A stretch of DNA of 64,000 bases from assembly GCA_003223135.1 (NCBI GenBank), contig QHXX01000029.1:11864-75863 (forward strand). Reading direction: 5' to 3'. This document shows positions 1-64,000 of the stretch, piece after piece. The notes below the pieces were generated by a model. That model made no database searches and had not been told where the DNA came from. It worked only from the letters and a program-made list of their open reading frames with translations. The position numbers and the translations under genes were made by a program. The stretch comes from Acidobacteriota bacterium (GTDB lineage Bacteria > Acidobacteriota > Polarisedimenticolia > Gp22-AA2). The stretch's first letter is position 1; each line of letters opens with the position of its first letter.

Positions 1-231
1 GCCCGGCCCCAGGCGCCGGCGATAGAACGGCGCCAGACCCACCAGGGTCCCCGACTCATCGCGCGCCGTGATCAGAAGCGCCTCGCGCTCATCACCGTAG
101 TGCCTCATCCAGGCGATGATCCATTCGGGGCTCAAGAAGATCTCGGACTCCGACGCCTCGTCCAACAGACGGCTCCACTCGGGAAGAAGCCGGTGCGGCC
201 ATTCCGCCGGCGGGACCCTCTCGATGTTCAA
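1..231 (-). CDS. GNAT-family N-acetyltransferase (CelD/BcsL-like), 5' part only
   Basis: Not in ORF track. A TTG at 231 overlaps the stop of the deacetylase; my translation LNIERVPPAEWPHRLLPEWSRLLDEASESEIFLSPEWIIAWMRHYG...GTLVGLAPFY matches the typical N-terminus of this family and runs off the window. Confidence 0.75.
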   Translation of the reverse strand, partial: MNIERVPPAEWPHRLLPEWSRLLDEASESEIFLSPEWIIAWMRHYGDEREALLITARDESGTLVGLAPFYRRRLGPG

Positions 232-1358
232 GACTCGACCCTCGCCTCGCGGGCGCGCAGGTAGGAGATGCGCCGACCCAGTGGCCAGGCCAGGTCACCC
301 GTACGACGGCGGTCGGCCCAGGCCCGGGCGAGGAGCTCGAAGGACGCCAGGAACGCGGGTACATTTCCCGGCAGACAGCGACGCAAAGCCAGACGATCAT
401 CACCACGGCGCACCGTCCCCGGCTCCGTGGTGACGGCGCAGCGGTAGCCAGCCTCGGCAACCAGCCTGCAGGTGGTGTCGCTGAGATCGGGAAAACGACC
501 GTTGGGGTAAGCGAAATCAAGGACGGGCTGTTCCAGCATTCGTTCGAGGTCTTTGCGGGAGCCATCGATTTCCGCCCTGGCACTCTCGGGTTCCAGCGTC
601 GAAAGGATAGGGTGGGTCCTGGAGTGGGCGCCCACCGTGAAGGGGCGCTGCGTCATGCGGCGGAGCAGATCGGGTCCAACCACCCGATCCTCCTCAGGGG
701 GGCGGGTGTATCCACCGGCCTCCTCCGCCAGACGGTCGAGGATCTCCTGGCGCCTTCCGTCCTGGGTCTTGAGGGCCTCTTTGATTCTGAAATAGGCGGC
801 GTAGCGGCTCGCCTCGTCCACCGTTGGCAACAGGGGCCAGAGGCCGGGGACTCCTGGTATCGTCGCGCCCTGCCAGCGACGAACCAGTTCCCGAAGCGAT
901 GAAATCCAGAGGTCGCGGGATGACCCTACCAAAGCGCTGGGCATGAAGAAAGTGGCTGGAATATTGAACTCCTGGAGCACGGGTATGGCAAAAATCACAT
1001 TATTGGTGAATCCGTCGTCGAACGTCACCGCGAATGAAGCGACCGGCGGCGATTCTCCCCGCGTAACCGCGAGGGCGATTTCCTCCAGAGAGACCTGACG
1101 GAGATGTCGTGTCAGGTACCGGAGCTGATCGCGGACATTGGAGATGGCGTGACCCGGGGAGAAATACCCCGGGGCCGCATCCGTGGTTCCGTGGAATCCG
1201 AGGATCAGGCAAGCATGTCCGGTCTCAAGCGTTCGGCGCAACATCAGGCCGGTCAGACCGGCGGAATAGAGAATCGCGGCCGTGGCATACTTGATCAAAC
1301 GCTTGATCAGCGCTCCAAAGCGCCTTCCCGGCGAAACTTCTTGCAGGTGCGTTCGCAT
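228..1358 (-). CDS. Polysaccharide deacetylase (CE4/NodB homology)
   Basis: Motifs VTFDDG, GAHSRTHPIL, FAYPNG, AVTT; start uncertain (ORF extends to 1502). Confidence 0.9.
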   Translation of the reverse strand: MRTHLQEVSPGRRFGALIKRLIKYATAAILYSAGLTGLMLRRTLETGHACLILGFHGTTDAAPGYFSPGHAISNVRDQLRYLTRHLRQVSLEEIALAVTRGESPPVASFAVTFDDGFTNNVIFAIPVLQEFNIPATFFMPSALVGSSRDLWISSLRELVRRWQGATIPGVPGLWPLLPTVDEASRYAAYFRIKEALKTQDGRRQEILDRLAEEAGGYTRPPEEDRVVGPDLLRRMTQRPFTVGAHSRTHPILSTLEPESARAEIDGSRKDLERMLEQPVLDFAYPNGRFPDLSDTTCRLVAEAGYRCAVTTEPGTVRRGDDRLALRRCLPGNVPAFLASFELLARAWADRRRTGDLAWPLGRRISYLRAREARVES

Positions 1359-1664
1359 GTCCTGCCGAAGAGACTGCCATGTCTGTCCCAAGGAACCACG
1401 CAAGGGAGACCTTTCCTCTACCCTACACCGGTTCAATCCGGTCTTTTCATGGAGTCTGACGCAGTCGTGGAGGCGAAACGCAGAAGCGTCGCGCGAACAC
1501 ATGTGGCCGCGGTTTTCATAGGCGAGAAATCCGATCCTCGTGCAAATGGCCTCGACTCATCAATATAATTCTGTCGGCCTGGCGAAGCAATGGGTATGGA
1601 CGTCGCGTCGCAGCCATGTTGACCTAAGTCACCGACTGCCGGTTGTGCGGAGGAGGATGCGGCG

Positions 1665-3530
1665 TTGAGTTCGTCACGGCGTCTCGTCGTGGTCCTTGGG
1701 GAGGGAGCCGCGGTCGGGCTGTTCGTCGGGGGTCTCCTCGGATGGTGGGAGGTCTGGCTGAATTCCGACCTGAGCCACCGGATGTTCTGGCTGGCGACGC
1801 AACGCCTGGCGGGACCGACGGTGCGCGGCGCCGGTTGGGGCATCCTGGCATCCGCAACGCTCGCCCTCGTGATGGGGGAGCTGGCTCGGCGGGGGCGGCG
1901 ACCCTTATGGATCGCAATCGTCTGCTTTGGGCTCCTGTGGATCGCGGGGCTGGCCGCGCTTGCATTCCCCTTCCGTGAGACGGCATTCGTCCTACACCGG
2001 TTCAGCAGCCACGCTCTCACGCGAACGGTCTTCGGGTTGATCACCGCCGCGTCTCTTCTCCTCCTGGCCGGGCGCTCCTGGGATGCCTTGAGTCGCGCGG
2101 GGGACTCCGGCAACCTCGGGGTCTTGACAAGATTCCGCTTCGTCATCGCCGTGCTGGCGGCGGCATGGGTGGCGTTGACGCTCATTCCCTGGGTTCTGCT
2201 GCCTCGGCTGTCCGCCGCCCGGGCCTCCGGCCGGCCCTCGGTCATTCTCGTATCGCTCGACACGTTGCGTGCCGACCGCCTTGGCGTTCTGGGCTCGGCA
2301 CGACCTCTGACTCCCCTTCTTGACGGGATCGCCACCGAGGGGATGGTCTTCGAGCAGGCGATGTCCGCCGCGCCGTGGACCCTCCCTGCCCACGCGTCGC
2401 TGTTCGCGTCGCGCCTTCCATTCGACCAGAGTCGGCACTGGGACTACAACCACGAGGTCCCGCTCCCCCAGACGTTACTCGCGGAGCGGCTTCGCGAGGC
2501 CGGCTACCGGACCGCGGCATTCACCGGGGGCGGCTACGTCTCCGCTCAGTGCGGCTTCAGTCAGGGCTTCGAAATCTACGAAGATCACGACGAAGTGGTC
2601 GAAGGTGGCCCCGAGACGATCGCGGCCGCGGCCCTGGCATGGGTCCGCGCCGTCCGGAGAGTCCCATTCTTTCTCTTCGTCCACACCTACGAGCCGCATT
2701 ACCCTTACGTGCACGCCGACTTCGCCAATCCCTCCGATGCCGGCCGGCTGCCCTCCGTGGTGACCTACAAGGAGATCGATGCGATCCACAGCGGCGCTTT
2801 GATCCTGTCCGAGGCCGAGCGCCGCTACCTGACGGATCTCTATGACGGGGATGTGGCCCACGCCGATCGGGTGATCGGGAGGTTTCTCCAGACACTGAGA
2901 CGAGAGGGAATTCTCGACGGTGCGCTTCTGGTGGTGCTCTCCGATCACGGGGAGGAGCTATGGGACCGGGAGCCCAATTACAGCCCGGATCACGGTCATT
3001 CGCTCTATCAGGAACTCATGCACGTGCCGCTGCTGGTGCGCTGGCCCGGTCGAGTTCCCGCGGGGTCGCGTATCCGCACACCCGTGAGCCTGATCGATCT
3101 GGCACCCACCCTTCTCGCGCTGACCGGGCTCCCCGGTGATCCCGCTCACCAGGGCAGGAGTCTCGCGAGGACAATGCAGACGGCCGAAGAACCACCGCCC
3201 CGGCCGATCCTGGCTGAGGCGATCGAATTTGGTCCGGACCGCTTCCTGATTCGGGAAGGAAACCTCAAAGTCGTTCTCACCCCCTACCCGGATCGCTTCA
3301 GCATCGTCCCGATCCCGGCCCGCACCCTCGAGGTTTTCGACCTTGACGCCGACCCCCTGGAACGGCACGACCTCTCCGCCCACCTGACGAAGCCGGTCGC
3401 CGAGATGGTGGACGTGCTCTGGCGGCGGGCGAGGGGAGTCTTGAGTGGCCCGACGCGGGACGACGAAGCGGGGCCGCCGCTCCCGGAAGAGCTTCTCCAA
3501 CAGCTGCGTTCCCTCGGTTACCTGCACTAG
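1665..3530 (+). CDS. Membrane-anchored sulfatase-like (alkaline phosphatase superfamily) hydrolase/transferase
   Basis: N-terminal TM helices; SLDTLRAD, WTLPAHAS, HTYEPH, SDHGE, C-terminal LRSLGY. Confidence 0.88.
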   Translation: MSSSRRLVVVLGEGAAVGLFVGGLLGWWEVWLNSDLSHRMFWLATQRLAGPTVRGAGWGILASATLALVMGELARRGRRPLWIAIVCFGLLWIAGLAALAFPFRETAFVLHRFSSHALTRTVFGLITAASLLLLAGRSWDALSRAGDSGNLGVLTRFRFVIAVLAAAWVALTLIPWVLLPRLSAARASGRPSVILVSLDTLRADRLGVLGSARPLTPLLDGIATEGMVFEQAMSAAPWTLPAHASLFASRLPFDQSRHWDYNHEVPLPQTLLAERLREAGYRTAAFTGGGYVSAQCGFSQGFEIYEDHDEVVEGGPETIAAAALAWVRAVRRVPFFLFVHTYEPHYPYVHADFANPSDAGRLPSVVTYKEIDAIHSGALILSEAERRYLTDLYDGDVAHADRVIGRFLQTLRREGILDGALLVVLSDHGEELWDREPNYSPDHGHSLYQELMHVPLLVRWPGRVPAGSRIRTPVSLIDLAPTLLALTGLPGDPAHQGRSLARTMQTAEEPPPRPILAEAIEFGPDRFLIREGNLKVVLTPYPDRFSIVPIPARTLEVFDLDADPLERHDLSAHLTKPVAEMVDVLWRRARGVLSGPTRDDEAGPPLPEELLQQLRSLGYLH

Positions 3531-3805
3531 GAGTGTGTCCGAGTAATAGCATGGGCCGCGCACATGGGGCTTGCGAGTCCCAGGCGAGGCGCGAGGAGGA
3601 AACGATGTTGGTCGCATCGTTGACGATGAGCAACGAAGCATGGGGCCGCAATCCCCATGTGCCCTGCGGGTTCGCGGCGGCGCGGGGCCGTCCGCGTCGT
3701 TGCCGCTCCTCCGAGATGACTCACATCGCGGTCGTCGCGGCGTCTCGCGGCCGACCCCGCGGCGCCGCGAACGCGACCCATGCTATTACTCGGACACACT
3801 CCTAG
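3527..3805. mobile_element. MITE-like non-autonomous element (271 bp, 3531-3801) with 25-bp perfect TIRs, flanked by CTAG on both sides
   Basis: GAGTGTGTCCGAGTAATAGCATGGG at 3531-3555 and its exact reverse complement at 3777-3801; CTAG at 3527-3530 and 3802-3805; no transposase inside. Confidence 0.88.
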
Positions 3806-3810
3806 GTGAG

Positions 3811-4824
3811 ATGCCCTTGCTCCGTAGGATTGGAATCCCCCTCCTTCTGATCACCGCTTCCTCTTTCCTGGCGCTGGCGCTATCCGAAGTCGGATTGCGA
3901 CTCTTCCGGCCGGTCCAGTACCTCAAGCCGCCAACCCCGATCCGGCCGGAAGAACAGGGAGAGTCGCTCTACCGCCCTTCCCTGATCCCAGGGCTCAGCT
4001 ACGAGATGGTTCCGGGCCGTAACGGTTCCTTCGAAGGGATGTCGGTGCGTACCAACAGCCTCGGCATGCGCGGACCAGAGCCGGCGCCTCCCGACCCGTC
4101 GCTCCTCCGAGTGGCGGTGGTGGGGGACTCCTTCACCTTCGGCTTCGGGGTTCCCGAGGAGGAGACCTACCCCAGCGTCCTTGCGAGAATCCTGAACCGA
4201 TCGCCAGCCGGCCGGAATCAACGCTTCGAGGTGTTGAACCTGGGCGTGGTCGGGTACAACACCCAGGACGAGGCGGTGGTCGTGGAGCGGAAGGTCCTTG
4301 CTCTCGATCCGCGCCTGGTCATCGTAGGGTATGTCCTCAACGATCCGGAAATCGATCCCCGCCCGTCGCTCCACAAGTACTTCGATCCCCCCGTCTGGTG
4401 GAGACACTCCCATGTCCTGCGGCTTGTCCATCTGGGATGGAACTGGCTGGACGTCTGGCGGTACGGGGGAGGGGACTACATCCGCTATCTTTACGCGCCC
4501 GACCGCGAGAAGTGGCAAAGCGTGGTCACCGCCTTCGGGAAAATCGGGGCCCTCACCCGGGAGAGGGGATCGCGGGTCCTGGTGGTCATCTTTCCCCTGG
4601 TCCCACCGGACGGGTGGACCAGCTATCCTTACCGCGACCTCCACCTGCAGGTGGCGCAGACCGCCCGGAAGGAAGGATTCGAGGTCGTGGATCTCCTGCC
4701 GGTCTTCGTTCGCTACCCTCCATCCGATCTCAGAGTGTCGGTGGAGGACGGTCATCCCAACACGTTCGGGCATGAGCTGGCCGCCCAGGCCATCGCCGAC
4801 GCAGCCCTCACCCTCATCAAGTGA
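3811..4824 (+). CDS. SGNH/GDSL hydrolase-family protein, N-terminal membrane anchor
   Basis: GDSFTFG block I, NLGVVGYNT, YVLND, DGHPN; true start ATG 3811 (the ORF extension to 3571 reads through the MITE). Confidence 0.9.
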   Translation: MPLLRRIGIPLLLITASSFLALALSEVGLRLFRPVQYLKPPTPIRPEEQGESLYRPSLIPGLSYEMVPGRNGSFEGMSVRTNSLGMRGPEPAPPDPSLLRVAVVGDSFTFGFGVPEEETYPSVLARILNRSPAGRNQRFEVLNLGVVGYNTQDEAVVVERKVLALDPRLVIVGYVLNDPEIDPRPSLHKYFDPPVWWRHSHVLRLVHLGWNWLDVWRYGGGDYIRYLYAPDREKWQSVVTAFGKIGALTRERGSRVLVVIFPLVPPDGWTSYPYRDLHLQVAQTARKEGFEVVDLLPVFVRYPPSDLRVSVEDGHPNTFGHELAAQAIADAALTLIK

Positions 4825-4898
4825 GGAACGATCGCTGGCTCCGGTCTACAATCACGCCATGGTCTTCGCCACCGTGCTCGTCGCGGTGTTCCTGCAGG
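4821..4898 (+). pseudogene. Relic of a paralogue of the 11430-12899 glycosyltransferase
   Basis: 4821-4841 matches 11430-11450 at 19/21 nt; 4844-4898 matches 11799-11853 at 46/55 nt. Confidence 0.8.
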
Positions 4899-4910
4899 GA
4901 GCAGGATCGG

Positions 4911-6494
4911 ATGCCCTCTAACATGAAGCGAGCGTTCATGATGGTGCTGTTGCTCTTCCTGGGCGGAGTCGGCGCAGAAATCTCGGCCATCTTGTTGATC
5001 AATTCCGGCCATCTCGTCTACACCCTGGACGACGCCTACATCCATCTGTCCCTGGCCGAGAACATTGCCCGGGGTCACTATGGCGTGAACCTCGGAGAAT
5101 CTTCTTCTCCATCCTCGAGCATTCTCTGGCCGTTCCTTCTGGCGCCCGTCGCCGGGTCCGCCTTGGGCACGCTGGTGCCTCTCGTGCTGAACGTCCTGGT
5201 GTCCGTCGGGACGGTGTTCCTGTTCTGGAGAGTCGTCGGCGTCGCGATGGGTGACTATCAGACCGACGTCGTCTCATCGACCGCGGTCCCCACCCTCCTC
5301 GTGTCGCTGCTGATCGTCGCCACGAACCTGATCGGACTCATCTTCACCGGGATGGAGCACTCCCTGCAGGTCTTCCTCGTGACCTTGATCGTGTGGGGAC
5401 TGATCCAGGAATCGAGAGGGGGCAAGGCGCACTGGTGGCTGGTCCTGCCCCTGGTCCTCGCCCCCCTGGTTCGATACGAGAGCCTTGCGATCTCGGTGCC
5501 GGGGCTGCTCTATCTCTTCCTGCGTCGACACCGAAAAGAGGCGCTGACCGCGGCGGTGGTCCTTGGCATGGCGCTGTGGGGATTCTCGGCATTTCTCGTC
5601 CATCTGGGACTGGATCCTCTTCCCGACTCCACAATGGTGAAATCGAAGGTCGTCTCCTCGGGCGGAAATCTCCGGCTCATGGTTCGTCACTTCGGGGGCA
5701 GCCTGAACAACCCCAGGGGGAGCATTCTGGCGGCGGTCTGTCTGGCCCTCTGCTGGCTCGCACGCTCCGGGGGACGGAAGCCAGCTGAGAGGCTGTTCGC
5801 GTGGTGTATCGCGTCGGGCGTCGCCCTGCACCTGCTCGCGGGGGAGTACGGATGGTACAGCCGGTACGAGATCTACATCTGGACGGCGTCCATCTTGTCC
5901 GTCCTCTATCTCGGCAGGGAGGCTCTGTCCCGGAGGCTCGCTCGTGACGGTCCCTACGCGGTCGGCTTCCTCGCGGGGCTGACGGTGGTGCTCACCTGCT
6001 TACCCTACATCCAGGTTCTCGCCACGACTCCGCTCGCCTCGAACAACGTCTACCAGCAGCAGCGCCAGATCCGCCGATTTGCCGTTGAGTATTACAAGAG
6101 ACCCATTGCGGTGAATGACGTCGGTTATCCATCCTACGGCAATGACGCCTACGTTCTGGACGTGGCAGGGGTCGCCTCGAGTGAAGCATTGAAGGCCCTG
6201 AAGCGAGGCGACACGGCCGCCTGGTTCGAGGAGGCGTCTAGGGTTCACGATGTTCGTCTCGCGATGATCTACGGCGCTTGGTTCGCTCCGATCGCTGACC
6301 GGTGGATTAAGATAGGCGAGCTTCACCTGGGGCGGGAAAAAATTTCCGTCAACAATGAAGCGGTGGAATTCTACGCCCGCGACGACGAAACTCGGGAAGC
6401 GGTGATCCCGCTGCTTCGCAGTTTCGCGGCGACCTTGCCCGAGGGAGCCAGGTTCACTTTTTCCGATTCGAACCGGGGTGCCCCGGAGAATTGA
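4911..6494 (+). CDS. Polytopic membrane protein, GT-C-like glycosyltransferase
   Basis: DDAYIH acidic loop after TM1, SSPSSSILWP, TGMEH, VRYE, many TM helices. Confidence 0.75.
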   Translation: MPSNMKRAFMMVLLLFLGGVGAEISAILLINSGHLVYTLDDAYIHLSLAENIARGHYGVNLGESSSPSSSILWPFLLAPVAGSALGTLVPLVLNVLVSVGTVFLFWRVVGVAMGDYQTDVVSSTAVPTLLVSLLIVATNLIGLIFTGMEHSLQVFLVTLIVWGLIQESRGGKAHWWLVLPLVLAPLVRYESLAISVPGLLYLFLRRHRKEALTAAVVLGMALWGFSAFLVHLGLDPLPDSTMVKSKVVSSGGNLRLMVRHFGGSLNNPRGSILAAVCLALCWLARSGGRKPAERLFAWCIASGVALHLLAGEYGWYSRYEIYIWTASILSVLYLGREALSRRLARDGPYAVGFLAGLTVVLTCLPYIQVLATTPLASNNVYQQQRQIRRFAVEYYKRPIAVNDVGYPSYGNDAYVLDVAGVASSEALKALKRGDTAAWFEEASRVHDVRLAMIYGAWFAPIADRWIKIGELHLGREKISVNNEAVEFYARDDETREAVIPLLRSFAATLPEGARFTFSDSNRGAPEN

Positions 6495-8041
6495 TTGCAC
6501 TGGGCCTTTGGCCCGAGGGGACGGGGGGAAGGTTGACTTTTTTGAAGCCGCCTCCGGGATCTCCCGCCAAGATTCTCCGCACCCTCCTTCTCGCCGGCGC
6601 CGCCTTGTATCCCGTCGTCTACCTGTGCCTGGCGTATTACCGGCTTCGGTATCCATTCGAGCTCGAATGGATGGAGGGGGGAGGCCTGGCGCAGGTCGGG
6701 AGGATCCTGGGCGGAGAGCCGCTGTACACGCGCCCGAGCATGGCGTACATTCCTTTCATCTACCCTCCGCTCTACTACTACACAGCCGCCGCGGCCTCGC
6801 GCATGATGGGGCAGGAGGGATTCCTGCCCCTGCGCCTCGTGTCGTTCGTGTCTTCCCTCGCCTGCTTCGTTCTGATCTTTCGAATGGTGCTGAAACAGAC
6901 GGGCGATCGGACCGCGTCGTTCTTGTCCAGCGCCCTCTTTGCGGCGACCTTCCGTGCGGGCGGTGCCTGGCTGGATGTGGCGAGGGTGGATTCGATGTTT
7001 TTGGCGTTATTCCTGGCGGGGGTGTATGTCATTGCGCCACGCCTTTCCAATAAACGGTGCCTGGCGGCCGGCGTTCTATTCTCCCTATCCGCATTGACCA
7101 AGCAGGCCGCGCTTCTGATGTGCGCTCCTCTGATCCTCTACCTGCTCTGGAAGAGCTGGCCCCGGGCGGTGGCCATGGCGGCTCCCATGGCTCTCTTCCT
7201 GGGAGGGGCCACCGTGCTGCAGGACCGTGCAACCGGTGGATGGTTCTCCTACTACGTCCTCCTTCTTCCAAGACAGCATGCGTGGTCCCGGGACGTCTGG
7301 CTCTCGTTTTGGTTCCGGGATCTACTGTCCACCCTGCCCATCGTCCTTTTGATTGCGATGTTCGCCTCGCTTCCGCTTCTCGCGCCCCACCGCCGCTTCG
7401 CGGGTCCCTTCTGGCTCGCGGTCACCGCCGGGATGCTCGCGGGGTCCTGGCTGATGCGGACCTTCGAGGGAGGATACGAGAATGTGCTGCTTCCCGCGCT
7501 CGCGATCCTCTCCGTGCTGTTCGGCCTCTCCCAGAGCACCATCCGGGAATGGGTCGCCGGCTTGCGCCCGGAATGGAGACACAGCGGCGAGGCATTCGTC
7601 TCCATGGCATGTCTCGTGCAGTTTGCGTTCCCGGGCCTTCTCTACGATCCGCGGCTGCAGCTTCCCACTCAATTGGACCTCATGGCGGGCAGGAACCTGG
7701 TGCGGATGGTTCGTGACGCGACGGGGGAGGTCCTCATCCCCTCGCACCCCTACCTCGTTGCGCTGGCCGGCAAGGAGCCTTCGGCGACGGAGATGGCCCT
7801 GCAGGAGGTGCAGAGGTCCCGCACCCCCGAGAAGGAGGCGGTGGAGCGGGAGATCGCGGAAGCCCTGCGCAGCCGGCGCTTCGCCCTGGTCCTCCTGGAC
7901 GGGAATTCGGGCTTCCTCCCCGATTTCGACCGCTACTACGTGGAGAAGGCGCGGGTCCTTCAGGGGAAGGAGTTCTATCCGGTGACCGGTGCTAAGAGGA
8001 GACCGGAAATCCTGTACGTGCCGAGGAGGGAGGGGATTTGA
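6491..8041 (+). CDS. GT-C (GT39/ArnT-like) membrane glycosyltransferase
   Basis: EWMEG loop, YPPLYY, RVDS, TKQ; translationally coupled to neighbours. Confidence 0.78.
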   Translation: MIALGLWPEGTGGRLTFLKPPPGSPAKILRTLLLAGAALYPVVYLCLAYYRLRYPFELEWMEGGGLAQVGRILGGEPLYTRPSMAYIPFIYPPLYYYTAAAASRMMGQEGFLPLRLVSFVSSLACFVLIFRMVLKQTGDRTASFLSSALFAATFRAGGAWLDVARVDSMFLALFLAGVYVIAPRLSNKRCLAAGVLFSLSALTKQAALLMCAPLILYLLWKSWPRAVAMAAPMALFLGGATVLQDRATGGWFSYYVLLLPRQHAWSRDVWLSFWFRDLLSTLPIVLLIAMFASLPLLAPHRRFAGPFWLAVTAGMLAGSWLMRTFEGGYENVLLPALAILSVLFGLSQSTIREWVAGLRPEWRHSGEAFVSMACLVQFAFPGLLYDPRLQLPTQLDLMAGRNLVRMVRDATGEVLIPSHPYLVALAGKEPSATEMALQEVQRSRTPEKEAVEREIAEALRSRRFALVLLDGNSGFLPDFDRYYVEKARVLQGKEFYPVTGAKRRPEILYVPRREGI

Positions 8042-9792
8042 GCCGACCCTGGCGCCCACAGCTCGCTCCGGTGGACCTGGCCCTCGGCCTCATGGTGGGT
8101 CTCGCCGCAGTGGCGAGGTTTGCAGGCATCGGTTTCGGGCTCCCCCTCGTCAACTGCCGCCCCGACGAGCTGACCCTGATCGCGCACGCCATCGGCTTCT
8201 TCTCCGGAGATTTCAACCCGCATTTCTTCAGTTACCCTTCGCTTCTCATGTACCTCTATTACGGGATGTACAGGATTTATTACTTTCTGGGCCTGGCGTC
8301 GGGACGGTTCGGTTCATCTGGCCAGCTCATCGTCGAGTTTGCAAACGATCCGACGCGGTTCTTCTTGATGGGCCGGGCCGTTTCGGGACTTCTGGGCACC
8401 CTCTCGGTGGTTCTGACCTACCGGCTGGCTGCGCGCTTCTTCGACACGAGCGTCGCGCTGATCTCCGGTTTATTTCTGGCCTTCGCCTACCTGCATGTCC
8501 GGGATTCACATTTCGCGACGACCGACGTGCCAGCGACCTTTTTCATCCTCTGCTCCTATGTCTGGATTGCGAAGGCGTTTGAGGCACCCTCGGTCCGGGC
8601 CTACCTCATGTCGGGAACGTTCGCGGGCATCGCCGCCTCCACCAAGTACCTGGGAGTGCTGATTTCGGTCCCCATGATGCTGGTTCATCTCAAGGATTGG
8701 AAAGAGGCCGGGTTCCGCCCTGGTCTTGCGTTGGATCGGAAGGTGTTCTGGTTCGGGGGCGCTCTCGTTCTCCTCTTTTTTCTTGGGACTCCCTTTTCGC
8801 TCGCGGAGCCGCTCAACGCCTTCAGGGATTTTCGCAGGGAGGCCCGGGCGGTCCTGGCGACAAGCGATCATGGTCACATTGGCTGGCTGTACCATTTGAT
8901 CGTCTCGCTGCGCCACGGACTCGGCCTGCCGCTGCTGCTGGCGTCGTTGGCCGGGTTCGTTCTGGCCTTTCGAGTGGATAAGAGAAAGGCGTGGGTCCTG
9001 CTGAGCTTCCCGCTCGTCTACTACGCACTCATGGGCAGGGGTTACAGGAACTTCACCCGTTACGCCGTCCCACTCGTGCCCTTCCTCTGCATCGCCGCCG
9101 GAGTGTTCGTCGGTTCTCTGGGCGCCATGGTGGCACGCCGATGGACCCCCCGCGCGCGCGCCCCGTTGCTGAGCCTGATGTGCTGTGCGGTCCTCCTGCC
9201 GGGGCTGGTCAAGATTGTCGGCTTCGACGCCTTGCTGCTTAAGACGGATACCCGGGTATTGGCCAGACGCTACGTTGAACGCGCAATCCCGCCAGGGACG
9301 TCGGTGTGCGTTGTTCCCCTGACATTCAGCGAGCTTGATCTCTACCCGACCTCGGATGCGCTCACCCGTCAGATGCAGGCGGAGCCACCCGGGAGCATAC
9401 GGCGGTGGATGGCCTCCGCCAGGCTCGAGGCCCTCCAGGCCAAAGCGCGTCCCGGATACAGGCTGTGGGAGTACGATTCCCAGTCGGGAAGGTTCGTCAT
9501 GGACGGAAAGGTCATGGACTCCCTTCCCGACGTTCTCATCCTGGAGGAGTCCCCGCTGCCCGTGCTCAAGCGAATGGCGCCCGAGGAGGTCAGGAATCTC
9601 GCGGCCAGGAAATACACGCTCACGAAGTCGCTGCTCGCCTACGACGATCTCTCTGGGAGCGTATTCGACGAGCGGGACATCTTCTACATGCCGCTGGAAG
9701 GCTTCCGTAATTTTTCCCGGCCCGGCCCCAACATTCATATCTACGAGCGGCGTGAAGAGGCGCCGGTCTCCGATGACGGCCCCCGCCAATGA
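8038..9792 (+). CDS. GT-C (ArnT/PMT_2-like) membrane glycosyltransferase
   Basis: RPDE loop, FNPHFFSYPS, SHFATTDVP, STKY, RYAVPLVP. Confidence 0.82.
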   Translation: MSRPWRPQLAPVDLALGLMVGLAAVARFAGIGFGLPLVNCRPDELTLIAHAIGFFSGDFNPHFFSYPSLLMYLYYGMYRIYYFLGLASGRFGSSGQLIVEFANDPTRFFLMGRAVSGLLGTLSVVLTYRLAARFFDTSVALISGLFLAFAYLHVRDSHFATTDVPATFFILCSYVWIAKAFEAPSVRAYLMSGTFAGIAASTKYLGVLISVPMMLVHLKDWKEAGFRPGLALDRKVFWFGGALVLLFFLGTPFSLAEPLNAFRDFRREARAVLATSDHGHIGWLYHLIVSLRHGLGLPLLLASLAGFVLAFRVDKRKAWVLLSFPLVYYALMGRGYRNFTRYAVPLVPFLCIAAGVFVGSLGAMVARRWTPRARAPLLSLMCCAVLLPGLVKIVGFDALLLKTDTRVLARRYVERAIPPGTSVCVVPLTFSELDLYPTSDALTRQMQAEPPGSIRRWMASARLEALQAKARPGYRLWEYDSQSGRFVMDGKVMDSLPDVLILEESPLPVLKRMAPEEVRNLAARKYTLTKSLLAYDDLSGSVFDERDIFYMPLEGFRNFSRPGPNIHIYERREEAPVSDDGPRQ

Positions 9793-11363
9793 CCGACGCC
9801 GCCGCAGGGCGATGGGCGTGGCTCGTGCTGCTGCTCTGCCTCGCAGTCCTCCTGGTTTCTCAGCAGGGGAGTCTGGGGTTCCAGCCGGGCCACCATGGCT
9901 ACCTCACTTCCATGGGACTGGCCATGGCGAAAAACCTGAGCCCGGAAAACAGATTCCTCATGTTCACCCAGGTCGCAATCGACGAAGGGGGCAACAAGGT
10001 CTTCAGTCCGCACAATCGCTTCCCCGTCCTTTCCTACGTGCTCATCAAGGGGGCCATGTCTCTCTCCGGGGGCGATCTCGATGCGCAAATGCGATGGGCC
10101 CACCAACTCATGAACCTGTTCTTCTGGGGGGGACTCGTCTGCAGCTACCTCCTCATCCGGCAAATGTCCGGAAGACCGCTGCTGGCCATTGCGGTCTGCC
10201 TCATCAGCTATTCCTCCTACTACATGCAGTATTACAACGACATGATATTCAACGACATTCCGGCTCTCTTCGGGTTTCTGCTGGTCCTCCTCGGGGTTGT
10301 CTCGTGGCGGCACACCGGCTCAGGTCAACTTCTTTACATCGGGATCTTCGTGGCGATAGCACTGGGTTGGCAGGCCTACGCGGTTCTGGTCTGCTGGACC
10401 ACGCTGGAAGCTCTGTGGATTGCGAAACGCTCCTGGCGGAACCGAGTGGTCGCCGTGACAACGATTGTCCGCCACCCCGCCACGCGCGCGCTGGCGGTTG
10501 GTGTCTTGTGGGGTGGTTCGCTTTTGAGCTTCAATCTCTACAACGAATCCCGGGTGATGCACCAGGACATCGGAGATCTGCCTTCGGCGCGCTCCATCAA
10601 GTTCAGGCTGGGCCTGGCAGGAGGTGCGGCGGACTTTCCGACCTACCAGGATCTGCGATGGCGCCCGTTTTTGGAGATGCAAGTGCGGAGAATCCTCAAG
10701 GCAGCCGTCCCGACCCGTCCCCTGCACGGCCTGCTGGACAAGTTCAGTGACCGGATGCAAGGACGCGGCGGCCTGAGACTCGTGGGCCTCCTGATTCTGC
10801 CGGTGGTGGTCTTCTCCTATTTCTTCTGGCGGCTCTTCCGTGAGAGCGCGGATCGACTCGCGCTCCTCGCAGTCTTCCTATCGGGGCTCTTCTGGACGAT
10901 CCCCATGAAGTACTTCACGGCCTTCCACGATTTTCAGGGTATCTTCTATGTGGGCATGGTCCTTGTCATTTACCTCGCGATGCTGCACAGACTGCCTGAA
11001 AATGCTCTCGGTGCGGTCGTGGGTCTGGCCATGGTGGTGTTCGTCTATTCCAATGCCGACCTGAATCGGCAGAAGGCCGAGGGATCGAAATATTTCGCCT
11101 CCTACACCCGCGATTTCGCGAAGATCGACGCTCTGATCGGCAACGGAAGGCGAATCCAGGCGGGGACCGATGACAAGGAGTTCGAGCAGGAGAGTAAGCA
11201 GCTACGCTTCTACATGGCCGGCGATTACTATTCCGACGCGAGCCACGCGGAGTTCATCCTGTCCAAGAACAGGGCGCATAACGACTCCTTGATGACGCCC
11301 GACAACGAAGCCGTGTTTCTCTTCCGCAACGCGGCCGGTCGCCCGCTTCAGCCGGCGGAGTAG
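9789..11363 (+). CDS. Polytopic membrane protein, probable GT-C-fold enzyme
   Basis: Many TM helices, HNRFP, DMIFNDIP; coupled to upstream gene; the usual acidic pair after TM1 is not obvious. Confidence 0.6.
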   Translation: MTDAAAGRWAWLVLLLCLAVLLVSQQGSLGFQPGHHGYLTSMGLAMAKNLSPENRFLMFTQVAIDEGGNKVFSPHNRFPVLSYVLIKGAMSLSGGDLDAQMRWAHQLMNLFFWGGLVCSYLLIRQMSGRPLLAIAVCLISYSSYYMQYYNDMIFNDIPALFGFLLVLLGVVSWRHTGSGQLLYIGIFVAIALGWQAYAVLVCWTTLEALWIAKRSWRNRVVAVTTIVRHPATRALAVGVLWGGSLLSFNLYNESRVMHQDIGDLPSARSIKFRLGLAGGAADFPTYQDLRWRPFLEMQVRRILKAAVPTRPLHGLLDKFSDRMQGRGGLRLVGLLILPVVVFSYFFWRLFRESADRLALLAVFLSGLFWTIPMKYFTAFHDFQGIFYVGMVLVIYLAMLHRLPENALGAVVGLAMVVFVYSNADLNRQKAEGSKYFASYTRDFAKIDALIGNGRRIQAGTDDKEFEQESKQLRFYMAGDYYSDASHAEFILSKNRAHNDSLMTPDNEAVFLFRNAAGRPLQPAE

Positions 11364-11429
11364 CTCGATGGCATGGTCCGAGGCGCCATAGAGTTTCGTA
11401 TCCTCGCTCCCCTGGCTTAACCGAATCGG

Positions 11430-12899
11430 ATGAAGAACGATCGCTGGCTCTGGGCCATCCTCCTTCTGGGAGCGGCCGTTCGCCTGGTCGGTCTCGGAGA
11501 GCGCAGCCTTTCCTACGACGAGTGTCAGCAGTTCTGGGCTTCGCAGGGGAACGTATTAATCTCGAATCGCGTGATCACGCTGGATCCGCCGGGGTTCGCA
11601 GGCCTGCTCCACCTCCACGCCGCCGCCGGCCGAAGTGAGGCCTGGCTGCGTCTCCTGCCCTGTCTCTTCGGCATCCTCGCGATCGCCGCCGTCTACCGTC
11701 TTGGCATCGCAGGCACCGCCAACCGATGGACGGCCCGGGCGGCTGCCTTCTTCATCGCCCTTGCGCCCTACCCCATTCGATATTCCCAGTCCCTTCGCGT
11801 CTACAGCCAGGCGATTTTCTTCGCCGCCGTGCTCGTCGCGGCGTTCTTGCAGGTGAAGGACGGGGGAGACCGGCGGGGATGGAGCGACGTGCTCATCCTG
11901 GGATTCTCCACCTTCGCGGCCCTCCTCTCCGTCTATGGCAGTGTCTGGCTCATCTTGATGATGGCGATCCTCCTGGCCTGGCGCGGCCGCCGGGAAAGAG
12001 GGCGGGCGTGGCGGCGGGCCGTGATCGGTCTGGCAGCGGGAACCATTCTTTGCATTCCCTGGTATCTGCTCTCCCTTCCGGTGCAGCTCACCGAAGGGAC
12101 GCCGTCTTCCTTCTACGAGGACAAGTTCCTTCCCCTTTCCTTTCTGCCCGCCGTCGGCTTCCTGATCCGGGGCACCTCGGATCTCTTCGCCTTCCTTTCT
12201 TTCATCCACCCGGGGACCGGCTTTCTCTTCGGCGCCCTGGCGGTCCTCGGGATGGTCCGCCTCCGCCGACAGCGGTGCTGTGCAGACCTGCAGGTCGTCT
12301 TCCTGGGGAGTCTCGTGTCAGCGGCCGCCGCCTCCGCCTTTCGCCTCTATCCGTACGGGGGAACCCGGCAGATGCTGTTCGCCTCACCCGTCTTCTATGT
12401 TCTGGGCGCGGCCGGCATCGAGTCGCTGCGCCATCATCTTCGAGGAGTGCCGGCCGTCGTCGTCCTGATGGCCATCGCCGGTGGCTCCGGGATTTTCCTC
12501 TACCGGTACCACACCGAGCCCGGGGGCCAGGAAATGCGCCCGGTGATTCGGTCGCTGGAGGTGGCGGCCCGTCCCGAGGACCGGATTCTGGTCAACAAGG
12601 ACGCGCTGCCCCAGTTCCGGTTCTACTACCGCGGGAGCCGGGTCCGGGTGGTGGAGGGCAAGGAATCGGTGATTCGAGACTATATCTCCGAGGTGAATCG
12701 TATGATGGCCACCGCCCCCCAATCGCGATGGTGGCTTGTCTTCTCTCACGGCTGGAGCGCCGAGCGGCGTGGGGAGCTGGCAGCAGTCGATTCCCGTTTC
12801 CTGGCCGGGGAGCGATTCGAGGCCTACCGTGCCGCCGCCTACCTTTTCATGCCCCGGACCGGTTCCCCGCCAGCACCCGGGGACGGAGAAGAGCCGTGA
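11430..12899 (+). CDS. GT-C (GT39/PMT_2-like) membrane glycosyltransferase
   Basis: SLSYDE loop, DPPGF, WLRLLP, YSQSLRVYS. Confidence 0.82.
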   Translation: MKNDRWLWAILLLGAAVRLVGLGERSLSYDECQQFWASQGNVLISNRVITLDPPGFAGLLHLHAAAGRSEAWLRLLPCLFGILAIAAVYRLGIAGTANRWTARAAAFFIALAPYPIRYSQSLRVYSQAIFFAAVLVAAFLQVKDGGDRRGWSDVLILGFSTFAALLSVYGSVWLILMMAILLAWRGRRERGRAWRRAVIGLAAGTILCIPWYLLSLPVQLTEGTPSSFYEDKFLPLSFLPAVGFLIRGTSDLFAFLSFIHPGTGFLFGALAVLGMVRLRRQRCCADLQVVFLGSLVSAAAASAFRLYPYGGTRQMLFASPVFYVLGAAGIESLRHHLRGVPAVVVLMAIAGGSGIFLYRYHTEPGGQEMRPVIRSLEVAARPEDRILVNKDALPQFRFYYRGSRVRVVEGKESVIRDYISEVNRMMATAPQSRWWLVFSHGWSAERRGELAAVDSRFLAGERFEAYRAAAYLFMPRTGSPPAPGDGEEP

Positions 12900-14905
12900 C
12901 GGGGCCCCGGCGTCCATTGCTATGGGGTCTGGTGGTTCTCGTCGTCGCCCTCGCTCTTTCGCTTCTCCCGGGGGAAATGGCCGGCACGACGGGTGGCGCG
13001 CTCCTCGGACTGTTTCTCCCCGGTTACGCCCTCTTGTTGTGCCTCGGAACCCGTGGCCGACTTGACTGGCCGCCTGATGTCCTCGACTGCGTTGCGGCCT
13101 CGCTTGCGATTACCCCGCTTGCTCTCCGCTTGGCCTCTGTCATCCTTCCATTCGACCGACTTCACGTGCTCGGTGTGTTGGCCGGGGTCACACTAGGGAT
13201 GCTTGTCCTCGGCGCGCTTCGCCCCAGAGTCGCCCTCACGCCCTCCCGCAGAAAGACTCCGCTCGCCGTCCTCGCGATCGTGATCGCGACGCTGCTTTTC
13301 CTGGCGCCGACTTTGGCTATCGGCCCGACCCCCGAAGGCGGGGAGAGCCGGGTCAAAGGGTGGGACCTGAATAACCATTTGGCGATCGCCGAGTCGATCG
13401 CGACCCGGGGACTGCCTCCGCTCAACCCGTTCCTGGCGACTGATTCCCCCTTCTATTACCACACCTTCTTTCATATCCTCCTGGGAGCGGTGCTGGTTGT
13501 CGCCGGGAATGGTGCCCATTCCTACCTGCTCATTTCCTTGCTCACGCTCCTGCTCGCTGCCGTCTTCCTCTCCACCTTCTACCGGGCAGTCTCGGAGTTC
13601 ACGGGCGACGACCGTGTCGCCCTCTTCTCGCTGCCACTGGTCAGTCTGGTCGGCGGTTTCGACATGATTCCGATGGCCGTCAAGGCCTTTTTCGAAAAGG
13701 ACGGAATCCATTCCCCAGTGGACTTCTTTCTGCGGCACTGGAACGTGGATGGCTGGGTTTCCAACCGGGGAATGCTGGTGCCCAGCTTCTTCGCCAGCTT
13801 CTACTGGGTGCCCCATGCGGTCGCGGCCGTGGTGGTCTTCCTGCTGGCTCTGCTCTACCTCAGGAGGACCGAGGCCGACACCGGGGCCGTGGCCGCGGTC
13901 TTCCTGGCCTCGATGGCCGGTTACAACGGATACGTGGCCCTGGCCGGCGCGGCGACCCTGATTCTGCTGCGGGGCATCGATCTCGTGAGGTTCCTCGCCT
14001 CCGGTTTCCGGACCGGCCGCGGCATTCTCCTCCGCAGCGCGCTGGTTGGAGGTTTTGCGATTCTCCTCAGCCTGCCGGTCCTGAACCTTTATGTCGGCCA
14101 CGAAGGAGACACAGCCAAGTTTCGTTGGGCGCGGCCGGGGCCGCTCGCTCCCCTACAGATCATCCTGGAATTTGGACCGGCCCTCATCCTGGGCCTGGTG
14201 GGGCTGGCTATGTCCCGGCGTCAAGTAACCGAAAAGGGGGGAACGATCCCCTTTCTCTTGATGGGTGTCGTAAGCCTGCCCCTCATCTGCCTGGTGGCCT
14301 CCACGGGCGAAAACAATGACCTGGCGATGCGGATCTCCATGCTCCTGTGGCTGTGCCTTGCCGTTTTCAGCGGCGTCGCCCTGAATCGCATTCTGGAGGT
14401 CTTCCCGGATCCGGCGTCCGCGACTTGGACGGACCGGATCGCGTCGCTGGCCGCGCTGGCGCTCGGCTTTCTCTCGGTTGTCTGGTTCGCAATCGGTGCC
14501 GCGGTGGCCAAGCCGACCCTTCCCGCCGACGAGGTGGCGGCTGGCCGATGGGTCAGGACCCATATCGCGTCGGGTCTACTGGTGCAGGGGTCTCCGCTTC
14601 GGAGTAGTCCTGAGCTGGTCTACCTGACCGGCCATCCAGCGGTCCTCTCGGACACCTGGGCCGCCGGACTGTTCTACTCGGAGCCGGAAGACTTTGCGCG
14701 CCGGATGACCTCCTTGCGCGAGGCCTTTTCGAACCCCGATCCCTCAATCACCTGTCCCATCCTGCGGTCGCTGGGCATTGCGGTCCTTGTGGTGGGCCCG
14801 CCGGAGGAGCGGGATTTTCCACTCCTCGTCCGCCCCAACCCGTGGCCGTGCCTCGCAGAGGCCTATCATCGAGGCACCTATCGGGTCTACCGGCTGTTGC
14901 CCTGA
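12896..14905 (+). CDS. Large polytopic membrane protein, probable GT-C-like transferase
   Basis: GTG at 12896 overlaps the upstream TGA; FLPGY, WDLNNH, PPLNPF, FYYH, WVPH motifs and a soluble C-terminal domain. Confidence 0.7.
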   Translation: MTGPRRPLLWGLVVLVVALALSLLPGEMAGTTGGALLGLFLPGYALLLCLGTRGRLDWPPDVLDCVAASLAITPLALRLASVILPFDRLHVLGVLAGVTLGMLVLGALRPRVALTPSRRKTPLAVLAIVIATLLFLAPTLAIGPTPEGGESRVKGWDLNNHLAIAESIATRGLPPLNPFLATDSPFYYHTFFHILLGAVLVVAGNGAHSYLLISLLTLLLAAVFLSTFYRAVSEFTGDDRVALFSLPLVSLVGGFDMIPMAVKAFFEKDGIHSPVDFFLRHWNVDGWVSNRGMLVPSFFASFYWVPHAVAAVVVFLLALLYLRRTEADTGAVAAVFLASMAGYNGYVALAGAATLILLRGIDLVRFLASGFRTGRGILLRSALVGGFAILLSLPVLNLYVGHEGDTAKFRWARPGPLAPLQIILEFGPALILGLVGLAMSRRQVTEKGGTIPFLLMGVVSLPLICLVASTGENNDLAMRISMLLWLCLAVFSGVALNRILEVFPDPASATWTDRIASLAALALGFLSVVWFAIGAAVAKPTLPADEVAAGRWVRTHIASGLLVQGSPLRSSPELVYLTGHPAVLSDTWAAGLFYSEPEDFARRMTSLREAFSNPDPSITCPILRSLGIAVLVVGPPEERDFPLLVRPNPWPCLAEAYHRGTYRVYRLLP

Positions 14906-14911
14906 GAGACC

Positions 14912-15800
14912 CTATCGTACTTCGGCAGTGGATCCGACGACCTCGGCGGTCAAGGGTTCGCTCGTGGCGCCGCGGACCGTAGCACGATCGAAGTGGAGGT
15001 CGGATCTTCCGCGTCCCAGCGCCAGGAAATCGATGAGAAGGATAGCACCCGATCCGTTGAATGTTCCGGAGGAGCGGACGAACGACAGCCCGACGGCCAG
15101 ATCTCCGGGCCTGTCGGGATTCACTGAAGCCAGGAAGATCGGCTGGAGAGAGCGGCCGTTCAGTGCCGGTCCGGTTCGGGTCCCGACGTACTGAAGAACC
15201 CCCGGATCGAATTGGAGGTGAAATGGAACGCTCGTGACATCACGCGCCCCGGTCAGGGCGACCGCAACCGAGATCGTCTCGCCTCGGGAGACTGCATGTC
15301 GATCGGGGGCCAGGGTCAGGCGCAGGGATTGAGCGTCCTGGGGCTCCGGAACAGTCGCTTCACTCTCGGATGGTTGGGATTCATCGTTCTGTCCGGGACG
15401 GTCGTGATTCGGAGCCGTCGACTGCGGACCCGTTGCAGGCATCGACGGAGAGCCCGGGAAGCTGCCGCCTGCGATCCAACCGATCGAAGCCACCTGGTTC
15501 ACAGCGGGCTGCGGGTGCTCCTGCGGCGACGCAGCCGCCGGCGCGCGCGAAGCCGAGCCCACCCCCTGCTCCATCGGCGATGCTCCGATCCGTGGTTGCG
15601 ATCGCCGCAAGTTCAGCCGCCGGGTAGAACGAGGGCGGCACGGGCGCCCCGGTCATCATGGCGAGCGTGGTCGGGGAGGTCGGAAGGCCCCCGGAGGTCG
15701 GCTGCCTGTAGTGATAATAGTCCCAGAGAGGGAGGGCCAGGAGAGTTCCGGCCATGAGCGCGGCCCCCGCCATGATGGACCAGTAGATGATTCGGCTCAT
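14912..15800 (-). CDS. Membrane-anchored cohesin-domain protein with Pro-rich linker; frameshifted near 15570-15600
   Basis: N-terminal TM segment is in ORF 15381..15800; cohesin-like beta-sandwich (VPFHLQFDPGVLQY, GSGAILLIDF) is in ORF 14912..15610, a different frame. Confidence 0.7.
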
Positions 15801-16387
15801 CAGGGCACCTGAACGACCCCGCCGTGTCCGGGGCCGAAGGAGGCGGCGACGACGCTACCGTTCTCATCGATGATCTGGTTGTTGATCGAGCCGCCCGTGT
15901 TGAAGTCGACGGTGCCCACGCCGCTGGCCACCTTGACGAAATGGAACGTAATGAGACTCGCGCTGCCTACGGCGGAGACGCTCGAATCGGGCCTGAAGAG
16001 CGTTGCGCTGGCCACGATATCCCCCGGCGAAGGATTCGTGACGAAGAACTGCGGTGGGATCGGCGGGCTACCCTGTTGGAGAAGAGGGCCCGGGCTGAAG
16101 CTCTGATACTCGATCACCGAGGACGGATAGTTGATTTCGAACCCGACCGTGAAGATCCCCGAAAGGTTCGTCACCAAAACGCTGATGTCGACCGAATCGC
16201 AGGAACTGATCGGCGACAGGAGATAGACATCCCCCGCTCCCGGGGAGCCGATCGAGGGGGCGAAGGCGATCGGGGTACACGGCATCACGTCGTCTCCGTT
16301 GCCCTTGCCGCCCTTGCATCCCAGTCCGAGCACAAGGAGCAGCACGCCGAGAGGAGCGACGCCGGTCAGCAGTCTTCTTCTGTTCAT
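15800..16387 (-). CDS. Lipoprotein with cohesin-like domain
   Basis: Lipobox LGLGC; VGFEINYPSSVIEYQSFSPGPLL and GSASLITFHF resemble cohesin strands. Confidence 0.7.
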   Translation of the reverse strand: MNRRRLLTGVAPLGVLLLVLGLGCKGGKGNGDDVMPCTPIAFAPSIGSPGAGDVYLLSPISSCDSVDISVLVTNLSGIFTVGFEINYPSSVIEYQSFSPGPLLQQGSPPIPPQFFVTNPSPGDIVASATLFRPDSSVSAVGSASLITFHFVKVASGVGTVDFNTGGSINNQIIDENGSVVAASFGPGHGGVVQVP

Positions 16388-17205
16388 GGACAGACCGCCA
16401 ACCGCTGACCGAGGTAACTCACGAGGATGTCAAGATCGGCGCCTCCCACGTCACCGTCGCCGTCCAGATCGGCACTCGCGATGTAGGCGGGATCGGAGCT
16501 CAGCGTGTTCCAGGCACGGGCGAGAAGATTCAGGTCGAACAGGTCGATCTTGCAGTCGCGGTTGATGTCCGCGGTCTTCACCACGGTCAGGGTGTTCGGC
16601 CTGCTTGCCATACCGCTGTCAGGGTTCGTGACGGACAGGGTCCTGGGCCCCAGGAGCGCAGAGGAGCTTACGGTGATCGACGCAGTCAAGTGGCCCGAGT
16701 CCATCAGTGAGGTTGGGCCGACGCTGATGTCGGCGCCCAATCCCACAGTAGCACCGCTCTGGAAATTGCTCCCGTTCACCTGGATGGTCTGGCTTCCGGA
16801 CTGCAGAATGTAAACCGACCCCGTACCAAGCTCGACGGCTTGACTGATGGTCGGCGTCAGCGTCGTCACCGTCGGCTGGACGGCGACTTCGTTCGAAGGC
16901 AAGCTCTCGTTCCCCGCGCGGTCGTAGGCGGTGACCACGAAGTAGTAGGTCGTGTTCGCTGCGAGGTTCGGGACCGAATAGCCGTTGACCGGGCCAACAT
17001 CGATGACGGGAAGGGTGTAACTGCGCGAAGCGGTGCCGAAGTGGATCCGATAGCCCGCCAGGTCCGATTCGAGGTTGGCGTCCCAAGCGAGACTGACCAC
17101 CGTACCCGCTTCGAGGATTCCAGTCGGCCATATCAAAAGGATTAGACCGATCAGGAATCCGGTCGAGCCGACCACCGACTGTAAGAGCCCGCGGTGAGTC
17201 GTCAT
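16384..17205 (-). CDS. Secreted Fn3 + Ig/IPT-like + dockerin protein
   Basis: Signal peptide; Fn3 (LAWDAN..LAGYRI..YYFVVTAYDRAGNES); duplicated Ca-binding loops ADINRDCKIDLFD and ADLDGDGDVGGAD. Confidence 0.85.
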   Translation of the reverse strand: MTTHRGLLQSVVGSTGFLIGLILLIWPTGILEAGTVVSLAWDANLESDLAGYRIHFGTASRSYTLPVIDVGPVNGYSVPNLAANTTYYFVVTAYDRAGNESLPSNEVAVQPTVTTLTPTISQAVELGTGSVYILQSGSQTIQVNGSNFQSGATVGLGADISVGPTSLMDSGHLTASITVSSSALLGPRTLSVTNPDSGMASRPNTLTVVKTADINRDCKIDLFDLNLLARAWNTLSSDPAYIASADLDGDGDVGGADLDILVSYLGQRLAVCP

Positions 17206-17263
17206 CGCCCCCCCTAGGCAGCCGGCAAAACGGCAGGCCGGAGACTGCGGACATATTGGTCAC

Positions 17264-17279
17264 TGCAAGCGGGCTGCCA
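17264..17279 (-). promoter_or_regulatory. Sigma-54 (-24/-12) promoter
   Basis: Minus strand TGGCAGCCCGCTTGCA; GG-N10-GC spacing, ~60 nt upstream of the dockerin gene start. Confidence 0.72.
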
Positions 17280-17343
17280 CCACCGATAGTGTTATGCCGC
17301 GATTCCTCCTTCGCAACCCTCTGATTCCAAATACTTCAACGCC

Positions 17344-17401
17344 TGTCGACATTTGGAGCATGGGCTGTCGGAGATGTGGCACCCTGTCAACGTAATCGAC
17401 A
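17344..17401. promoter_or_regulatory. Candidate enhancer-binding protein sites (TGT-N11-ACA type)
   Basis: TGTCAACGTAATCGACA at 17385-17401 and near-match TGTCGACATTTGGAGCA at 17344-17360, 65-120 bp upstream of the -24 box. Confidence 0.5.
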
Positions 17402-17689
17402 CTGACAATTTCGTGTCCTTCGCTGAGGACATCAGCGTAGATTAATTAGCTCACAGGACCTGGCGCCGCCAGGTGACAGATTGGCTCGGAGGTCGAAGAA
17501 TTGCCGTGCCGGTGAGCGCGCGATCGCGGGGTCCTGTTTGACACCCCCAGCGCGCTTTGGCTACCATCGCCTCGGCCATTCTCTCCAGGTCCCAGCAAGC
17601 GAGGCAGAAGGCCAGGAGCGGCCGCGGCCATCGGGGGCGCGAAAGATGATCGGCGCCCCGGGCTGGGTCGCCCGGAGCGTCCGTTCGGC

Positions 17690-17983
17690 GTGGGAAGAAA
17701 CGTCAGGCTGAGGTTGGAAAGCCGCATCGTCTACGTGGACCTGGTCCACGAGATGACCGAGGGGCTCGCCCGCAGGATCTGGACCCACACCTCCAACCCT
17801 CTCGACCGGGAGAACATCTTCCGCACGAGCGGCAGAGGCATCTTCTTCATGAAACATTTCGTCGACCGGGTCGAGTTCCAGCGCCGCCGGGGGCAGGGAA
17901 CCGAGGTCGTCCTCGAGAAAAAATTCGAACAGGCCGGCCGTGCCGGGCGCGGCGGCGAGGTCATCAAGCGGAGGAAGGGATGA
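17690..17983 (+). pseudogene. RsbW-like anti-sigma factor kinase with in-frame internal deletion
   Basis: N-terminus (LRLESRIVYVDLV) joined directly to NPLDRENIFRTSGRGIFFM...GTEV; N-box (EAxxNA) and G1 box (DxG) are absent. Confidence 0.72.
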
Positions 17984-18315
17984 AGGCCAACGCCAGGCAC
18001 CACGGGAAAGTCACCGTCGTCGACCTCTCCGGGAAGATTACCATCGGGGAGGGGGACATCAAGCTCCGCCAGGCGGTCAACTCGATTCTGGACGAGGGCC
18101 GCAAGAACGTCATCCTGAATCTGGGCGGCGTGTCCTACATGGACAGCGCCGGGATCGGCGAGCTGGTGGCCTGCTACAAGCGCGCCCGGGAGAAGGGCGC
18201 GGCCCTCAAATTGCTGAATCCCAACGGCAAGGTTCAGGATCTGCTCATCCTGACCAAACTTCAAGAGATCTTCGACATCTACCGCGACGAGCGCGAGGCG
18301 CTGGCCAGCTTCTAG
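17980..18315 (+). CDS. STAS-domain anti-sigma factor antagonist
   Basis: VSYMDSAGIGELV phosphorylation motif; 111 aa. Confidence 0.95.
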   Translation: MKANARHHGKVTVVDLSGKITIGEGDIKLRQAVNSILDEGRKNVILNLGGVSYMDSAGIGELVACYKRAREKGAALKLLNPNGKVQDLLILTKLQEIFDIYRDEREALASF

Positions 18316-18499
18316 CCGGGCCGGCGCCCGGCTCCCCGCCGGTGCGCGTTCTTTCCCTCTCTTGACGGCGCTCCCCCAGGAGGAGTATCTATGGTGTCCG
18401 ATCGGGGACGCCGCGACACCGCACCCCGTCATCCCGTGTCCCATTCCTCCCTGTCCTCCAGGTGTCGAGGCACGACCCACGATCTTGGAGGACCACCCT

Positions 18500-18868
18500 A
18501 TGACCGGACTGACCTGGTTGCGTCGTCGCGGGCCCTGGCACATCGAGACCCGCTCCATGGCCGACTGGCAGATCCTGCAGGTGCGAGGGAAATTCGTCTC
18601 GGGGGAGCCGCACAAGAGATTCCTTGAGGCGGCCGACGGCCTCCTGCAATCCGGAGCCCGGCGGGTCGTCGTCGACCTGACGGAGTCGCTCCTGGCCGAC
18701 GACAGCGTGGCCAGCGCGGCGACGGAGGTGTACCACAAGGCACGCGAGAAGGGGGTCGAGATCCGCTTCATCGTGCAGCCGGGCCAGGCGGGCGGCTATT
18801 ACCACATGGCCGGCCTGGAGATGACCATCCCCACCTTCTCGAGACTGAACGGCGCCATCGAGATCTGA
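18500..18868 (+). CDS. Divergent STAS-domain protein
   Basis: GGAGG SD before ATG 18500; RVVVDLT..ADDS STAS-like pattern. Confidence 0.7.
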   Translation: MTGLTWLRRRGPWHIETRSMADWQILQVRGKFVSGEPHKRFLEAADGLLQSGARRVVVDLTESLLADDSVASAATEVYHKAREKGVEIRFIVQPGQAGGYYHMAGLEMTIPTFSRLNGAIEI

Positions 18869-18881
18869 GCGTCATCTGGTC

Positions 18882-21430
18882 TCAGGCGAGCAGGCGCTTT
18901 TTCAGGTCGGCCAGGAAATTCAACGCCTGGATCGGCGTCATCTCCTCGATCCGGGCGCTGCGGATCTCCTCCAGGACCGGATCTTCTTCGGGGGCGAACA
19001 GGCCGAGCTGGGAGGGCGCGGGCGGGGTCCCGCCTTCGGCGGTCTCCGCCGCGCCGGGGGCCGCGCTCCCGGCACGGACCGTCCCCGCCGGCCCCGGAAG
19101 GCCGCGCCCGCGCGCCAGCTTCGGCCGGCCGTCGCGCGACAGCTCCTCGCGCTCCAGGTTCAGGAGCACCTCCCTGGCCCTCTCGATGACTTCGCGCGGC
19201 AGCCCGGCCAGCCGCGCCACCTGGATGCCGTAAGAGCGGTCGGCGGCACCCTCCAGGACGCGGCGCAGGAAGACGATGGTGTCGTTCCACTCACGCACCG
19301 CCATCGTCAGGTTGCAGACGCGCGGCTTGAGAAGCGCCAGCTCGATCATCTCGTGGTAGTGCGTGGCGAACATCGTTCGCGCCGCGACCGAAGGCGTGTC
19401 GTGCAGATACTCGGCGACGGACCAGGCGATCGACAGCCCGTCGAAGGTCGAGGTGCCGCGTCCGACCTCGTCCAGGAGAACGAGCGAGCGGACCGTGGCG
19501 TTATTGAGGATGTTGGCGGTCTCGATCATCTCCACGAGAAAAGTGCTCTGGCCCCGCGCCAGGTTGTCCGATCGACATCCATCAGGCAGTCGTTGGGGAC
19601 GAAGCGCTCGGTGTCGAGGAGTTGCTCGACCACCGGGTGGCGCCCCTCCACGATGCGCAGGCCGAGACTGTCGTCCACCTTCGGCCGCCGGTAGCCGTAC
19701 ACGGAGGCCGCTTCGGCAAAGGCCGCCAAGGCGTCGATCGTGGCGAGCGCCCGGCTCGTTGCGCCCAGGCGTGGCGCCGCGCGAGTCACCTCGTCGCGCA
19801 GGGCCACGAACAGTTCGTACTCCAGCGCTTCGATGCGCTCCTGGGCCGTCAGGACCTTGGCTTCGTACTCTTTCAGCTCGGGGGTGATGTAACGTTCCGC
19901 GCCGACCAGTGTCTGCTTGCGCTCGTAGTCGGCCGGCACGGACTTCCGATGCGCGTTGCTGATCTCGATGTAATAGCCGAAGACCTTGTTGTAGCGGACC
20001 TTGAGCGATGCGATCCCGGTGCGCTCGCGTTCGCGTGTCTCGATCGAGGCGAGGTAGGCGCGGCTGTCGCGCCTGATCGAACGAAGTTCGTCGAGCTCCT
20101 GCCGGTAGCCGTCGCGCAGCAGACCGCCTTCTCTGACGGTCGCGGGCGGATCGTCGGCGATCGATTCCTGAAGCCGCGCATGCAGATCGGCGAGCCCATC
20201 GAAGCCGGCCATGATCCGAGCCAGGGGCGGCGACGTCAGGGCCATGGAGAACGCGGCGATCTCCGGCAAAACCGCGAGCGAATCGCGCAACGCGACGAGG
20301 TCCCGTGCCGAGGCGGTGCCGAGAGAGCAGCGCGCCAGGAGGCGCTCGAGGTCGTGGATGTTCGCCAGGCGGGCGCGCAAGGCCGAGCGCTCGCCCTGCC
20401 GATCCAGGAGGAACTCGACCGCGTCCAGGCGCTCCGCGATCGCCCCGACCGACAGCAGCGGTCGCAAGACCCAGTCGCGCACGAGACGCCCTCCCATCGC
20501 CGTCTCGGTGCGATCGAGAATCGAAAGGAGCGTCCCGTCGCGCCCGCCGTCGCGCGTGTTCTCGGCCACCTCGAGCGTGCGCCGCGTGGTTGCGTCGAGA
20601 ACCATGGCCTCGCTCGGATGGTGCCAGACGACCCGCGTCACGTGCCTGAAGTCGGCCTTGTGGGCCTCCTGCAGGTAGTGCAGGAGCGCCCCGGCCGCGC
20701 CCACCGCCAGGTTCCGCCCCTCGACGCCGAACCCGGCGAGCGAGGCCGTCCCCAGGATCTCGTTCAGAAGCCGCGACGCGGCTTCGGTGCCGAGCGTCCA
20801 GCCCGGGACGGCATGGGCGAGCACGCCCTCGAGCAGCTCCACGGGGACGAGATTCTCGAGAGACGTTTCCTCGGGGTGCAGGATCTCGCGCGGCCGGAAC
20901 AGGGCCAACTGCGCCGCGAGGGAGTCGCCGGCCGAATGACCGCGATGCTCCGACAGTCGGAAATCGCCTGTGGACAGATCGAGATAGGCGCACCCGAAGC
21001 CGTCGCCCGCGCCGCCGCGTTCGGGGACCCCGGTGGCCTGGATGGCCGCGATGTAGTTCGGCTCGGAGGCCCGGAGCTGTGCCGGATCGGTGACCGTCCC
21101 GGGAGAGACGACGCGCGTCACGGCGCGTCTCACGATCCCTCTGGCGACGCGCGGGTCCTCCACCTGGTCGCAGATGGCGACCCGGTGCCCCTGACGGATC
21201 AGACGCGCCACGTACGAGTCGGCCGCGTGGTAAGGTACACCGCACATCGGCGCCTCGTTCTTCGTGCCCCGGCCTCGCGAGGTCAGGGTCAGTGACAGCG
21301 CCTTGGAGGCCAGTAGCGCGTCGTCGTAGAACATCTCGTAGAAATCGCCGAGGCGGAACATGAGGACGGCGTCGGGGTGCTGCGCCTTGATCGATCGGTA
21401 CTGCCGGAGCATCGGCGTGAGCGTGTCCAT
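18882..21430 (-). pseudogene. mutS: DNA mismatch repair protein MutS, interrupted by deletion + frameshift at ~19570
   Basis: TPMLRQY, GDFYEMF, GRHPVVE, then a different frame gives [40 protein letters not shown]; the Walker A segment is missing. Confidence 0.9.
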
Positions 21431-21438
21431 GGCGCTCC

Positions 21439-21467
21439 TTGACATTCGCAGGGCCCGCCATTATAAA
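21439..21467. promoter_or_regulatory. Overlapping divergent sigma-70 promoters (DUF4870 gene / mutS)
   Basis: Plus strand TTGACA-N17-TATAAA; minus strand TATAAT at 21465-21460. Confidence 0.6.
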
Positions 21468-21508
21468 ACAGCGTCTTCGATGTCCCGCGTCGCAGGAGTT
21501 CCTGCCCG

Positions 21509-21889
21509 ATGACCGTCGATCCTCTGACCACAGACGAGGCCCAGGTATCTCCCGAGGACTTGAACGAGGAGGACAAGGTCATGCTGGTCTTCTCGTACCT
21601 CTGGGTCCTGGCCATCGTGCCATTCATGGTCACGCGCCGCGAGTACGTGCGCTGGCACGCCAAGCAGGGACTCATCCTGTGCGGCGTCGCCTGTCTGGTC
21701 TTCCTGGGCGTGATCTTCGTGGGGGCCGTGCTCGCCACCATCTCCCGCGTGTTCGCCTGGTTGTTCGCCTTCGGCCTGATCAACCTGGTGCTGCTCTATC
21801 TGGCGATCGCCATCGTGTGCGTCATCAAGGCGATGCGCGGCGAGCGCTGGGCGATCCCCTTCCTGGGCGACCTGGTCGAGAAGATCTGA
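21509..21889 (+). CDS. DUF4870/Tic20-like small membrane protein
   Basis: [33 protein letters not shown]. Confidence 0.8.
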
Positions 21890-21896
21890 GCGGGTC

Positions 21897-22508
21897 ATGA
21901 GCGAGGCGATCCAGAGCGCCATGGCCGCCCACGCCTGGGCCGCGCTGCTTCTGGTCTTCCTCCTGGCCTGGCTCGAATACGTCTTCCCGCCCGTGCCGGG
22001 CGACTCAACCATGCTGTTCGGCTTTTTCCTGGCGGGCGCCGGCGCCCTTCCCCTGGCCGCGGTGACGGCGGCCGCCATGTCGGGGAGCGTGCTGGGCGCG
22101 CTGACGGCTTACTCCGTCGGGGCGCGCCTGGGGCGGTCCTATTTCTTCCTGCGGTCCGCGTGGGCGAGGGACGAGCTTGCCAGGGTCGAGGGCTGGTTCG
22201 GACGATTCGGGCCGCGACTCCTCACGATCAACCGCTTCATACCAGGGGTGCGCGGCTTTTTCCTGTACGCCGCGGGGATCGGTCGCGTCAGCCCGCGGCC
22301 GGTGCTCCTCTACTCGACGGCGAGCAATGCGCTGTGGGTGGGGCTCCTCGCCTGGGGAGGAACGAGTCTCGGAACGACCTGGGACGACGTGCGCGTCGTC
22401 TTCCGGCGCTATGTCTGGGGGATCGCCATCGTTGTCGGGGTGTACGCGGCCGTGACGATCGTGCGCGCCCGGCGAAGGCGCCGGGTCCTCCTCACGCCTT
22501 CTTCCTAA
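21897..22508 (+). CDS. DedA-family membrane protein
   Basis: EYVFPPVPGD, RFIPGVR motifs. Confidence 0.92.
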   Translation: MSEAIQSAMAAHAWAALLLVFLLAWLEYVFPPVPGDSTMLFGFFLAGAGALPLAAVTAAAMSGSVLGALTAYSVGARLGRSYFFLRSAWARDELARVEGWFGRFGPRLLTINRFIPGVRGFFLYAAGIGRVSPRPVLLYSTASNALWVGLLAWGGTSLGTTWDDVRVVFRRYVWGIAIVVGVYAAVTIVRARRRRRVLLTPSS

Positions 22509-23766
22509 TCTGCGCTTCGAGTTTCTTCAGCGTCTCCCGGCGGTCGGGCTGGTCCGGCCGCAACGCCAGAGATCGCCGCAAGTACTCCGCGGCCCGATCG
22601 AGCTGTCCCTTCTGCACGTAGGCCTGGGCGAGAGAATTGAACAGGGCGTGGTTCGGCGGGCCGGAACGCTCCGCGCGGTGGAAGTACTCCAGGGCCTTGT
22701 CCATTTCACCCTTGAGAGCGTAAGCGGTGCCCAGATTGAACAACGCCAGAGGGTGATCCGGCTTCAGCTCCAGGGCCTTCTGGAAGGCCGCAATCGCATC
22801 GTCGACCTTGCCCTGCTTCGCCTCGAGGCCGCCCAGGTTGATCTGGAACTGGGCCTCCTTTGGCGCCAGACCGACGGCGGTGTGGAAGGCCATCGTCGCC
22901 TTGTCGTATTTCCCCTCGCGCAGGTAGACCTGCCCGAGCCAGTCGTGGTGGATCGCGGAATCCTTCTTCTTCTCCAGACTGGCCTCGAGCAGGCGCTCGA
23001 GCTTCATGATCCTGGCCGGGTCCTGCGTCGTCTGGTAGAACACGTAGAGCCGGCTCATCGGCTCCAGCGCGGTCGGGTCGTAGTAAAGCGCCTCCAGGTA
23101 TTTCTGCTCGGCCTCGTCCTTCTTTCCCTCCGCCTCCAGGACCTGGCCCAGGGCGGCATGATAGAGCGCCTCCTTCGGGTCGGCCACGAGCGAGCGCTCG
23201 GCCAGAGCGCGCGCCGAGGCGGGAAACCGGCGCCGCAGGTAGTCGACGACGGCGTTGAACACGACACGGGGCTCCGGGCTGCTCACGATCAGGCCGTCGT
23301 CCGCGATACCCCGGGTGATCAGGTCGGCGGACACCAGCGGGGCCAGCCGGCGGTCGATCTGCGGCGACAGGATCTCGTCGGCGTTGAATCCGCGCGCCGC
23401 CGCGATCACGGCCGCCTTGAGGCGTTCCTCGATGTAGACCCGGGGTTCGCGCCCGCTGCGGCCACGATGAAAGGTCAGCACGTCGCTCGCGGAGGCGCGG
23501 CCGGCGATCCGCACCGGAAGTTTAAAGCCGGCGTGGTCCTTGGTGACGACGTCGACCGGACCGTCGAGAACCACCGGTGTGCTGTCATACACGTACAGGC
23601 GGTGGTACAAGGGGACGCGCAGGTGCAGGCCGGAGCCGAGCGGCAGGACCGATCCACCCGGCCCCTCGCGCACGGCGAAGTCCCCCGCCGGGACGTGGGC
23701 GACGTTGGCCGCCGCCAGCGCCACGAGCGCGACGAGCATCCACGACCATCTGCCCTTGAGACGCAT
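22492..23766 (-). CDS. Exported SPFH/band-7-like + tetratricopeptide repeat protein
   Basis: N-terminal hydrophobic segment, GLHLRVP and VVTKD (SPFH-like), multiple TPRs in the C-terminal half. Confidence 0.75.
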   Translation of the reverse strand: MRLKGRWSWMLVALVALAAANVAHVPAGDFAVREGPGGSVLPLGSGLHLRVPLYHRLYVYDSTPVVLDGPVDVVTKDHAGFKLPVRIAGRASASDVLTFHRGRSGREPRVYIEERLKAAVIAAARGFNADEILSPQIDRRLAPLVSADLITRGIADDGLIVSSPEPRVVFNAVVDYLRRRFPASARALAERSLVADPKEALYHAALGQVLEAEGKKDEAEQKYLEALYYDPTALEPMSRLYVFYQTTQDPARIMKLERLLEASLEKKKDSAIHHDWLGQVYLREGKYDKATMAFHTAVGLAPKEAQFQINLGGLEAKQGKVDDAIAAFQKALELKPDHPLALFNLGTAYALKGEMDKALEYFHRAERSGPPNHALFNSLAQAYVQKGQLDRAAEYLRRSLALRPDQPDRRETLKKLEAQIRKKA

Positions 23767-23897
23767 GTCCCGAGATGTCCCCGGTGGTTCCCGCAACACC
23801 GCGACCGGAGCGGCGCGTGAGCGAGTCGCGAGTCTCACCCGCGCCCCGCGCAGAGTCAACGAGCGCGCCGGAAGGCCGTGGGTGTACGATCGGCCCC

Positions 23898-24581
23898 ATG
23901 GGATTCGTGTCGCGCATGGCTCTCGTCACCGTGTCGACGATCCTCGCCGGGTCGCGCCTCGCGGCGGCACCGCCGGCCGCGGGTTCGCCGGCCGTCCCAG
24001 CCGACGCCGTGACCGAAGCGCGCGCCGTCGAGGAGGCGCTCAACGGCCTGGACGGGCTCGTGGCCTCGTTCACCCAGACGGTCGAGTCCGCCGGGCTCCC
24101 AAGACCCCAGGTCGAGAAGGGGAAGGTCTACCTCCTGAGGCCGGGGCGCATGCGCTGGGACTACGAGGTACCGCGCGGCAAGCTGGCGATTGCCGACGGC
24201 CGGAAGAGCTACGTCTACCTGCCGGAGGAACGACAGGTCCTGGTGGCGCCGCTCGATCCTCAGGGAACGCGTACGGGTATCGGGCTCCTGCTCAATCGGG
24301 TCGACCTGGTCGGGTCGTTCGAGATCGGCTGGGGGCCAGGCGCCGAGACCGGGCCGCGGCCGTTGCTCCTGAGGCCCCGCGCCCCCCGCACCGAGTACGA
24401 TTCCCTGCTTCTGTTCACTGGACCGGACCACCTGGTGCGGGCGCTGACGATCGTCGACCCGCTGGGGAGCCGGGTCACCTATCGCTTCGATCACCTCAGG
24501 CTCGTCGACACGCTCGACGACGACCTGTTCCGCTTCCAGCCGCCACCCGGAGTCCAGATCCAGGAAATCCCGCCGCCGTGA
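23898..24581 (+). CDS. lolA: Outer-membrane lipoprotein carrier LolA
   Basis: ASFTQ, RPGRMRWDY, ADG, FRFQPPPGV. Confidence 0.88.
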   Translation: MGFVSRMALVTVSTILAGSRLAAAPPAAGSPAVPADAVTEARAVEEALNGLDGLVASFTQTVESAGLPRPQVEKGKVYLLRPGRMRWDYEVPRGKLAIADGRKSYVYLPEERQVLVAPLDPQGTRTGIGLLLNRVDLVGSFEIGWGPGAETGPRPLLLRPRAPRTEYDSLLLFTGPDHLVRALTIVDPLGSRVTYRFDHLRLVDTLDDDLFRFQPPPGVQIQEIPPP

Positions 24582-24664
24582 TGCGCGGGTTGGCCGTCCT
24601 CCAAATCTTGCAATGGCGCGGATCAGGGTGCTAAGATCACCCGCCTTTTCGCCCTCCGGAGGAC

Positions 24665-25159
24665 GTGGTGGCGTCCGAAAACACCTTCGACATCGTCTCG
24701 AAGATCGATCTGCAGGAGGTCGACAACGCCATCCAGCAGGCCCTGAAGGAAATTCGACAGCGCTACGATTTCAAGGGAAGCATCTCCGACATCAGGCGTG
24801 AAAAGGATATCGTGCACCTCGTGGCGGACGACGAGTACAAGTTGCGGGCGGTCACCGAGATCCTGCTGCAGAAACTGGCGGCCCGACGCGTGCCGGCGAA
24901 GGGGTTGACGTTCAAGACGCCCGAGCAGGCCACAGGAGGAAGCCTGAGGCAGGAGGTCGTCCTGCAGCAGGGGATCCCCCAGGAGCAGGCGAAGGAAATC
25001 GTGAAAATCCTCAAGTCGAGCGGCCTCAAGGTGCAGGCGTCGATCCAGGCCGACCAGGTGCGGGTCAAAGCGAAGAGCAAGGACGAGCTTCAGGGGGCGA
25101 TCAAGGTCCTGCGCGATTGCGCCCTGGACTTCGACATGCAGTTCACGAATTACCGCTGA
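24665..25159 (+). CDS. yajQ: YajQ-family nucleotide/c-di-GMP-binding protein
   Basis: FDIVSKIDLQEVDNA, RYDFKGS, QFTNYR. Confidence 0.95.
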   Translation: MVASENTFDIVSKIDLQEVDNAIQQALKEIRQRYDFKGSISDIRREKDIVHLVADDEYKLRAVTEILLQKLAARRVPAKGLTFKTPEQATGGSLRQEVVLQQGIPQEQAKEIVKILKSSGLKVQASIQADQVRVKAKSKDELQGAIKVLRDCALDFDMQFTNYR

Positions 25160-25169
25160 GGAGGCGCCC

Positions 25170-25886
25170 TTGAACGTCCGGGCACGCGAGGCGGTTCGTA
25201 GCAATGCGGGACGGATCGCGTCCGCCGCGGCGCTGCTGCTCGTCCTTCTGGCGCCCGCCGCGGCTCTCGCAGAAGGCGAGGAGGGTCGGGTCGTCCTGCG
25301 CGGTCGGATCATCGACGAGACGGGGGCGGGGCTGGCGGGGCAGACGGTGCGCCTGCTGAAATCACGCACCTACGTCAAGATCGGCGGCCTGCGGTCCCTC
25401 GACCAGAGCGTCGAGGAGGCAAGGGCCACGACCGATACGCTCGGCTTCTTCGAGTTCGAGGACCGCCCCGATCCCGCCTTCCCTTACTACTACCTGCGCT
25501 TCTACGACCCGAAGACGTTCGACGCGGTGAAGTACCGTCTGCCGGAAGACCGGGACGTCTCGAAACGGCTGCGCGCGGGACGACCGGTGCAGGTCTCGGT
25601 CTCCCTGCGTTTCCAGCCCGACTGGCCGAAGGTCAAAGCGCTCCTCGACACTTACGCGGCGGGTAGCCAGGTCGGGCAGGTCCTGCGTTCGCTCGGGCTG
25701 CCGTCCTTCCGAGCGCCCGAAGGGCCTGGGCGCGAGCTGTGGACCTACGAGAAGGCCGGCGTAGCCTACGTGGTCGAGGGCGCCAAGATCATCGAGACAC
25801 GCACGCTCCCGGGAGGCGCGAAGAGCGCCGAGGGTGAATCCAAGAAGGACGAGCCGATCCCCGCCGTGCGGGTGGACGAGCCGTGA
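25170..25886 (+). CDS. Exported hypothetical protein (carboxypeptidase-regulatory-like domain)
   Basis: Signal peptide, LRGRIIDETG, ATTDTLGFF; operonic position. Confidence 0.65.
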   Translation: MNVRAREAVRSNAGRIASAAALLLVLLAPAAALAEGEEGRVVLRGRIIDETGAGLAGQTVRLLKSRTYVKIGGLRSLDQSVEEARATTDTLGFFEFEDRPDPAFPYYYLRFYDPKTFDAVKYRLPEDRDVSKRLRAGRPVQVSVSLRFQPDWPKVKALLDTYAAGSQVGQVLRSLGLPSFRAPEGPGRELWTYEKAGVAYVVEGAKIIETRTLPGGAKSAEGESKKDEPIPAVRVDEP

Positions 25887-26962
25887 CCGACCTCGCCTCC
25901 GAATTGAAGGCGGCGCGGACGCGACCCGCGGCGCCCGGCAGCGCGCCACCTCGCGCGGCCGCCCCCCGCGGCGTGCGCTCGCTGCCACCCGGTCTTCCCG
26001 AAATCATGCTGCTGGTGGGCGACAAGCTGGCGCAGGTCGAGGCGGAGTGCCGGCGCCACCTGCGCTCGGAAGTCGGCGTCATCGACGAGCTCGGCCGCTA
26101 CATCGCCGAGGGCGGCGGCAAGCGCGTGCGTCCCATCCTGCTCCTTTTGTCCGCGCAGCTCTGCGGCTACAAGGGCGATCGCGACGTCATGTTCGCCTCG
26201 GTGTTCGAGTTCATCCACACTGCGACGCTGGTGCACGACGACGTGATCGACGAGGCGGAGCTGAGGCGCGGCCGCGGGTCGCTCAACGCCCGCTGGGGGA
26301 ACGGCCTCACCGTGCTTCTCGGCGATTACCTGTACATCAAGTCGATGAACATGGCGCTGGCGGCCGACGACCTCGAGATCATCAAGATCCTGGCGGAGAT
26401 CACTCTGAAGATGATCGAGGGCGAGCTGATCGCCGATCGGCGACGATCGGACATCGACATCAGCGAGACGGAGCACCTGGAGATCATCCGCCGCAAGACG
26501 GCCTGCCTGTTCTCCGGCTGCGGCCGCGTGGCCGGCGTCCTCGCGAAGGCGCCGCCGGAACGGGTCATGGCGCTGGCCGAATACGGCATGAACCTGGGCA
26601 TGGCCTTCCAGATCATCGACGACCTTCTGGACTTTACCGCCAGCGAGAGCGTCCTCGGCAAGCCGGTGGCCTCGGACCTGAAAGAAGGGAAGCTGACGCT
26701 GCCGCTCATCTACCTGCTGCAGGAAAGCGAGCCGGCTGCGCGCGTCATGGTGCAGACCGTCCTGGAGGAACGCGACTTCAGGACGGTGCCGCGTCAGGAA
26801 ATCATCGGCCTGTTGCGGCGCGCCCGCACGCTCGAGCGGACACGCGAGCTGGCCGTGTCCTATGCCCGCCGGGCGCAGGCGGCCCTGCAGGTGTTCCCCT
26901 GCTCTCCGGTGCGCGACGCCCTCATGGCGCTGCCCGATTTCGTTCTGTTCCGGGAGTACTGA
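25883..26962 (+). CDS. Polyprenyl diphosphate synthase (IspB-like)
   Basis: GGKRVRP, HDDVID, FQIIDDLLD, GKLTLP. Confidence 0.93.
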   Translation: MTDLASELKAARTRPAAPGSAPPRAAAPRGVRSLPPGLPEIMLLVGDKLAQVEAECRRHLRSEVGVIDELGRYIAEGGGKRVRPILLLLSAQLCGYKGDRDVMFASVFEFIHTATLVHDDVIDEAELRRGRGSLNARWGNGLTVLLGDYLYIKSMNMALAADDLEIIKILAEITLKMIEGELIADRRRSDIDISETEHLEIIRRKTACLFSGCGRVAGVLAKAPPERVMALAEYGMNLGMAFQIIDDLLDFTASESVLGKPVASDLKEGKLTLPLIYLLQESEPAARVMVQTVLEERDFRTVPRQEIIGLLRRARTLERTRELAVSYARRAQAALQVFPCSPVRDALMALPDFVLFREY

Positions 26963-27128
26963 GCTCGGGGACACGAGATCCCGGTTGATCCCGCCGCCCC
27001 TCAACATTTAGGGTCTCCGGGTCGCGCGACCCCCACATCTTGGCCATTTCGGACCTCGGTATCTCTTTTCGCTGTGCTAGAATCCCTGGCTCGATGGCTC
27101 CTTTCTTCCCCGGCCAGACAGGACACTG

Positions 27129-30100
27129 ATGCCCCGCATCCTCAGGCTCGACCGGATGGAGATCCTCGGCTTCAAATCGTTCTATGGCCGGACCCGGTTC
27201 GACTTCCCGGACGGCATCACGGCGGTGGTCGGCCCGAACGGCTGCGGCAAGAGCAACATCGGCGACGCGATCTCCTGGGTGCTCGGCGAACAGAAGGCCA
27301 GCTCTCTGCGCAGCGATCGGATGGAAGATGTCATCTTCAACGGCAGCGAGGGACGGCGGCCGCTGGGGATGGCGGAGGTTTCGCTCCATTTCAAGAACCT
27401 CCTGGCGGATGGGAACGGTCACGCGAACGGCAACGGTCACGGCGCCGGCAATGGCCACGGCGCCGCTCCCGAGGTGACGGTCGCGGCCGATCGCGAGGTG
27501 CCCATCCCGGAGGCCGCCGAAAGCGCTCGGCCTGCGGCCGGCGGCGCGCCGGAGAGCCAGGCGGCGGCGCTCCGGATCACGGAGATTGAAGAGATCCCCG
27601 AGGAGGTCGTCGTCACCCGCCGCATTTATCGTTCGGGAGAGAGCGAGTACGTCCTGAACGGCCAACGCTGCCGGCTCAAAGACATCCAGGATCTCCTGGC
27701 GCGCACGGACATCGGCTCGCGCCTGTACTCGACCATCGAGCAAGGCAAGATCGATCAGGTGCTCGCCGCCCGGCCGAAAGATCGTCGAGCCATGTTCGAG
27801 GAGGCCGCCGGAATCCTGGGCTACCGGTCGAAGCGCCGGCAGGCCGAGCTGAAACTCGAAGCCGCTCAGGCGAACCTGCTGCGCATCAACGACATCGTGA
27901 TCGAGGTCGAAAAGCAGATCAATGCGCTGCGGCGGCAGGCGGCCAAGGCCCGCCGCTACCAGAGGCTCGTCGACGACCTGAGCGAGAGACGGCTCGTCCT
28001 GGCGCGCCAACGCCTGGCGGCGTCGGACGAGGAGAGGCACCGGACCGGGGAGGCGATCGAGGCCCTGCGGGCCGAGGAGGTGGCCGCCGCCGCGGCGCTC
28101 GTGGCCGACGAAGCCGACCTCGAGCGCCTGAGGCTACAGCTCGAAGCGGGAGAGGCGGCCGGGCGCGGCCGGCGCGAGGAGATTCATGCCTTCGACCTCG
28201 AGATCGATCGGATCCAGGAACGTCTGCGGGCGGGCCGGGAGCAGGTGCGGGACTTGGAATCGCGTCTGGCCGAAGGGGAGCGGGAGCTGACGGCGCTGCG
28301 GTCGCGGTTCGCGGAACAGGAAACCCGTCTCGCCGAGGCGATCCGGGAGATCGCGGACGTCGAGGAGCGGCTGCGGTCGGCGGCATCATCGGCAGTGGCG
28401 GTCTCGGCAGACGACGGCGAGCGGGCCGCTGCGATCGAGCTCCTTGATGCGGATCTGGACAAGACGCGCGCGGGGCTCCTGGAGCGGATCGAACGCCACG
28501 CCGCGATGATGAGCCACAGCGCTTCTCTCGAGGAGCAGGCGCGCGCGGCGCGCGCATCGCTCCTCAAGATTGAGCGCGAGATGGAAGAGCTGCGGGCGTC
28601 CCGCGGGCGTCTGGGCGCGGAGGTCGAGGGGCTGGAGCGGGAGGCGGCGGCCGGGCGCGGGCGGGCGGAAGAGACGGCCGTCCGGCACGAGGCGGTCACA
28701 GCGGCCGAGCGCGAGGCGGCCGGTCGCATGACCGCCGTCGAGAGGCGCGCCGAGGAATTGAAAGGGCGCGCGGCGGTCCTGGCGGAGCGCAGGGCGGCGC
28801 TGGCGGAGATGGAGCGGCAGCGCGCCGGGTTTTCCGAGGGCGTGGGCGATCTCCTGAAAGGAACGGCCGGCATCGAACCGCGCGGTGTTGTCGGCGACCG
28901 CCTCGATGTGCCGCCCGGCCTCGAGAAGGCGGTGGAGGCAACCCTCCAGGATCTCCTGGAGGCCGTGGTCGTCGGTGGAGCGGAGGAGGCGGCCCGCGGG
29001 GTCGCGTACCTGAGAGCCAGCGGGCGCGGCCGGGTGTCGTTCGTCGCGGACGAAGGAGCGCCGGCCAGGGACGAGTCGCCGGGGACATCGTCGTGCGATC
29101 CCCCGGCCGACGTCCCCGCCGTCCACTGTCGCCTGTCCGAAAGAATCGGCGGCGCGCCTCTGGGGCCGATCTCCCGGATCCTGGCGCGCACGCTCCTGGT
29201 GGACAGCCTCGAACAGGCCCATGGCCTGCACGACGCGCATCCTGCCTTCGCATGCGTGACACCGCAAGGCGACATCGTCCGTTTCGACGGCTCGGTGACC
29301 GGGGGCGACGGGCGGGCCCTTTCACACTGGCTTTTGCAGCGCCGGGTGGAGAGGGAGGAGATCGATCGGCGCATGTCCGAAGTGGCGGCGGCGCGGGAAG
29401 AGGCCGAAGGGACCCTCCTGCGCCTTCGCGAGGAACGGGTCACGGCGCAGGAGCGGTTGACGAGCGCGGCGACCGAGGTGCAGGTGGAGTCGCGCGTGGC
29501 GTTCGAGAGCGCCCTCAGGTTGCAGCAGGGCCGTGAGGAGCTGGACCGGATCGACCGGGCGCTGCCGCTCCTCGTGGGGGAACAGGCGCGGCTGCAGCGC
29601 GACATCGCCTCCTGCGTCGCCGGGATGGCGGGGCGCGCGATGGATCTCGAGGTGTTGGAGGCCGAGCGCCGCACCTCCGAGGAGTCGATCGCGGCGAGGA
29701 GCGCGGAGCTGGCGCGGCTACGGGCGGACCTGGAGCTCGCGCGCCGCGCGTCGGCGGAGACGCGCGCGGCCCTTGCGGCCGCCGAGCAGCGCCACACCTC
29801 CCTTCTGCGCGAGAGGGACGGGCTGGACGAGGCGATCCGTGACCTGGCCTCGTCGATGGCGCGGCGCACCCGGGAGCGCGACGAATGGACGGCGCGCATC
29901 GCGCAGATCGGCGAGCAGGATGGGGGACTCGAGCAGCAGCGCCAGGCCGCGCTCAACGCACGCGCCGAGGCGGCGGCGCGCGACGAGGCGGCGCATGCAG
30001 GCCTCGCCTATGAGCGAAGCCTGCTGCACGCGCGCGAGCAGGCCGTGAAGCAGGGGCGCGTCGCGCAGGTCGCGCTGCGCGAGCGTCATCAGCAGCACGA

Positions 30101-30869
30101 GCTGCACCGGGCGCGCATCGACGCCGATCTCGAGCACATGGGACGCACCTGTCGTGACGAGCTGGCGACGTCGATCGAGGCCCTGCGGGCCTCGCCCCCG
30201 CCGCCCGAGGACGGCTCCGGCCTTCAGGAGCGCGAGAGCGAGGTGCAGCGGATCCGCGCCGACATCGATGCGATCGGGCCCGTGAACCTCATGGCGGTCG
30301 AGCAGCAGAAAGACCTGGAGGAGCGCTTCTCCTTCCTGACCGCGCAGAAGAACGATCTGGAGCAGGCGATCGCCTCCTTGCGCGAGACGATCAGGACCAT
30401 CAACCGCGAGGCGCGCGAGCGCTTCCGGGGCGCCTTCGAGGCGATCCAGGAACACTTCCAGGAATCCTTCCGGACGCTGTTCGGCGGTGGCCGGGCCGAG
30501 CTGCGCCTTTCGGAGGAGGATGAGGACGTGCTGGAGGCGGGGATCGAAGTCGCGGCGCAGCCACCCGGCAAGCGGCTGCAGAAGATCGGGCTTCTGTCGG
30601 GCGGCGAGAAGGCGCTCACCGCGGTCGCGCTTTTGGTCTCCCTGTTTCGATACCGGCCGTCCCCCTTCTGCATCCTGGATGAGGTGGACGCGCCGCTCGA
30701 CGAGGCGAACGTCGAGCGCTTCACGCGCCTTCTTCAAGAGCTCCGGAGCGACACGCAGCTGATCCTGATCACCCACAACCGCAAGAGCATGGAGGCAGCC
30801 GACCTTCTTTACGGGGTCACCATGGAGGAACCCGGAGTGTCCAAAATCCTGCCGCTGCGTTTCGAATGA
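27129..30869 (+). CDS. smc: Chromosome segregation protein SMC
   Basis: GFKSF, GPNGCGKSN, coiled coils, hinge, LSGGEK, LDEVDAPLD. Confidence 0.97.
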   Translation: MPRILRLDRMEILGFKSFYGRTRFDFPDGITAVVGPNGCGKSNIGDAISWVLGEQKASSLRSDRMEDVIFNGSEGRRPLGMAEVSLHFKNLLADGNGHANGNGHGAGNGHGAAPEVTVAADREVPIPEAAESARPAAGGAPESQAAALRITEIEEIPEEVVVTRRIYRSGESEYVLNGQRCRLKDIQDLLARTDIGSRLYSTIEQGKIDQVLAARPKDRRAMFEEAAGILGYRSKRRQAELKLEAAQANLLRINDIVIEVEKQINALRRQAAKARRYQRLVDDLSERRLVLARQRLAASDEERHRTGEAIEALRAEEVAAAAALVADEADLERLRLQLEAGEAAGRGRREEIHAFDLEIDRIQERLRAGREQVRDLESRLAEGERELTALRSRFAEQETRLAEAIREIADVEERLRSAASSAVAVSADDGERAAAIELLDADLDKTRAGLLERIERHAAMMSHSASLEEQARAARASLLKIEREMEELRASRGRLGAEVEGLEREAAAGRGRAEETAVRHEAVTAAEREAAGRMTAVERRAEELKGRAAVLAERRAALAEMERQRAGFSEGVGDLLKGTAGIEPRGVVGDRLDVPPGLEKAVEATLQDLLEAVVVGGAEEAARGVAYLRASGRGRVSFVADEGAPARDESPGTSSCDPPADVPAVHCRLSERIGGAPLGPISRILARTLLVDSLEQAHGLHDAHPAFACVTPQGDIVRFDGSVTGGDGRALSHWLLQRRVEREEIDRRMSEVAAAREEAEGTLLRLREERVTAQERLTSAATEVQVESRVAFESALRLQQGREELDRIDRALPLLVGEQARLQRDIASCVAGMAGRAMDLEVLEAERRTSEESIAARSAELARLRADLELARRASAETRAALAAAEQRHTSLLRERDGLDEAIRDLASSMARRTRERDEWTARIAQIGEQDGGLEQQRQAALNARAEAAARDEAAHAGLAYERSLLHAREQAVKQGRVAQVALRERHQQHELHRARIDADLEHMGRTCRDELATSIEALRASPPPPEDGSGLQERESEVQRIRADIDAIGPVNLMAVEQQKDLEERFSFLTAQKNDLEQAIASLRETIRTINREARERFRGAFEAIQEHFQESFRTLFGGGRAELRLSEEDEDVLEAGIEVAAQPPGKRLQKIGLLSGGEKALTAVALLVSLFRYRPSPFCILDEVDAPLDEANVERFTRLLQELRSDTQLILITHNRKSMEAADLLYGVTMEEPGVSKILPLRFE

Positions 30870-31828
30870 GCGCCAACGAGCAGTACTTCGTCGTCGCGGC
30901 CGACGGGAAGGAATACGGTCCCGCCGACCTGGAGACTCTCCGCCAGTGGGTGCGCGAGGGACGCGTCGTCCACGGCACGCACATCAAGCAGGCGGGCGGC
31001 GGCGTCCAGTACGCCGGGAAGATGGCCGAGCTGGTCGATCTCTTCCCGCCGCGCGACCCGCACGCGTCCGCCCCGGGACAGGCGCCGCCCCTGCAGTCCC
31101 TCCCGTCGTCCGTGACCCTGCCGTCCGAGTTCCGCGTCTGGGAGTTCATCGGCCGCGGATGGGACGTCGTGAAGCCGCACTGGCTGATATTCGCGGGGAT
31201 GTTCTTCATCCTCATGGCCATCGAGGGGGTGCCGTATCTCGGACCCCTCGCCTCGTTCATCATCGGCGGCGCCCTGATGGTTGGCGTCTGGCGCGCGATC
31301 CTTGGTGCTATCGGAGGGCGCAAGCCGGACATCGGGATGATGTTTCAGGGGTTCGACCGCTTCGGCGACGCCTTTCTGGCGCAGCTGATCAGGGGGATCT
31401 TGATCTTCCTCGGGTTCCTGTGCCTCATCGTTCCGGTGATCATCCTCGGGATCATGTTGCACGGATTCGACCGTTTCGGCGACGCCTCCCTGGCGCACCT
31501 CATCATGGGGATCCTGATCTTCCTTGGGGTCCTGTGCCTCAGCGTCCCGGGGATCATCCTGTCGATCATGTGGATGTTCACCTACCCCATCATCGCCGAG
31601 ACCAACCTGGGATTCTGGGAGGCGATGCGCGAGAGCGCCAGACTCACGGAGGAGTATCGCTGGCGACTCTTCCTCCTCCTTCTAGCGTCCATCCCGGTTC
31701 TGTGTCTGGGCCTCCTGGTCTTCTGCCTGGGCGTGCTGGTGGCGATCCCGGTCATTTACGCCGCCTTGGGGCTGTCCTATCGCTTCCTGCAGGCGAAGAA
31801 GGGGGCGCCAGCGCCGGGCCCTGCGTGA
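30866..31828 (+). CDS. GYF_2-like + DUF975-like membrane protein
   Basis: DGKEYGP..LRQWVREGR N-terminal domain followed by TM helices. Confidence 0.75.
   Translation: MSANEQYFVVAADGKEYGPADLETLRQWVREGRVVHGTHIKQAGGGVQYAGKMAELVDLFPPRDPHASAPGQAPPLQSLPSSVTLPSEFRVWEFIGRGWDVVKPHWLIFAGMFFILMAIEGVPYLGPLASFIIGGALMVGVWRAILGAIGGRKPDIGMMFQGFDRFGDAFLAQLIRGILIFLGFLCLIVPVIILGIMLHGFDRFGDASLAHLIMGILIFLGVLCLSVPGIILSIMWMFTYPIIAETNLGFWEAMRESARLTEEYRWRLFLLLLASIPVLCLGLLVFCLGVLVAIPVIYAALGLSYRFLQAKKGAPAPGPA
31337..31564 (+). repeat. Diverged 114-bp (38-aa) tandem duplication inside the CDS
   Basis: MFQGFDRFGDAFLAQLIRGILIFLGFLCLIVPVIILGI followed by MLHGFDRFGDASLAHLIMGILIFLGVLCLSVPGIILSI. Confidence 0.9.
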
Positions 31829-32223
31829 GCCCGCGCCGCGCCCGGCGCGCACGCGCGGCCCTCGTCGCGGGCGGCCTCCTGGCGGCGGCTTTTCTCTTGC
31901 CCGCCCGACACCCGCTGCCGTTCGACGTCTGTCCTTTCCATCGGCTCACCGGCCTTCCGTGCCTGACGTGCGGTCTGACGCGTTCCGTGTGTCTGTTCGC
32001 GCAGGGAGAATGGGGCGCGAGTCTGCGGATGCATCCGGCGGGCTGGCTCGCCTTCGGCGCTCTCGCCGTCGTGTGTTCGTGGCTCGCCGGCGAGGCGGCC
32101 GCGAATCGTGACCTGGGGGCGGGCGCGAGGACGCGCCTCCTCGGGCTGGTCCTGTGGCTCGGAGGCGCGCTGTCGCTTTTGGGCTGGGGAGCGCGCCTGG
32201 CAGGGGTCTGGCCCGCTCTCTGA
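31825..32223 (+). CDS. DUF2752-family membrane protein
   Basis: CPFHRLTGLPCLTCGLTRS...HP; GTG overlaps the upstream stop. Confidence 0.88.
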   Translation: MSPRRARRARAALVAGGLLAAAFLLPARHPLPFDVCPFHRLTGLPCLTCGLTRSVCLFAQGEWGASLRMHPAGWLAFGALAVVCSWLAGEAAANRDLGAGARTRLLGLVLWLGGALSLLGWGARLAGVWPAL

Positions 32224-32263
32224 GGGACGAGGGCACGGGCGAGACGGGGCCTTTGCACGGGCT

Positions 32264-33778
32264 TCAGGCGGCGCTGGTGACCGATCGCGCGGGGTCGGAG
32301 GCCGCCGGGACGGTGCGCCCCTTCGCCCAGGCGCGCAGCTCGTCGATGGCCTCGCGGCAGGTACGCGACAGCGGCACGGTCCTTTGCAGCTCGGTCAGGA
32401 CGTGGGGCGTGGACAGGGGTGTTTTATCTGCGAAGGCAGAGTAGAGGGCCGCCACGATCGCCGCCTCGATCTCGGCGCCGCTGAAACCTTCCGAGGCGGC
32501 GGCGAGAGCGGGCAGATCGAAGCCGGCCGGATCCTGGCCGCGCTTCGCCAGATGGACCGCCAGAATCGAGCGCCGGGCGGCGTCGTTCGGCAGGTCCACG
32601 AAGAAGATCTCATCAAAACGTCCCTTGCGCAGAAGCTCGGGCGGCATCGCCTGGATGTCGTTGGCCGTCGCCACGACGCACACCGGGCGCTTCTTGTCCT
32701 GCAGCCAGGAGAGGAACGCGCCGAAGATCCGGCGCGCCAGGCCGCCGTCGGCCTCAGCACCTGCGCGGGCCGAGAACCCCTTCTCGATTTCGTCGATCCA
32801 GAGCACGCAAGGGGCCATCGACTCCGCGGTGCGCAGCGCCCCGCGCAACTTCCTTTCGGATTCGCCCACGAACTTGTCGAACATGGCGGACGCATCCAGG
32901 CGCAGGAGCGCCAGGCGCCACTCGCTCGCGACCGCCCTGGCGCACAGGCTCTTGCCGCAGCCCTGGACCCCGAGAATCAGGAGGCCGCGCGGCGGCTCCA
33001 GGCCATAGCGGGCGGCGTCCGGGCCGAAGCCGGCGCCGCGTTTCTTGAGCCAGGCCTTGAGGTTGTCCAGCCCGCCGATCTGCTGCAGCGTAGTGTCCTG
33101 GGGTGTGAGCTCCAGAACCCCGTCGTTCGCGATCAGGTCCTTCTTGCGCTCGAGCACGTGCTTGAAGTCGCTGCGGTCCAGCCTCAGATCATCCAGGGCG
33201 GCCGTCGTGAGCACGCGCTGGGCCTCGGCCAGCGTGAGACCGCGCAGCGATTCGATGAGCTGCCCGAGCTCGGGCACGGACAGATCGATCTTGATGCGCT
33301 TCGGCGCGCCCAGATGGCGCAATGTCCGCACGGTCAGCTCGCGCAGCGCCTCCACGTCCGGCAGCTCGAACTGGATGCGCGCGGTGCAGGGCTTCAAGTC
33401 TTCGGGGACATCGATCGTCGGGGCGCACAGGACGAGGGTGCGGCGGTCCGCGGCGAACGATTCGCCGATGTCGCGCAGCGCCCTCAAGATCGCGGGGTCG
33501 TCGAAGTATTTGTGAAGATCGTAGAACAGATAGACCGCCTCGGTGCGCATTCCGGCCACCGCGCGCAGCGCCCGATCGGGTTTTTCGGTGTCGGGCAGCG
33601 GATCGCCGGCGCCGACGCGGGCCAGTCCGGACGTGACCTTCCACTCGAAGAGCGGCAGGTCCTGCCGCTCCGCCGCCTCCGCGACCAGCGCGCGGACCCG
33701 TTCTTCCTCGGGGCTTTCGATGGCGATGATGGCGTGATGCGAGACGATCAGAAGCTCGAGGTCACGGACGTTCTCCAG
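32264..33778 (-). CDS. Ycf46-like AAA+ ATPase, probable CTG start
   Basis: GVQGCGKS, LWIDEIEKG, LLRKGRFDE; frame open 73 codons beyond 33559 to a CTG preceded by GGAGG. Confidence 0.9.
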   Translation of the reverse strand: MENVRDLELLIVSHHAIIAIESPEEERVRALVAEAAERQDLPLFEWKVTSGLARVGAGDPLPDTEKPDRALRAVAGMRTEAVYLFYDLHKYFDDPAILRALRDIGESFAADRRTLVLCAPTIDVPEDLKPCTARIQFELPDVEALRELTVRTLRHLGAPKRIKIDLSVPELGQLIESLRGLTLAEAQRVLTTAALDDLRLDRSDFKHVLERKKDLIANDGVLELTPQDTTLQQIGGLDNLKAWLKKRGAGFGPDAARYGLEPPRGLLILGVQGCGKSLCARAVASEWRLALLRLDASAMFDKFVGESERKLRGALRTAESMAPCVLWIDEIEKGFSARAGAEADGGLARRIFGAFLSWLQDKKRPVCVVATANDIQAMPPELLRKGRFDEIFFVDLPNDAARRSILAVHLAKRGQDPAGFDLPALAAASEGFSGAEIEAAIVAALYSAFADKTPLSTPHVLTELQRTVPLSRTCREAIDELRAWAKGRTVPAASDPARSVTSAA

Positions 33779-33855
33779 GGGTGGCCTCCCGCGCGCCGGA
33801 TGACGCGATCGCCCGGAAACTTAATGCCGGGGAAGGACGCGGGCAACCCCGCGGC

Positions 33856-35076
33856 TCACGCCGCGGTCTCGTTCCGGCCGTCGGCGGCGCTCACGGGGAG
33901 GGCCGCCGCCGCTTCGCTCTGGGGCGCCGCGGGCGGGACCGCCAGCGTCGGGGACGGCTCCCACGGGTTGTCCTCCTGCAGGCCTTCGAGCGACACGTCG
34001 ATCCCGTAGGCCGCGAACGCCTGCCGGTACGAGTCGAAATGGGCGCGCAGGTGCCGGGCCGTGGAGCGGTAGCCGTAGTTCAGCATGGCGACGCGCGAGC
34101 CATAGTTCAGAATGTTCTCCATGAACATGAACGAATCGGTCCAGGGCGGCTCGATCAGAAAAATGCGGGACTCGGGGTGCTGGGCGCGGAAGCGCTCCAG
34201 GCCCAGGGTCAGCTTTTCCCGGGCGGAGATCCGCTGGGTCTGGTCGACGACGAACGTGATCCCCTTTTCCCGGATACGAGCGCAATGTCCCGAGAACGTC
34301 GGGATGCAGACCTCCTCCGGATTGTTCCGGAGCGGAATGATCGGATTGACCAGGACGAGGAAGCGGGAACCACGCTCGTTCGCGATGTCGAGGTGCGCGA
34401 CGCTGGCCACGCCGCCGTCCACGAAATCCAGCCCCTTGATCGTCACCGGCTGGAAGTAGAGCGGCAGCGCGGACGAGGCGGCGATGGCGTCGGAGATTGC
34501 CACGTCGCGCCAGCCGGGGGTGCCGAACAGCACGCGGTCTCCCATGTCGAGATGGATCGCCGGGATGTACAGCTCCCTGCGCAGCTCTTCGAACGAGTTG
34601 ACGGAGCCGGGCCGGGTCAGCAGCTTGCGGAGGTACGCCTGGTACTTGTTGAGTGCGTAAATTCCCGGCGGCATGTTCTCCTCCAGCGCGTAGATCGCCC
34701 TGGCGACCGAGAACAGCTTCGGGTTTCGTCGATAGAAGCGGAAGAGCGCCGGGACCACCCTCATGGCCCGCAGCAGTGACGATTTGATCTCCTGCCAGTC
34801 GATCTCCAGGATGTCGTCCTGCTTGAAGTTCAGGGGGCTGTCGGTGTTGTGGATGATGGACCGTCCGACCTCGCCGGGAGGGACGTTGTTGGCCATGAGC
34901 GCGGCGACGACCGCGCCGCCGCTGGTGCCGACGAAGATGTCGAAGTCGTTGATCCGGAACGAGCCGGTGAAGAAGTGGTCGAGCGCCTGCAGGGCGCCGA
35001 ACTCGTACATGGCCCCGGTGATGCCGCCGCCGGCGAGGACCAGGCTGAGGGGGCCGCGCCGGGTCTCGGTGGTCAC
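33856..35076 (-). CDS. Patatin-like phospholipase
   Basis: GGGITG, GTSGG, DGG; GTG start overlaps the upstream stop. Confidence 0.92.
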   Translation of the reverse strand: MTTETRRGPLSLVLAGGGITGAMYEFGALQALDHFFTGSFRINDFDIFVGTSGGAVVAALMANNVPPGEVGRSIIHNTDSPLNFKQDDILEIDWQEIKSSLLRAMRVVPALFRFYRRNPKLFSVARAIYALEENMPPGIYALNKYQAYLRKLLTRPGSVNSFEELRRELYIPAIHLDMGDRVLFGTPGWRDVAISDAIAASSALPLYFQPVTIKGLDFVDGGVASVAHLDIANERGSRFLVLVNPIIPLRNNPEEVCIPTFSGHCARIREKGITFVVDQTQRISAREKLTLGLERFRAQHPESRIFLIEPPWTDSFMFMENILNYGSRVAMLNYGYRSTARHLRAHFDSYRQAFAAYGIDVSLEGLQEDNPWEPSPTLAVPPAAPQSEAAAALPVSAADGRNETAA

Positions 35077-35987
35077 GGGCGCGCCTCCACGTCCGGTGTC
35101 CCGGTGGCCGCCGCCCCGCTCGCGTCCCCCTCCAGGACCTCGACCCCGACGATTTTCCACTCGCTGTCGACGGTGAAACCGACCATCGAGCTGCCCTTCA
35201 CCTGGCTTCGGGCCAGAAGCTTCAGACGCGTCGTGCGCCCCGGAAGAATGTTGACCCGGGCGCCGTCCGATTCGAGGAGACGCCAGGTGCCCGGGCCGGC
35301 CTGCTTGCCGGCCGCCGCCACGACGATGTTGTGCGGCCCCTCGGGCACCGGGATCTCGTACGACGGCTGGTGATCGAGATAGAGGACTTCATGGCCTTTG
35401 ACCTTGTCGGTGGCGCTCTGCGGACGGAACAGCAGGAGCTCGTGCCGCGGTGCGCCCTCGAGCGGCGAGCGCGTATCCCAGTGATCCGGCACGTGGTCGG
35501 ACGTAATGCACAGGACCGCCAGCGCCATGTCGGTCATCAGACCGACTTCCACTCCGCCTCGTCGCCGCATCCCCTTGGGGAGCGATTTCAGGGCGATGGC
35601 GGAATACGCGGACGGCGTCTTGTCCGCGGCTTCGTCCGTGAATTCCAGGCGGAGCGTCCCCGTGCGCCCGGGGGCCGGCGTGGCGGTGGGGGAGGGCCCT
35701 GCGGCCTTCGGCATCGCGGCCTGGCGTCGCCGCATCGCCTCGATGATCCTGTCATGGACGCCGGCCTGCCGCAGCTCCTCGATCATGTCGGTTGAGAGGT
35801 CGAAATCGACGGTGCGCGACTCGATGACCGAAAGGATGTCCTTCTCGGCGGTTCCGGTCATCACGAGACGGACCACGTCCTCGTTCGTGAGCGGTCGTGA
35901 GCTCGAAGGCGGGGCGCCTGCGGCAGGCCTCGACAGCGCCGCGAACATCAGGAGCAGGAGGAAGGCGCGCGCCGTCCGCGGCGTCAT
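35073..35987 (-). CDS. Exported hypothetical protein
   Basis: Signal peptide, LTNEDVVRLV...ELRQAGV helical module; coupled to pyrF and the patatin gene. Confidence 0.75.
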   Translation of the reverse strand: MTPRTARAFLLLLMFAALSRPAAGAPPSSSRPLTNEDVVRLVMTGTAEKDILSVIESRTVDFDLSTDMIEELRQAGVHDRIIEAMRRRQAAMPKAAGPSPTATPAPGRTGTLRLEFTDEAADKTPSAYSAIALKSLPKGMRRRGGVEVGLMTDMALAVLCITSDHVPDHWDTRSPLEGAPRHELLLFRPQSATDKVKGHEVLYLDHQPSYEIPVPEGPHNIVVAAAGKQAGPGTWRLLESDGARVNILPGRTTRLKLLARSQVKGSSMVGFTVDSEWKIVGVEVLEGDASGAAATGTPDVEARP

Positions 35988-36700
35988 GCGCCGTCCATCT
36001 GGAGAATGATGTTTTCGGCGGCCTCGAGAGGGTCGGCGGCCTTGACGATGGGGCGGCCCACCACGATGAAGTCGGCGCCCGCCTCCAGCGCGACTTTGGG
36101 GCTCTGCGTGCGCGACTGGTCGTCCGGCTCGCTCCCTTCGGGGCGGATGCCGGGCGTGACGATCAGCAGGTCACGCCCGCAGGCCTCTCGGATGAGGCGT
36201 GCCTCGCGGGGAGAGCAGACGACACCGTCGAGTCCGGCCGCCTTGCCCACCTCGGCCAGGGCCACCGCTTGATCCTCGATCGATCGTCCGATACCCAGCT
36301 GCTCGAAGTCGGCCGGAGACAGGCTGGTCAGGACGGTCACGCCCAGGATCTTCGGCCGCGGCACGCGGTAGACCTGGCAGTGCGCCTCGAGCTCGTCCGC
36401 CGCCCGCCGGGCCATCATCGGGCCGCCCGAAAGGTGGATCGTGAACATTCCGACGCCCAGCCGGGCGGCGGCGACCGCGGCGCGCGCCACCGTGTTCGGG
36501 ATGTCGTGAAACTTCAGATCGAGGAAGATCTGGCCGCCTTTCTCGAGGATCTCGCGCACCAGGGGCGGTCCGCAGGCGGTAAACAGCTCCACGCCGACCT
36601 TGAAGCGTTGCACGCGCGGCCGCAGAGCCTGCACGAGCGACAACGCTCCTTCCCGCGAGTTGACGTCCAGTGCGACGATGAGTCTTTCCGCTGCGAGCAT
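35984..36700 (-). CDS. pyrF: Orotidine-5'-phosphate decarboxylase
   Basis: LIVALD, FLDLKFHDIPNTV, TPGIRP, VVGRPI. Confidence 0.97.
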   Translation of the reverse strand: MLAAERLIVALDVNSREGALSLVQALRPRVQRFKVGVELFTACGPPLVREILEKGGQIFLDLKFHDIPNTVARAAVAAARLGVGMFTIHLSGGPMMARRAADELEAHCQVYRVPRPKILGVTVLTSLSPADFEQLGIGRSIEDQAVALAEVGKAAGLDGVVCSPREARLIREACGRDLLIVTPGIRPEGSEPDDQSRTQSPKVALEAGADFIVVGRPIVKAADPLEAAENIILQMDGA

Positions 36701-36795
36701 CGGCGAAATGTTTGCAGAACTCGGCCCGCTTTGCAAGAAGCGGCTTCCGGAGCCGCTCTTGACCCGGGGTCGTGGGCGGTCGATAATCGATCTCG

Positions 36796-37269
36796 ATGAC
36801 CCGAGGCCTGCGCGTTCTGGCTGTGGCCGCCGCCGGTATCGTGGGCGCCGCCGCGCTCCTGGGCGCCTACGCCCTCAAACGGGCTCCGCACGGAGAGGCG
36901 GACGTCCGCGTCATCACCCACGGCGAGAGAGTGGACATCCAGGCGCACGCCGTGCCCGGCAAGTACACGGTGTTCGACTTCTACGCGGTCTGGTGCCCGC
37001 CCTGCCGCGCCCTCAGCCCGGCGCTCGAGAGACTCGCCTCCCGCAACACAGGCAAGCTGGCGATTCGCAAGGTGGACATCGTGGACTGGACCATGCCGGT
37101 CGCCGAGCAGTACGGTATCGAGGAGCTGCCGTACCTGGTTCTGTTCGACGGAAACGGGCGGAAACTGGCGGTCGGCGAAGCGGTGTTCGACGAGCTGGAC
37201 CGCCTGTTCGGCGCCGACGCGCTCGACGTCAGCCGCGCCACCGAGAAACCCTCGACCAGCGCGATGTGA
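36796..37269 (+). CDS. Membrane-anchored thioredoxin-family protein
   Basis: DFYAVWCPPC motif after an N-terminal hydrophobic segment. Confidence 0.88.
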   Translation: MTRGLRVLAVAAAGIVGAAALLGAYALKRAPHGEADVRVITHGERVDIQAHAVPGKYTVFDFYAVWCPPCRALSPALERLASRNTGKLAIRKVDIVDWTMPVAEQYGIEELPYLVLFDGNGRKLAVGEAVFDELDRLFGADALDVSRATEKPSTSAM

Positions 37270-37293
37270 GCTGCGGCGAGGGCGTGCCCTCCG

Positions 37294-38319
37294 TCAGCCG
37301 GAGCAGGGCGCCGGCGGCCGTCCCGCGGGCAGCCGCAGCGTCCCGGTGAGATCGCGCACGGCACGCACGCCCGCGCTCCGGCACCACGCCTCGATCTCCC
37401 GCACCAGCCGTACCGAGCCCGTGGGGTCGAAGAAGTTCAGCGTCCCCACCTGGACGGCGGCGCTGCCGGCCAGCATGAACTCGAGGGCGTCCTCGGCGCA
37501 ACTGATCCCTCCCATGCCCAGGACCGGCAGGCCCACCTCGCGGTACACGCGGTGGACCATGTAGAGCGCCAGCGGCTTGATCGCCGGGCCGGACAACCCT
37601 CCCACGACGTTGTCCAGGACCGGTCGGCGGGTTTCCAGATCGATCGCCATGCCGAGGAAGGTGTTGACGAGCGACAGGACATCGGCGCCGCCTTCGCGGG
37701 CAGCGCTCCCCGCGACGGCCACATCGGTGATGTTCGGCGTCAGCTTGACGATCAGGGGCAGGTCTGGAGCGGCGCGACGCACGGCGGCGACGACCTGGCG
37801 GACGACCGGCGGCGAGACTCCAAACGCCAGACCGCCCTTCTCGGTGTTCGGGCAGGAGAGGTTGAGCTCGAGGGCGGCGAGCCCCGGCGCGCCGTTGAGG
37901 CGCCGCGCGACCGCGACATACTCCTCCTGTGTCTCGCCGAAGACATTGGCGATGATCGCCGTGCCGCAGTCGCGCAGGGCCGGTAGCTTCTCCGAGAGGA
38001 ACGCCTCGACCCCGACGTTGGCCAGTCCGATGGCGTTGAGCATCCCGGACGGTGTCTCGCATGTGCGCGGCGGCGCATTGCCGCGTCGGGGAAGAAGCGA
38101 TAGCCCCTTCGTGACGAAGCCGCCGAGGTCACGGAGATCGAGATAGGGAAGGAAGTCGGTGCCATAACCGAACGTCCCGCTCGCCGCCACGATTGGGTTC
38201 TTCAGGCGAAGCGGCCCCAGGTCCACCGACAGGTCGACCCCCCTCTTTCGCGGCCTCCCCGCCGCGGCCCGTACGCGTGGCACCGTCCCCCGCGGGGCGC
38301 GGTCCGCCCGGCGCCTCAC
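37294..38319 (-). CDS. pyrD: Dihydroorotate dehydrogenase (family 1B catalytic subunit)
   Basis: ASGTFG, NAIGLAN, NLSCPN, KLTPN, GGLSG; GTG overlaps the pyrK stop. Confidence 0.95.
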   Translation of the reverse strand: MRRRADRAPRGTVPRVRAAAGRPRKRGVDLSVDLGPLRLKNPIVAASGTFGYGTDFLPYLDLRDLGGFVTKGLSLLPRRGNAPPRTCETPSGMLNAIGLANVGVEAFLSEKLPALRDCGTAIIANVFGETQEEYVAVARRLNGAPGLAALELNLSCPNTEKGGLAFGVSPPVVRQVVAAVRRAAPDLPLIVKLTPNITDVAVAGSAAREGGADVLSLVNTFLGMAIDLETRRPVLDNVVGGLSGPAIKPLALYMVHRVYREVGLPVLGMGGISCAEDALEFMLAGSAAVQVGTLNFFDPTGSVRLVREIEAWCRSAGVRAVRDLTGTLRLPAGRPPAPCSG

Positions 38320-39119
38320 AGGACGACCTCTTCGGCCCCGAAAACGGGCCCCTCCGCGCAGACGCGCCGGAAGATCGGGCCCCGCTCGTCCGGAGGGCAG
38401 CCGACCACGCACCCCAGGCAGACGCCGATGCCGCAGGGCATCTGCGACTCGAGGGCGAGCTGGCACGGGACACCGGCCCCGAGCGCCCGCTCCCGGACCG
38501 CCTTCAGCATCGGCGTGGGGCCGCAGGCGAAGATTTCCATGCGCGGGCCGCGGTCCTTGCGCGCGAGAAGCGGCTCGAGGATGCGCGTGACGAAACCCTT
38601 CGTCCCGCGGCTCCCGTCCTCGGTGGCCAAGCGCATCGGCACGTCGCGGGCGCGGAAGAAGTCGAGCGCCACCAGATCCCGGTTCGCGCGGGCCCCGTAG
38701 ATGAGCAGCGGCGTCGCCCGCCGCGCGGCGCGCAGCGCCTCCACCAGGAAAGGGAAGATGGCGATGCCGATACCTCCCGCCACCAGGATCGGCCGCGTGC
38801 CGTCCGGAGCAAGGCGGAAGCCGTTGCCCAGTGGGCCCAGGGTTGGCACCGTGGCGCCCACCGGCTGCTGCGACAGGCAGCGCGTCCCCTCGCCCACGAT
38901 CTTGTAGAGAATCTGGATTCGGCCGCGGCGTCCCGGCAGGACACGGCAGATGCTCATCGGGCGCCGCAGCAGCGGTTGGAACCCCCGTCCCGCCCGCAGC
39001 ATGACGAATTGTCCCGCGCGGGCCTCACGCGCGATCGCGGGGCACTCGAGTGTCAGAAGGAAATGGTCCCGGCCGAGGACGTCGTGGCGGATCACCGGGG
39101 CCGCAATGTCGGACGGCAT
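38316..39119 (-). CDS. pyrK: Dihydroorotate dehydrogenase electron-transfer subunit
   Basis: LRRPMSI, GGIGIA, CGP, CGIGVCLGC...C.EGPVF. Confidence 0.95.
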   Translation of the reverse strand: MPSDIAAPVIRHDVLGRDHFLLTLECPAIAREARAGQFVMLRAGRGFQPLLRRPMSICRVLPGRRGRIQILYKIVGEGTRCLSQQPVGATVPTLGPLGNGFRLAPDGTRPILVAGGIGIAIFPFLVEALRAARRATPLLIYGARANRDLVALDFFRARDVPMRLATEDGSRGTKGFVTRILEPLLARKDRGPRMEIFACGPTPMLKAVRERALGAGVPCQLALESQMPCGIGVCLGCVVGCPPDERGPIFRRVCAEGPVFGAEEVVL

Positions 39120-39222
39120 TCCGGCGGCGGACTCTATCACAACAGCCGAGGCCGGACAACGACCGACGAAGGGCCGGTCGGGAGCCCGGCCCGGGGCTTT
39201 CGCTGTGCTACCATCCGGCGCC

Positions 39223-40968
39223 GTGACCTTTCCCAAGCTGGTCGTGCACGCCGCGCTGGCCGGGCTCTACGGCGGTCTCGTCGTGGCGCTGTTCCTCCGC
39301 CTGGCCAACCCCGCCGTCGGCGCGGCCGGTGGAGGGCAGGCTCCCACGCTGCTCCTCGTCGTGCTGGCCTACACCCTGGCAGCGGCCGTCGTCTGGCCCG
39401 TTCTCTACGTCGCGCTGCGGTTCTTCGCCAGGCACCGTTTGCGCCTGACCTGGCTCAGCCTGCGCTACCTGATCGGCTTCCACGCCGTGAACACGTCTCT
39501 GATCCTGGGCTCAGGCTGGCTCATCCTGTCGAAGTTTCGGGCGACCCTGGCTCCGCCGGAAGCGGACCGCCTGGCCGCGGCCTGTGGCTGGTTGACGGTC
39601 GCGTGGCTTGCCGCCGCGACGGTCGCGACGGTGCCGCGACTGAGGCGGCGGGTTCACCTGCAGGCCGCCGCCGGTGGACTGGCCCTGGTCGCCCTCCTCG
39701 TCTCCCTCCATGGCGACTCGGCGCGATCGGACGGTGCTTTCGTGACGGGCGCGCTGTCGGAACACGCCACGGAGACCGCATCACGGCCGGCCGGGGCGCC
39801 GCCGACGGGCCCTTCGCCGGCTGAGGCCCGACCTGCATTGACCACCGCACCCCCGGCGCGCCGGCTGGTGCTTCTCAATTTCGACGGGGCCGATCTCGAC
39901 ACCATCCTCACGATGCAGGCGCAGGGCAAGCTTCCGGCCTTCTCGCGATTGGTGCAGGAGGGAACGTATGGCCGCCTGGCATCCATCCTGCCGTGCGTCG
40001 CCTCGGTGACGAGGGCCACGCTGGTCACCGGCATGCTGCCGTACCGGAACGGCGTGCGCAGCGCTCAGGCGCGCAGCGTGCTCGGCGGTGACCCCTGGAT
40101 TGACGTGGTCCCGCCCGGCATCGGGTTCGATGTCGTCCTGGCCCCGGTCCTCGAGCGCCGGGCGACGCGCGTCTCGGACCGGCAGGTGCCGACCTTCTGG
40201 GAGATCAGCGCGCGACTGGGCGGCTTGGGGGAGGCGGCAGGCTGGGACGACGATCAGGATGCCGTGCGTCCCGCGGCGGCGAGCCGCGCCGCACCGGCGG
40301 CGCCGCAGGACTGGATCGCCGATCTTCTCGACCCGGAAGTCCAGCGTCAGAAAGAGCCTGCGGCGCGTGCCCTGGTCGCCGAGGTCGCGCGCGCGGCCGC
40401 GGCGGATGCCTTGGTTCTGGACGCGCTGCAGCGCCTGGAGGAGCACGCCGGCCGCGGGGTGACCGCCGCGTCCTTCCCCGGCCTGGATCGGGTGGCGCAC
40501 ATCTTCCTGCGCTACGCGCGTCCCGCCGACTTCGGCAACGTCTCCCCGCGGGATGTCGATCTCTACGGAGCGATCCTGGAGCGCTATTACCGCAGGATCG
40601 ACGGCATCGTCGGGCGCGCCCTCCAGTCTGAGGGAGCGGGAGCGCTCCTCATGGTCAGCGCGACGCACGGCATCAGGCCGGCGCCTCCGCTGCACCGCCT
40701 GAAGGACGAGATCCTGGGTGGTGAGCATCTGTCGGGAATCCACGAGGACGCGCCGCCAGGATTCCTGTTCGTCCATGGCCGCGACGCGCTGCGCGGGCGC
40801 GTGTTCGGCAAGGGATCGATTGCCGACGTGGCGCCGACGGTTCTCTACGCGCTCGGTCTCCCGGTAGCCCGCGACGCGCACGGCGGCATCCTGGCGCGGG
40901 TGTTCAGCGAAGCCTTCACGGCCACGCATCCCGTGACGGTCATCGGCAGCTACGACACCGACCGCTGA
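39223..40968 (+). CDS. Membrane-anchored alkaline phosphatase/NPP-superfamily protein
   Basis: N-terminal TM helices; FDGAD, DRVAH, ATHG, SGIH, DVAPT. Confidence 0.8.
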   Translation: MTFPKLVVHAALAGLYGGLVVALFLRLANPAVGAAGGGQAPTLLLVVLAYTLAAAVVWPVLYVALRFFARHRLRLTWLSLRYLIGFHAVNTSLILGSGWLILSKFRATLAPPEADRLAAACGWLTVAWLAAATVATVPRLRRRVHLQAAAGGLALVALLVSLHGDSARSDGAFVTGALSEHATETASRPAGAPPTGPSPAEARPALTTAPPARRLVLLNFDGADLDTILTMQAQGKLPAFSRLVQEGTYGRLASILPCVASVTRATLVTGMLPYRNGVRSAQARSVLGGDPWIDVVPPGIGFDVVLAPVLERRATRVSDRQVPTFWEISARLGGLGEAAGWDDDQDAVRPAAASRAAPAAPQDWIADLLDPEVQRQKEPAARALVAEVARAAAADALVLDALQRLEEHAGRGVTAASFPGLDRVAHIFLRYARPADFGNVSPRDVDLYGAILERYYRRIDGIVGRALQSEGAGALLMVSATHGIRPAPPLHRLKDEILGGEHLSGIHEDAPPGFLFVHGRDALRGRVFGKGSIADVAPTVLYALGLPVARDAHGGILARVFSEAFTATHPVTVIGSYDTDR

Positions 40969-41078
40969 CCGCGGGCGATCGTCGACTGAAGGTCCACATT
41001 TTGAGGGGCATGCGAGGGCCGCCGTAATTCCGGCGCGGCCCGCGGCCCGATTCAGCCCGCGGGCGACGTGGGCCGCCT

Positions 41079-43513
<2,435 letters not shown>

Positions 43514-43524
<11 letters not shown>

Positions 43525-44821
43525 AGGAGGCCGGGTCATCGACCCGGCGACGAAGACCGACGCCGTCATGGACCTGCTGATCACCGACGGCCGGATCGCC
43601 GAGAGACGGCCGCCCGAGAAGGGACGCGGCGGTGCGCCCGCGGGCGCGCGGGTCCTGGACGCGGCGGGCCTCTGGGTCTGCCCCGGTCTCGTGGACATGC
43701 ACGTGCACCTGCGCGAGCCGGGACAGGAGCACAAGGAGACGATCGAGAGCGGGACGCGCGCCGCGGCGGCGGGCGGCTTCACCTCCATCGCATGCATGCC
43801 GAACACCGATCCCTGGAACGACTCCCTGTCGGTCACGGAGTACATCGTGGCCGAAGCGCGCCGTAAGGGGGTCGTCAACGTCCACCCGATCGGCAGCGTC
43901 AGCAAGGGCGGCCGGGGCGAGGAGCTGGCGGAGATCGGCGACATGGTGCATTCGGGGACGGTGGCGGTGTCGGACGACGGTCGGCCGGTCGGCAACAGCT
44001 ACCTTCTGCGCATGGCGCTGGAGTACACGAAGATCTTCGGTATCCCGGTCATCGACCATTGCGAAGACAGGACTCTGAGCGCCACGGGCGTGATGCACGA
44101 GGGGTACGTCTCGACGGTCCTCGGTCTCGAGGGGATCCCGGCGGCGTCGGAGGAGATCGCCGTGGCCAGGGATCTGGCCGTCGCCGCGATGACCAAGGGT
44201 CGGCTGCACCTGGCGCACCTGAGCACGAGGGGAAGCCTCGAGAAGGTGCGGCGCGCGAAGGAGGACGGTGTTGTGGTCACCTGCGAGGCGACGCCGCATC
44301 ACCTGGTCCTCACCGACCAGGCGGTCGCGGACGCCGACTACGACCCGAACACCAAGATGAATCCGCCGCTCCGCGGCGAGGACGACCGGCAGGCCCTCCT
44401 CGAGGGGCTCAGGGACGGCACGATCGACGCCATCGCATCGGACCACGCTCCGCACCACGCGGACGAGAAGCTGGTGGAGTTCGACGACGCGCCGTTCGGG
44501 GTCATCGGGCTGGAGACCACGGTGCCGCTGATCATGGATCGCTGTGTGCGTGCGGGCGTTCTCACGCCGGCCCGCTTCGTGGAGCTTTTGTCGCTCGGCC
44601 CGGCCCGCATCCTGGGGATCAAGAAAGGGACCCTGGAGGTCGGGGCCGACGCCGACGTCACGGTCATCGATCCCGGCCTGGTGCGCAAGGTGGACGTGTC
44701 GCAGTTCCAGTCGAAGTCGCGCAACTGCCCGTTCCACGGCTTCTCACTGAGCGGCTGGCCGGTCGCCACCGTGGTGGGCGGCCGTGTCGTCCACGAGCTG
44801 CAGCCCGCCGCGACCCGCTGA
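43514..44821 (+). CDS. pyrC: Dihydroorotase
   Basis: [27 protein letters not shown]. Confidence 0.96.
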
Positions 44822-44825
44822 GTCG

Positions 44826-46646
44826 ATGATCGTCGAGCGGGTCGCGGCACACCACAGGCGAAAGCCCGGCCCCGGGCCACGCCCCGCCCGTCTCCTCGGC
44901 CTGGGTGTTCTGACGGCGCTTGTCCTGGTCATGGGCTGCGCCGGCCGCTTCGATCCCGCGCACCAAGACGTCATCCTGATCGTCGTGGACACGCTGCGCG
45001 CGGACCACCTGGGCGTCTACGGGTACGACCGCGGCACGTCACCGCGCGTCGACGGGCTGGCACGGCGGGCGACCGTGTTCGATGCGGCCTGGTCGACCGC
45101 GCCCTGGACGCTGCCTTCGGTGACCTCGATGATGACGTCCCGCTATCCGTCGAGCCACAGGGTCGAGAACGACGGTCTGAAGCTTGGAGCCGAGGTCCCG
45201 ACTCTCGCCGAGACGCTCGGGCGGGCCGGCTACGCCACCGGCGGCTTCGTGTCGCACGTGTACGTCGCCGCACCGTTCGGCCTGGCGCGCGGCTTCGGGA
45301 CCTTCGAGGACTTCGGCGTGTCGAAACCGGGCTATCGGCTCGAGGCCGGCATGGAGCCGAGGGCCGACCGCGTCACCGACGCGGCCCTGGCCTGGCTCGG
45401 GCGCCAGGCGCGCAGGCCCGTCTTCCTGTTCGTACACTACTTCGATCCGCACTGGCCGTACGACCCGCCCGAGAGGTTTCGGGCGCTGTACCCGGACGAT
45501 TACCGAGGTCCGTTCGACGCGACATACGACTCGATCTCCAAGTTCCAGGACCCCCGGAGGCCGTTGCCGGACGACTACCGCCGCTTCCTGCTCGACCGGT
45601 ATGACGGCGAGATCCGCTTCGTGGATGAGCAGATCGGCCGTCTCCTGGATGGTCTCGTCGCCTTGGGGCGCGGGTCGCGCGCCTGGGTCGTGGTCACGGC
45701 CGACCACGGCGAAGAGTTCAAGGACCATGGCTCGATGGGGCACGGCCGCCGGCTCTACGAGGAGGTGGTCCGCGTCCCCTTGATCGTGGGCCGCGTGTCG
45801 CCGACCGGCGCCGCGGCCCCGGACCGCGTGCGCGTGCCGGTCAGCGGCATCGATCTCCTCCCCACGATCGCCGGGCTCGCCGGCGTCGGGGCGCCGGCGG
45901 GCGCGCAGGGAAGGAGCCTGGCGCCGCTCCTTGACGAGGCGGGCGCCTTGCCTGCCGCCGACCGGCCGCTGGTGTGCGAGACGATCCGGCTGAACGCTCA
46001 CCTCAAGGCGGTCCGCCGGGGACCTTTGAAGCTGATCCAGTCGATGGACGAGAATCGCACCGAGATGTACGACCTCGACACCGATCCGCGTGAAGGCGAC
46101 GACCTGTCGGAGCGGCGGCCGGACGAAAGGCGGGCCCTGGCGCGGGCCCTGTTCTCGCAGGTCGATTTCCTTTCCGGTGGCTGGAACGTCCGCTGGAGCA
46201 GCGACGGAAGCAAGCACCGCTTCCAGGGGCAGATCCGCACGAAGGGGATCTTCCGCACGGTCGTGCCGCTGTTCCGGGAGCGCGGCAAGTATGTGTTGGA
46301 GTCGCCGGGCATCCTGAATTTCTCGGACGTGGACCAGACGGGCGCCAGCGGCCTGTCGTTCACGACCGCACCGGAGGACGCCGGCGCGGAGTTCTATCTT
46401 CTGATCGACGGCAGGCCGCTGCCGGAACGCGTCTTCCTGGGCGGCAATGAGCACAACCCGCGTGCCTTGCCGTTCCCGCTGGAGGGACGGCCGACGGTCG
46501 ACGCCGCTTTCACGAAACCGCCCCGCGCCGACGGCCGTGACCTCGGATACTTCATCTGGCGTCTACGTCCGGCCGGGCCGGACCAGGGCGTCGTCCTGGA
46601 CGACGAGATCCGGGAACAACTAAGATCCCTCGGCTACGTCAACTGA
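44826..46646 (+). CDS. Sulfatase-like hydrolase/transferase, probable lipoprotein
   Basis: VMGC lipobox-like; VDTLRADH, WTLPS, FDPH, ADHGEE, C-terminal LRSLGY. Confidence 0.88.
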   Translation: MIVERVAAHHRRKPGPGPRPARLLGLGVLTALVLVMGCAGRFDPAHQDVILIVVDTLRADHLGVYGYDRGTSPRVDGLARRATVFDAAWSTAPWTLPSVTSMMTSRYPSSHRVENDGLKLGAEVPTLAETLGRAGYATGGFVSHVYVAAPFGLARGFGTFEDFGVSKPGYRLEAGMEPRADRVTDAALAWLGRQARRPVFLFVHYFDPHWPYDPPERFRALYPDDYRGPFDATYDSISKFQDPRRPLPDDYRRFLLDRYDGEIRFVDEQIGRLLDGLVALGRGSRAWVVVTADHGEEFKDHGSMGHGRRLYEEVVRVPLIVGRVSPTGAAAPDRVRVPVSGIDLLPTIAGLAGVGAPAGAQGRSLAPLLDEAGALPAADRPLVCETIRLNAHLKAVRRGPLKLIQSMDENRTEMYDLDTDPREGDDLSERRPDERRALARALFSQVDFLSGGWNVRWSSDGSKHRFQGQIRTKGIFRTVVPLFRERGKYVLESPGILNFSDVDQTGASGLSFTTAPEDAGAEFYLLIDGRPLPERVFLGGNEHNPRALPFPLEGRPTVDAAFTKPPRADGRDLGYFIWRLRPAGPDQGVVLDDEIREQLRSLGYVN

Positions 46647-46655
46647 GGCGGCGGC

Positions 46656-48713
46656 GTGCGGCGGAGGAGCATGCGAGTGGCGGCACAAGGGACAGCCGAT
46701 CATCCAGGCGGACCGCTCGGCGTCTTTCTGCGGATGGCCGCGATCCCTCTCGCGGCCGCGCTGGCGCTCATGGGCCAGGTCGTGCTGTCGCGGCCCGGAG
46801 GGTACTCCAGGAGCCTGCTGCCGGGAGCGGCGCTCCTGGCGCTGGCCCTGGCGCTCCTAATCTTTGTCCTGGCGCGCCGGCGTTTCGAGGACGCGGAGGA
46901 GCCGAGGGGCGGGAAGCGGACGGCCGCCGGCCTGCGCGATCTCCCGCCGGGCCTGGAATGGACGCTCATCGCGCTTATCGTCTTCGGCGGGCTCTACCTT
47001 CGCCTGTACCGCATCGACCTCGTGCCGTGGGGCCTGAACAACGACGAGGCGATCAACGCCCTCGAGATCAAGGACATCATGGACGGCCGCCCGTTCGCGA
47101 CCCTGACCCAGCGCGGTCTCAACCGCGAGACCATGTTCCATTATCTCGGGGCGTTCGCGTTCGGGAGCGGGGAGATCGAGATCAATCTCCTGAAGGCCAT
47201 GCCGGCCGTGTTCGGGCTGACTCGGAAGTTCGTGGACGATCCCCTGATGGCCCTGGTCTTTCCCCTGCGCAGCGTGGCGATCGCGGCTGGGACGCTGACG
47301 CTTTTGGCGCTGTACCTGTTCGCCCGCGATCGGTTCGGCTGGCTCGTCGCCCTCCTGGCGACGGCGTTTCTGGCCGTGTCCCCCTGGCACCTGCTGTACA
47401 GCCGGGTCGGCGAGCGCGCGATCCTGGCACCGCTGTTCGCCATCGCGACCATCGGCTTCTTCCTGAGGGCCCTGGAGACGGGACGGATGCCCGATCACGT
47501 CGCCTGGGGCGTCTGCCTGGGCCTGGGTCTCTGGAGCTACACCTCGTTCCGCGCCATCCCCATCGCGATGGTCGGCTTCGTGCTTCTGCGACGGCCGCTT
47601 GGATGGGTCGCGGGAACCGCCGCCCAGGCGCGCGCCCCCCGCGCCCTCCTCATCGCCGCGGGCGTCGCGGCGGCGGTCCTCGGCCTGCTGATGGTGTTCT
47701 CCGGTCTCGGTCCGGTCGCGTTCCTGACGCGCGGCGCGTATGCCTCCTTGATCGTGCCGAAGGCGAACTTCCCTCTGAACATCCTGACATCGGGCCTCAT
47801 GGCGCATTACGTTCCATGGCGCTACGCCGTCATCCAGAGCGAGGCGTTCATCAGCGACGGGATGAGCGCCGTCTACGGCCTCATCGGGCTGGCGCCGGAG
47901 ACCACGGTCGTTGCGGCGCTGTCGGCGCTCGGGATCGTCTACGCGGCGTGGCGCGCCTTGCGAAGACAGGACGCGGCCTGCGGGCTCCTCGTCCTGTGCT
48001 TCCTGGCGCTCGTGCTCACCGTCGGCGTCGCCGGGCCGAGTCTGACGCGCATGCTCGTGAACGTCCCGTGGCTGTGCCTGTTCGGGGCGCTCATCGCGAG
48101 ACGCCTGCTCGAGGACGTGGCGGCCCTGCGTCCGCCTCTCACCGTCTGGCTCGGGGCGCTTCTGGTCGCCCCCCTCGTCGCCTGGAGCGCGGCGCAGGGG
48201 TACTCGAATTATTTCCTGCGCGCCGGGAAGTCCGAGCAGGCGATGCAGCACTTCGGCGCCCCGCAGACGATCATGGGGATGTTCGTTCGCACCCTGCCGT
48301 CGGATCGGGTGGTCTATGTCCTGCACACTCTGCGGGTCGACACCCTGAGGTACCTGATCGGGAACCGTCCCAACGTCTCCCTGGTGAGCGACCCCTCGAC
48401 GCTCGATCTCGACGGCATCATCAAGATGCCCACGAGCGCGACGCTCGTCATCGAGTACGCCCGCCCCTTCGCCGAGACGCTGCGCTACCTGATCATGCGC
48501 TACCCGCTCGGCGACGCCACCCAGATCGCCGACGCCCGACTCGATCCCGACAAGATCATCTTCTACACCTACACGCTCTGGAAGGACGAGACCGGACAGC
48601 CGATGCCGCCGCCCGACGCCTTCCCGGGCGCGCCGCCCCGCGGCGCGCCATCTCCCGGCGACGTCCCGCCGCTGGTCCCGCCGGGGGAGGGGCCGCCCCG
48701 GGGACGGCCATAA
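46656..48713 (+). CDS. GT-C (GT39-like) membrane glycosyltransferase
   Basis: GLNNDEA loop, SPWHLLYSR, many TM helices. Confidence 0.8.
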   Translation: MRRRSMRVAAQGTADHPGGPLGVFLRMAAIPLAAALALMGQVVLSRPGGYSRSLLPGAALLALALALLIFVLARRRFEDAEEPRGGKRTAAGLRDLPPGLEWTLIALIVFGGLYLRLYRIDLVPWGLNNDEAINALEIKDIMDGRPFATLTQRGLNRETMFHYLGAFAFGSGEIEINLLKAMPAVFGLTRKFVDDPLMALVFPLRSVAIAAGTLTLLALYLFARDRFGWLVALLATAFLAVSPWHLLYSRVGERAILAPLFAIATIGFFLRALETGRMPDHVAWGVCLGLGLWSYTSFRAIPIAMVGFVLLRRPLGWVAGTAAQARAPRALLIAAGVAAAVLGLLMVFSGLGPVAFLTRGAYASLIVPKANFPLNILTSGLMAHYVPWRYAVIQSEAFISDGMSAVYGLIGLAPETTVVAALSALGIVYAAWRALRRQDAACGLLVLCFLALVLTVGVAGPSLTRMLVNVPWLCLFGALIARRLLEDVAALRPPLTVWLGALLVAPLVAWSAAQGYSNYFLRAGKSEQAMQHFGAPQTIMGMFVRTLPSDRVVYVLHTLRVDTLRYLIGNRPNVSLVSDPSTLDLDGIIKMPTSATLVIEYARPFAETLRYLIMRYPLGDATQIADARLDPDKIIFYTYTLWKDETGQPMPPPDAFPGAPPRGAPSPGDVPPLVPPGEGPPRGRP

Positions 48714-48725
48714 GCATCGACGGAG

Positions 48726-51700
48726 TCAGTTCCCGACGAGGCGCTCGGGAGGGGCTCCCGCCACGACCGTCACGAGATTGTCGTCGGGGTCGCGATCGAT
48801 CAGCTTGTTGAACGGATCGACGCCGGCCTTCTTCGGCGCCTGATCCACCACCATCTCGAAGGTCGCGCTGGCGCTGTCGACGTGGCGCTTTTCCATGGCC
48901 AGGAGGCGGCCTTCGGAAGGGCCCTTCGGATCGCGCTCGCCGAACACACCGATATCGATCCAGTCGTCGAGCGCGTCGGGCGTCTCCTTCCCCTTGCCGT
49001 CGGCCCGGTACTTCGCCGCTTCGACCTCGATGCGCACGATGTACCTGCCATCCTCGCGCTTCGACCAGGTCGCCTTCGTCGTCTTGTTCGCGTACAGCGT
49101 GATGTTACGGAACAGGTCGTCGAGGATCGCCTGCCGATCGGGCGGCACGGCCTTCTTGACGAAGTCGAGGAATTCCAGCGAGTCGGTGTACGGCGGCTTC
49201 TGGAATGCCATCGCGCGGACGTACTCCGAAAGCGCGTGATTGAGGGCCTCTTCACCGACGTAGTCCTTGAGCGCGTACATCACCAGGCTGCCCTTGCGGT
49301 AATGGATGTAGGGCTGGTCCTCGACGAGGTAGATCGGCAGCTCCTCGATCCGCTCCCCGCCGCGGCCCTGCAGGTAGCGGTCCAGTTCGTACTTCAGGAA
49401 GCGCCGCATCTTGTCACGCCCGTACTCGCGCTCCATGACCATGAAGGCGGAGTACTGGGAGAGCGTCTCGGACAAAAGCGTCGCCCCCTGCACGTTGCCG
49501 CCCACGACTTGATGCCCCCACCACTGGTGCGCCACTTCGTGCGCCGTGACGTAGGAGACGTAGTCGAGGGCGTCCGGACGGTCGTCGAGCCGGGCGATGA
49601 AGCCGATGCTCTCCGAGAACGGGATGGTGTTCGGCATCGATGAGGCGAAGCGGGCGTAGCGCGGGAACTCGACGATGCGCACCTGGTGATGCTGGTAGGG
49701 ACCAAAGTTGGCGGTGAAGTAATCCAGAGATTTCTTCACGGCGTCGATCATCCGGTCGACGTTGTAGGCATGATCCGGGTGGTAATCGATCTCGATGTCG
49801 ACATCCTTCCACCGGTCGCGCTTGACGGCGTATCGCGCCGACAGGTATCCGAAGAAGTCGAAGATGGGGGAGTCCATCTCATAGCGGAAATAGCGCCGGC
49901 CGTTCTCGGTCCACTCGCGCGAAAGATACCCCGGGGCGATGGCGATCTGGTCGGGGCTGGTGCTGACCGTGGTGGCGAAGCGCAGCCAATCGGCCTCGCT
50001 GGAGAGATAGTTGTCGGCGCGCGCGGCGGTGTCGCCGATCTTGGGGAAGCGCTGCACCGGCGGAAGGTCGCGGCGCCGGCGCTCGTTCGGATCGCCCAGC
50101 TCGGCGCGTTTGACGTAACCCACGTGGGGGAAGAAAACGATGTTGTCGAAGAAAGTGCCGTTGGAGACGATCTCGTTGCGGCTTCCATTATTCACGAAGC
50201 CGCGGTTCTCGATCGCCAGATCGTAGGTCACCTGCATCGCCGCCCCCGGGGGAAGGGGCGGCTCGAGACGGTAGATGCGATAGCCGAGGTCTTCATCCTG
50301 CATCTCGAGCGCGCCGCCCGCCGGCCGGAGGGAATGAACGGTCACCTCGGGGTTCAAATAAAGATGCAGACGATCGATCGGGCCGCCCGTCTTGTTCTGC
50401 AGCGTGTAGCGGCCACGAATCTTGACCAGGCGGGTCTCGGGATAGATATCGACATCGGCGTCAACATCGGTGATGCGCGGTTGCGGCAGGCCGAGGTATT
50501 GCCGGTACTTCTTCTCGTACGCGGCCTGGCGGTCATAGCGCGCCTTGGTGGGAAGGTACCGGTTGAGGACGTTGGTGTTGTAGTAGATGAAGCCGCCGGC
50601 GAGGACGGCTCCGGCCATGGTGGTCAGAAGGGCCGTGGCCGCCGGCCGGGTCAGACGCCTGCGCGCCAGTCGCGCGCGGAGCGCGAACGAAGTGTGCGCC
50701 CCGCGCACCCAGAACAGGTGCGCCACGACCACGAGCGCCGCGCACACCAGGCCCCAGTAGAGGTAGAACCAGGCGAGCGGCTGCACGAAGTGCCCGTACC
50801 CGTTCATGTCGGAATAGGGCGCCTCGGGCGCGGTCCCGAAGCGGTACAGGTGGTGCTCGAGCCTTAGGGCGGGCAGGACGAACCCTGCGATGTAGAACAG
50901 GCTCGACACCAGCCACCCCAGGAATTTGTTGTCGAGCAGCACCTGCACGAAGAGACAGAGCGCGGCGAAGAACAGGAAGGTGGGCATGTCGACGAGGAAC
51001 AGGCCCTTCAGATAGAGCGGGATCTCGAAGTGCGTGTAACCCGACGACGCCTGGATTCCCATGCACGCCAGCATGACCACCACGAGCATCGTCGCGAGAA
51101 CCGCGACCAGCGCTCCCAGCTTCGAGGCCCAGGCCACCCACGTCCGGACCGGCAGGGCGTCGAGCATTTCCGACATGCGCAGAGTGCGCTCGCGCCACAC
51201 CATCTCGCCGCTGTAGAAGGTGAGGATGAGGAACACGAACAGCGCGAAGGAGCTGATCACCGCACGCAGCATGAGGTTTGTGACGGGATAGATCTTCGTG
51301 CCGTAGAGATCATCCATGGAGTAGGTCGAACCGAAGACGTTCACGAGCCCGGCGAACAACATGATCACAAACGGCACGCCGCGCAGGGCATCGGTCGTCT
51401 CGATGCGCGTCTGGCGCAGCAGCTGCGTCCAGGTCGTGGACGCGCCGAATCGCGGGGCGACGGCGGGCCGCGCGCCGGCCGGCGCAGGCGCTGCCGGAGC
51501 GTCGGCCGCCGGCTCCCGGCGCCTTCGGCGGCCCGTGCCGCCGGCGGCGGTCGTGAACTTGAAGCGAACCCACGTGAACAGCATCACCGCCGCGGCCACT
51601 CCCAGCCACAGGAGCCGGTTCTCGAGGAGGATCCCCCGCAACGGCATCGGCCCGGTGTTCTTCTCGGCCACCGTCCAGTAGCGCGTCACCAGCTCGAACG

Positions 51701-52343
51701 CCCCAAAGCCGTAGGGATCGACGATGGCGGCGAGGGTGCGATTCTCCAGGTCGCCCAGGAAGATGCCGGAAATGGCGTAGGCGACGAAGAACACCACGAC
51801 ACCGGCGTAGGTATAGAGAAGACTCCGGGTTAAAGTCGCCAGCGCGAAGAAGATCGCACCGGTGATGATGACGTTCGGGAGCACGAAGGCCAGCATCGAG
51901 AAGACGTAGGGCGCGAACTGGAACGGCCCCACGCGCTCGGGCTCGAGCCAGGGCATGAGCCCGCCGATCCCAACCGCGAGCAGGACCGCGATGTACACCA
52001 GCCACGACACTGCGAGGGAGCCGAACAGGCGTCCGAACAGATAATCGCCCTTGCGCAGCGGCAGCGAGAAGAAGATGGCGTCCGCCTGGCTCTCGAAGTC
52101 GCGATAGACGCTGTTGGCGGCGAACGCGGTGGTCAGAAAAGTACCGATGACCGTCATGACCAGAAGAATCTGCATCAGGACGAAGGGGGCGTTCCGGTTG
52201 ACGCTGCCGATCGATCCTCCGATCGAGACGACGTCGGTGGTCACGGCGCCGAAGGTCAAAAGGAAGAAAAACGCCGCGGCGAACCAGAACAGCGGCTGGC
52301 GCAGCTGGTAGCGGACCTCGAAGGCGAAGATGCGGCCGAGCAT
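48726..52343 (-). CDS. ABC-2 permease fused to M1-family aminopeptidase
   Basis: Two permease-like TM blocks, then AHEVAHQWWG...LSE zinc motif and IHYRKG. Confidence 0.9.
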   Translation of the reverse strand: MLGRIFAFEVRYQLRQPLFWFAAAFFFLLTFGAVTTDVVSIGGSIGSVNRNAPFVLMQILLVMTVIGTFLTTAFAANSVYRDFESQADAIFFSLPLRKGDYLFGRLFGSLAVSWLVYIAVLLAVGIGGLMPWLEPERVGPFQFAPYVFSMLAFVLPNVIITGAIFFALATLTRSLLYTYAGVVVFFVAYAISGIFLGDLENRTLAAIVDPYGFGAFELVTRYWTVAEKNTGPMPLRGILLENRLLWLGVAAAVMLFTWVRFKFTTAAGGTGRRRRREPAADAPAAPAPAGARPAVAPRFGASTTWTQLLRQTRIETTDALRGVPFVIMLFAGLVNVFGSTYSMDDLYGTKIYPVTNLMLRAVISSFALFVFLILTFYSGEMVWRERTLRMSEMLDALPVRTWVAWASKLGALVAVLATMLVVVMLACMGIQASSGYTHFEIPLYLKGLFLVDMPTFLFFAALCLFVQVLLDNKFLGWLVSSLFYIAGFVLPALRLEHHLYRFGTAPEAPYSDMNGYGHFVQPLAWFYLYWGLVCAALVVVAHLFWVRGAHTSFALRARLARRRLTRPAATALLTTMAGAVLAGGFIYYNTNVLNRYLPTKARYDRQAAYEKKYRQYLGLPQPRITDVDADVDIYPETRLVKIRGRYTLQNKTGGPIDRLHLYLNPEVTVHSLRPAGGALEMQDEDLGYRIYRLEPPLPPGAAMQVTYDLAIENRGFVNNGSRNEIVSNGTFFDNIVFFPHVGYVKRAELGDPNERRRRDLPPVQRFPKIGDTAARADNYLSSEADWLRFATTVSTSPDQIAIAPGYLSREWTENGRRYFRYEMDSPIFDFFGYLSARYAVKRDRWKDVDIEIDYHPDHAYNVDRMIDAVKKSLDYFTANFGPYQHHQVRIVEFPRYARFASSMPNTIPFSESIGFIARLDDRPDALDYVSYVTAHEVAHQWWGHQVVGGNVQGATLLSETLSQYSAFMVMEREYGRDKMRRFLKYELDRYLQGRGGERIEELPIYLVEDQPYIHYRKGSLVMYALKDYVGEEALNHALSEYVRAMAFQKPPYTDSLEFLDFVKKAVPPDRQAILDDLFRNITLYANKTTKATWSKREDGRYIVRIEVEAAKYRADGKGKETPDALDDWIDIGVFGERDPKGPSEGRLLAMEKRHVDSASATFEMVVDQAPKKAGVDPFNKLIDRDPDDNLVTVVAGAPPERLVGN

Positions 52344-52348
52344 CGGCC

Positions 52349-53239
52349 TCAGGCCGCCTTCTGATCGGCGGCGTGCAGGGTGGAGAAGTACACGTCCTCG
52401 AGATCGGCCGGGACCTCCTCGAACGACGGGTCGGGGCGCGACGGCGCCATCACGTGGACGGCGGTTCTGCCCGCGACCAGGTGCGTCGAGATCACCGCCA
52501 GGTCGCGCTCGTACGAGGCAAGCTCGTCGCGCGCGACGAACTTCTTCCAGATGCGACCGCGCAGCGTGTTGATGGCCGACTGCGGGTCGCCGCTCAGGAG
52601 CACCCGGCCCGAGGCGATGATCGCCATCCGGCTGCACAGATCGCTCACGTCCTCGACGATGTGCGTGGAGAGGATGACCACCACGTTCTCGCCGATCTCG
52701 CTCAACATGTTGTGGAACCGCAGCCGTTCTGCCGGATCGAGACCGGCGGTCGGCTCGTCCACGATCATCAGGCGTGGGCTGCCCAGAAGCGCCTGCGCGA
52801 TCCCGAACCGCTGCTTCATCCCGCCCGAGAAAGTACCGAGCCGCTGCCTGCGCACGGCCCAGAGATTCGTGCGGTGCAGGACCGAATTGACGATCTCGGC
52901 GCGCTGGCGCTTGTCGACGAGCCCCTTCAACACGGCGAAGTGGTCGAGCAGCTCCAGCGCCGAGACCTTCGGGTAGAGCCCGAACTCCTGCGGCAGGTAG
53001 CCGAGGACGCGCCGCACCGCATCTTTCTGTTTCAGGACATCGATGTCGCCGAACTCAATCGAGCCGCCGTCCGGCTCCTGCAGGGTGGCGATGGTGCGCA
53101 TCAGGGTCGACTTGCCGGCGCCGTTCGGCCCCAGAAGCCCGAACATGCCGGCGGGGATGCGCAGCGAGACGCCCTTGAGCGCCCGCACGCCGTTGGGGTA
53201 GGTCTTCGTGACGTTGTCGACGACGAGCTCAGGGGTCAT
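52349..53239 (-). CDS. ABC transporter ATP-binding protein
   Basis: GPNGAGKS, FSGGMKQR, VDEPTAGLD. Confidence 0.96.
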   Translation of the reverse strand: MTPELVVDNVTKTYPNGVRALKGVSLRIPAGMFGLLGPNGAGKSTLMRTIATLQEPDGGSIEFGDIDVLKQKDAVRRVLGYLPQEFGLYPKVSALELLDHFAVLKGLVDKRQRAEIVNSVLHRTNLWAVRRQRLGTFSGGMKQRFGIAQALLGSPRLMIVDEPTAGLDPAERLRFHNMLSEIGENVVVILSTHIVEDVSDLCSRMAIIASGRVLLSGDPQSAINTLRGRIWKKFVARDELASYERDLAVISTHLVAGRTAVHVMAPSRPDPSFEEVPADLEDVYFSTLHAADQKAA

Positions 53240-53328
53240 GGCTGGGTCCTCCGCGCGCGGTCAGGGCGACTGCCGGATATTACGTCGGGTGCTGTGGACT
53301 GGTTCCCGCGGATTGGACCGGCCCCCTC

Positions 53329-53357
53329 TTGACATTCACCTGATTTACACCTAACCT
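53329..53357 (+). promoter_or_regulatory. lexA promoter with candidate LexA operator in the spacer
   Basis: TTGACA-N17-TAACCT; direct repeat TTCACCTGA / TACACCTAA with 11-bp period. Confidence 0.65.
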
Positions 53358-53483
53358 GCTTGCGGGCCGGGGGACCGGCCGCTCGGGACGGTCTCCGGGG
53401 GGAGCGCGTCCAGGCGGGGACCCCGGCCGCGGACCTCATCTTTAATTTATTGCGGGCTTCTTCCGCCCGGCAGGGGTGCGAGG

Positions 53484-54113
53484 ATGGTGCGTGCGCAGGC
53501 GGGGCCGGCGGGCAACCTGACCAAGAGACAGCGGATCGTCTTCGACTTCATCAAGGACTACATCCAGACGCACGGAGTCTCGCCGTCCTACGAGGAGATC
53601 CGCCGGAACTTCGGCTTCGGCTCCTACAACTCGGTCCAGAAGCACCTCAAGAGCCTGGTCGCGAAGGGGTTCCTGAGAACCCCCTGGGACAACCAGAAGC
53701 GCGCCCTGACCCTGGTCGAGCCGGGCCCGTCCACGACCGTCCTGCCGCTCCTGGGTCGGGTGGCCGCCGGCCGCCCGATCGAGGCGATCCAGAACCCCGA
53801 GACCGTCGAGGTCCCCGAGATGCTCCTGCGGGGGGAGGACAACTTCGCCCTGCGGGTGGTCGGCGACAGCATGGTGGACGAGGGCATCCGCGACGGCGAC
53901 ATCGTCATCGTCAAGCGCCAGCGCGACGCCCAGAACGGCCAGACCGTGGTGGCCCTGATCGGCGACGAGGCGACCATCAAGCAGTACTACCGCCGCGGCA
54001 CGCGCGTCGAGCTGCGCCCCGCCAACCCGCGCATGTCGGCGATCATGGTGGACGAAGGCGACCTGCAGGTACAGGGGATCGTGGTGGGGCTGATCAGGAA
54101 GTTTCACCGGTGA
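53484..54113 (+). CDS. lexA: SOS repressor LexA
   Basis: LTKRQ winged HTH, VAAG cleavage site, GDSM serine, ATIK lysine. Confidence 0.96.
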   Translation: MVRAQAGPAGNLTKRQRIVFDFIKDYIQTHGVSPSYEEIRRNFGFGSYNSVQKHLKSLVAKGFLRTPWDNQKRALTLVEPGPSTTVLPLLGRVAAGRPIEAIQNPETVEVPEMLLRGEDNFALRVVGDSMVDEGIRDGDIVIVKRQRDAQNGQTVVALIGDEATIKQYYRRGTRVELRPANPRMSAIMVDEGDLQVQGIVVGLIRKFHR

Positions 54114-54128
54114 GAGGGCGGAGGGACC

Positions 54129-54338
54129 ATGCGGACTTTCAACGCGGTCATTGAACGGGATCCCGACTCGGGCCTGTACGTCGGGCGCGTGCCCGGCTGG
54201 CCGGGAGCCCACAGCCTGGGGACCAGCCTCGACGAGCTGGAGAGAAACCTGCGCGAAGTCGTCGAGATGCTTCTCGAAGAGGGCGACCCGAAGCTCGAAT
54301 TCGAGTTCGTCGGCGTCCAGACGATCCGGGTGGCGTAG
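54129..54338 (+). CDS. hicB: HicB-family antitoxin-like protein (no HicA partner)
   Basis: 69 aa; YVGRVPGWPGAHSLGTSLDELERNLREV pattern; GGAGGG SD. Confidence 0.85.
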   Translation: MRTFNAVIERDPDSGLYVGRVPGWPGAHSLGTSLDELERNLREVVEMLLEEGDPKLEFEFVGVQTIRVA

Positions 54339-54457
54339 GGATGTTGATCGAGGCGCGCTCACGGCACGCTGCAGCACACGCGACGACATGTCCGAGCGCG
54401 CAAAGCCGGATTTGGACTGACTGACCCGGGACTCGCTTTGTTAACGACATCCTCCCC

Positions 54458-55648
54458 ATGGACCGCAGCGTCCTTCACGTTGACATCGCCGCCTTCCCGG
54501 TCGCCGTCGAGCGGGTGATCGATCGCGGCCTGCGCGGCCGGCCGGTGGTGGTGGTGCCTCCCGGGTCGGCACGCGCGCTGGTGCTGGTGGTGTCGCAGGA
54601 AGCGGCGCGGGAGGGGGTGCGGGCCGGGATGCCGCTCCCTGTGGCGCTGCGGTGCTGTCCGGGTGCCATGGTGCTGCATCCGAACGAGGCGCTCTACAGG
54701 CGCGCCACGGGCGCGGTCTTAGCACTTCTGGGCGGGTACTCGCCTCTGGTCGAGCCGGCCGCTTTGGGGCAGACCTTTCTGGATCTCACCGGCACGTCAC
54801 GGCTGTTCGGCGCGGCGCAGGACGCGGCGGCGCGCATCCGCAGGGAGATCGAGACGCGGCTGAGGTTGCGGCCGACGGTGGGGCTGGCGACGAGCAAATT
54901 GGTGAGTCGCGTTGCGGCGCGGGTGATCCGGCCGGACGGGCTGTGCGACGTCTTCCCGGGTTCGGAGGCGCCGTTTCTGGCGCCGCTTCCCGTCGGGCTG
55001 CTGCCGGGAGCGCGCGGCGAGACGCGCGAGCGCCTTCTGGATCTCAACGTCGGGCGGGTGGCCGATCTGCTGCGGTTCTCGCAGGCGCAGCTTCTGGTCG
55101 CCTTCGGGGCGCAGGGCGGGCGGCTGCGCTGTCAGGCGCTCGGGATCGACGCCTCGCCGGTTCGCCCGCCGGAGGCGGCGACGGCGGTGGTGGAGGAGGA
55201 GACGCTCGCCGAGGACTCGAACGAGGAGAGAGCACTGCTGCGGGCGCTTTTCGGTCTGTGCGAGCGGGCGGGGGCGCGGCTGCGGCGGCTCGAGGCGCGG
55301 GCCGGCCGGCTGCGGGTGACGCTGCGCCATAGCGACGACGTCGTAGAGCACCGCGAGGAGCGTCTGGCTCTGCCTGTCGCCGCCGACCTTCTGCTGTTCG
55401 CGCAGGCGCGGGCGATCTGCGAGCGGGCGCGGGCGCGCCGGGTGCGGGTGCGCTGGATCGAGCTGCGCTGCCTGGAGGTCGCGGGCGCACCGCGGCAGCT
55501 GACGCTATTCGGCCCGGAGGCGTTCGACGAAAGGGCGTCCGACGGTGGCGCCGCCGACTCGCTGGCCGACGCGGTCGATCGGATCCGCGGACGCTTCGGC
55601 GGCCGGGCGATTGTCTCCGGCAGGATGTTCGCGGGGAAGACGGCATGA
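54458..55648 (+). CDS. Y-family polymerase homologue, probably inactive (ImuB-like)
   Basis: LHVD..AF..AVE and GVRAGM DinB-like motifs; SIDE replaced by ALGQ; QLTLF clamp motif. Confidence 0.85.
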   Translation: MDRSVLHVDIAAFPVAVERVIDRGLRGRPVVVVPPGSARALVLVVSQEAAREGVRAGMPLPVALRCCPGAMVLHPNEALYRRATGAVLALLGGYSPLVEPAALGQTFLDLTGTSRLFGAAQDAAARIRREIETRLRLRPTVGLATSKLVSRVAARVIRPDGLCDVFPGSEAPFLAPLPVGLLPGARGETRERLLDLNVGRVADLLRFSQAQLLVAFGAQGGRLRCQALGIDASPVRPPEAATAVVEEETLAEDSNEERALLRALFGLCERAGARLRRLEARAGRLRVTLRHSDDVVEHREERLALPVAADLLLFAQARAICERARARRVRVRWIELRCLEVAGAPRQLTLFGPEAFDERASDGGAADSLADAVDRIRGRFGGRAIVSGRMFAGKTA

Positions 55649-56232
55649 GCAGTCACGGGCGTGACACGACGCAGGCCCCGAGAATCGATCTGCGCACCCC
55701 GCTGAGCCTGCGGTCGGCCTTTGCCTTCCCGCTGCAGACGCGGGAGGCGCGAAGGGAAGTGCTCGTCGGCGCGGCCCTTCTCCTCCTCCCGGGCGTGGGT
55801 TGGCTCTTCAACATGGGCCACCGGATCCAGATGGTCCATAACATGCAGGCCGGCGTTTCGCCGTGGCCGGCGTGGCGCGGGTACGGTCGTCTCCTCAAGT
55901 ACGGGACGGTCACCTTCCTCGGCATGGTCGAGTACTACCTTCCGGCCATCGTCGTCGGGTTCGTGGCCGGGTGGAGAGGCTCGACCGTGCTTCTCATCGC
56001 GGCGGCTCTCCTGGGGGCGGGCGCCACGGTGGCGATCCCCGGGTACATGTCGCACTACTGCCGGCGCTTCGACGCGCGGGAGGTGTGCGATCCGGCACGG
56101 GCCCTCCGCCGGGTCCTGCAGGGCGGCCCGGCCTACTGGCGCGCCTGGGGGATAACGCTCGCCGCCCTGGCGCTCTCCTTCGTCGGTCTCCTCGGCCTGG
56201 GCGTGGGGTTCCTGGTGGCGAGCGTCTGGTTC
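55645..56232 (+). pseudogene. DUF4013-like membrane protein, 3'-truncated at the junction with dnaE2
   Basis: Hydrophobic helices end at LVASVWF, then the frame reads out-of-frame dnaE sequence to the stop at 56361. Confidence 0.6.
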
Positions 56233-59200
56233 TCGAAGCCGCGGTCGAGCGCGGCATGCGGGCGATCGCCTGCACGGACGTGGACGGCCTATACGGGGTG
56301 GTCCGCTTCCGTGAGATCGCGCTGGCCTCGGGGCTGCGGCCGATCCTCGGGGCGGAGGTGACGGCGCCCGAGACTCGGCGCGTGCAGGCGGGGGAGAGGG
56401 CGACGCTCCTGGTGAAAACGCCGGAGGGGTACGCGAACCTCTGCCGCATCCTGACGCGGCGGCATCTCGATCCCGGCTTCTCGGTCCTCGCCGCGCTGCG
56501 GGGCGACACCCAGGGGCTCGTCGTCCTGTCGCCATCGCTCGCCGTCCTGCAGGCGGCGCTCGAGGCGCGCGGGCCGCGCGATCTGCACCTGGCGCTGGGG
56601 TCGTCGTCGGCTCCGTCGGCGGCGGAGGGGACGTTCGAGCGGCTGCGGGCGGCGTGGCGGCTCGGGATCGGGCCGGTCGCGGTCAACGACGTGCATTTCG
56701 TTGACGCGCGCGACTTCGACCTGCACCGGCTGCTGCGCGCCATCGCCCTCAACACCACGCTCGACCGCGTCCCGCCGGAGGAGCTCGCGTCGCCGCAAGC
56801 CTGGCTCAAGCCGCCCTCCGAGATGGAGCGCGCCTACCCGCACTGCCCCGAGGCCCTGGCGGCGACGGCGCGCATCGCGGAGGAGTGCGTTCTCGACGAG
56901 GCGCCCTGGGGCGCCCTCGTCTTCCCGCGCTTCGCAGACCTGTCGATCGACGGCGCGCCGGCGGACCCCGGCGGCGACTCGTTCGCTCTCCTTCTGGCAC
57001 GCTGTGAAGAAGGAGCACGGCGGCGCTACGACGCCATCACGCCCGCGGTGCGGGCCCGGCTCGACCACGAGCTGGCGATCATCCGCGACAAGGAGTTCGC
57101 CGACTACTTCCTGGTGGTGCAGGAGATCGTGAAGCGCTCGCCTCGTACATGTGGTCGCGGCTCGGCGGCAGCGTCGATAGTCTCGTACGTGCTCGGCATC
57201 ACTCACGTCGAGCCGATCCGGCACGACCTGTACTTCGAGCGCTTTTTGAACCGCGGCCGGGTGGACCCGCCCGACATCGATGTGGACTTCTGCTGGGACG
57301 AGCGCGACGACCTTCTCGCCTGGGTGTTCAAGACGATCGGCGAGGAGCGTACGGCGATGATCGCCAACCACGTCACGTTCCGCGCCCGCGCCGCGGTGCG
57401 CGAGGTGGCGAAAGTGTACGGGCTTCCCGATACGGAGATCGCCCGCGTCGCCACCGGTCTGTCGCGCTACTGGGGGGCGGAGACGGCGCTCGAAGCGACG
57501 AGGCGGTCACCGCTCTTCCGCGGCCAGGAGTTCGACCCCCGGCGGGGCGGGATGCTGGCACGGCCGCCCTGGCCGGAGATCCTGGACGCGGCGGCGCGCC
57601 TCGACGGCTTCCCGCGCCACCTGTCGGTGCACTGCGGCGGAGTGGTCATCGCCCCCGACGGTGTCGAGCGCCACGTCCCGGTCGAGCGCGCCGCCAAGGG
57701 CGTGCGCGTCATCCAGTGGGAGAAGGACCAGGCGGAGGAGGCCGGTCTGGTGAAGATCGATCTCCTGGGGAATCGGTCCCTGTCCGTCATCCGCGACGCC
57801 TGCGCCGCCGTGCGCGCGGCGGGAGGGCCGGACGTGCCGTACGGTGCCTTCGATCCGCTCGACGACCCGCGCACTCAGGAGCTGATGCGCGACGGCGACA
57901 CGATGGGGGTGTTCTACGTCGAGTCGCCCGCCATGCGGCAGTTGCAGCAGAAAACGCGGCGCGGGGACTTCGAGCACCTGGTGATCCATTCGTCGATCAT
58001 CCGGCCGGCCGCCAACGACTACATCCGCGAGTACGTCCGCCGTCTGCGCGGCGGCTCGTGGACGTCGCTCCACCCGATCCTGGACGAAGTCATGCACGAG
58101 ACCTACGGCATCATGTGCTACCAGGAGGACGTGGCGCGTGTCGCCATCCGCATGGCGGGCTTCACCGACGCCGAGGCGGACGGTCTGCGCAAGGTACTGT
58201 CGAAGAAGTGGGCCGGCAAGAAGGTCGAGGACTACCGGCAGCGCTTCGCGCGTGGGGCGGCGGCGCGCGGCATCGCCCCGGAGATCGTCGAGGAGGTCTG
58301 GCGGATGATCCTGTCCTTCTCCGGCTACTCGTTCTGCAAGCCGCACTCGGCGTCGTACGCGCTCGTGTCGTTCAAGGCGTGCTTTTTGAAGGCGCACCAC
58401 CCGGCCGAGTTCATGGCGGCGGTCATCAGCAACGGCGGCGGCTACTACTCGACCTTCGCCTACGTCTCCGAGTGCCGGCGCATGGGGCTGGCCGTGCTCC
58501 TGCCGGACATCGACGGCAGCGACAAGGCCTACACGGGACGCGACAGGCGGGTGCGGGTCGGGCTGATGCAGATCAAGGGACTGCGCGACGAGGCGGTCGA
58601 GGCGATCGTCGCGGAGCGGAAAGGCGGCGGGCCGTTCACCTCGTTCGACGAATTTCTGCGGCGCGTGCCGATCGATCGGTCCGACGCGCGGCTTCTCATC
58701 CGCGCCGGTGTGTTCGACGGCATCGGCTTCGGCGAGGGCGGTACTGTGCCGGGACACGCGGAGGGCGCGGCCGCCCCGGACCTGGCGATCCGGCCGCGCC
58801 TGCACTGGCGTCTCGCGGAGTGGGAGGCGAAGACGGAGGGGCGGCGCTCCCCGGCGCGGTCGCTCTTTCCTCCCGATCTCGGCCCGCTGCCGTCGCCGCG
58901 GCCTTACGACGAGACCCGTCTCCTGCGGGACGAGGCCACAACACTCGGCTTCCTGGTGAGCCGCCACCCGCTGACGCTGTACCGCGAGCACCTTTTGGCG
59001 CTGCGGCGGACAGGGGTGACGCCGGTGCGCGCCGAGGCGCTGAAGGAACACGTCGGGAAGCGCGTTGTGACGATCGGCTGGCTCGTCACCGGCAAGGTCG
59101 TGACCACCAGGGACGACGAGCCGATGGAGTTCATCTCCTTCGAGGACACGACGGCGATCTACGAGACGACCTTCTTCCCGCGCGCCTACGAGCGCTTCTG

Positions 59201-59447
59201 CGGCATGCTCACGACGGCGCGGCCGTACGTCCTGAAGGGGAGGGTCGAGGAGGAGTTCGGGGCGGTGGCGATGACCGTGGAGGAGGCCGCTTTTCTCGAC
59301 AGGGTGCCGCTCGGAGGCGGCGCGCGCCGAGCTACCCCGGCCGGCCCGGACCCCTTCGGCCCCCGGGCGGCTCGGTCAGGAGCAGAATCACCTCCCGCCG
59401 GCGGCCGTCGCGCACGATCTCCAGCGCGGCCCGATCGCCCGGCTTGA
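56232..59447 (+). CDS. dnaE2: Error-prone DNA polymerase III alpha (DnaE2-like), N-terminus missing
   Basis: ACTD..GLYG PHP, GRGSAA, PPDIDVDF, KIDLLG, YSFCKPHS, OB fold; no start or HxH motif before LEAAVERG. Confidence 0.9.
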   Translation, partial: LEAAVERGMRAIACTDVDGLYGVVRFREIALASGLRPILGAEVTAPETRRVQAGERATLLVKTPEGYANLCRILTRRHLDPGFSVLAALRGDTQGLVVLSPSLAVLQAALEARGPRDLHLALGSSSAPSAAEGTFERLRAAWRLGIGPVAVNDVHFVDARDFDLHRLLRAIALNTTLDRVPPEELASPQAWLKPPSEMERAYPHCPEALAATARIAEECVLDEAPWGALVFPRFADLSIDGAPADPGGDSFALLLARCEEGARRRYDAITPAVRARLDHELAIIRDKEFADYFLVVQEIVKRSPRTCGRGSAAASIVSYVLGITHVEPIRHDLYFERFLNRGRVDPPDIDVDFCWDERDDLLAWVFKTIGEERTAMIANHVTFRARAAVREVAKVYGLPDTEIARVATGLSRYWGAETALEATRRSPLFRGQEFDPRRGGMLARPPWPEILDAAARLDGFPRHLSVHCGGVVIAPDGVERHVPVERAAKGVRVIQWEKDQAEEAGLVKIDLLGNRSLSVIRDACAAVRAAGGPDVPYGAFDPLDDPRTQELMRDGDTMGVFYVESPAMRQLQQKTRRGDFEHLVIHSSIIRPAANDYIREYVRRLRGGSWTSLHPILDEVMHETYGIMCYQEDVARVAIRMAGFTDAEADGLRKVLSKKWAGKKVEDYRQRFARGAAARGIAPEIVEEVWRMILSFSGYSFCKPHSASYALVSFKACFLKAHHPAEFMAAVISNGGGYYSTFAYVSECRRMGLAVLLPDIDGSDKAYTGRDRRVRVGLMQIKGLRDEAVEAIVAERKGGGPFTSFDEFLRRVPIDRSDARLLIRAGVFDGIGFGEGGTVPGHAEGAAAPDLAIRPRLHWRLAEWEAKTEGRRSPARSLFPPDLGPLPSPRPYDETRLLRDEATTLGFLVSRHPLTLYREHLLALRRTGVTPVRAEALKEHVGKRVVTIGWLVTGKVVTTRDDEPMEFISFEDTTAIYETTFFPRAYERFCGMLTTARPYVLKGRVEEEFGAVAMTVEEAAFLDRVPLGGGARRATPAGPDPFGPRAARSGAESPPAGGRRARSPARPDRPA

Positions 59448-60570
59448 GACGCGACAGCTGCGTGCGCACGTCGTTGTCTGAGACGACGGGACGACCGCGG
59501 AAGGCGACGATCACGTCGCCGCGCCTGAGGCCGGCCTCCGCCGCCGGTCCGTTGGGGTCGACGCCGGCCACGACGGCGCCGCGCGTGTCGTCGAGGTCGA
59601 AGGCGCGCGCCAGCTCGGGCGTCAGGCTCTGGATGGCGAATCCGGCGTAGCCGCGCACGACCCGGCCGTACTTGACGATGCTCTCGAGAACGTCGCGGGC
59701 CATGTTGGAGGGGATGGCGAAGCCGATCCCCTGGTAACCGCCCGAGCGCGAGTAGATGGCCGTGCTGATGCCGATCACTTCGCCGCGTGTGTTCACGAGC
59801 GCGCCTCCCGAGTTGCCGGGATTGATGGCCGCGTCCGTCTGGATGAAGTCCTCGTAGTCGGCGAGACCGAGGCTGCCCCGGCCCATGGCGCTGATGATGC
59901 CCATCGTGACGGTCTCGCCCAGGCCGAACGGGTTGCCGATCGCCAGGACGACATCGCCCACCTGCATCGCCTCCGAGTCGCCCATGGCGGCGTGCGGGAG
60001 CGCGGGCTTCTCCACGCGCAGGACGGCGAGGTCGGTGCGCCGGTCGGCGCCGAGGAGGCGCGCCCGTATCTCCCGCCCGTCGGCCAGAGCCGCCTTCACC
60101 TCCGCAGCCTGCTCGACGACGTGATAATTGGTCAGGATCGTCCCCTTGTCGTCCACGATCACGCCGGATCCGAGGCTCATCTCGCGCTGCTCGCGCGGCA
60201 CCACCAGACCGGGATATTCTTCCCCGAAGAAATCGCGGAAGAAGGGATCGACCAGAAACGGCGAGTACTCGTAGGTGCGGATCACCTTGAGGGACGAGAT
60301 GTTCACTACCGCCGGCATGGCCTCACGCGCGACCGCCGCGTAGCCGTCCTGCGCGGTCCGCGATGCCGACGAGCCCGCAAAGACCGGTGCCGCGGGCGCC
60401 TGCGGGCCTCGCGCTCCCGAAATAACGGCGACGACGGCCGCTCCGAACAGGGCGCCCGCGACCAGGAGACCGATCGCCGGCGCCGGATTCCTCCGATGCC
60501 GGTCTCCCTGTGTGCGCTCGAGACCGAATCGTTCCATCGCCGCAACCTCCTCCCCCGGCCCCCGCTTCAT
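59332..60570 (-). CDS. HtrA/Do-family serine protease with one PDZ domain
   Basis: TNYHV, DLAVL, QTDAAINPGNSGG, PDZ. Confidence 0.95.
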   Translation of the reverse strand: MKRGPGEEVAAMERFGLERTQGDRHRRNPAPAIGLLVAGALFGAAVVAVISGARGPQAPAAPVFAGSSASRTAQDGYAAVAREAMPAVVNISSLKVIRTYEYSPFLVDPFFRDFFGEEYPGLVVPREQREMSLGSGVIVDDKGTILTNYHVVEQAAEVKAALADGREIRARLLGADRRTDLAVLRVEKPALPHAAMGDSEAMQVGDVVLAIGNPFGLGETVTMGIISAMGRGSLGLADYEDFIQTDAAINPGNSGGALVNTRGEVIGISTAIYSRSGGYQGIGFAIPSNMARDVLESIVKYGRVVRGYAGFAIQSLTPELARAFDLDDTRGAVVAGVDPNGPAAEAGLRRGDVIVAFRGRPVVSDNDVRTQLSRLKPGDRAALEIVRDGRRREVILLLTEPPGGRRGPGRPG

Positions 60571-60638
60571 TGCATCCCTCTGAAAAAGGATGTAATTATA
60601 CCCTCCGGCCGCGCGGCGGACAGCGAAGGAGAATCGGC

Positions 60639-61325
60639 GTGCTCGAATCGTGGCAGACGATGCAACCCCTGGTGAGCGACTTCCTGCCGAAGGCGCTCTT
60701 GGCGATCGCGTGCGGCGGCCTCATCGGGGTCGAACGCGAGATCAAGAGCAAGCCCGCCGGCTTTCGCACCAACATCCTGATCTGTCTCGGCTCGATGCTG
60801 TTCATGTGGCTGTCGACGCAGGTCGCCATGGTCGTCGCTATCGGCCGGCCGGCCGATCCCGGCCGCATCGCCGCGCAGGTCGTGGCCGGCATCGGATTCC
60901 TGGGCGCCGGCACGATCATCCAGTCGCGCGGCCGGATCACCGGTCTGACCTCGGCGGCGATGATCTGGGTCGTCTCCGCGGTCGGCATGACGATCGGCGC
61001 GGGTTACAGCGTCATCGGGGTGATCACCACCGCGCTCGTCCTGCTGGTGCTGGTGGGCCTCGGGCTCGTCGAGCGCAGGGTGTTCCGGCGCTGCATCTTC
61101 AACGACCTGCAAATCGCCTTCGACGACGACAACGGCAGGACGCGGCGCGAGATCGAGCACGCCCTGCGGTCCTTCGGACGCCCACTCGAGTCATTTAATT
61201 TGAAGCACGCCGGAGACCACCTGGTCCTGACCGTGCCGTACTGCGACGCCCATCCGCACCACAAGAGATTCCTGGGGGAGCTCTGGAAGATCGAAGGCGT
61301 GCGCGAGGTACGGCCGCTGCGCTGA
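60639..61325 (+). CDS. MgtC/SapB-family membrane protein
   Basis: IGVERE, AGFRT, DPGRIAAQVV.GIGFLGAG. Confidence 0.93.
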   Translation: MLESWQTMQPLVSDFLPKALLAIACGGLIGVEREIKSKPAGFRTNILICLGSMLFMWLSTQVAMVVAIGRPADPGRIAAQVVAGIGFLGAGTIIQSRGRITGLTSAAMIWVVSAVGMTIGAGYSVIGVITTALVLLVLVGLGLVERRVFRRCIFNDLQIAFDDDNGRTRREIEHALRSFGRPLESFNLKHAGDHLVLTVPYCDAHPHHKRFLGELWKIEGVREVRPLR

Positions 61326-61341
61326 CGCCTGTCCGCTTCCT

Positions 61342-62064
61342 TCAGTAGGTCTCATCCACCTGCAGCCCGCGCGGGATCTCGACGCCCAGGAGCCTGGCGG
61401 TGGCCTGGTTGACCGCCAGCTCGAACTCGCGCGAACGCAGCATCCCGAAGTCGGAAGACTGCATGGCGCCGTCCAGGATGAGTCCCGCCACGCCCGACAT
61501 CTCCTCCCCGAGGCGGGCGTAGGAGGCGCTGTAGGAGAACAGGGCGCCGCGCTCCACCCACTCCGGCGAGGGAGCGGCGAGCGGCACGTGGTTCTTGAGG
61601 GCCCACTTCGTGATGATCTCCTGGGCGCCCGGCGTCGACGTCAAATCGTCGTTCAGAACGACCAGGACATCGACCTGCCCGCGCAGCTCATTGAGCGCCG
61701 GGAGAAGATCCTTGCGCGAGCGGCAGAGACGGAACTCGACGTGAAGCCCGCGACGCTCCGCGACATCCAGCAGGTCGCGCGCCAGGAGCGACGACGTATC
61801 GGCCTGGTAGACCAGCCCGATGCGTCTCAGGCCCGGCAGGACCGCGGTCACGCGCTCGAACAGCCGGTCCGCCTCCGGCTGATTGATGAGGAAGCCGATG
61901 CTCTCCGTCTGCAGGTCGTAGCGGCGCGGATCCGTGATCAGGGTGAGGATTGCGGGGACATCCAGGGCCTCGCGGCGAATGAGACGCGCGGCGCGCAGGC
62001 CCGCCCCGACGATGAGGTCGGGCCGCTCGGCACGGACCCGGCGGACCGTCTCGGCGGGGTCGGC
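61342..62064 (-). pseudogene. ABC transporter substrate-binding protein (ABC_sub_bind-like), 5'-truncated
   Basis: Frame stays open and family-like (RPDLIVGAG..AA) to 62064, then TAA; RRIGLVY, GALFS, VNQATARLLG; no signal peptide or start for the full frame. Confidence 0.72.
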
Positions 62065-62224
62065 TTATAGATCTCTTCAGTCCCCACCGTCAAACGGAGC
62101 CGCACGGCCGACGACGACTCCGCGCCAGGCGGCCGCCGGACCGCATTGACAGACCACCGGCAGGCGTCCTAGGATTCGCCGCCTCAACCGTGCACCTGGG
62201 CGGCGGTCGAGGAACCGGACGCCG

Positions 62225-63112
62225 ATGACACCCCTCATGAAGACCGATTTTCCCGGGCTCGAGCTCCTGGGACGCGGCAAGGTCCGGGACAACTATGACC
62301 TGGGGACCTCCCTGCTGATCGTCTCCACCGATCGGATCTCGGCGTTCGATCACATTCTGCCCAATGGCATTCCCGACAAGGGCAAGGTGCTGAACCAGAT
62401 CTCGACCTTCTGGTTCGAGAAGACGGCCGGGCTGGTCCGCAACCACGTGCAGGAACATCGGGTGGAGCGGTTCCCCGAGCCGCTTCGCCGGCATGCCGAC
62501 GTCCTGAGAGGACGTTCGGTCCTGGTGACGCGGCTCGACATGCTTCCGATCGAGTGTGTGGTGCGCGGCTACCTGGCGGGGTCGGGGTTCAAGGAATACC
62601 GCAAGACGGGAGCGGTGTGCGGCGTCAAGCTGGCGGCGGGTCTCGAGGAATCGTCCCGACTCCCCGAGCCGATCTTCACCCCCTCCACCAAGGCGGTGAG
62701 CGGGCACGACGAGAACATTCCGTTCGCCAGGGTGGTGGACATGGTCGGGCGGTCGACGGCCGAGCAGGTGCGCGACCTGAGCCTGGCGATCTACGCGAAG
62801 GCGTGCGAGCACGCCGAATCGCGCGGCATCATCATCGCCGACACCAAGTTCGAGTTCGGCCGCGACCGCGACGCGCTGGTCCTTGCCGACGAGGTCCTCA
62901 CGCCCGATTCCTCGCGCTTCTGGCCGAAGGAAACCTACCGGCCGGGCCGCCCGCTGCCGTCCCTGGACAAGCAGTATGTGCGCGACTATCTCGAGTCGAT
63001 CGGCTGGGACAAGAACCCCCCGGCGCCGCGTCTTCCGGACGAAATCGTCGAGGGGACGCGCAAGCGCTATCTCGACCTCTTCACGAGACTGACCGGCCGG
63101 AGCCTCGAATAG
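62225..63112 (+). CDS. purC: SAICAR synthetase
   Basis: GKVRD, DRISAFD, ECVVRGY, ADTKFEFG, TPDSSRFW. Confidence 0.97.
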   Translation: MTPLMKTDFPGLELLGRGKVRDNYDLGTSLLIVSTDRISAFDHILPNGIPDKGKVLNQISTFWFEKTAGLVRNHVQEHRVERFPEPLRRHADVLRGRSVLVTRLDMLPIECVVRGYLAGSGFKEYRKTGAVCGVKLAAGLEESSRLPEPIFTPSTKAVSGHDENIPFARVVDMVGRSTAEQVRDLSLAIYAKACEHAESRGIIIADTKFEFGRDRDALVLADEVLTPDSSRFWPKETYRPGRPLPSLDKQYVRDYLESIGWDKNPPAPRLPDEIVEGTRKRYLDLFTRLTGRSLE

Positions 63113-63137
63113 GGAGCGGACCGGCGGCGGGCCGGCC

Positions 63138-64000
63138 TCAGAGACGGGCGGTCGGATCCGAGCCGGAGTCCTGCCCGGCTCCGAGGGCCGCGAGGGCGCG
63201 GCGTGATCGTTCCAGCGCCTTCTCCGAAAATCGGGCGCGGCGTCTCGGGCGCAGGAAGCGCGCCTTGAGGGCGTTAATTCTCTTCAGGGAGCGGTCGACT
63301 CGCCTCTCGTCGACCTCGCCGGTAAGTACTGCACCCAGCACTCCCTCGTAGGCCTCGAGGATCTTCTCCTCCGATCCGCAGAACATCAGCCCGTCGTTGC
63401 CCGCAGCCAGGGCAGCCAGGGCCTGGGCGGCGGCACCCTTCTCCTGTTCGACCGCCCCCATCTCGAGATCGTCAGTGACGACAAGGCCGCGGTATCCCAG
63501 CCGGCGGCGAAGGAGACCTTCGATGACGGCCCGCGACAGGGTGGCCGGCCCGGGGGGCTCTTCCTGGAGCGCGGAGTAGTAGGCATGACCCGCCATCACG
63601 ATTGGCAGCTGCCTTCGGAGTCGCCGGTAGGGGACAAGGTCCTCCCGCGTGAGCCGGGCGCGCGATTTCAAGATGACCGGCAGCGTCAGGTGAGTGTCGG
63701 CCCGGGCCGCACCGAGCCCCGGAAAATGCTTGCCGACCGGGACCACGCCGGCTCGCAGATGCGTTTCGAGAAAAACCCGGGCCAGGCGGCAGACCGTCGC
63801 GGGATCCTCGCCGAAGGCGCGGTCACCGATGCCGTTTGCGGGATCCGGACCGGACAGGTCGAGGACCGGGGCCAGGTTCACGCTGAATCCGAGGCTTCGG
63901 AGGGCCCCGACCATGGCGCCCGCCTGCTGTCCGACCGCCCTGGCTGCGGCTCTCCGGCGAGCCAGCGCGAGGTTCGGGGGGATGGGGCCGAGGATCGGCC
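63138..64000 (-). CDS. nagZ: GH3 beta-N-acetylhexosaminidase, 5' end outside window
   Basis: APVLD, KHFPGLG..DTH, TDDLEMGA; frame open to the window edge. Confidence 0.9.
   Translation of the reverse strand, partial: PILGPIPPNLALARRRAAARAVGQQAGAMVGALRSLGFSVNLAPVLDLSGPDPANGIGDRAFGEDPATVCRLARVFLETHLRAGVVPVGKHFPGLGAARADTHLTLPVILKSRARLTREDLVPYRRLRRQLPIVMAGHAYYSALQEEPPGPATLSRAVIEGLLRRRLGYRGLVVTDDLEMGAVEQEKGAAAQALAALAAGNDGLMFCGSEEKILEAYEGVLGAVLTGEVDERRVDRSLKRINALKARFLRPRRRARFSEKALERSRRALAALGAGQDSGSDPTARL

Follow-up and report, generated by a model that had tools for sequence, protein, structure and literature searches.

A three-gene operon from a diderm soil bacterium of the class Candidatus Polarisedimenticolia (Acidobacteriota) was identified in the 64-kb stretch of DNA that we analysed (hereafter the window), and we think it likely that the operon forms a self-contained, non-cellulosomal cohesin-dockerin anchoring cassette. 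Its genes, here named g1, g2 and g3, encode a dockerin protein, a lipoprotein with a predicted cohesin fold and a cohesin on a long tether, respectively (Table 1). The pairing of cohesin with dockerin is among the strongest natural protein-protein glues. To our knowledge, work on these modules has been almost confined to the cellulosomes of monoderm Firmicutes, while non-cellulosomal copies are widespread. The domain identities, the coupling of the genes, their synteny and the conservation of their promoter were all established by computation and are described below.

Table 1. Features of the g1-g2-g3 operon and its upstream region (window positions).
Feature	Positions	Strand	Description	Basis
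g1	16384..17205	-	273 aa; signal peptide, Fn3, Ig-like domain (CoaZ-type), type I-like dockerin; C-terminal VCP	Pfam, NCBIfam, AlphaFold2, alignment A2
g2	15800..16387	-	195-aa lipoprotein with cohesin-fold domain	lipobox, AlphaFold2 model, Foldseek, Atlas
g3, 5' part	15603..15800	-	N-terminal membrane anchor, P-[LVI]-W-D juxtamembrane motif, start of Pro/Ala/Ser-rich tether; 66 codons	
g3, break point	15602..15603	.	194 letters absent from the window and present in near-identical public contigs; cause of the g3 frameshift	
g3, 3' part	14912..15602	-	remaining tether and C-terminal cohesin module	Pfam Cohesin
Sigma-54 type -24/-12 promoter, TGGCAG-N5-TTGCA	17264..17279	-	TGGCAGCCCGCTTGCA; begins 74 nt ahead of the g1 start codon (ATG)	
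Inverted repeat TGTCA-N13-TGACA, GATTACG core	17385..17407	-	candidate upstream activating sequence, ~120 nt upstream of the -24 element	
Inverted repeat TGTCC-N8-GGACA	17414..17431	-	candidate activator site; kept in the window, L021 and L022	

The three genes lie on the minus strand of the window and their stop and start codons overlap, as ATGA at the g1/g2 junction and as TGATG at the g2/g3 junction, in agreement with an earlier reading of the DNA (the sequence-only reading) that had described them as tightly coupled. That reading had also stated that the operon has no catalytic modules, and Pfam and NCBIfam profile searches of g1, g2 and g3 identified no CAZyme, no CBM and no catalytic module. 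The combination that defines a cellulosome, a multi-cohesin scaffoldin with dockerin-bearing carbohydrate-active enzymes or a CBM, was not found, there being one cohesin per protein. The operon is probably a case of non-cellulosomal cohesin-dockerin anchoring in a diderm, a known kind of system in a new form. Our literature search found no paper describing the operon, and a 2009 review by Peer et al. may list such modules.

The description of g1 as a secreted Fn3-Ig-dockerin protein agreed with profile scores above the cut-offs for its domains: 30.3 bits for fn3 (Pfam cut-off 25), 38.2 bits for NCBIfam CoaZ_rpt_PGGG in the middle domain (residues 133-208; cut-off 30) and 34.6 bits for Dockerin_1 (PF00404; residues 212-265; cut-off 22.9), the dockerin scoring 38 bits in the genome-level search. 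The dockerin contains two candidate Ca-binding loops of the D-x-[ND]-x-D...D type, DINRDCKIDLFD and DLDGDGDVGGAD. Its helices in the AlphaFold2 model of g1 (pLDDT 88.3) are at residues 222-230 and 255-264, one after each loop, as is the case in type I dockerins. Of 19 longer relatives with the same Ig-dockerin tail, 13 carry DUF11 repeats, which suggests that the cargo type is one of non-enzymatic surface proteins.

The second gene had been read as encoding a cohesin-like lipoprotein. Its lipobox, LGLGC, was confirmed, with Cys24 invariant in all 37 aligned sequences, and the fold assignment stood as well, while the profile evidence did not: g2 scored 17 bits against Pfam Cohesin (PF00963), under the cut-off of 24.1, and only one of 49 database homologues had a precomputed Cohesin match. 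NCBIfam had no match for g2 or g3. All of the matches listed in a Foldseek search of the PDB with the AlphaFold2 model of g2 (pLDDT 89) were cohesins (E ~1e-5; target-normalised TM 0.5-0.7), rather than the generic Ig or CBM folds that would have spoken against the sequence-only reading, and the Atlas clusters nearest to g2 carry the label Cohesin. Based on these models and searches, g2 is predicted to be a cohesin at the level of the fold.

Modelling of the g1 dockerin with the g2 cohesin gave an ipSAE of 0.92, compared to a best value of 0.01 among three controls; since many cohesin-dockerin complexes have been solved, this score may reflect likeness to those complexes rather than binding of the g1-g2 pair. 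Among solved complexes 58 of 80 attained the ipSAE mark, as did 2 of 110 mismatched pairs, counts that are only a rough guide here. Contact agreement between the runs was at least 91% and the pLDDT of the partners at least 82. The model supports binding of the g1 dockerin to the g2 cohesin and the interface that it predicts.

In the window, g3 is divided between two ORFs in different frames, one with the transmembrane anchor (15381-15800) and one with the cohesin (14912-15610). The cohesin part scored 28.2 bits against Pfam Cohesin, over the cut-off, and had 993 relatives at E <= 0.001 in a representative library. The anchor, the tether and the cohesin of the proposed "membrane-anchored cohesin on a long Pro/Ser-rich tether" were therefore recovered, but not as an intact gene in the window. 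In relatives, g3 is a single ORF with a real length of ~337-420 aa (3 of the 10 ORF calls extend further upstream than this), and a database protein 98% identical to g3 (P0170) is an intact 360 aa. Three DNA runs, X1, X2 and X3, each from a different study, have one contig apiece with 194 extra letters between positions 15602 and 15603; the run that best covers the window may be its own source sample. With these letters the window g3 has 361 codons, in agreement with P0170. As the extra letters restore a 360-aa g3, the break is best explained as an assembly gap or a variant. The mutS gene, 4 kb from g3, is broken likewise in the window (at 19571|19572), and its 163 missing letters are present in X1-X3 and one RNA-library run (four studies). 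Both insertions restored the reading frame exactly. Dips in depth over 15784-16446 in X1, and a lack of cover over 15563-16225 in the RNA-library contigs X18, were noted in this region and not counted as findings.

Sigma-54 promoters have the consensus TGGCAC-N5-TTGCW, with GG at -24 and GC at -12. The window has no match to TGGC-N7-TTGCW other than TGGCAGCCCGCTTGCA, the element that had been read as a GG-N10-GC promoter, which is also one of 22 sites in the 3.7-Mb genome that match TGGCA-N6-TTGCW, compared to 12 for the reversed control pattern. Its TGGCA...TTGC columns are invariant across all 10 aligned family upstream regions, and 15 of 21 loci, window included, have TGGCA-N6-(T/C)TGC ahead of g1. 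The six loci with no exact match are L025, L031-L034 and L038, the last of which has AGGCA where the others have TGGCA. The palindromes reported upstream were found as two inverted repeats, of which TGTCA-N13-TGACA is exact in L021 and, by alignment, partly kept in L022, L023 and L024. Words resembling GTAAC or GATTAC recur upstream of g1 in the class-level loci, an observation that we treat as a lead only.

The genome encodes rpoN (Sigma54_DBD, 217.8 bits) and has 24 matches to Sigma54_activat, none of them on the contig of the window. In 6 of 10 class-level loci the operon has as its neighbor a two-component pair of the NtrC type (REC-Sigma54_activat-HTH_8 and PAS-HisKA), with Pfam checked for two of the six. 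The conservation of the element, the rpoN gene, the activators and the adjoining NtrC-type genes strengthen the original reading of the g1 promoter as sigma-54-dependent, which is a prediction from sequence. The alternative of a sigma-70 promoter was rejected, as no sigma-70-like site was found on the minus strand upstream of g1 and the two sites found were on the plus strand. We also discarded the X18 contigs as a source of expression evidence; on g1 they have 62 differences in 808 letters and thus come from a relative, and contigs as such can show neither transcription nor transcript starts.

The sequence-only reading had named co-occurrence of the three genes in relatives as a check on its proposal, and the g1-g2-g3 order was kept in all 10 long family loci. 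Adjacency of g1 and g2 was observed in all 14 short family loci and in 18 of 20 long loci; for the class-level loci among the latter the count was 8 of 10. The remaining two loci, L031 and L032, have a g1-like gene and no g2-like neighbour, and their genomes (G036 and G050) had no match to the g2 family at E <= 1e-8. None of the 20 loci has kept, beside the operon, the HATPase_c_2, STAS and mutS genes that precede it in the window. The suggestion that the convergent GT-C array could glycosylate the operon products fared poorly: convergent glycosyltransferase genes lie beside the triad in only 3 of the 20 loci (L021-L023), all from the same genus, and a conserved functional link to the array was rejected.

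Comparable cassettes were found elsewhere in the genome and the phylum. In the same genome, the gene for an S8 subtilase whose tail resembles a dockerin lies at C31 ahead of genes for a g2-like lipoprotein, a g3-like tethered cohesin and a sigma-54 activator; a search for a sigma-54 site upstream of this cassette gave one-mismatch matches only (8 found, 3.7 expected), from which nothing is claimed. A g2-like gene directly follows the gene of a larger dockerin protein in 3 of the 10 loci with such genes. Among 10 loci from other acidobacterial classes, four have the gene of a dockerin protein immediately ahead of that of a g2-like lipoprotein; two of these dockerin proteins are GDSL lipases, another is an FG-GAP protein and the fourth is a repeat protein. 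The sequence-only reading had called the operon a candidate for an undescribed system; it is not unique, there being sister cassettes with a protease, lipases and repeat proteins. A second Dockerin_1 protein of the genome, encoded on contig C158, has DUF11 repeats and an Ig-dockerin tail 54% identical to that of g1. The genome has at least five cohesin modules, those of g2, g3, the C31 pair and the C145 secretin (TPR-STN-Secretin_N-Secretin), which ends in a tether and a Cohesin domain (29.4 bits) and whose gene is followed by a prepilin-type gene. The cohesin of the secretin is nearer to that of g3 than to that of g2 (70.8 versus 32.9 bits with HMMs made here). Many ORFs of ~750-930 aa across the phylum also gave hits to the cohesin portion of the g2 profile.

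Other explanations for the operon were considered. The cohesin-like and dockerin-like folds might belong to independent envelope proteins, for instance Ca- or carbohydrate-binding beta-sandwiches, that share an operon and do not interact. The score of g2 under the Pfam cut-off is consistent with this, as is the fact that, among the many non-cellulosomal cohesin and dockerin modules, almost none is known to have a demonstrated partner or a role. We nevertheless regard a lack of interaction as very unlikely, since the g1-g2 complex model is far above its controls and the adjacency of dockerin and cohesin recurs with unrelated cargo domains. Decay of the locus is hardly credible. The window g3 is out of frame, and if the mutS break 4 kb away were real the strain would be a mutator, both of which would fit a true frameshift and a cassette on its way out; yet the letters missing from the two genes are present in near-identical public contigs and put both back in frame, and a database protein with 98% identity is intact.

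Two further readings were weighed. In one, g2 and g3 would be a general docking platform for several dockerin proteins, such as the C158 protein, and g1 would be one client or adaptor. This we judge to be unlikely: although the tail of the C158 protein, the number of cohesin modules in the genome and the many large proteins with a g1-type tail in relatives are all in its favor, a dockerin gene has a g2-like gene as its immediate neighbor in the window, at C31 and in many other loci, which points to cognate pairs. In the other, the dockerin would be an address tag that steers g1 and other proteins to the cohesin-tailed secretin for export, with g2 and g3 as periplasmic holding or hand-over stations and not final anchors. 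The existence of the C145 secretin with its adjacent prepilin-type gene, the closeness of its cohesin to that of g3 and the large ORFs in the phylum with a match to the cohesin part of g2 are consistent with such a role, but the secretin gene is not linked to the operon, and we consider this reading quite improbable.

Of the known systems, the type II cohesin/X-dockerin pairing of the Clostridium thermocellum cellulosome (CipA X-Doc; SdbA, OlpB and Orf2p; PDB 2b59, 3kcp and 4fl4) shares with the operon a beta-sandwich directly before a two-helix dockerin of the Ca-binding type; that dockerin docks onto the cohesin of an envelope anchor, as is predicted for g1 and g2. The type II cohesins 4u3s and 2b59 were among the best Foldseek matches of the g2 model, and the two best matches of the g1 model were CipA Coh-X-Doc chains (4fl4_L and 3kcp_A), at whole-model TM-scores so low (~0.2) that the likeness to the X module is a lead and not membership. 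In contrast to C. thermocellum, the host here has two membranes, and anchoring would rely on a lipoprotein and on a membrane helix with a Pro-rich tether instead of SLH domains; the operon has no scaffoldin, CBM or enzyme and is predicted to be under sigma-54 control. Cohesin folds outside cellulosomes are also found in Archaeoglobus fulgidus (2xdh; rank 4 among the g2 model matches) and in the GH84/GH33 modules of Clostridium perfringens (2jh2, rank 8; 2o4e, 2vo8 and 2w1n). In those cases the module is built into an enzyme or protein of an archaeon or a monoderm, whereas each cohesin of the operon is a dedicated small envelope-anchored protein encoded beside its presumed partner.

The architecture of g3 resembles that of the periplasm-spanning proteins of the TonB/TolA type, in which a long Pro-rich spacer links a membrane helix at the N-terminus to a globular binding domain at the C-terminus. 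In g3 the C-terminal domain is a cohesin; no sequence relation was found, and no ExbBD or TolQR genes are nearby. Within the same genome the C145 secretin likewise has a cohesin on a long Pro-rich tether, but fused to an outer-membrane channel and encoded apart from the operon. Cellulosome-like sets have been proposed from genomes of Cloacimonadota, a diderm candidate lineage, where signal-peptide proteins that end in dockerins, including an S8 peptidase, are described and cohesin proteins are inferred to hold them at the cell surface (PMC8542988). The anchor in that proposal is a single giant scaffoldin that combines tandem cohesins with CBMs and a C-terminal domain of the T9SS type (PMC8542988), as opposed to the single-cohesin lipoprotein and TM anchors, cognate gene pairs and non-catalytic cargo of the operon.

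Together, these data led us to propose the following model for the anchoring cassette. An NtrC-type activator would turn on the sigma-54 promoter, which would drive the three translationally coupled genes. The g1 protein would be exported via its Sec signal peptide, and its Fn3 and Ig-like beta-sandwiches would precede a Ca-binding dockerin that the Ig-like domain abuts in the manner of the X module of type II X-dockerins. The dockerin would plug into the cohesin of the lipoprotein g2 and would probably also fit that of g3, which would be held in the inner membrane by a single N-terminal helix and would present its cohesin on a Pro-rich tether whose ~190 residues could span the periplasm. As a result, a non-catalytic Fn3-Ig protein would be fastened to the envelope, most likely as an adhesion factor or as a matrix or scaffold element. 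The localisation of the three proteins, g1-g3 binding, the calcium dependence and the biological role are all inferred here, and g1, g2 and g3 may all be in the periplasm, in which case "surface display" would be the wrong picture.

We speculate, tentatively and as a somewhat unlikely extension of this model, that cohesin-dockerin pairs are a general address system of the diderm envelope in Acidobacteriota. Stations with one cohesin each would lie at three levels, namely a g3-type inner-membrane anchor on a periplasm-spanning Pro-rich tether, a g2-type lipoprotein and the tail of a secretin. They would capture dockerin-tagged cargo, such as Fn3-Ig adhesin-like proteins, DUF11 repeat proteins, S8 proteases and GDSL lipases, and either relay it from the Sec exit to the outer-membrane channel or fix it in the envelope. 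The operon would be the minimal, sigma-54/NtrC-switched form of such a system.

The operon represents a compact, conserved and testable diderm system, in which a dockerin protein is encoded together with two single cohesins that differ in their anchors, with a clear promoter and, in relatives, an adjoining regulator. It also provides candidate partners for the cohesin-tailed secretins of Acidobacteriota. More broadly, the recurrence of cassettes in which a cargo-dockerin protein is paired with a cohesin lipoprotein, with different cargos, suggests that this way of fastening proteins to the envelope is a general one in a phylum that is dominant in soils.

The three genes lie on the minus strand at 14912-17205, and their stop and start codons overlap at both joints: ATGA between g1 (the Fn3-Ig-dockerin gene) and g2 (the cohesin-like lipoprotein gene), and TGATG between g2 and g3 (the membrane-anchored, tethered cohesin gene). 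The tight coupling proposed in the sequence-only reading was thus borne out. So was its description of g1 as a secreted Fn3-Ig-dockerin protein, as the hydrophobic N-terminus is followed by an fn3 and a Dockerin_1 domain, whose Pfam scores of 30.3 and 34.6 bits exceed the cut-offs of 25 and 22.9, with an NCBIfam "choice-of-anchor Z" repeat domain between them (residues 133-208; 38.2 bits, cut-off 30).

Coordinates of the operon, its upstream elements and related features
Feature	Position	Strand	Description
Membrane-protein (GT-C) array	4821-14905	+	six large membrane-protein genes in a row; converges on g3
g3, 3' ORF	14912-15610	-	232 aa, different frame from 5' ORF; C-terminal Pfam cohesin, 28.2 bits (cut-off 24.1)
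g3, 5' ORF	15381-15800	-	139 aa, membrane helix at start
g2	15800-16387	-	195 aa; lipoprotein, lipobox LGLGC
g1	16384-17205	-	273 aa; N-terminal hydrophobic signal sequence
Sigma-54-type promoter element	17264-17279	-	TGGCAGCCCGCTTGCA; begins 74 nt upstream of g1 start codon
Palindromes upstream of g1	17385-17407 and 17414-17431		both kept in nearest relatives
Paralogous cassette, contig C31	L043 (G000:C31) 5129-14571	-	S8 subtilase, 1934 aa, first
Secretin, contig C145	L042 (G000:C145) 1098-3548	+	TPR, STN, Secretin_N and Secretin domains

In the AlphaFold2 model of g1, built from 38 aligned sequences (pLDDT 88.3), a signal helix leads into two beta-sandwiches, at residues 36-109 and 119-209, and the dockerin forms two helices. 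The model's best two Foldseek PDB matches were Coh-X-Doc chains of Clostridium thermocellum CipA and the others were generic tandem Ig/Fn3 structures (Fabs, RbmA, intimin), all with low TM-scores. Two loops of the dockerin, DINRDCKIDLFD and DLDGDGDVGGAD, are of the Ca type. Across the alignment, a Cys pair at residues 218 (part of RDC in Ca loop 1) and 272 (part of the C-terminal VCP) was kept in family-level g1 proteins and absent from most of those from other families of the class. This pair could form a disulfide clasp closing the dockerin; it would resemble the clasp of the Ruminococcus flavefaciens ScaA dockerin, which is reported to be non-covalent (PMC3821032).

The lipobox Cys24 of g2 was invariant in all 37 aligned homologues. 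Against Pfam Cohesin, g2 scored 17 bits, below the cut-off of 24.1. Most of its 49 database homologues had no name, those named by their source were all "hypothetical protein", and one of the 49 carried a precomputed Cohesin match. However, the Foldseek PDB matches listed for the g2 model (pLDDT 89) were cohesins throughout, including type I and type II cohesins, the non-cellulosomal 2xdh of Archaeoglobus fulgidus and 2jh2 of Clostridium perfringens, and the protein Atlas placed g2 with acidobacterial clusters labelled cohesin. Given these structural matches, the outcome named in advance as fatal to the proposal (generic Ig/CBM folds) does not hold for g2, and its identification as a cohesin-like lipoprotein stands.

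To model binding we chose the pair conserved across the class; the input was g2 residues 38-195 (the cohesin, aligned in 37 rows) and g1 residues 203-273 (the dockerin, aligned in 38 rows), along with two Ca ions. This gave a complex score (ipSAE) of 0.92, the best of three controls reaching 0.01, with at least 91% contact agreement between runs and a partner pLDDT of at least 82. Among solved complexes, 58/80 met the score mark, as did 2/110 mismatched pairs; these counts apply only roughly here. On the dockerin side the predicted interface comprised residues 217-234 and 258-268, and on the cohesin side residues 79-83, 110-133 and 167-177. In the model, therefore, the two domains look like a competent cohesin-dockerin pair; because many such complexes have been solved, a passing score speaks for resemblance to a competent pair rather than for binding.

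The third gene was more complicated. A membrane helix and a cohesin were both present, as had been proposed, but in the window they are split over two frames. In ten relatives g3 was a single ORF with a real length of ~337-420 aa (three of the ten ORF calls extend further upstream), encoding an N-terminal helix, a P-[LVI]-W-D motif whose W-D was present in nine, a long Pro/Ala/Ser-rich linker and a cohesin. The database protein P0170, 98% identical to g3, is intact at 360 aa. We compared contigs of four public runs with window positions 14900-21500. In three DNA runs, each from a different study, a single contig had an additional 194 letters at 15602|15603 and showed 0-3 further differences from the window. 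An additional 163 letters at 19571|19572, inside mutS (18882-21445, minus strand), were present in these three runs as well as in an RNA-library run, four studies in all. In the window mutS is in two frames joined at that point, an assembly gap of the kind also present in g3. The MutS_V match begins at profile position 51, the first 50 positions of domain V, the part with the Walker A loop, being absent from the window. With the 194 letters, g3 reads as 66 codons plus 885 nt, or 361 codons, in agreement with P0170; with the 163 letters, the mutS frame is restored at 2727 nt. Because the inserts restore both frames, two short stretches are probably absent from the window's assembly and g3 would be intact in the population. 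A minority deletion variant of g3 may nevertheless exist, since the window itself may derive from one of the runs. Intact g3 joins its membrane helix to a C-terminal binding domain through a Pro-rich spacer of ~190 residues, which could be long enough to span the periplasm.

The genome assembly comprises 3.7 Mb in 158 contigs and is 92% complete; those database relatives that are named belong to Candidatus Polarisedimenticolia, Acidobacteriota. Matches to g1 were found in 54 of 61 related genomes, a tally that takes in generic Fn3 matches and the unpublished genomes G045 and G023. In all 14 short family loci (L007-L020, 1.5-kb flanks) g2 directly followed g1, and g3 was then present wherever the flank extended far enough. 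The longer set comprised 20 stretches of 13 kb, ten from the family (excluding G014, G009, G003 and G019 on account of short contigs) and ten from other families of the class, picked among near full-length g1-like matches of the 61-genome search. The g1-g2-g3 order was kept in 10/10 of the long family loci, confirming the expected co-occurrence. Across all 20, a g2-like lipoprotein adjoined g1 in 18, with none beside g1 in L031 and L032; the tethered g3 was confined to the family among the loci inspected. Profile matches to g2 (E <= 1e-8) occurred in 38 of 201 sampled Acidobacteriota genomes, G045 included.

Upstream of g1, the proposed GG-N10-GC promoter and palindromes were both recovered. 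TGGC-N7-TTGCW matched once in the window with 0.5 expected, which is not significant alone, and TGGCA-N6-TTGCW gave 22 sites in the genome, the g1 element among them, against 12 for the reversed control. Conservation is the stronger argument: the element lay at a constant distance in 10 of 11 family loci including the window (L025 has none) and was also found in L029, L030 (with CTGC), L035, L036 and L037, giving 15/21 loci, with an AGGCA-N6-TTGC variant in L038. TGGCA and TTGC were invariant blocks across ten aligned upstream regions, and no sigma-70-like site was found on the minus strand upstream of g1. The genome encodes rpoN and 24 sigma-54 activator-domain matches, none on the window's contig. 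Six of the ten class-level loci have two regulatory genes directly adjoining g1-g2, one for a PAS-HisKA-HATPase kinase and one for a REC-Sigma54_activat-HTH_8 regulator (domains Pfam-checked for L029 and L036). The word CAGATCCGT(A/T)(A/C)C recurred upstream of the promoter in L029, L035 and L036, which are of different families with an adjoining NtrC-type regulator, and GTAAC/GATTAC-like words were seen upstream of other g1-like genes and in the window repeat at 17385-17407. This recurring word may be the regulator's binding site.

The array converging on g3 had been suggested to glycosylate the operon products. Its glycosyltransferase character was real in part, with PMT_2 above the Pfam cut-off in 6491-8041 and 8038-9792 and weak, below cut-off, in 11430-12899; ahead of it lie genes for a sulfatase, a GDSL hydrolase and a polysaccharide deacetylase. 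We dropped the glycosylation link because synteny with the triad was limited to same-genus genomes (3/20 loci). Divergent from the operon, 17690-18868 (plus strand) encodes a short HATPase_c_2 protein of the anti-sigma kinase type, a STAS protein and a 168-aa ORF with no Pfam match. From its domains the group looks like a partner-switching module; it was not kept beside the triad in relatives. Further along, 22492-23859 (minus strand) encodes a 455-aa protein with an SPFH/Band_7 domain and many TPR repeats.

Other contigs of the genome carry related proteins. Ig-like, MopE and TSP3 repeats are found in the C31 subtilase, whose tail reads as a degenerate dockerin, with no Pfam Dockerin_1 match; after the subtilase come genes for a g2-like lipoprotein, a g3-like tethered cohesin, a small membrane protein with a Gate domain and a sigma-54 activator. 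A C158 protein, truncated at the contig end, combines DUF11-like repeats with an Ig-dockerin tail sharing 54% identity with the g1 tail, and DUF11 repeats were present in 13 of 19 longer database relatives having this tail. The C145 secretin has a C-terminal Cohesin domain (29.4 bits) on a Pro/Thr-rich tether, and a prepilin-type N_methyl gene comes after it. This secretin could offer the dockerin proteins of the genome a third place to dock. For larger dockerin proteins of relatives, a g2-like gene came next in three of ten loci (L047, L048 and L052; L051 ends at a contig edge). In other acidobacterial classes, a dockerin-ending protein (two GDSL lipases, one FG-GAP protein and one repeat protein) lay directly upstream of a g2-like lipoprotein in 4/10 loci, two of which had a second cohesin protein on the other side.

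Among the papers listed by full-text literature searches none dealt with such an operon, though the Peer et al. 2009 review may include related modules, and a term search of part of a paper on a sulfate-reducing acidobacterium gave no mention of cohesin or dockerin domains. For Cloacimonadota, likewise a diderm lineage, a cellulosome-like complex has been proposed (PMC8542988).

Together, these data support the core of the original interpretation, a sigma-54-controlled, self-contained cohesin-dockerin cassette. Its two cohesins may, as conjectured there, sit one per membrane. Most simply, the operon reads as a cassette of cargo plus anchor, in which the secreted cargo would carry a dockerin tag and the cohesin anchors for it would be encoded alongside. 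Because this cargo is a non-catalytic Fn3-Ig protein, its role is most likely in adhesion, matrix or scaffold.
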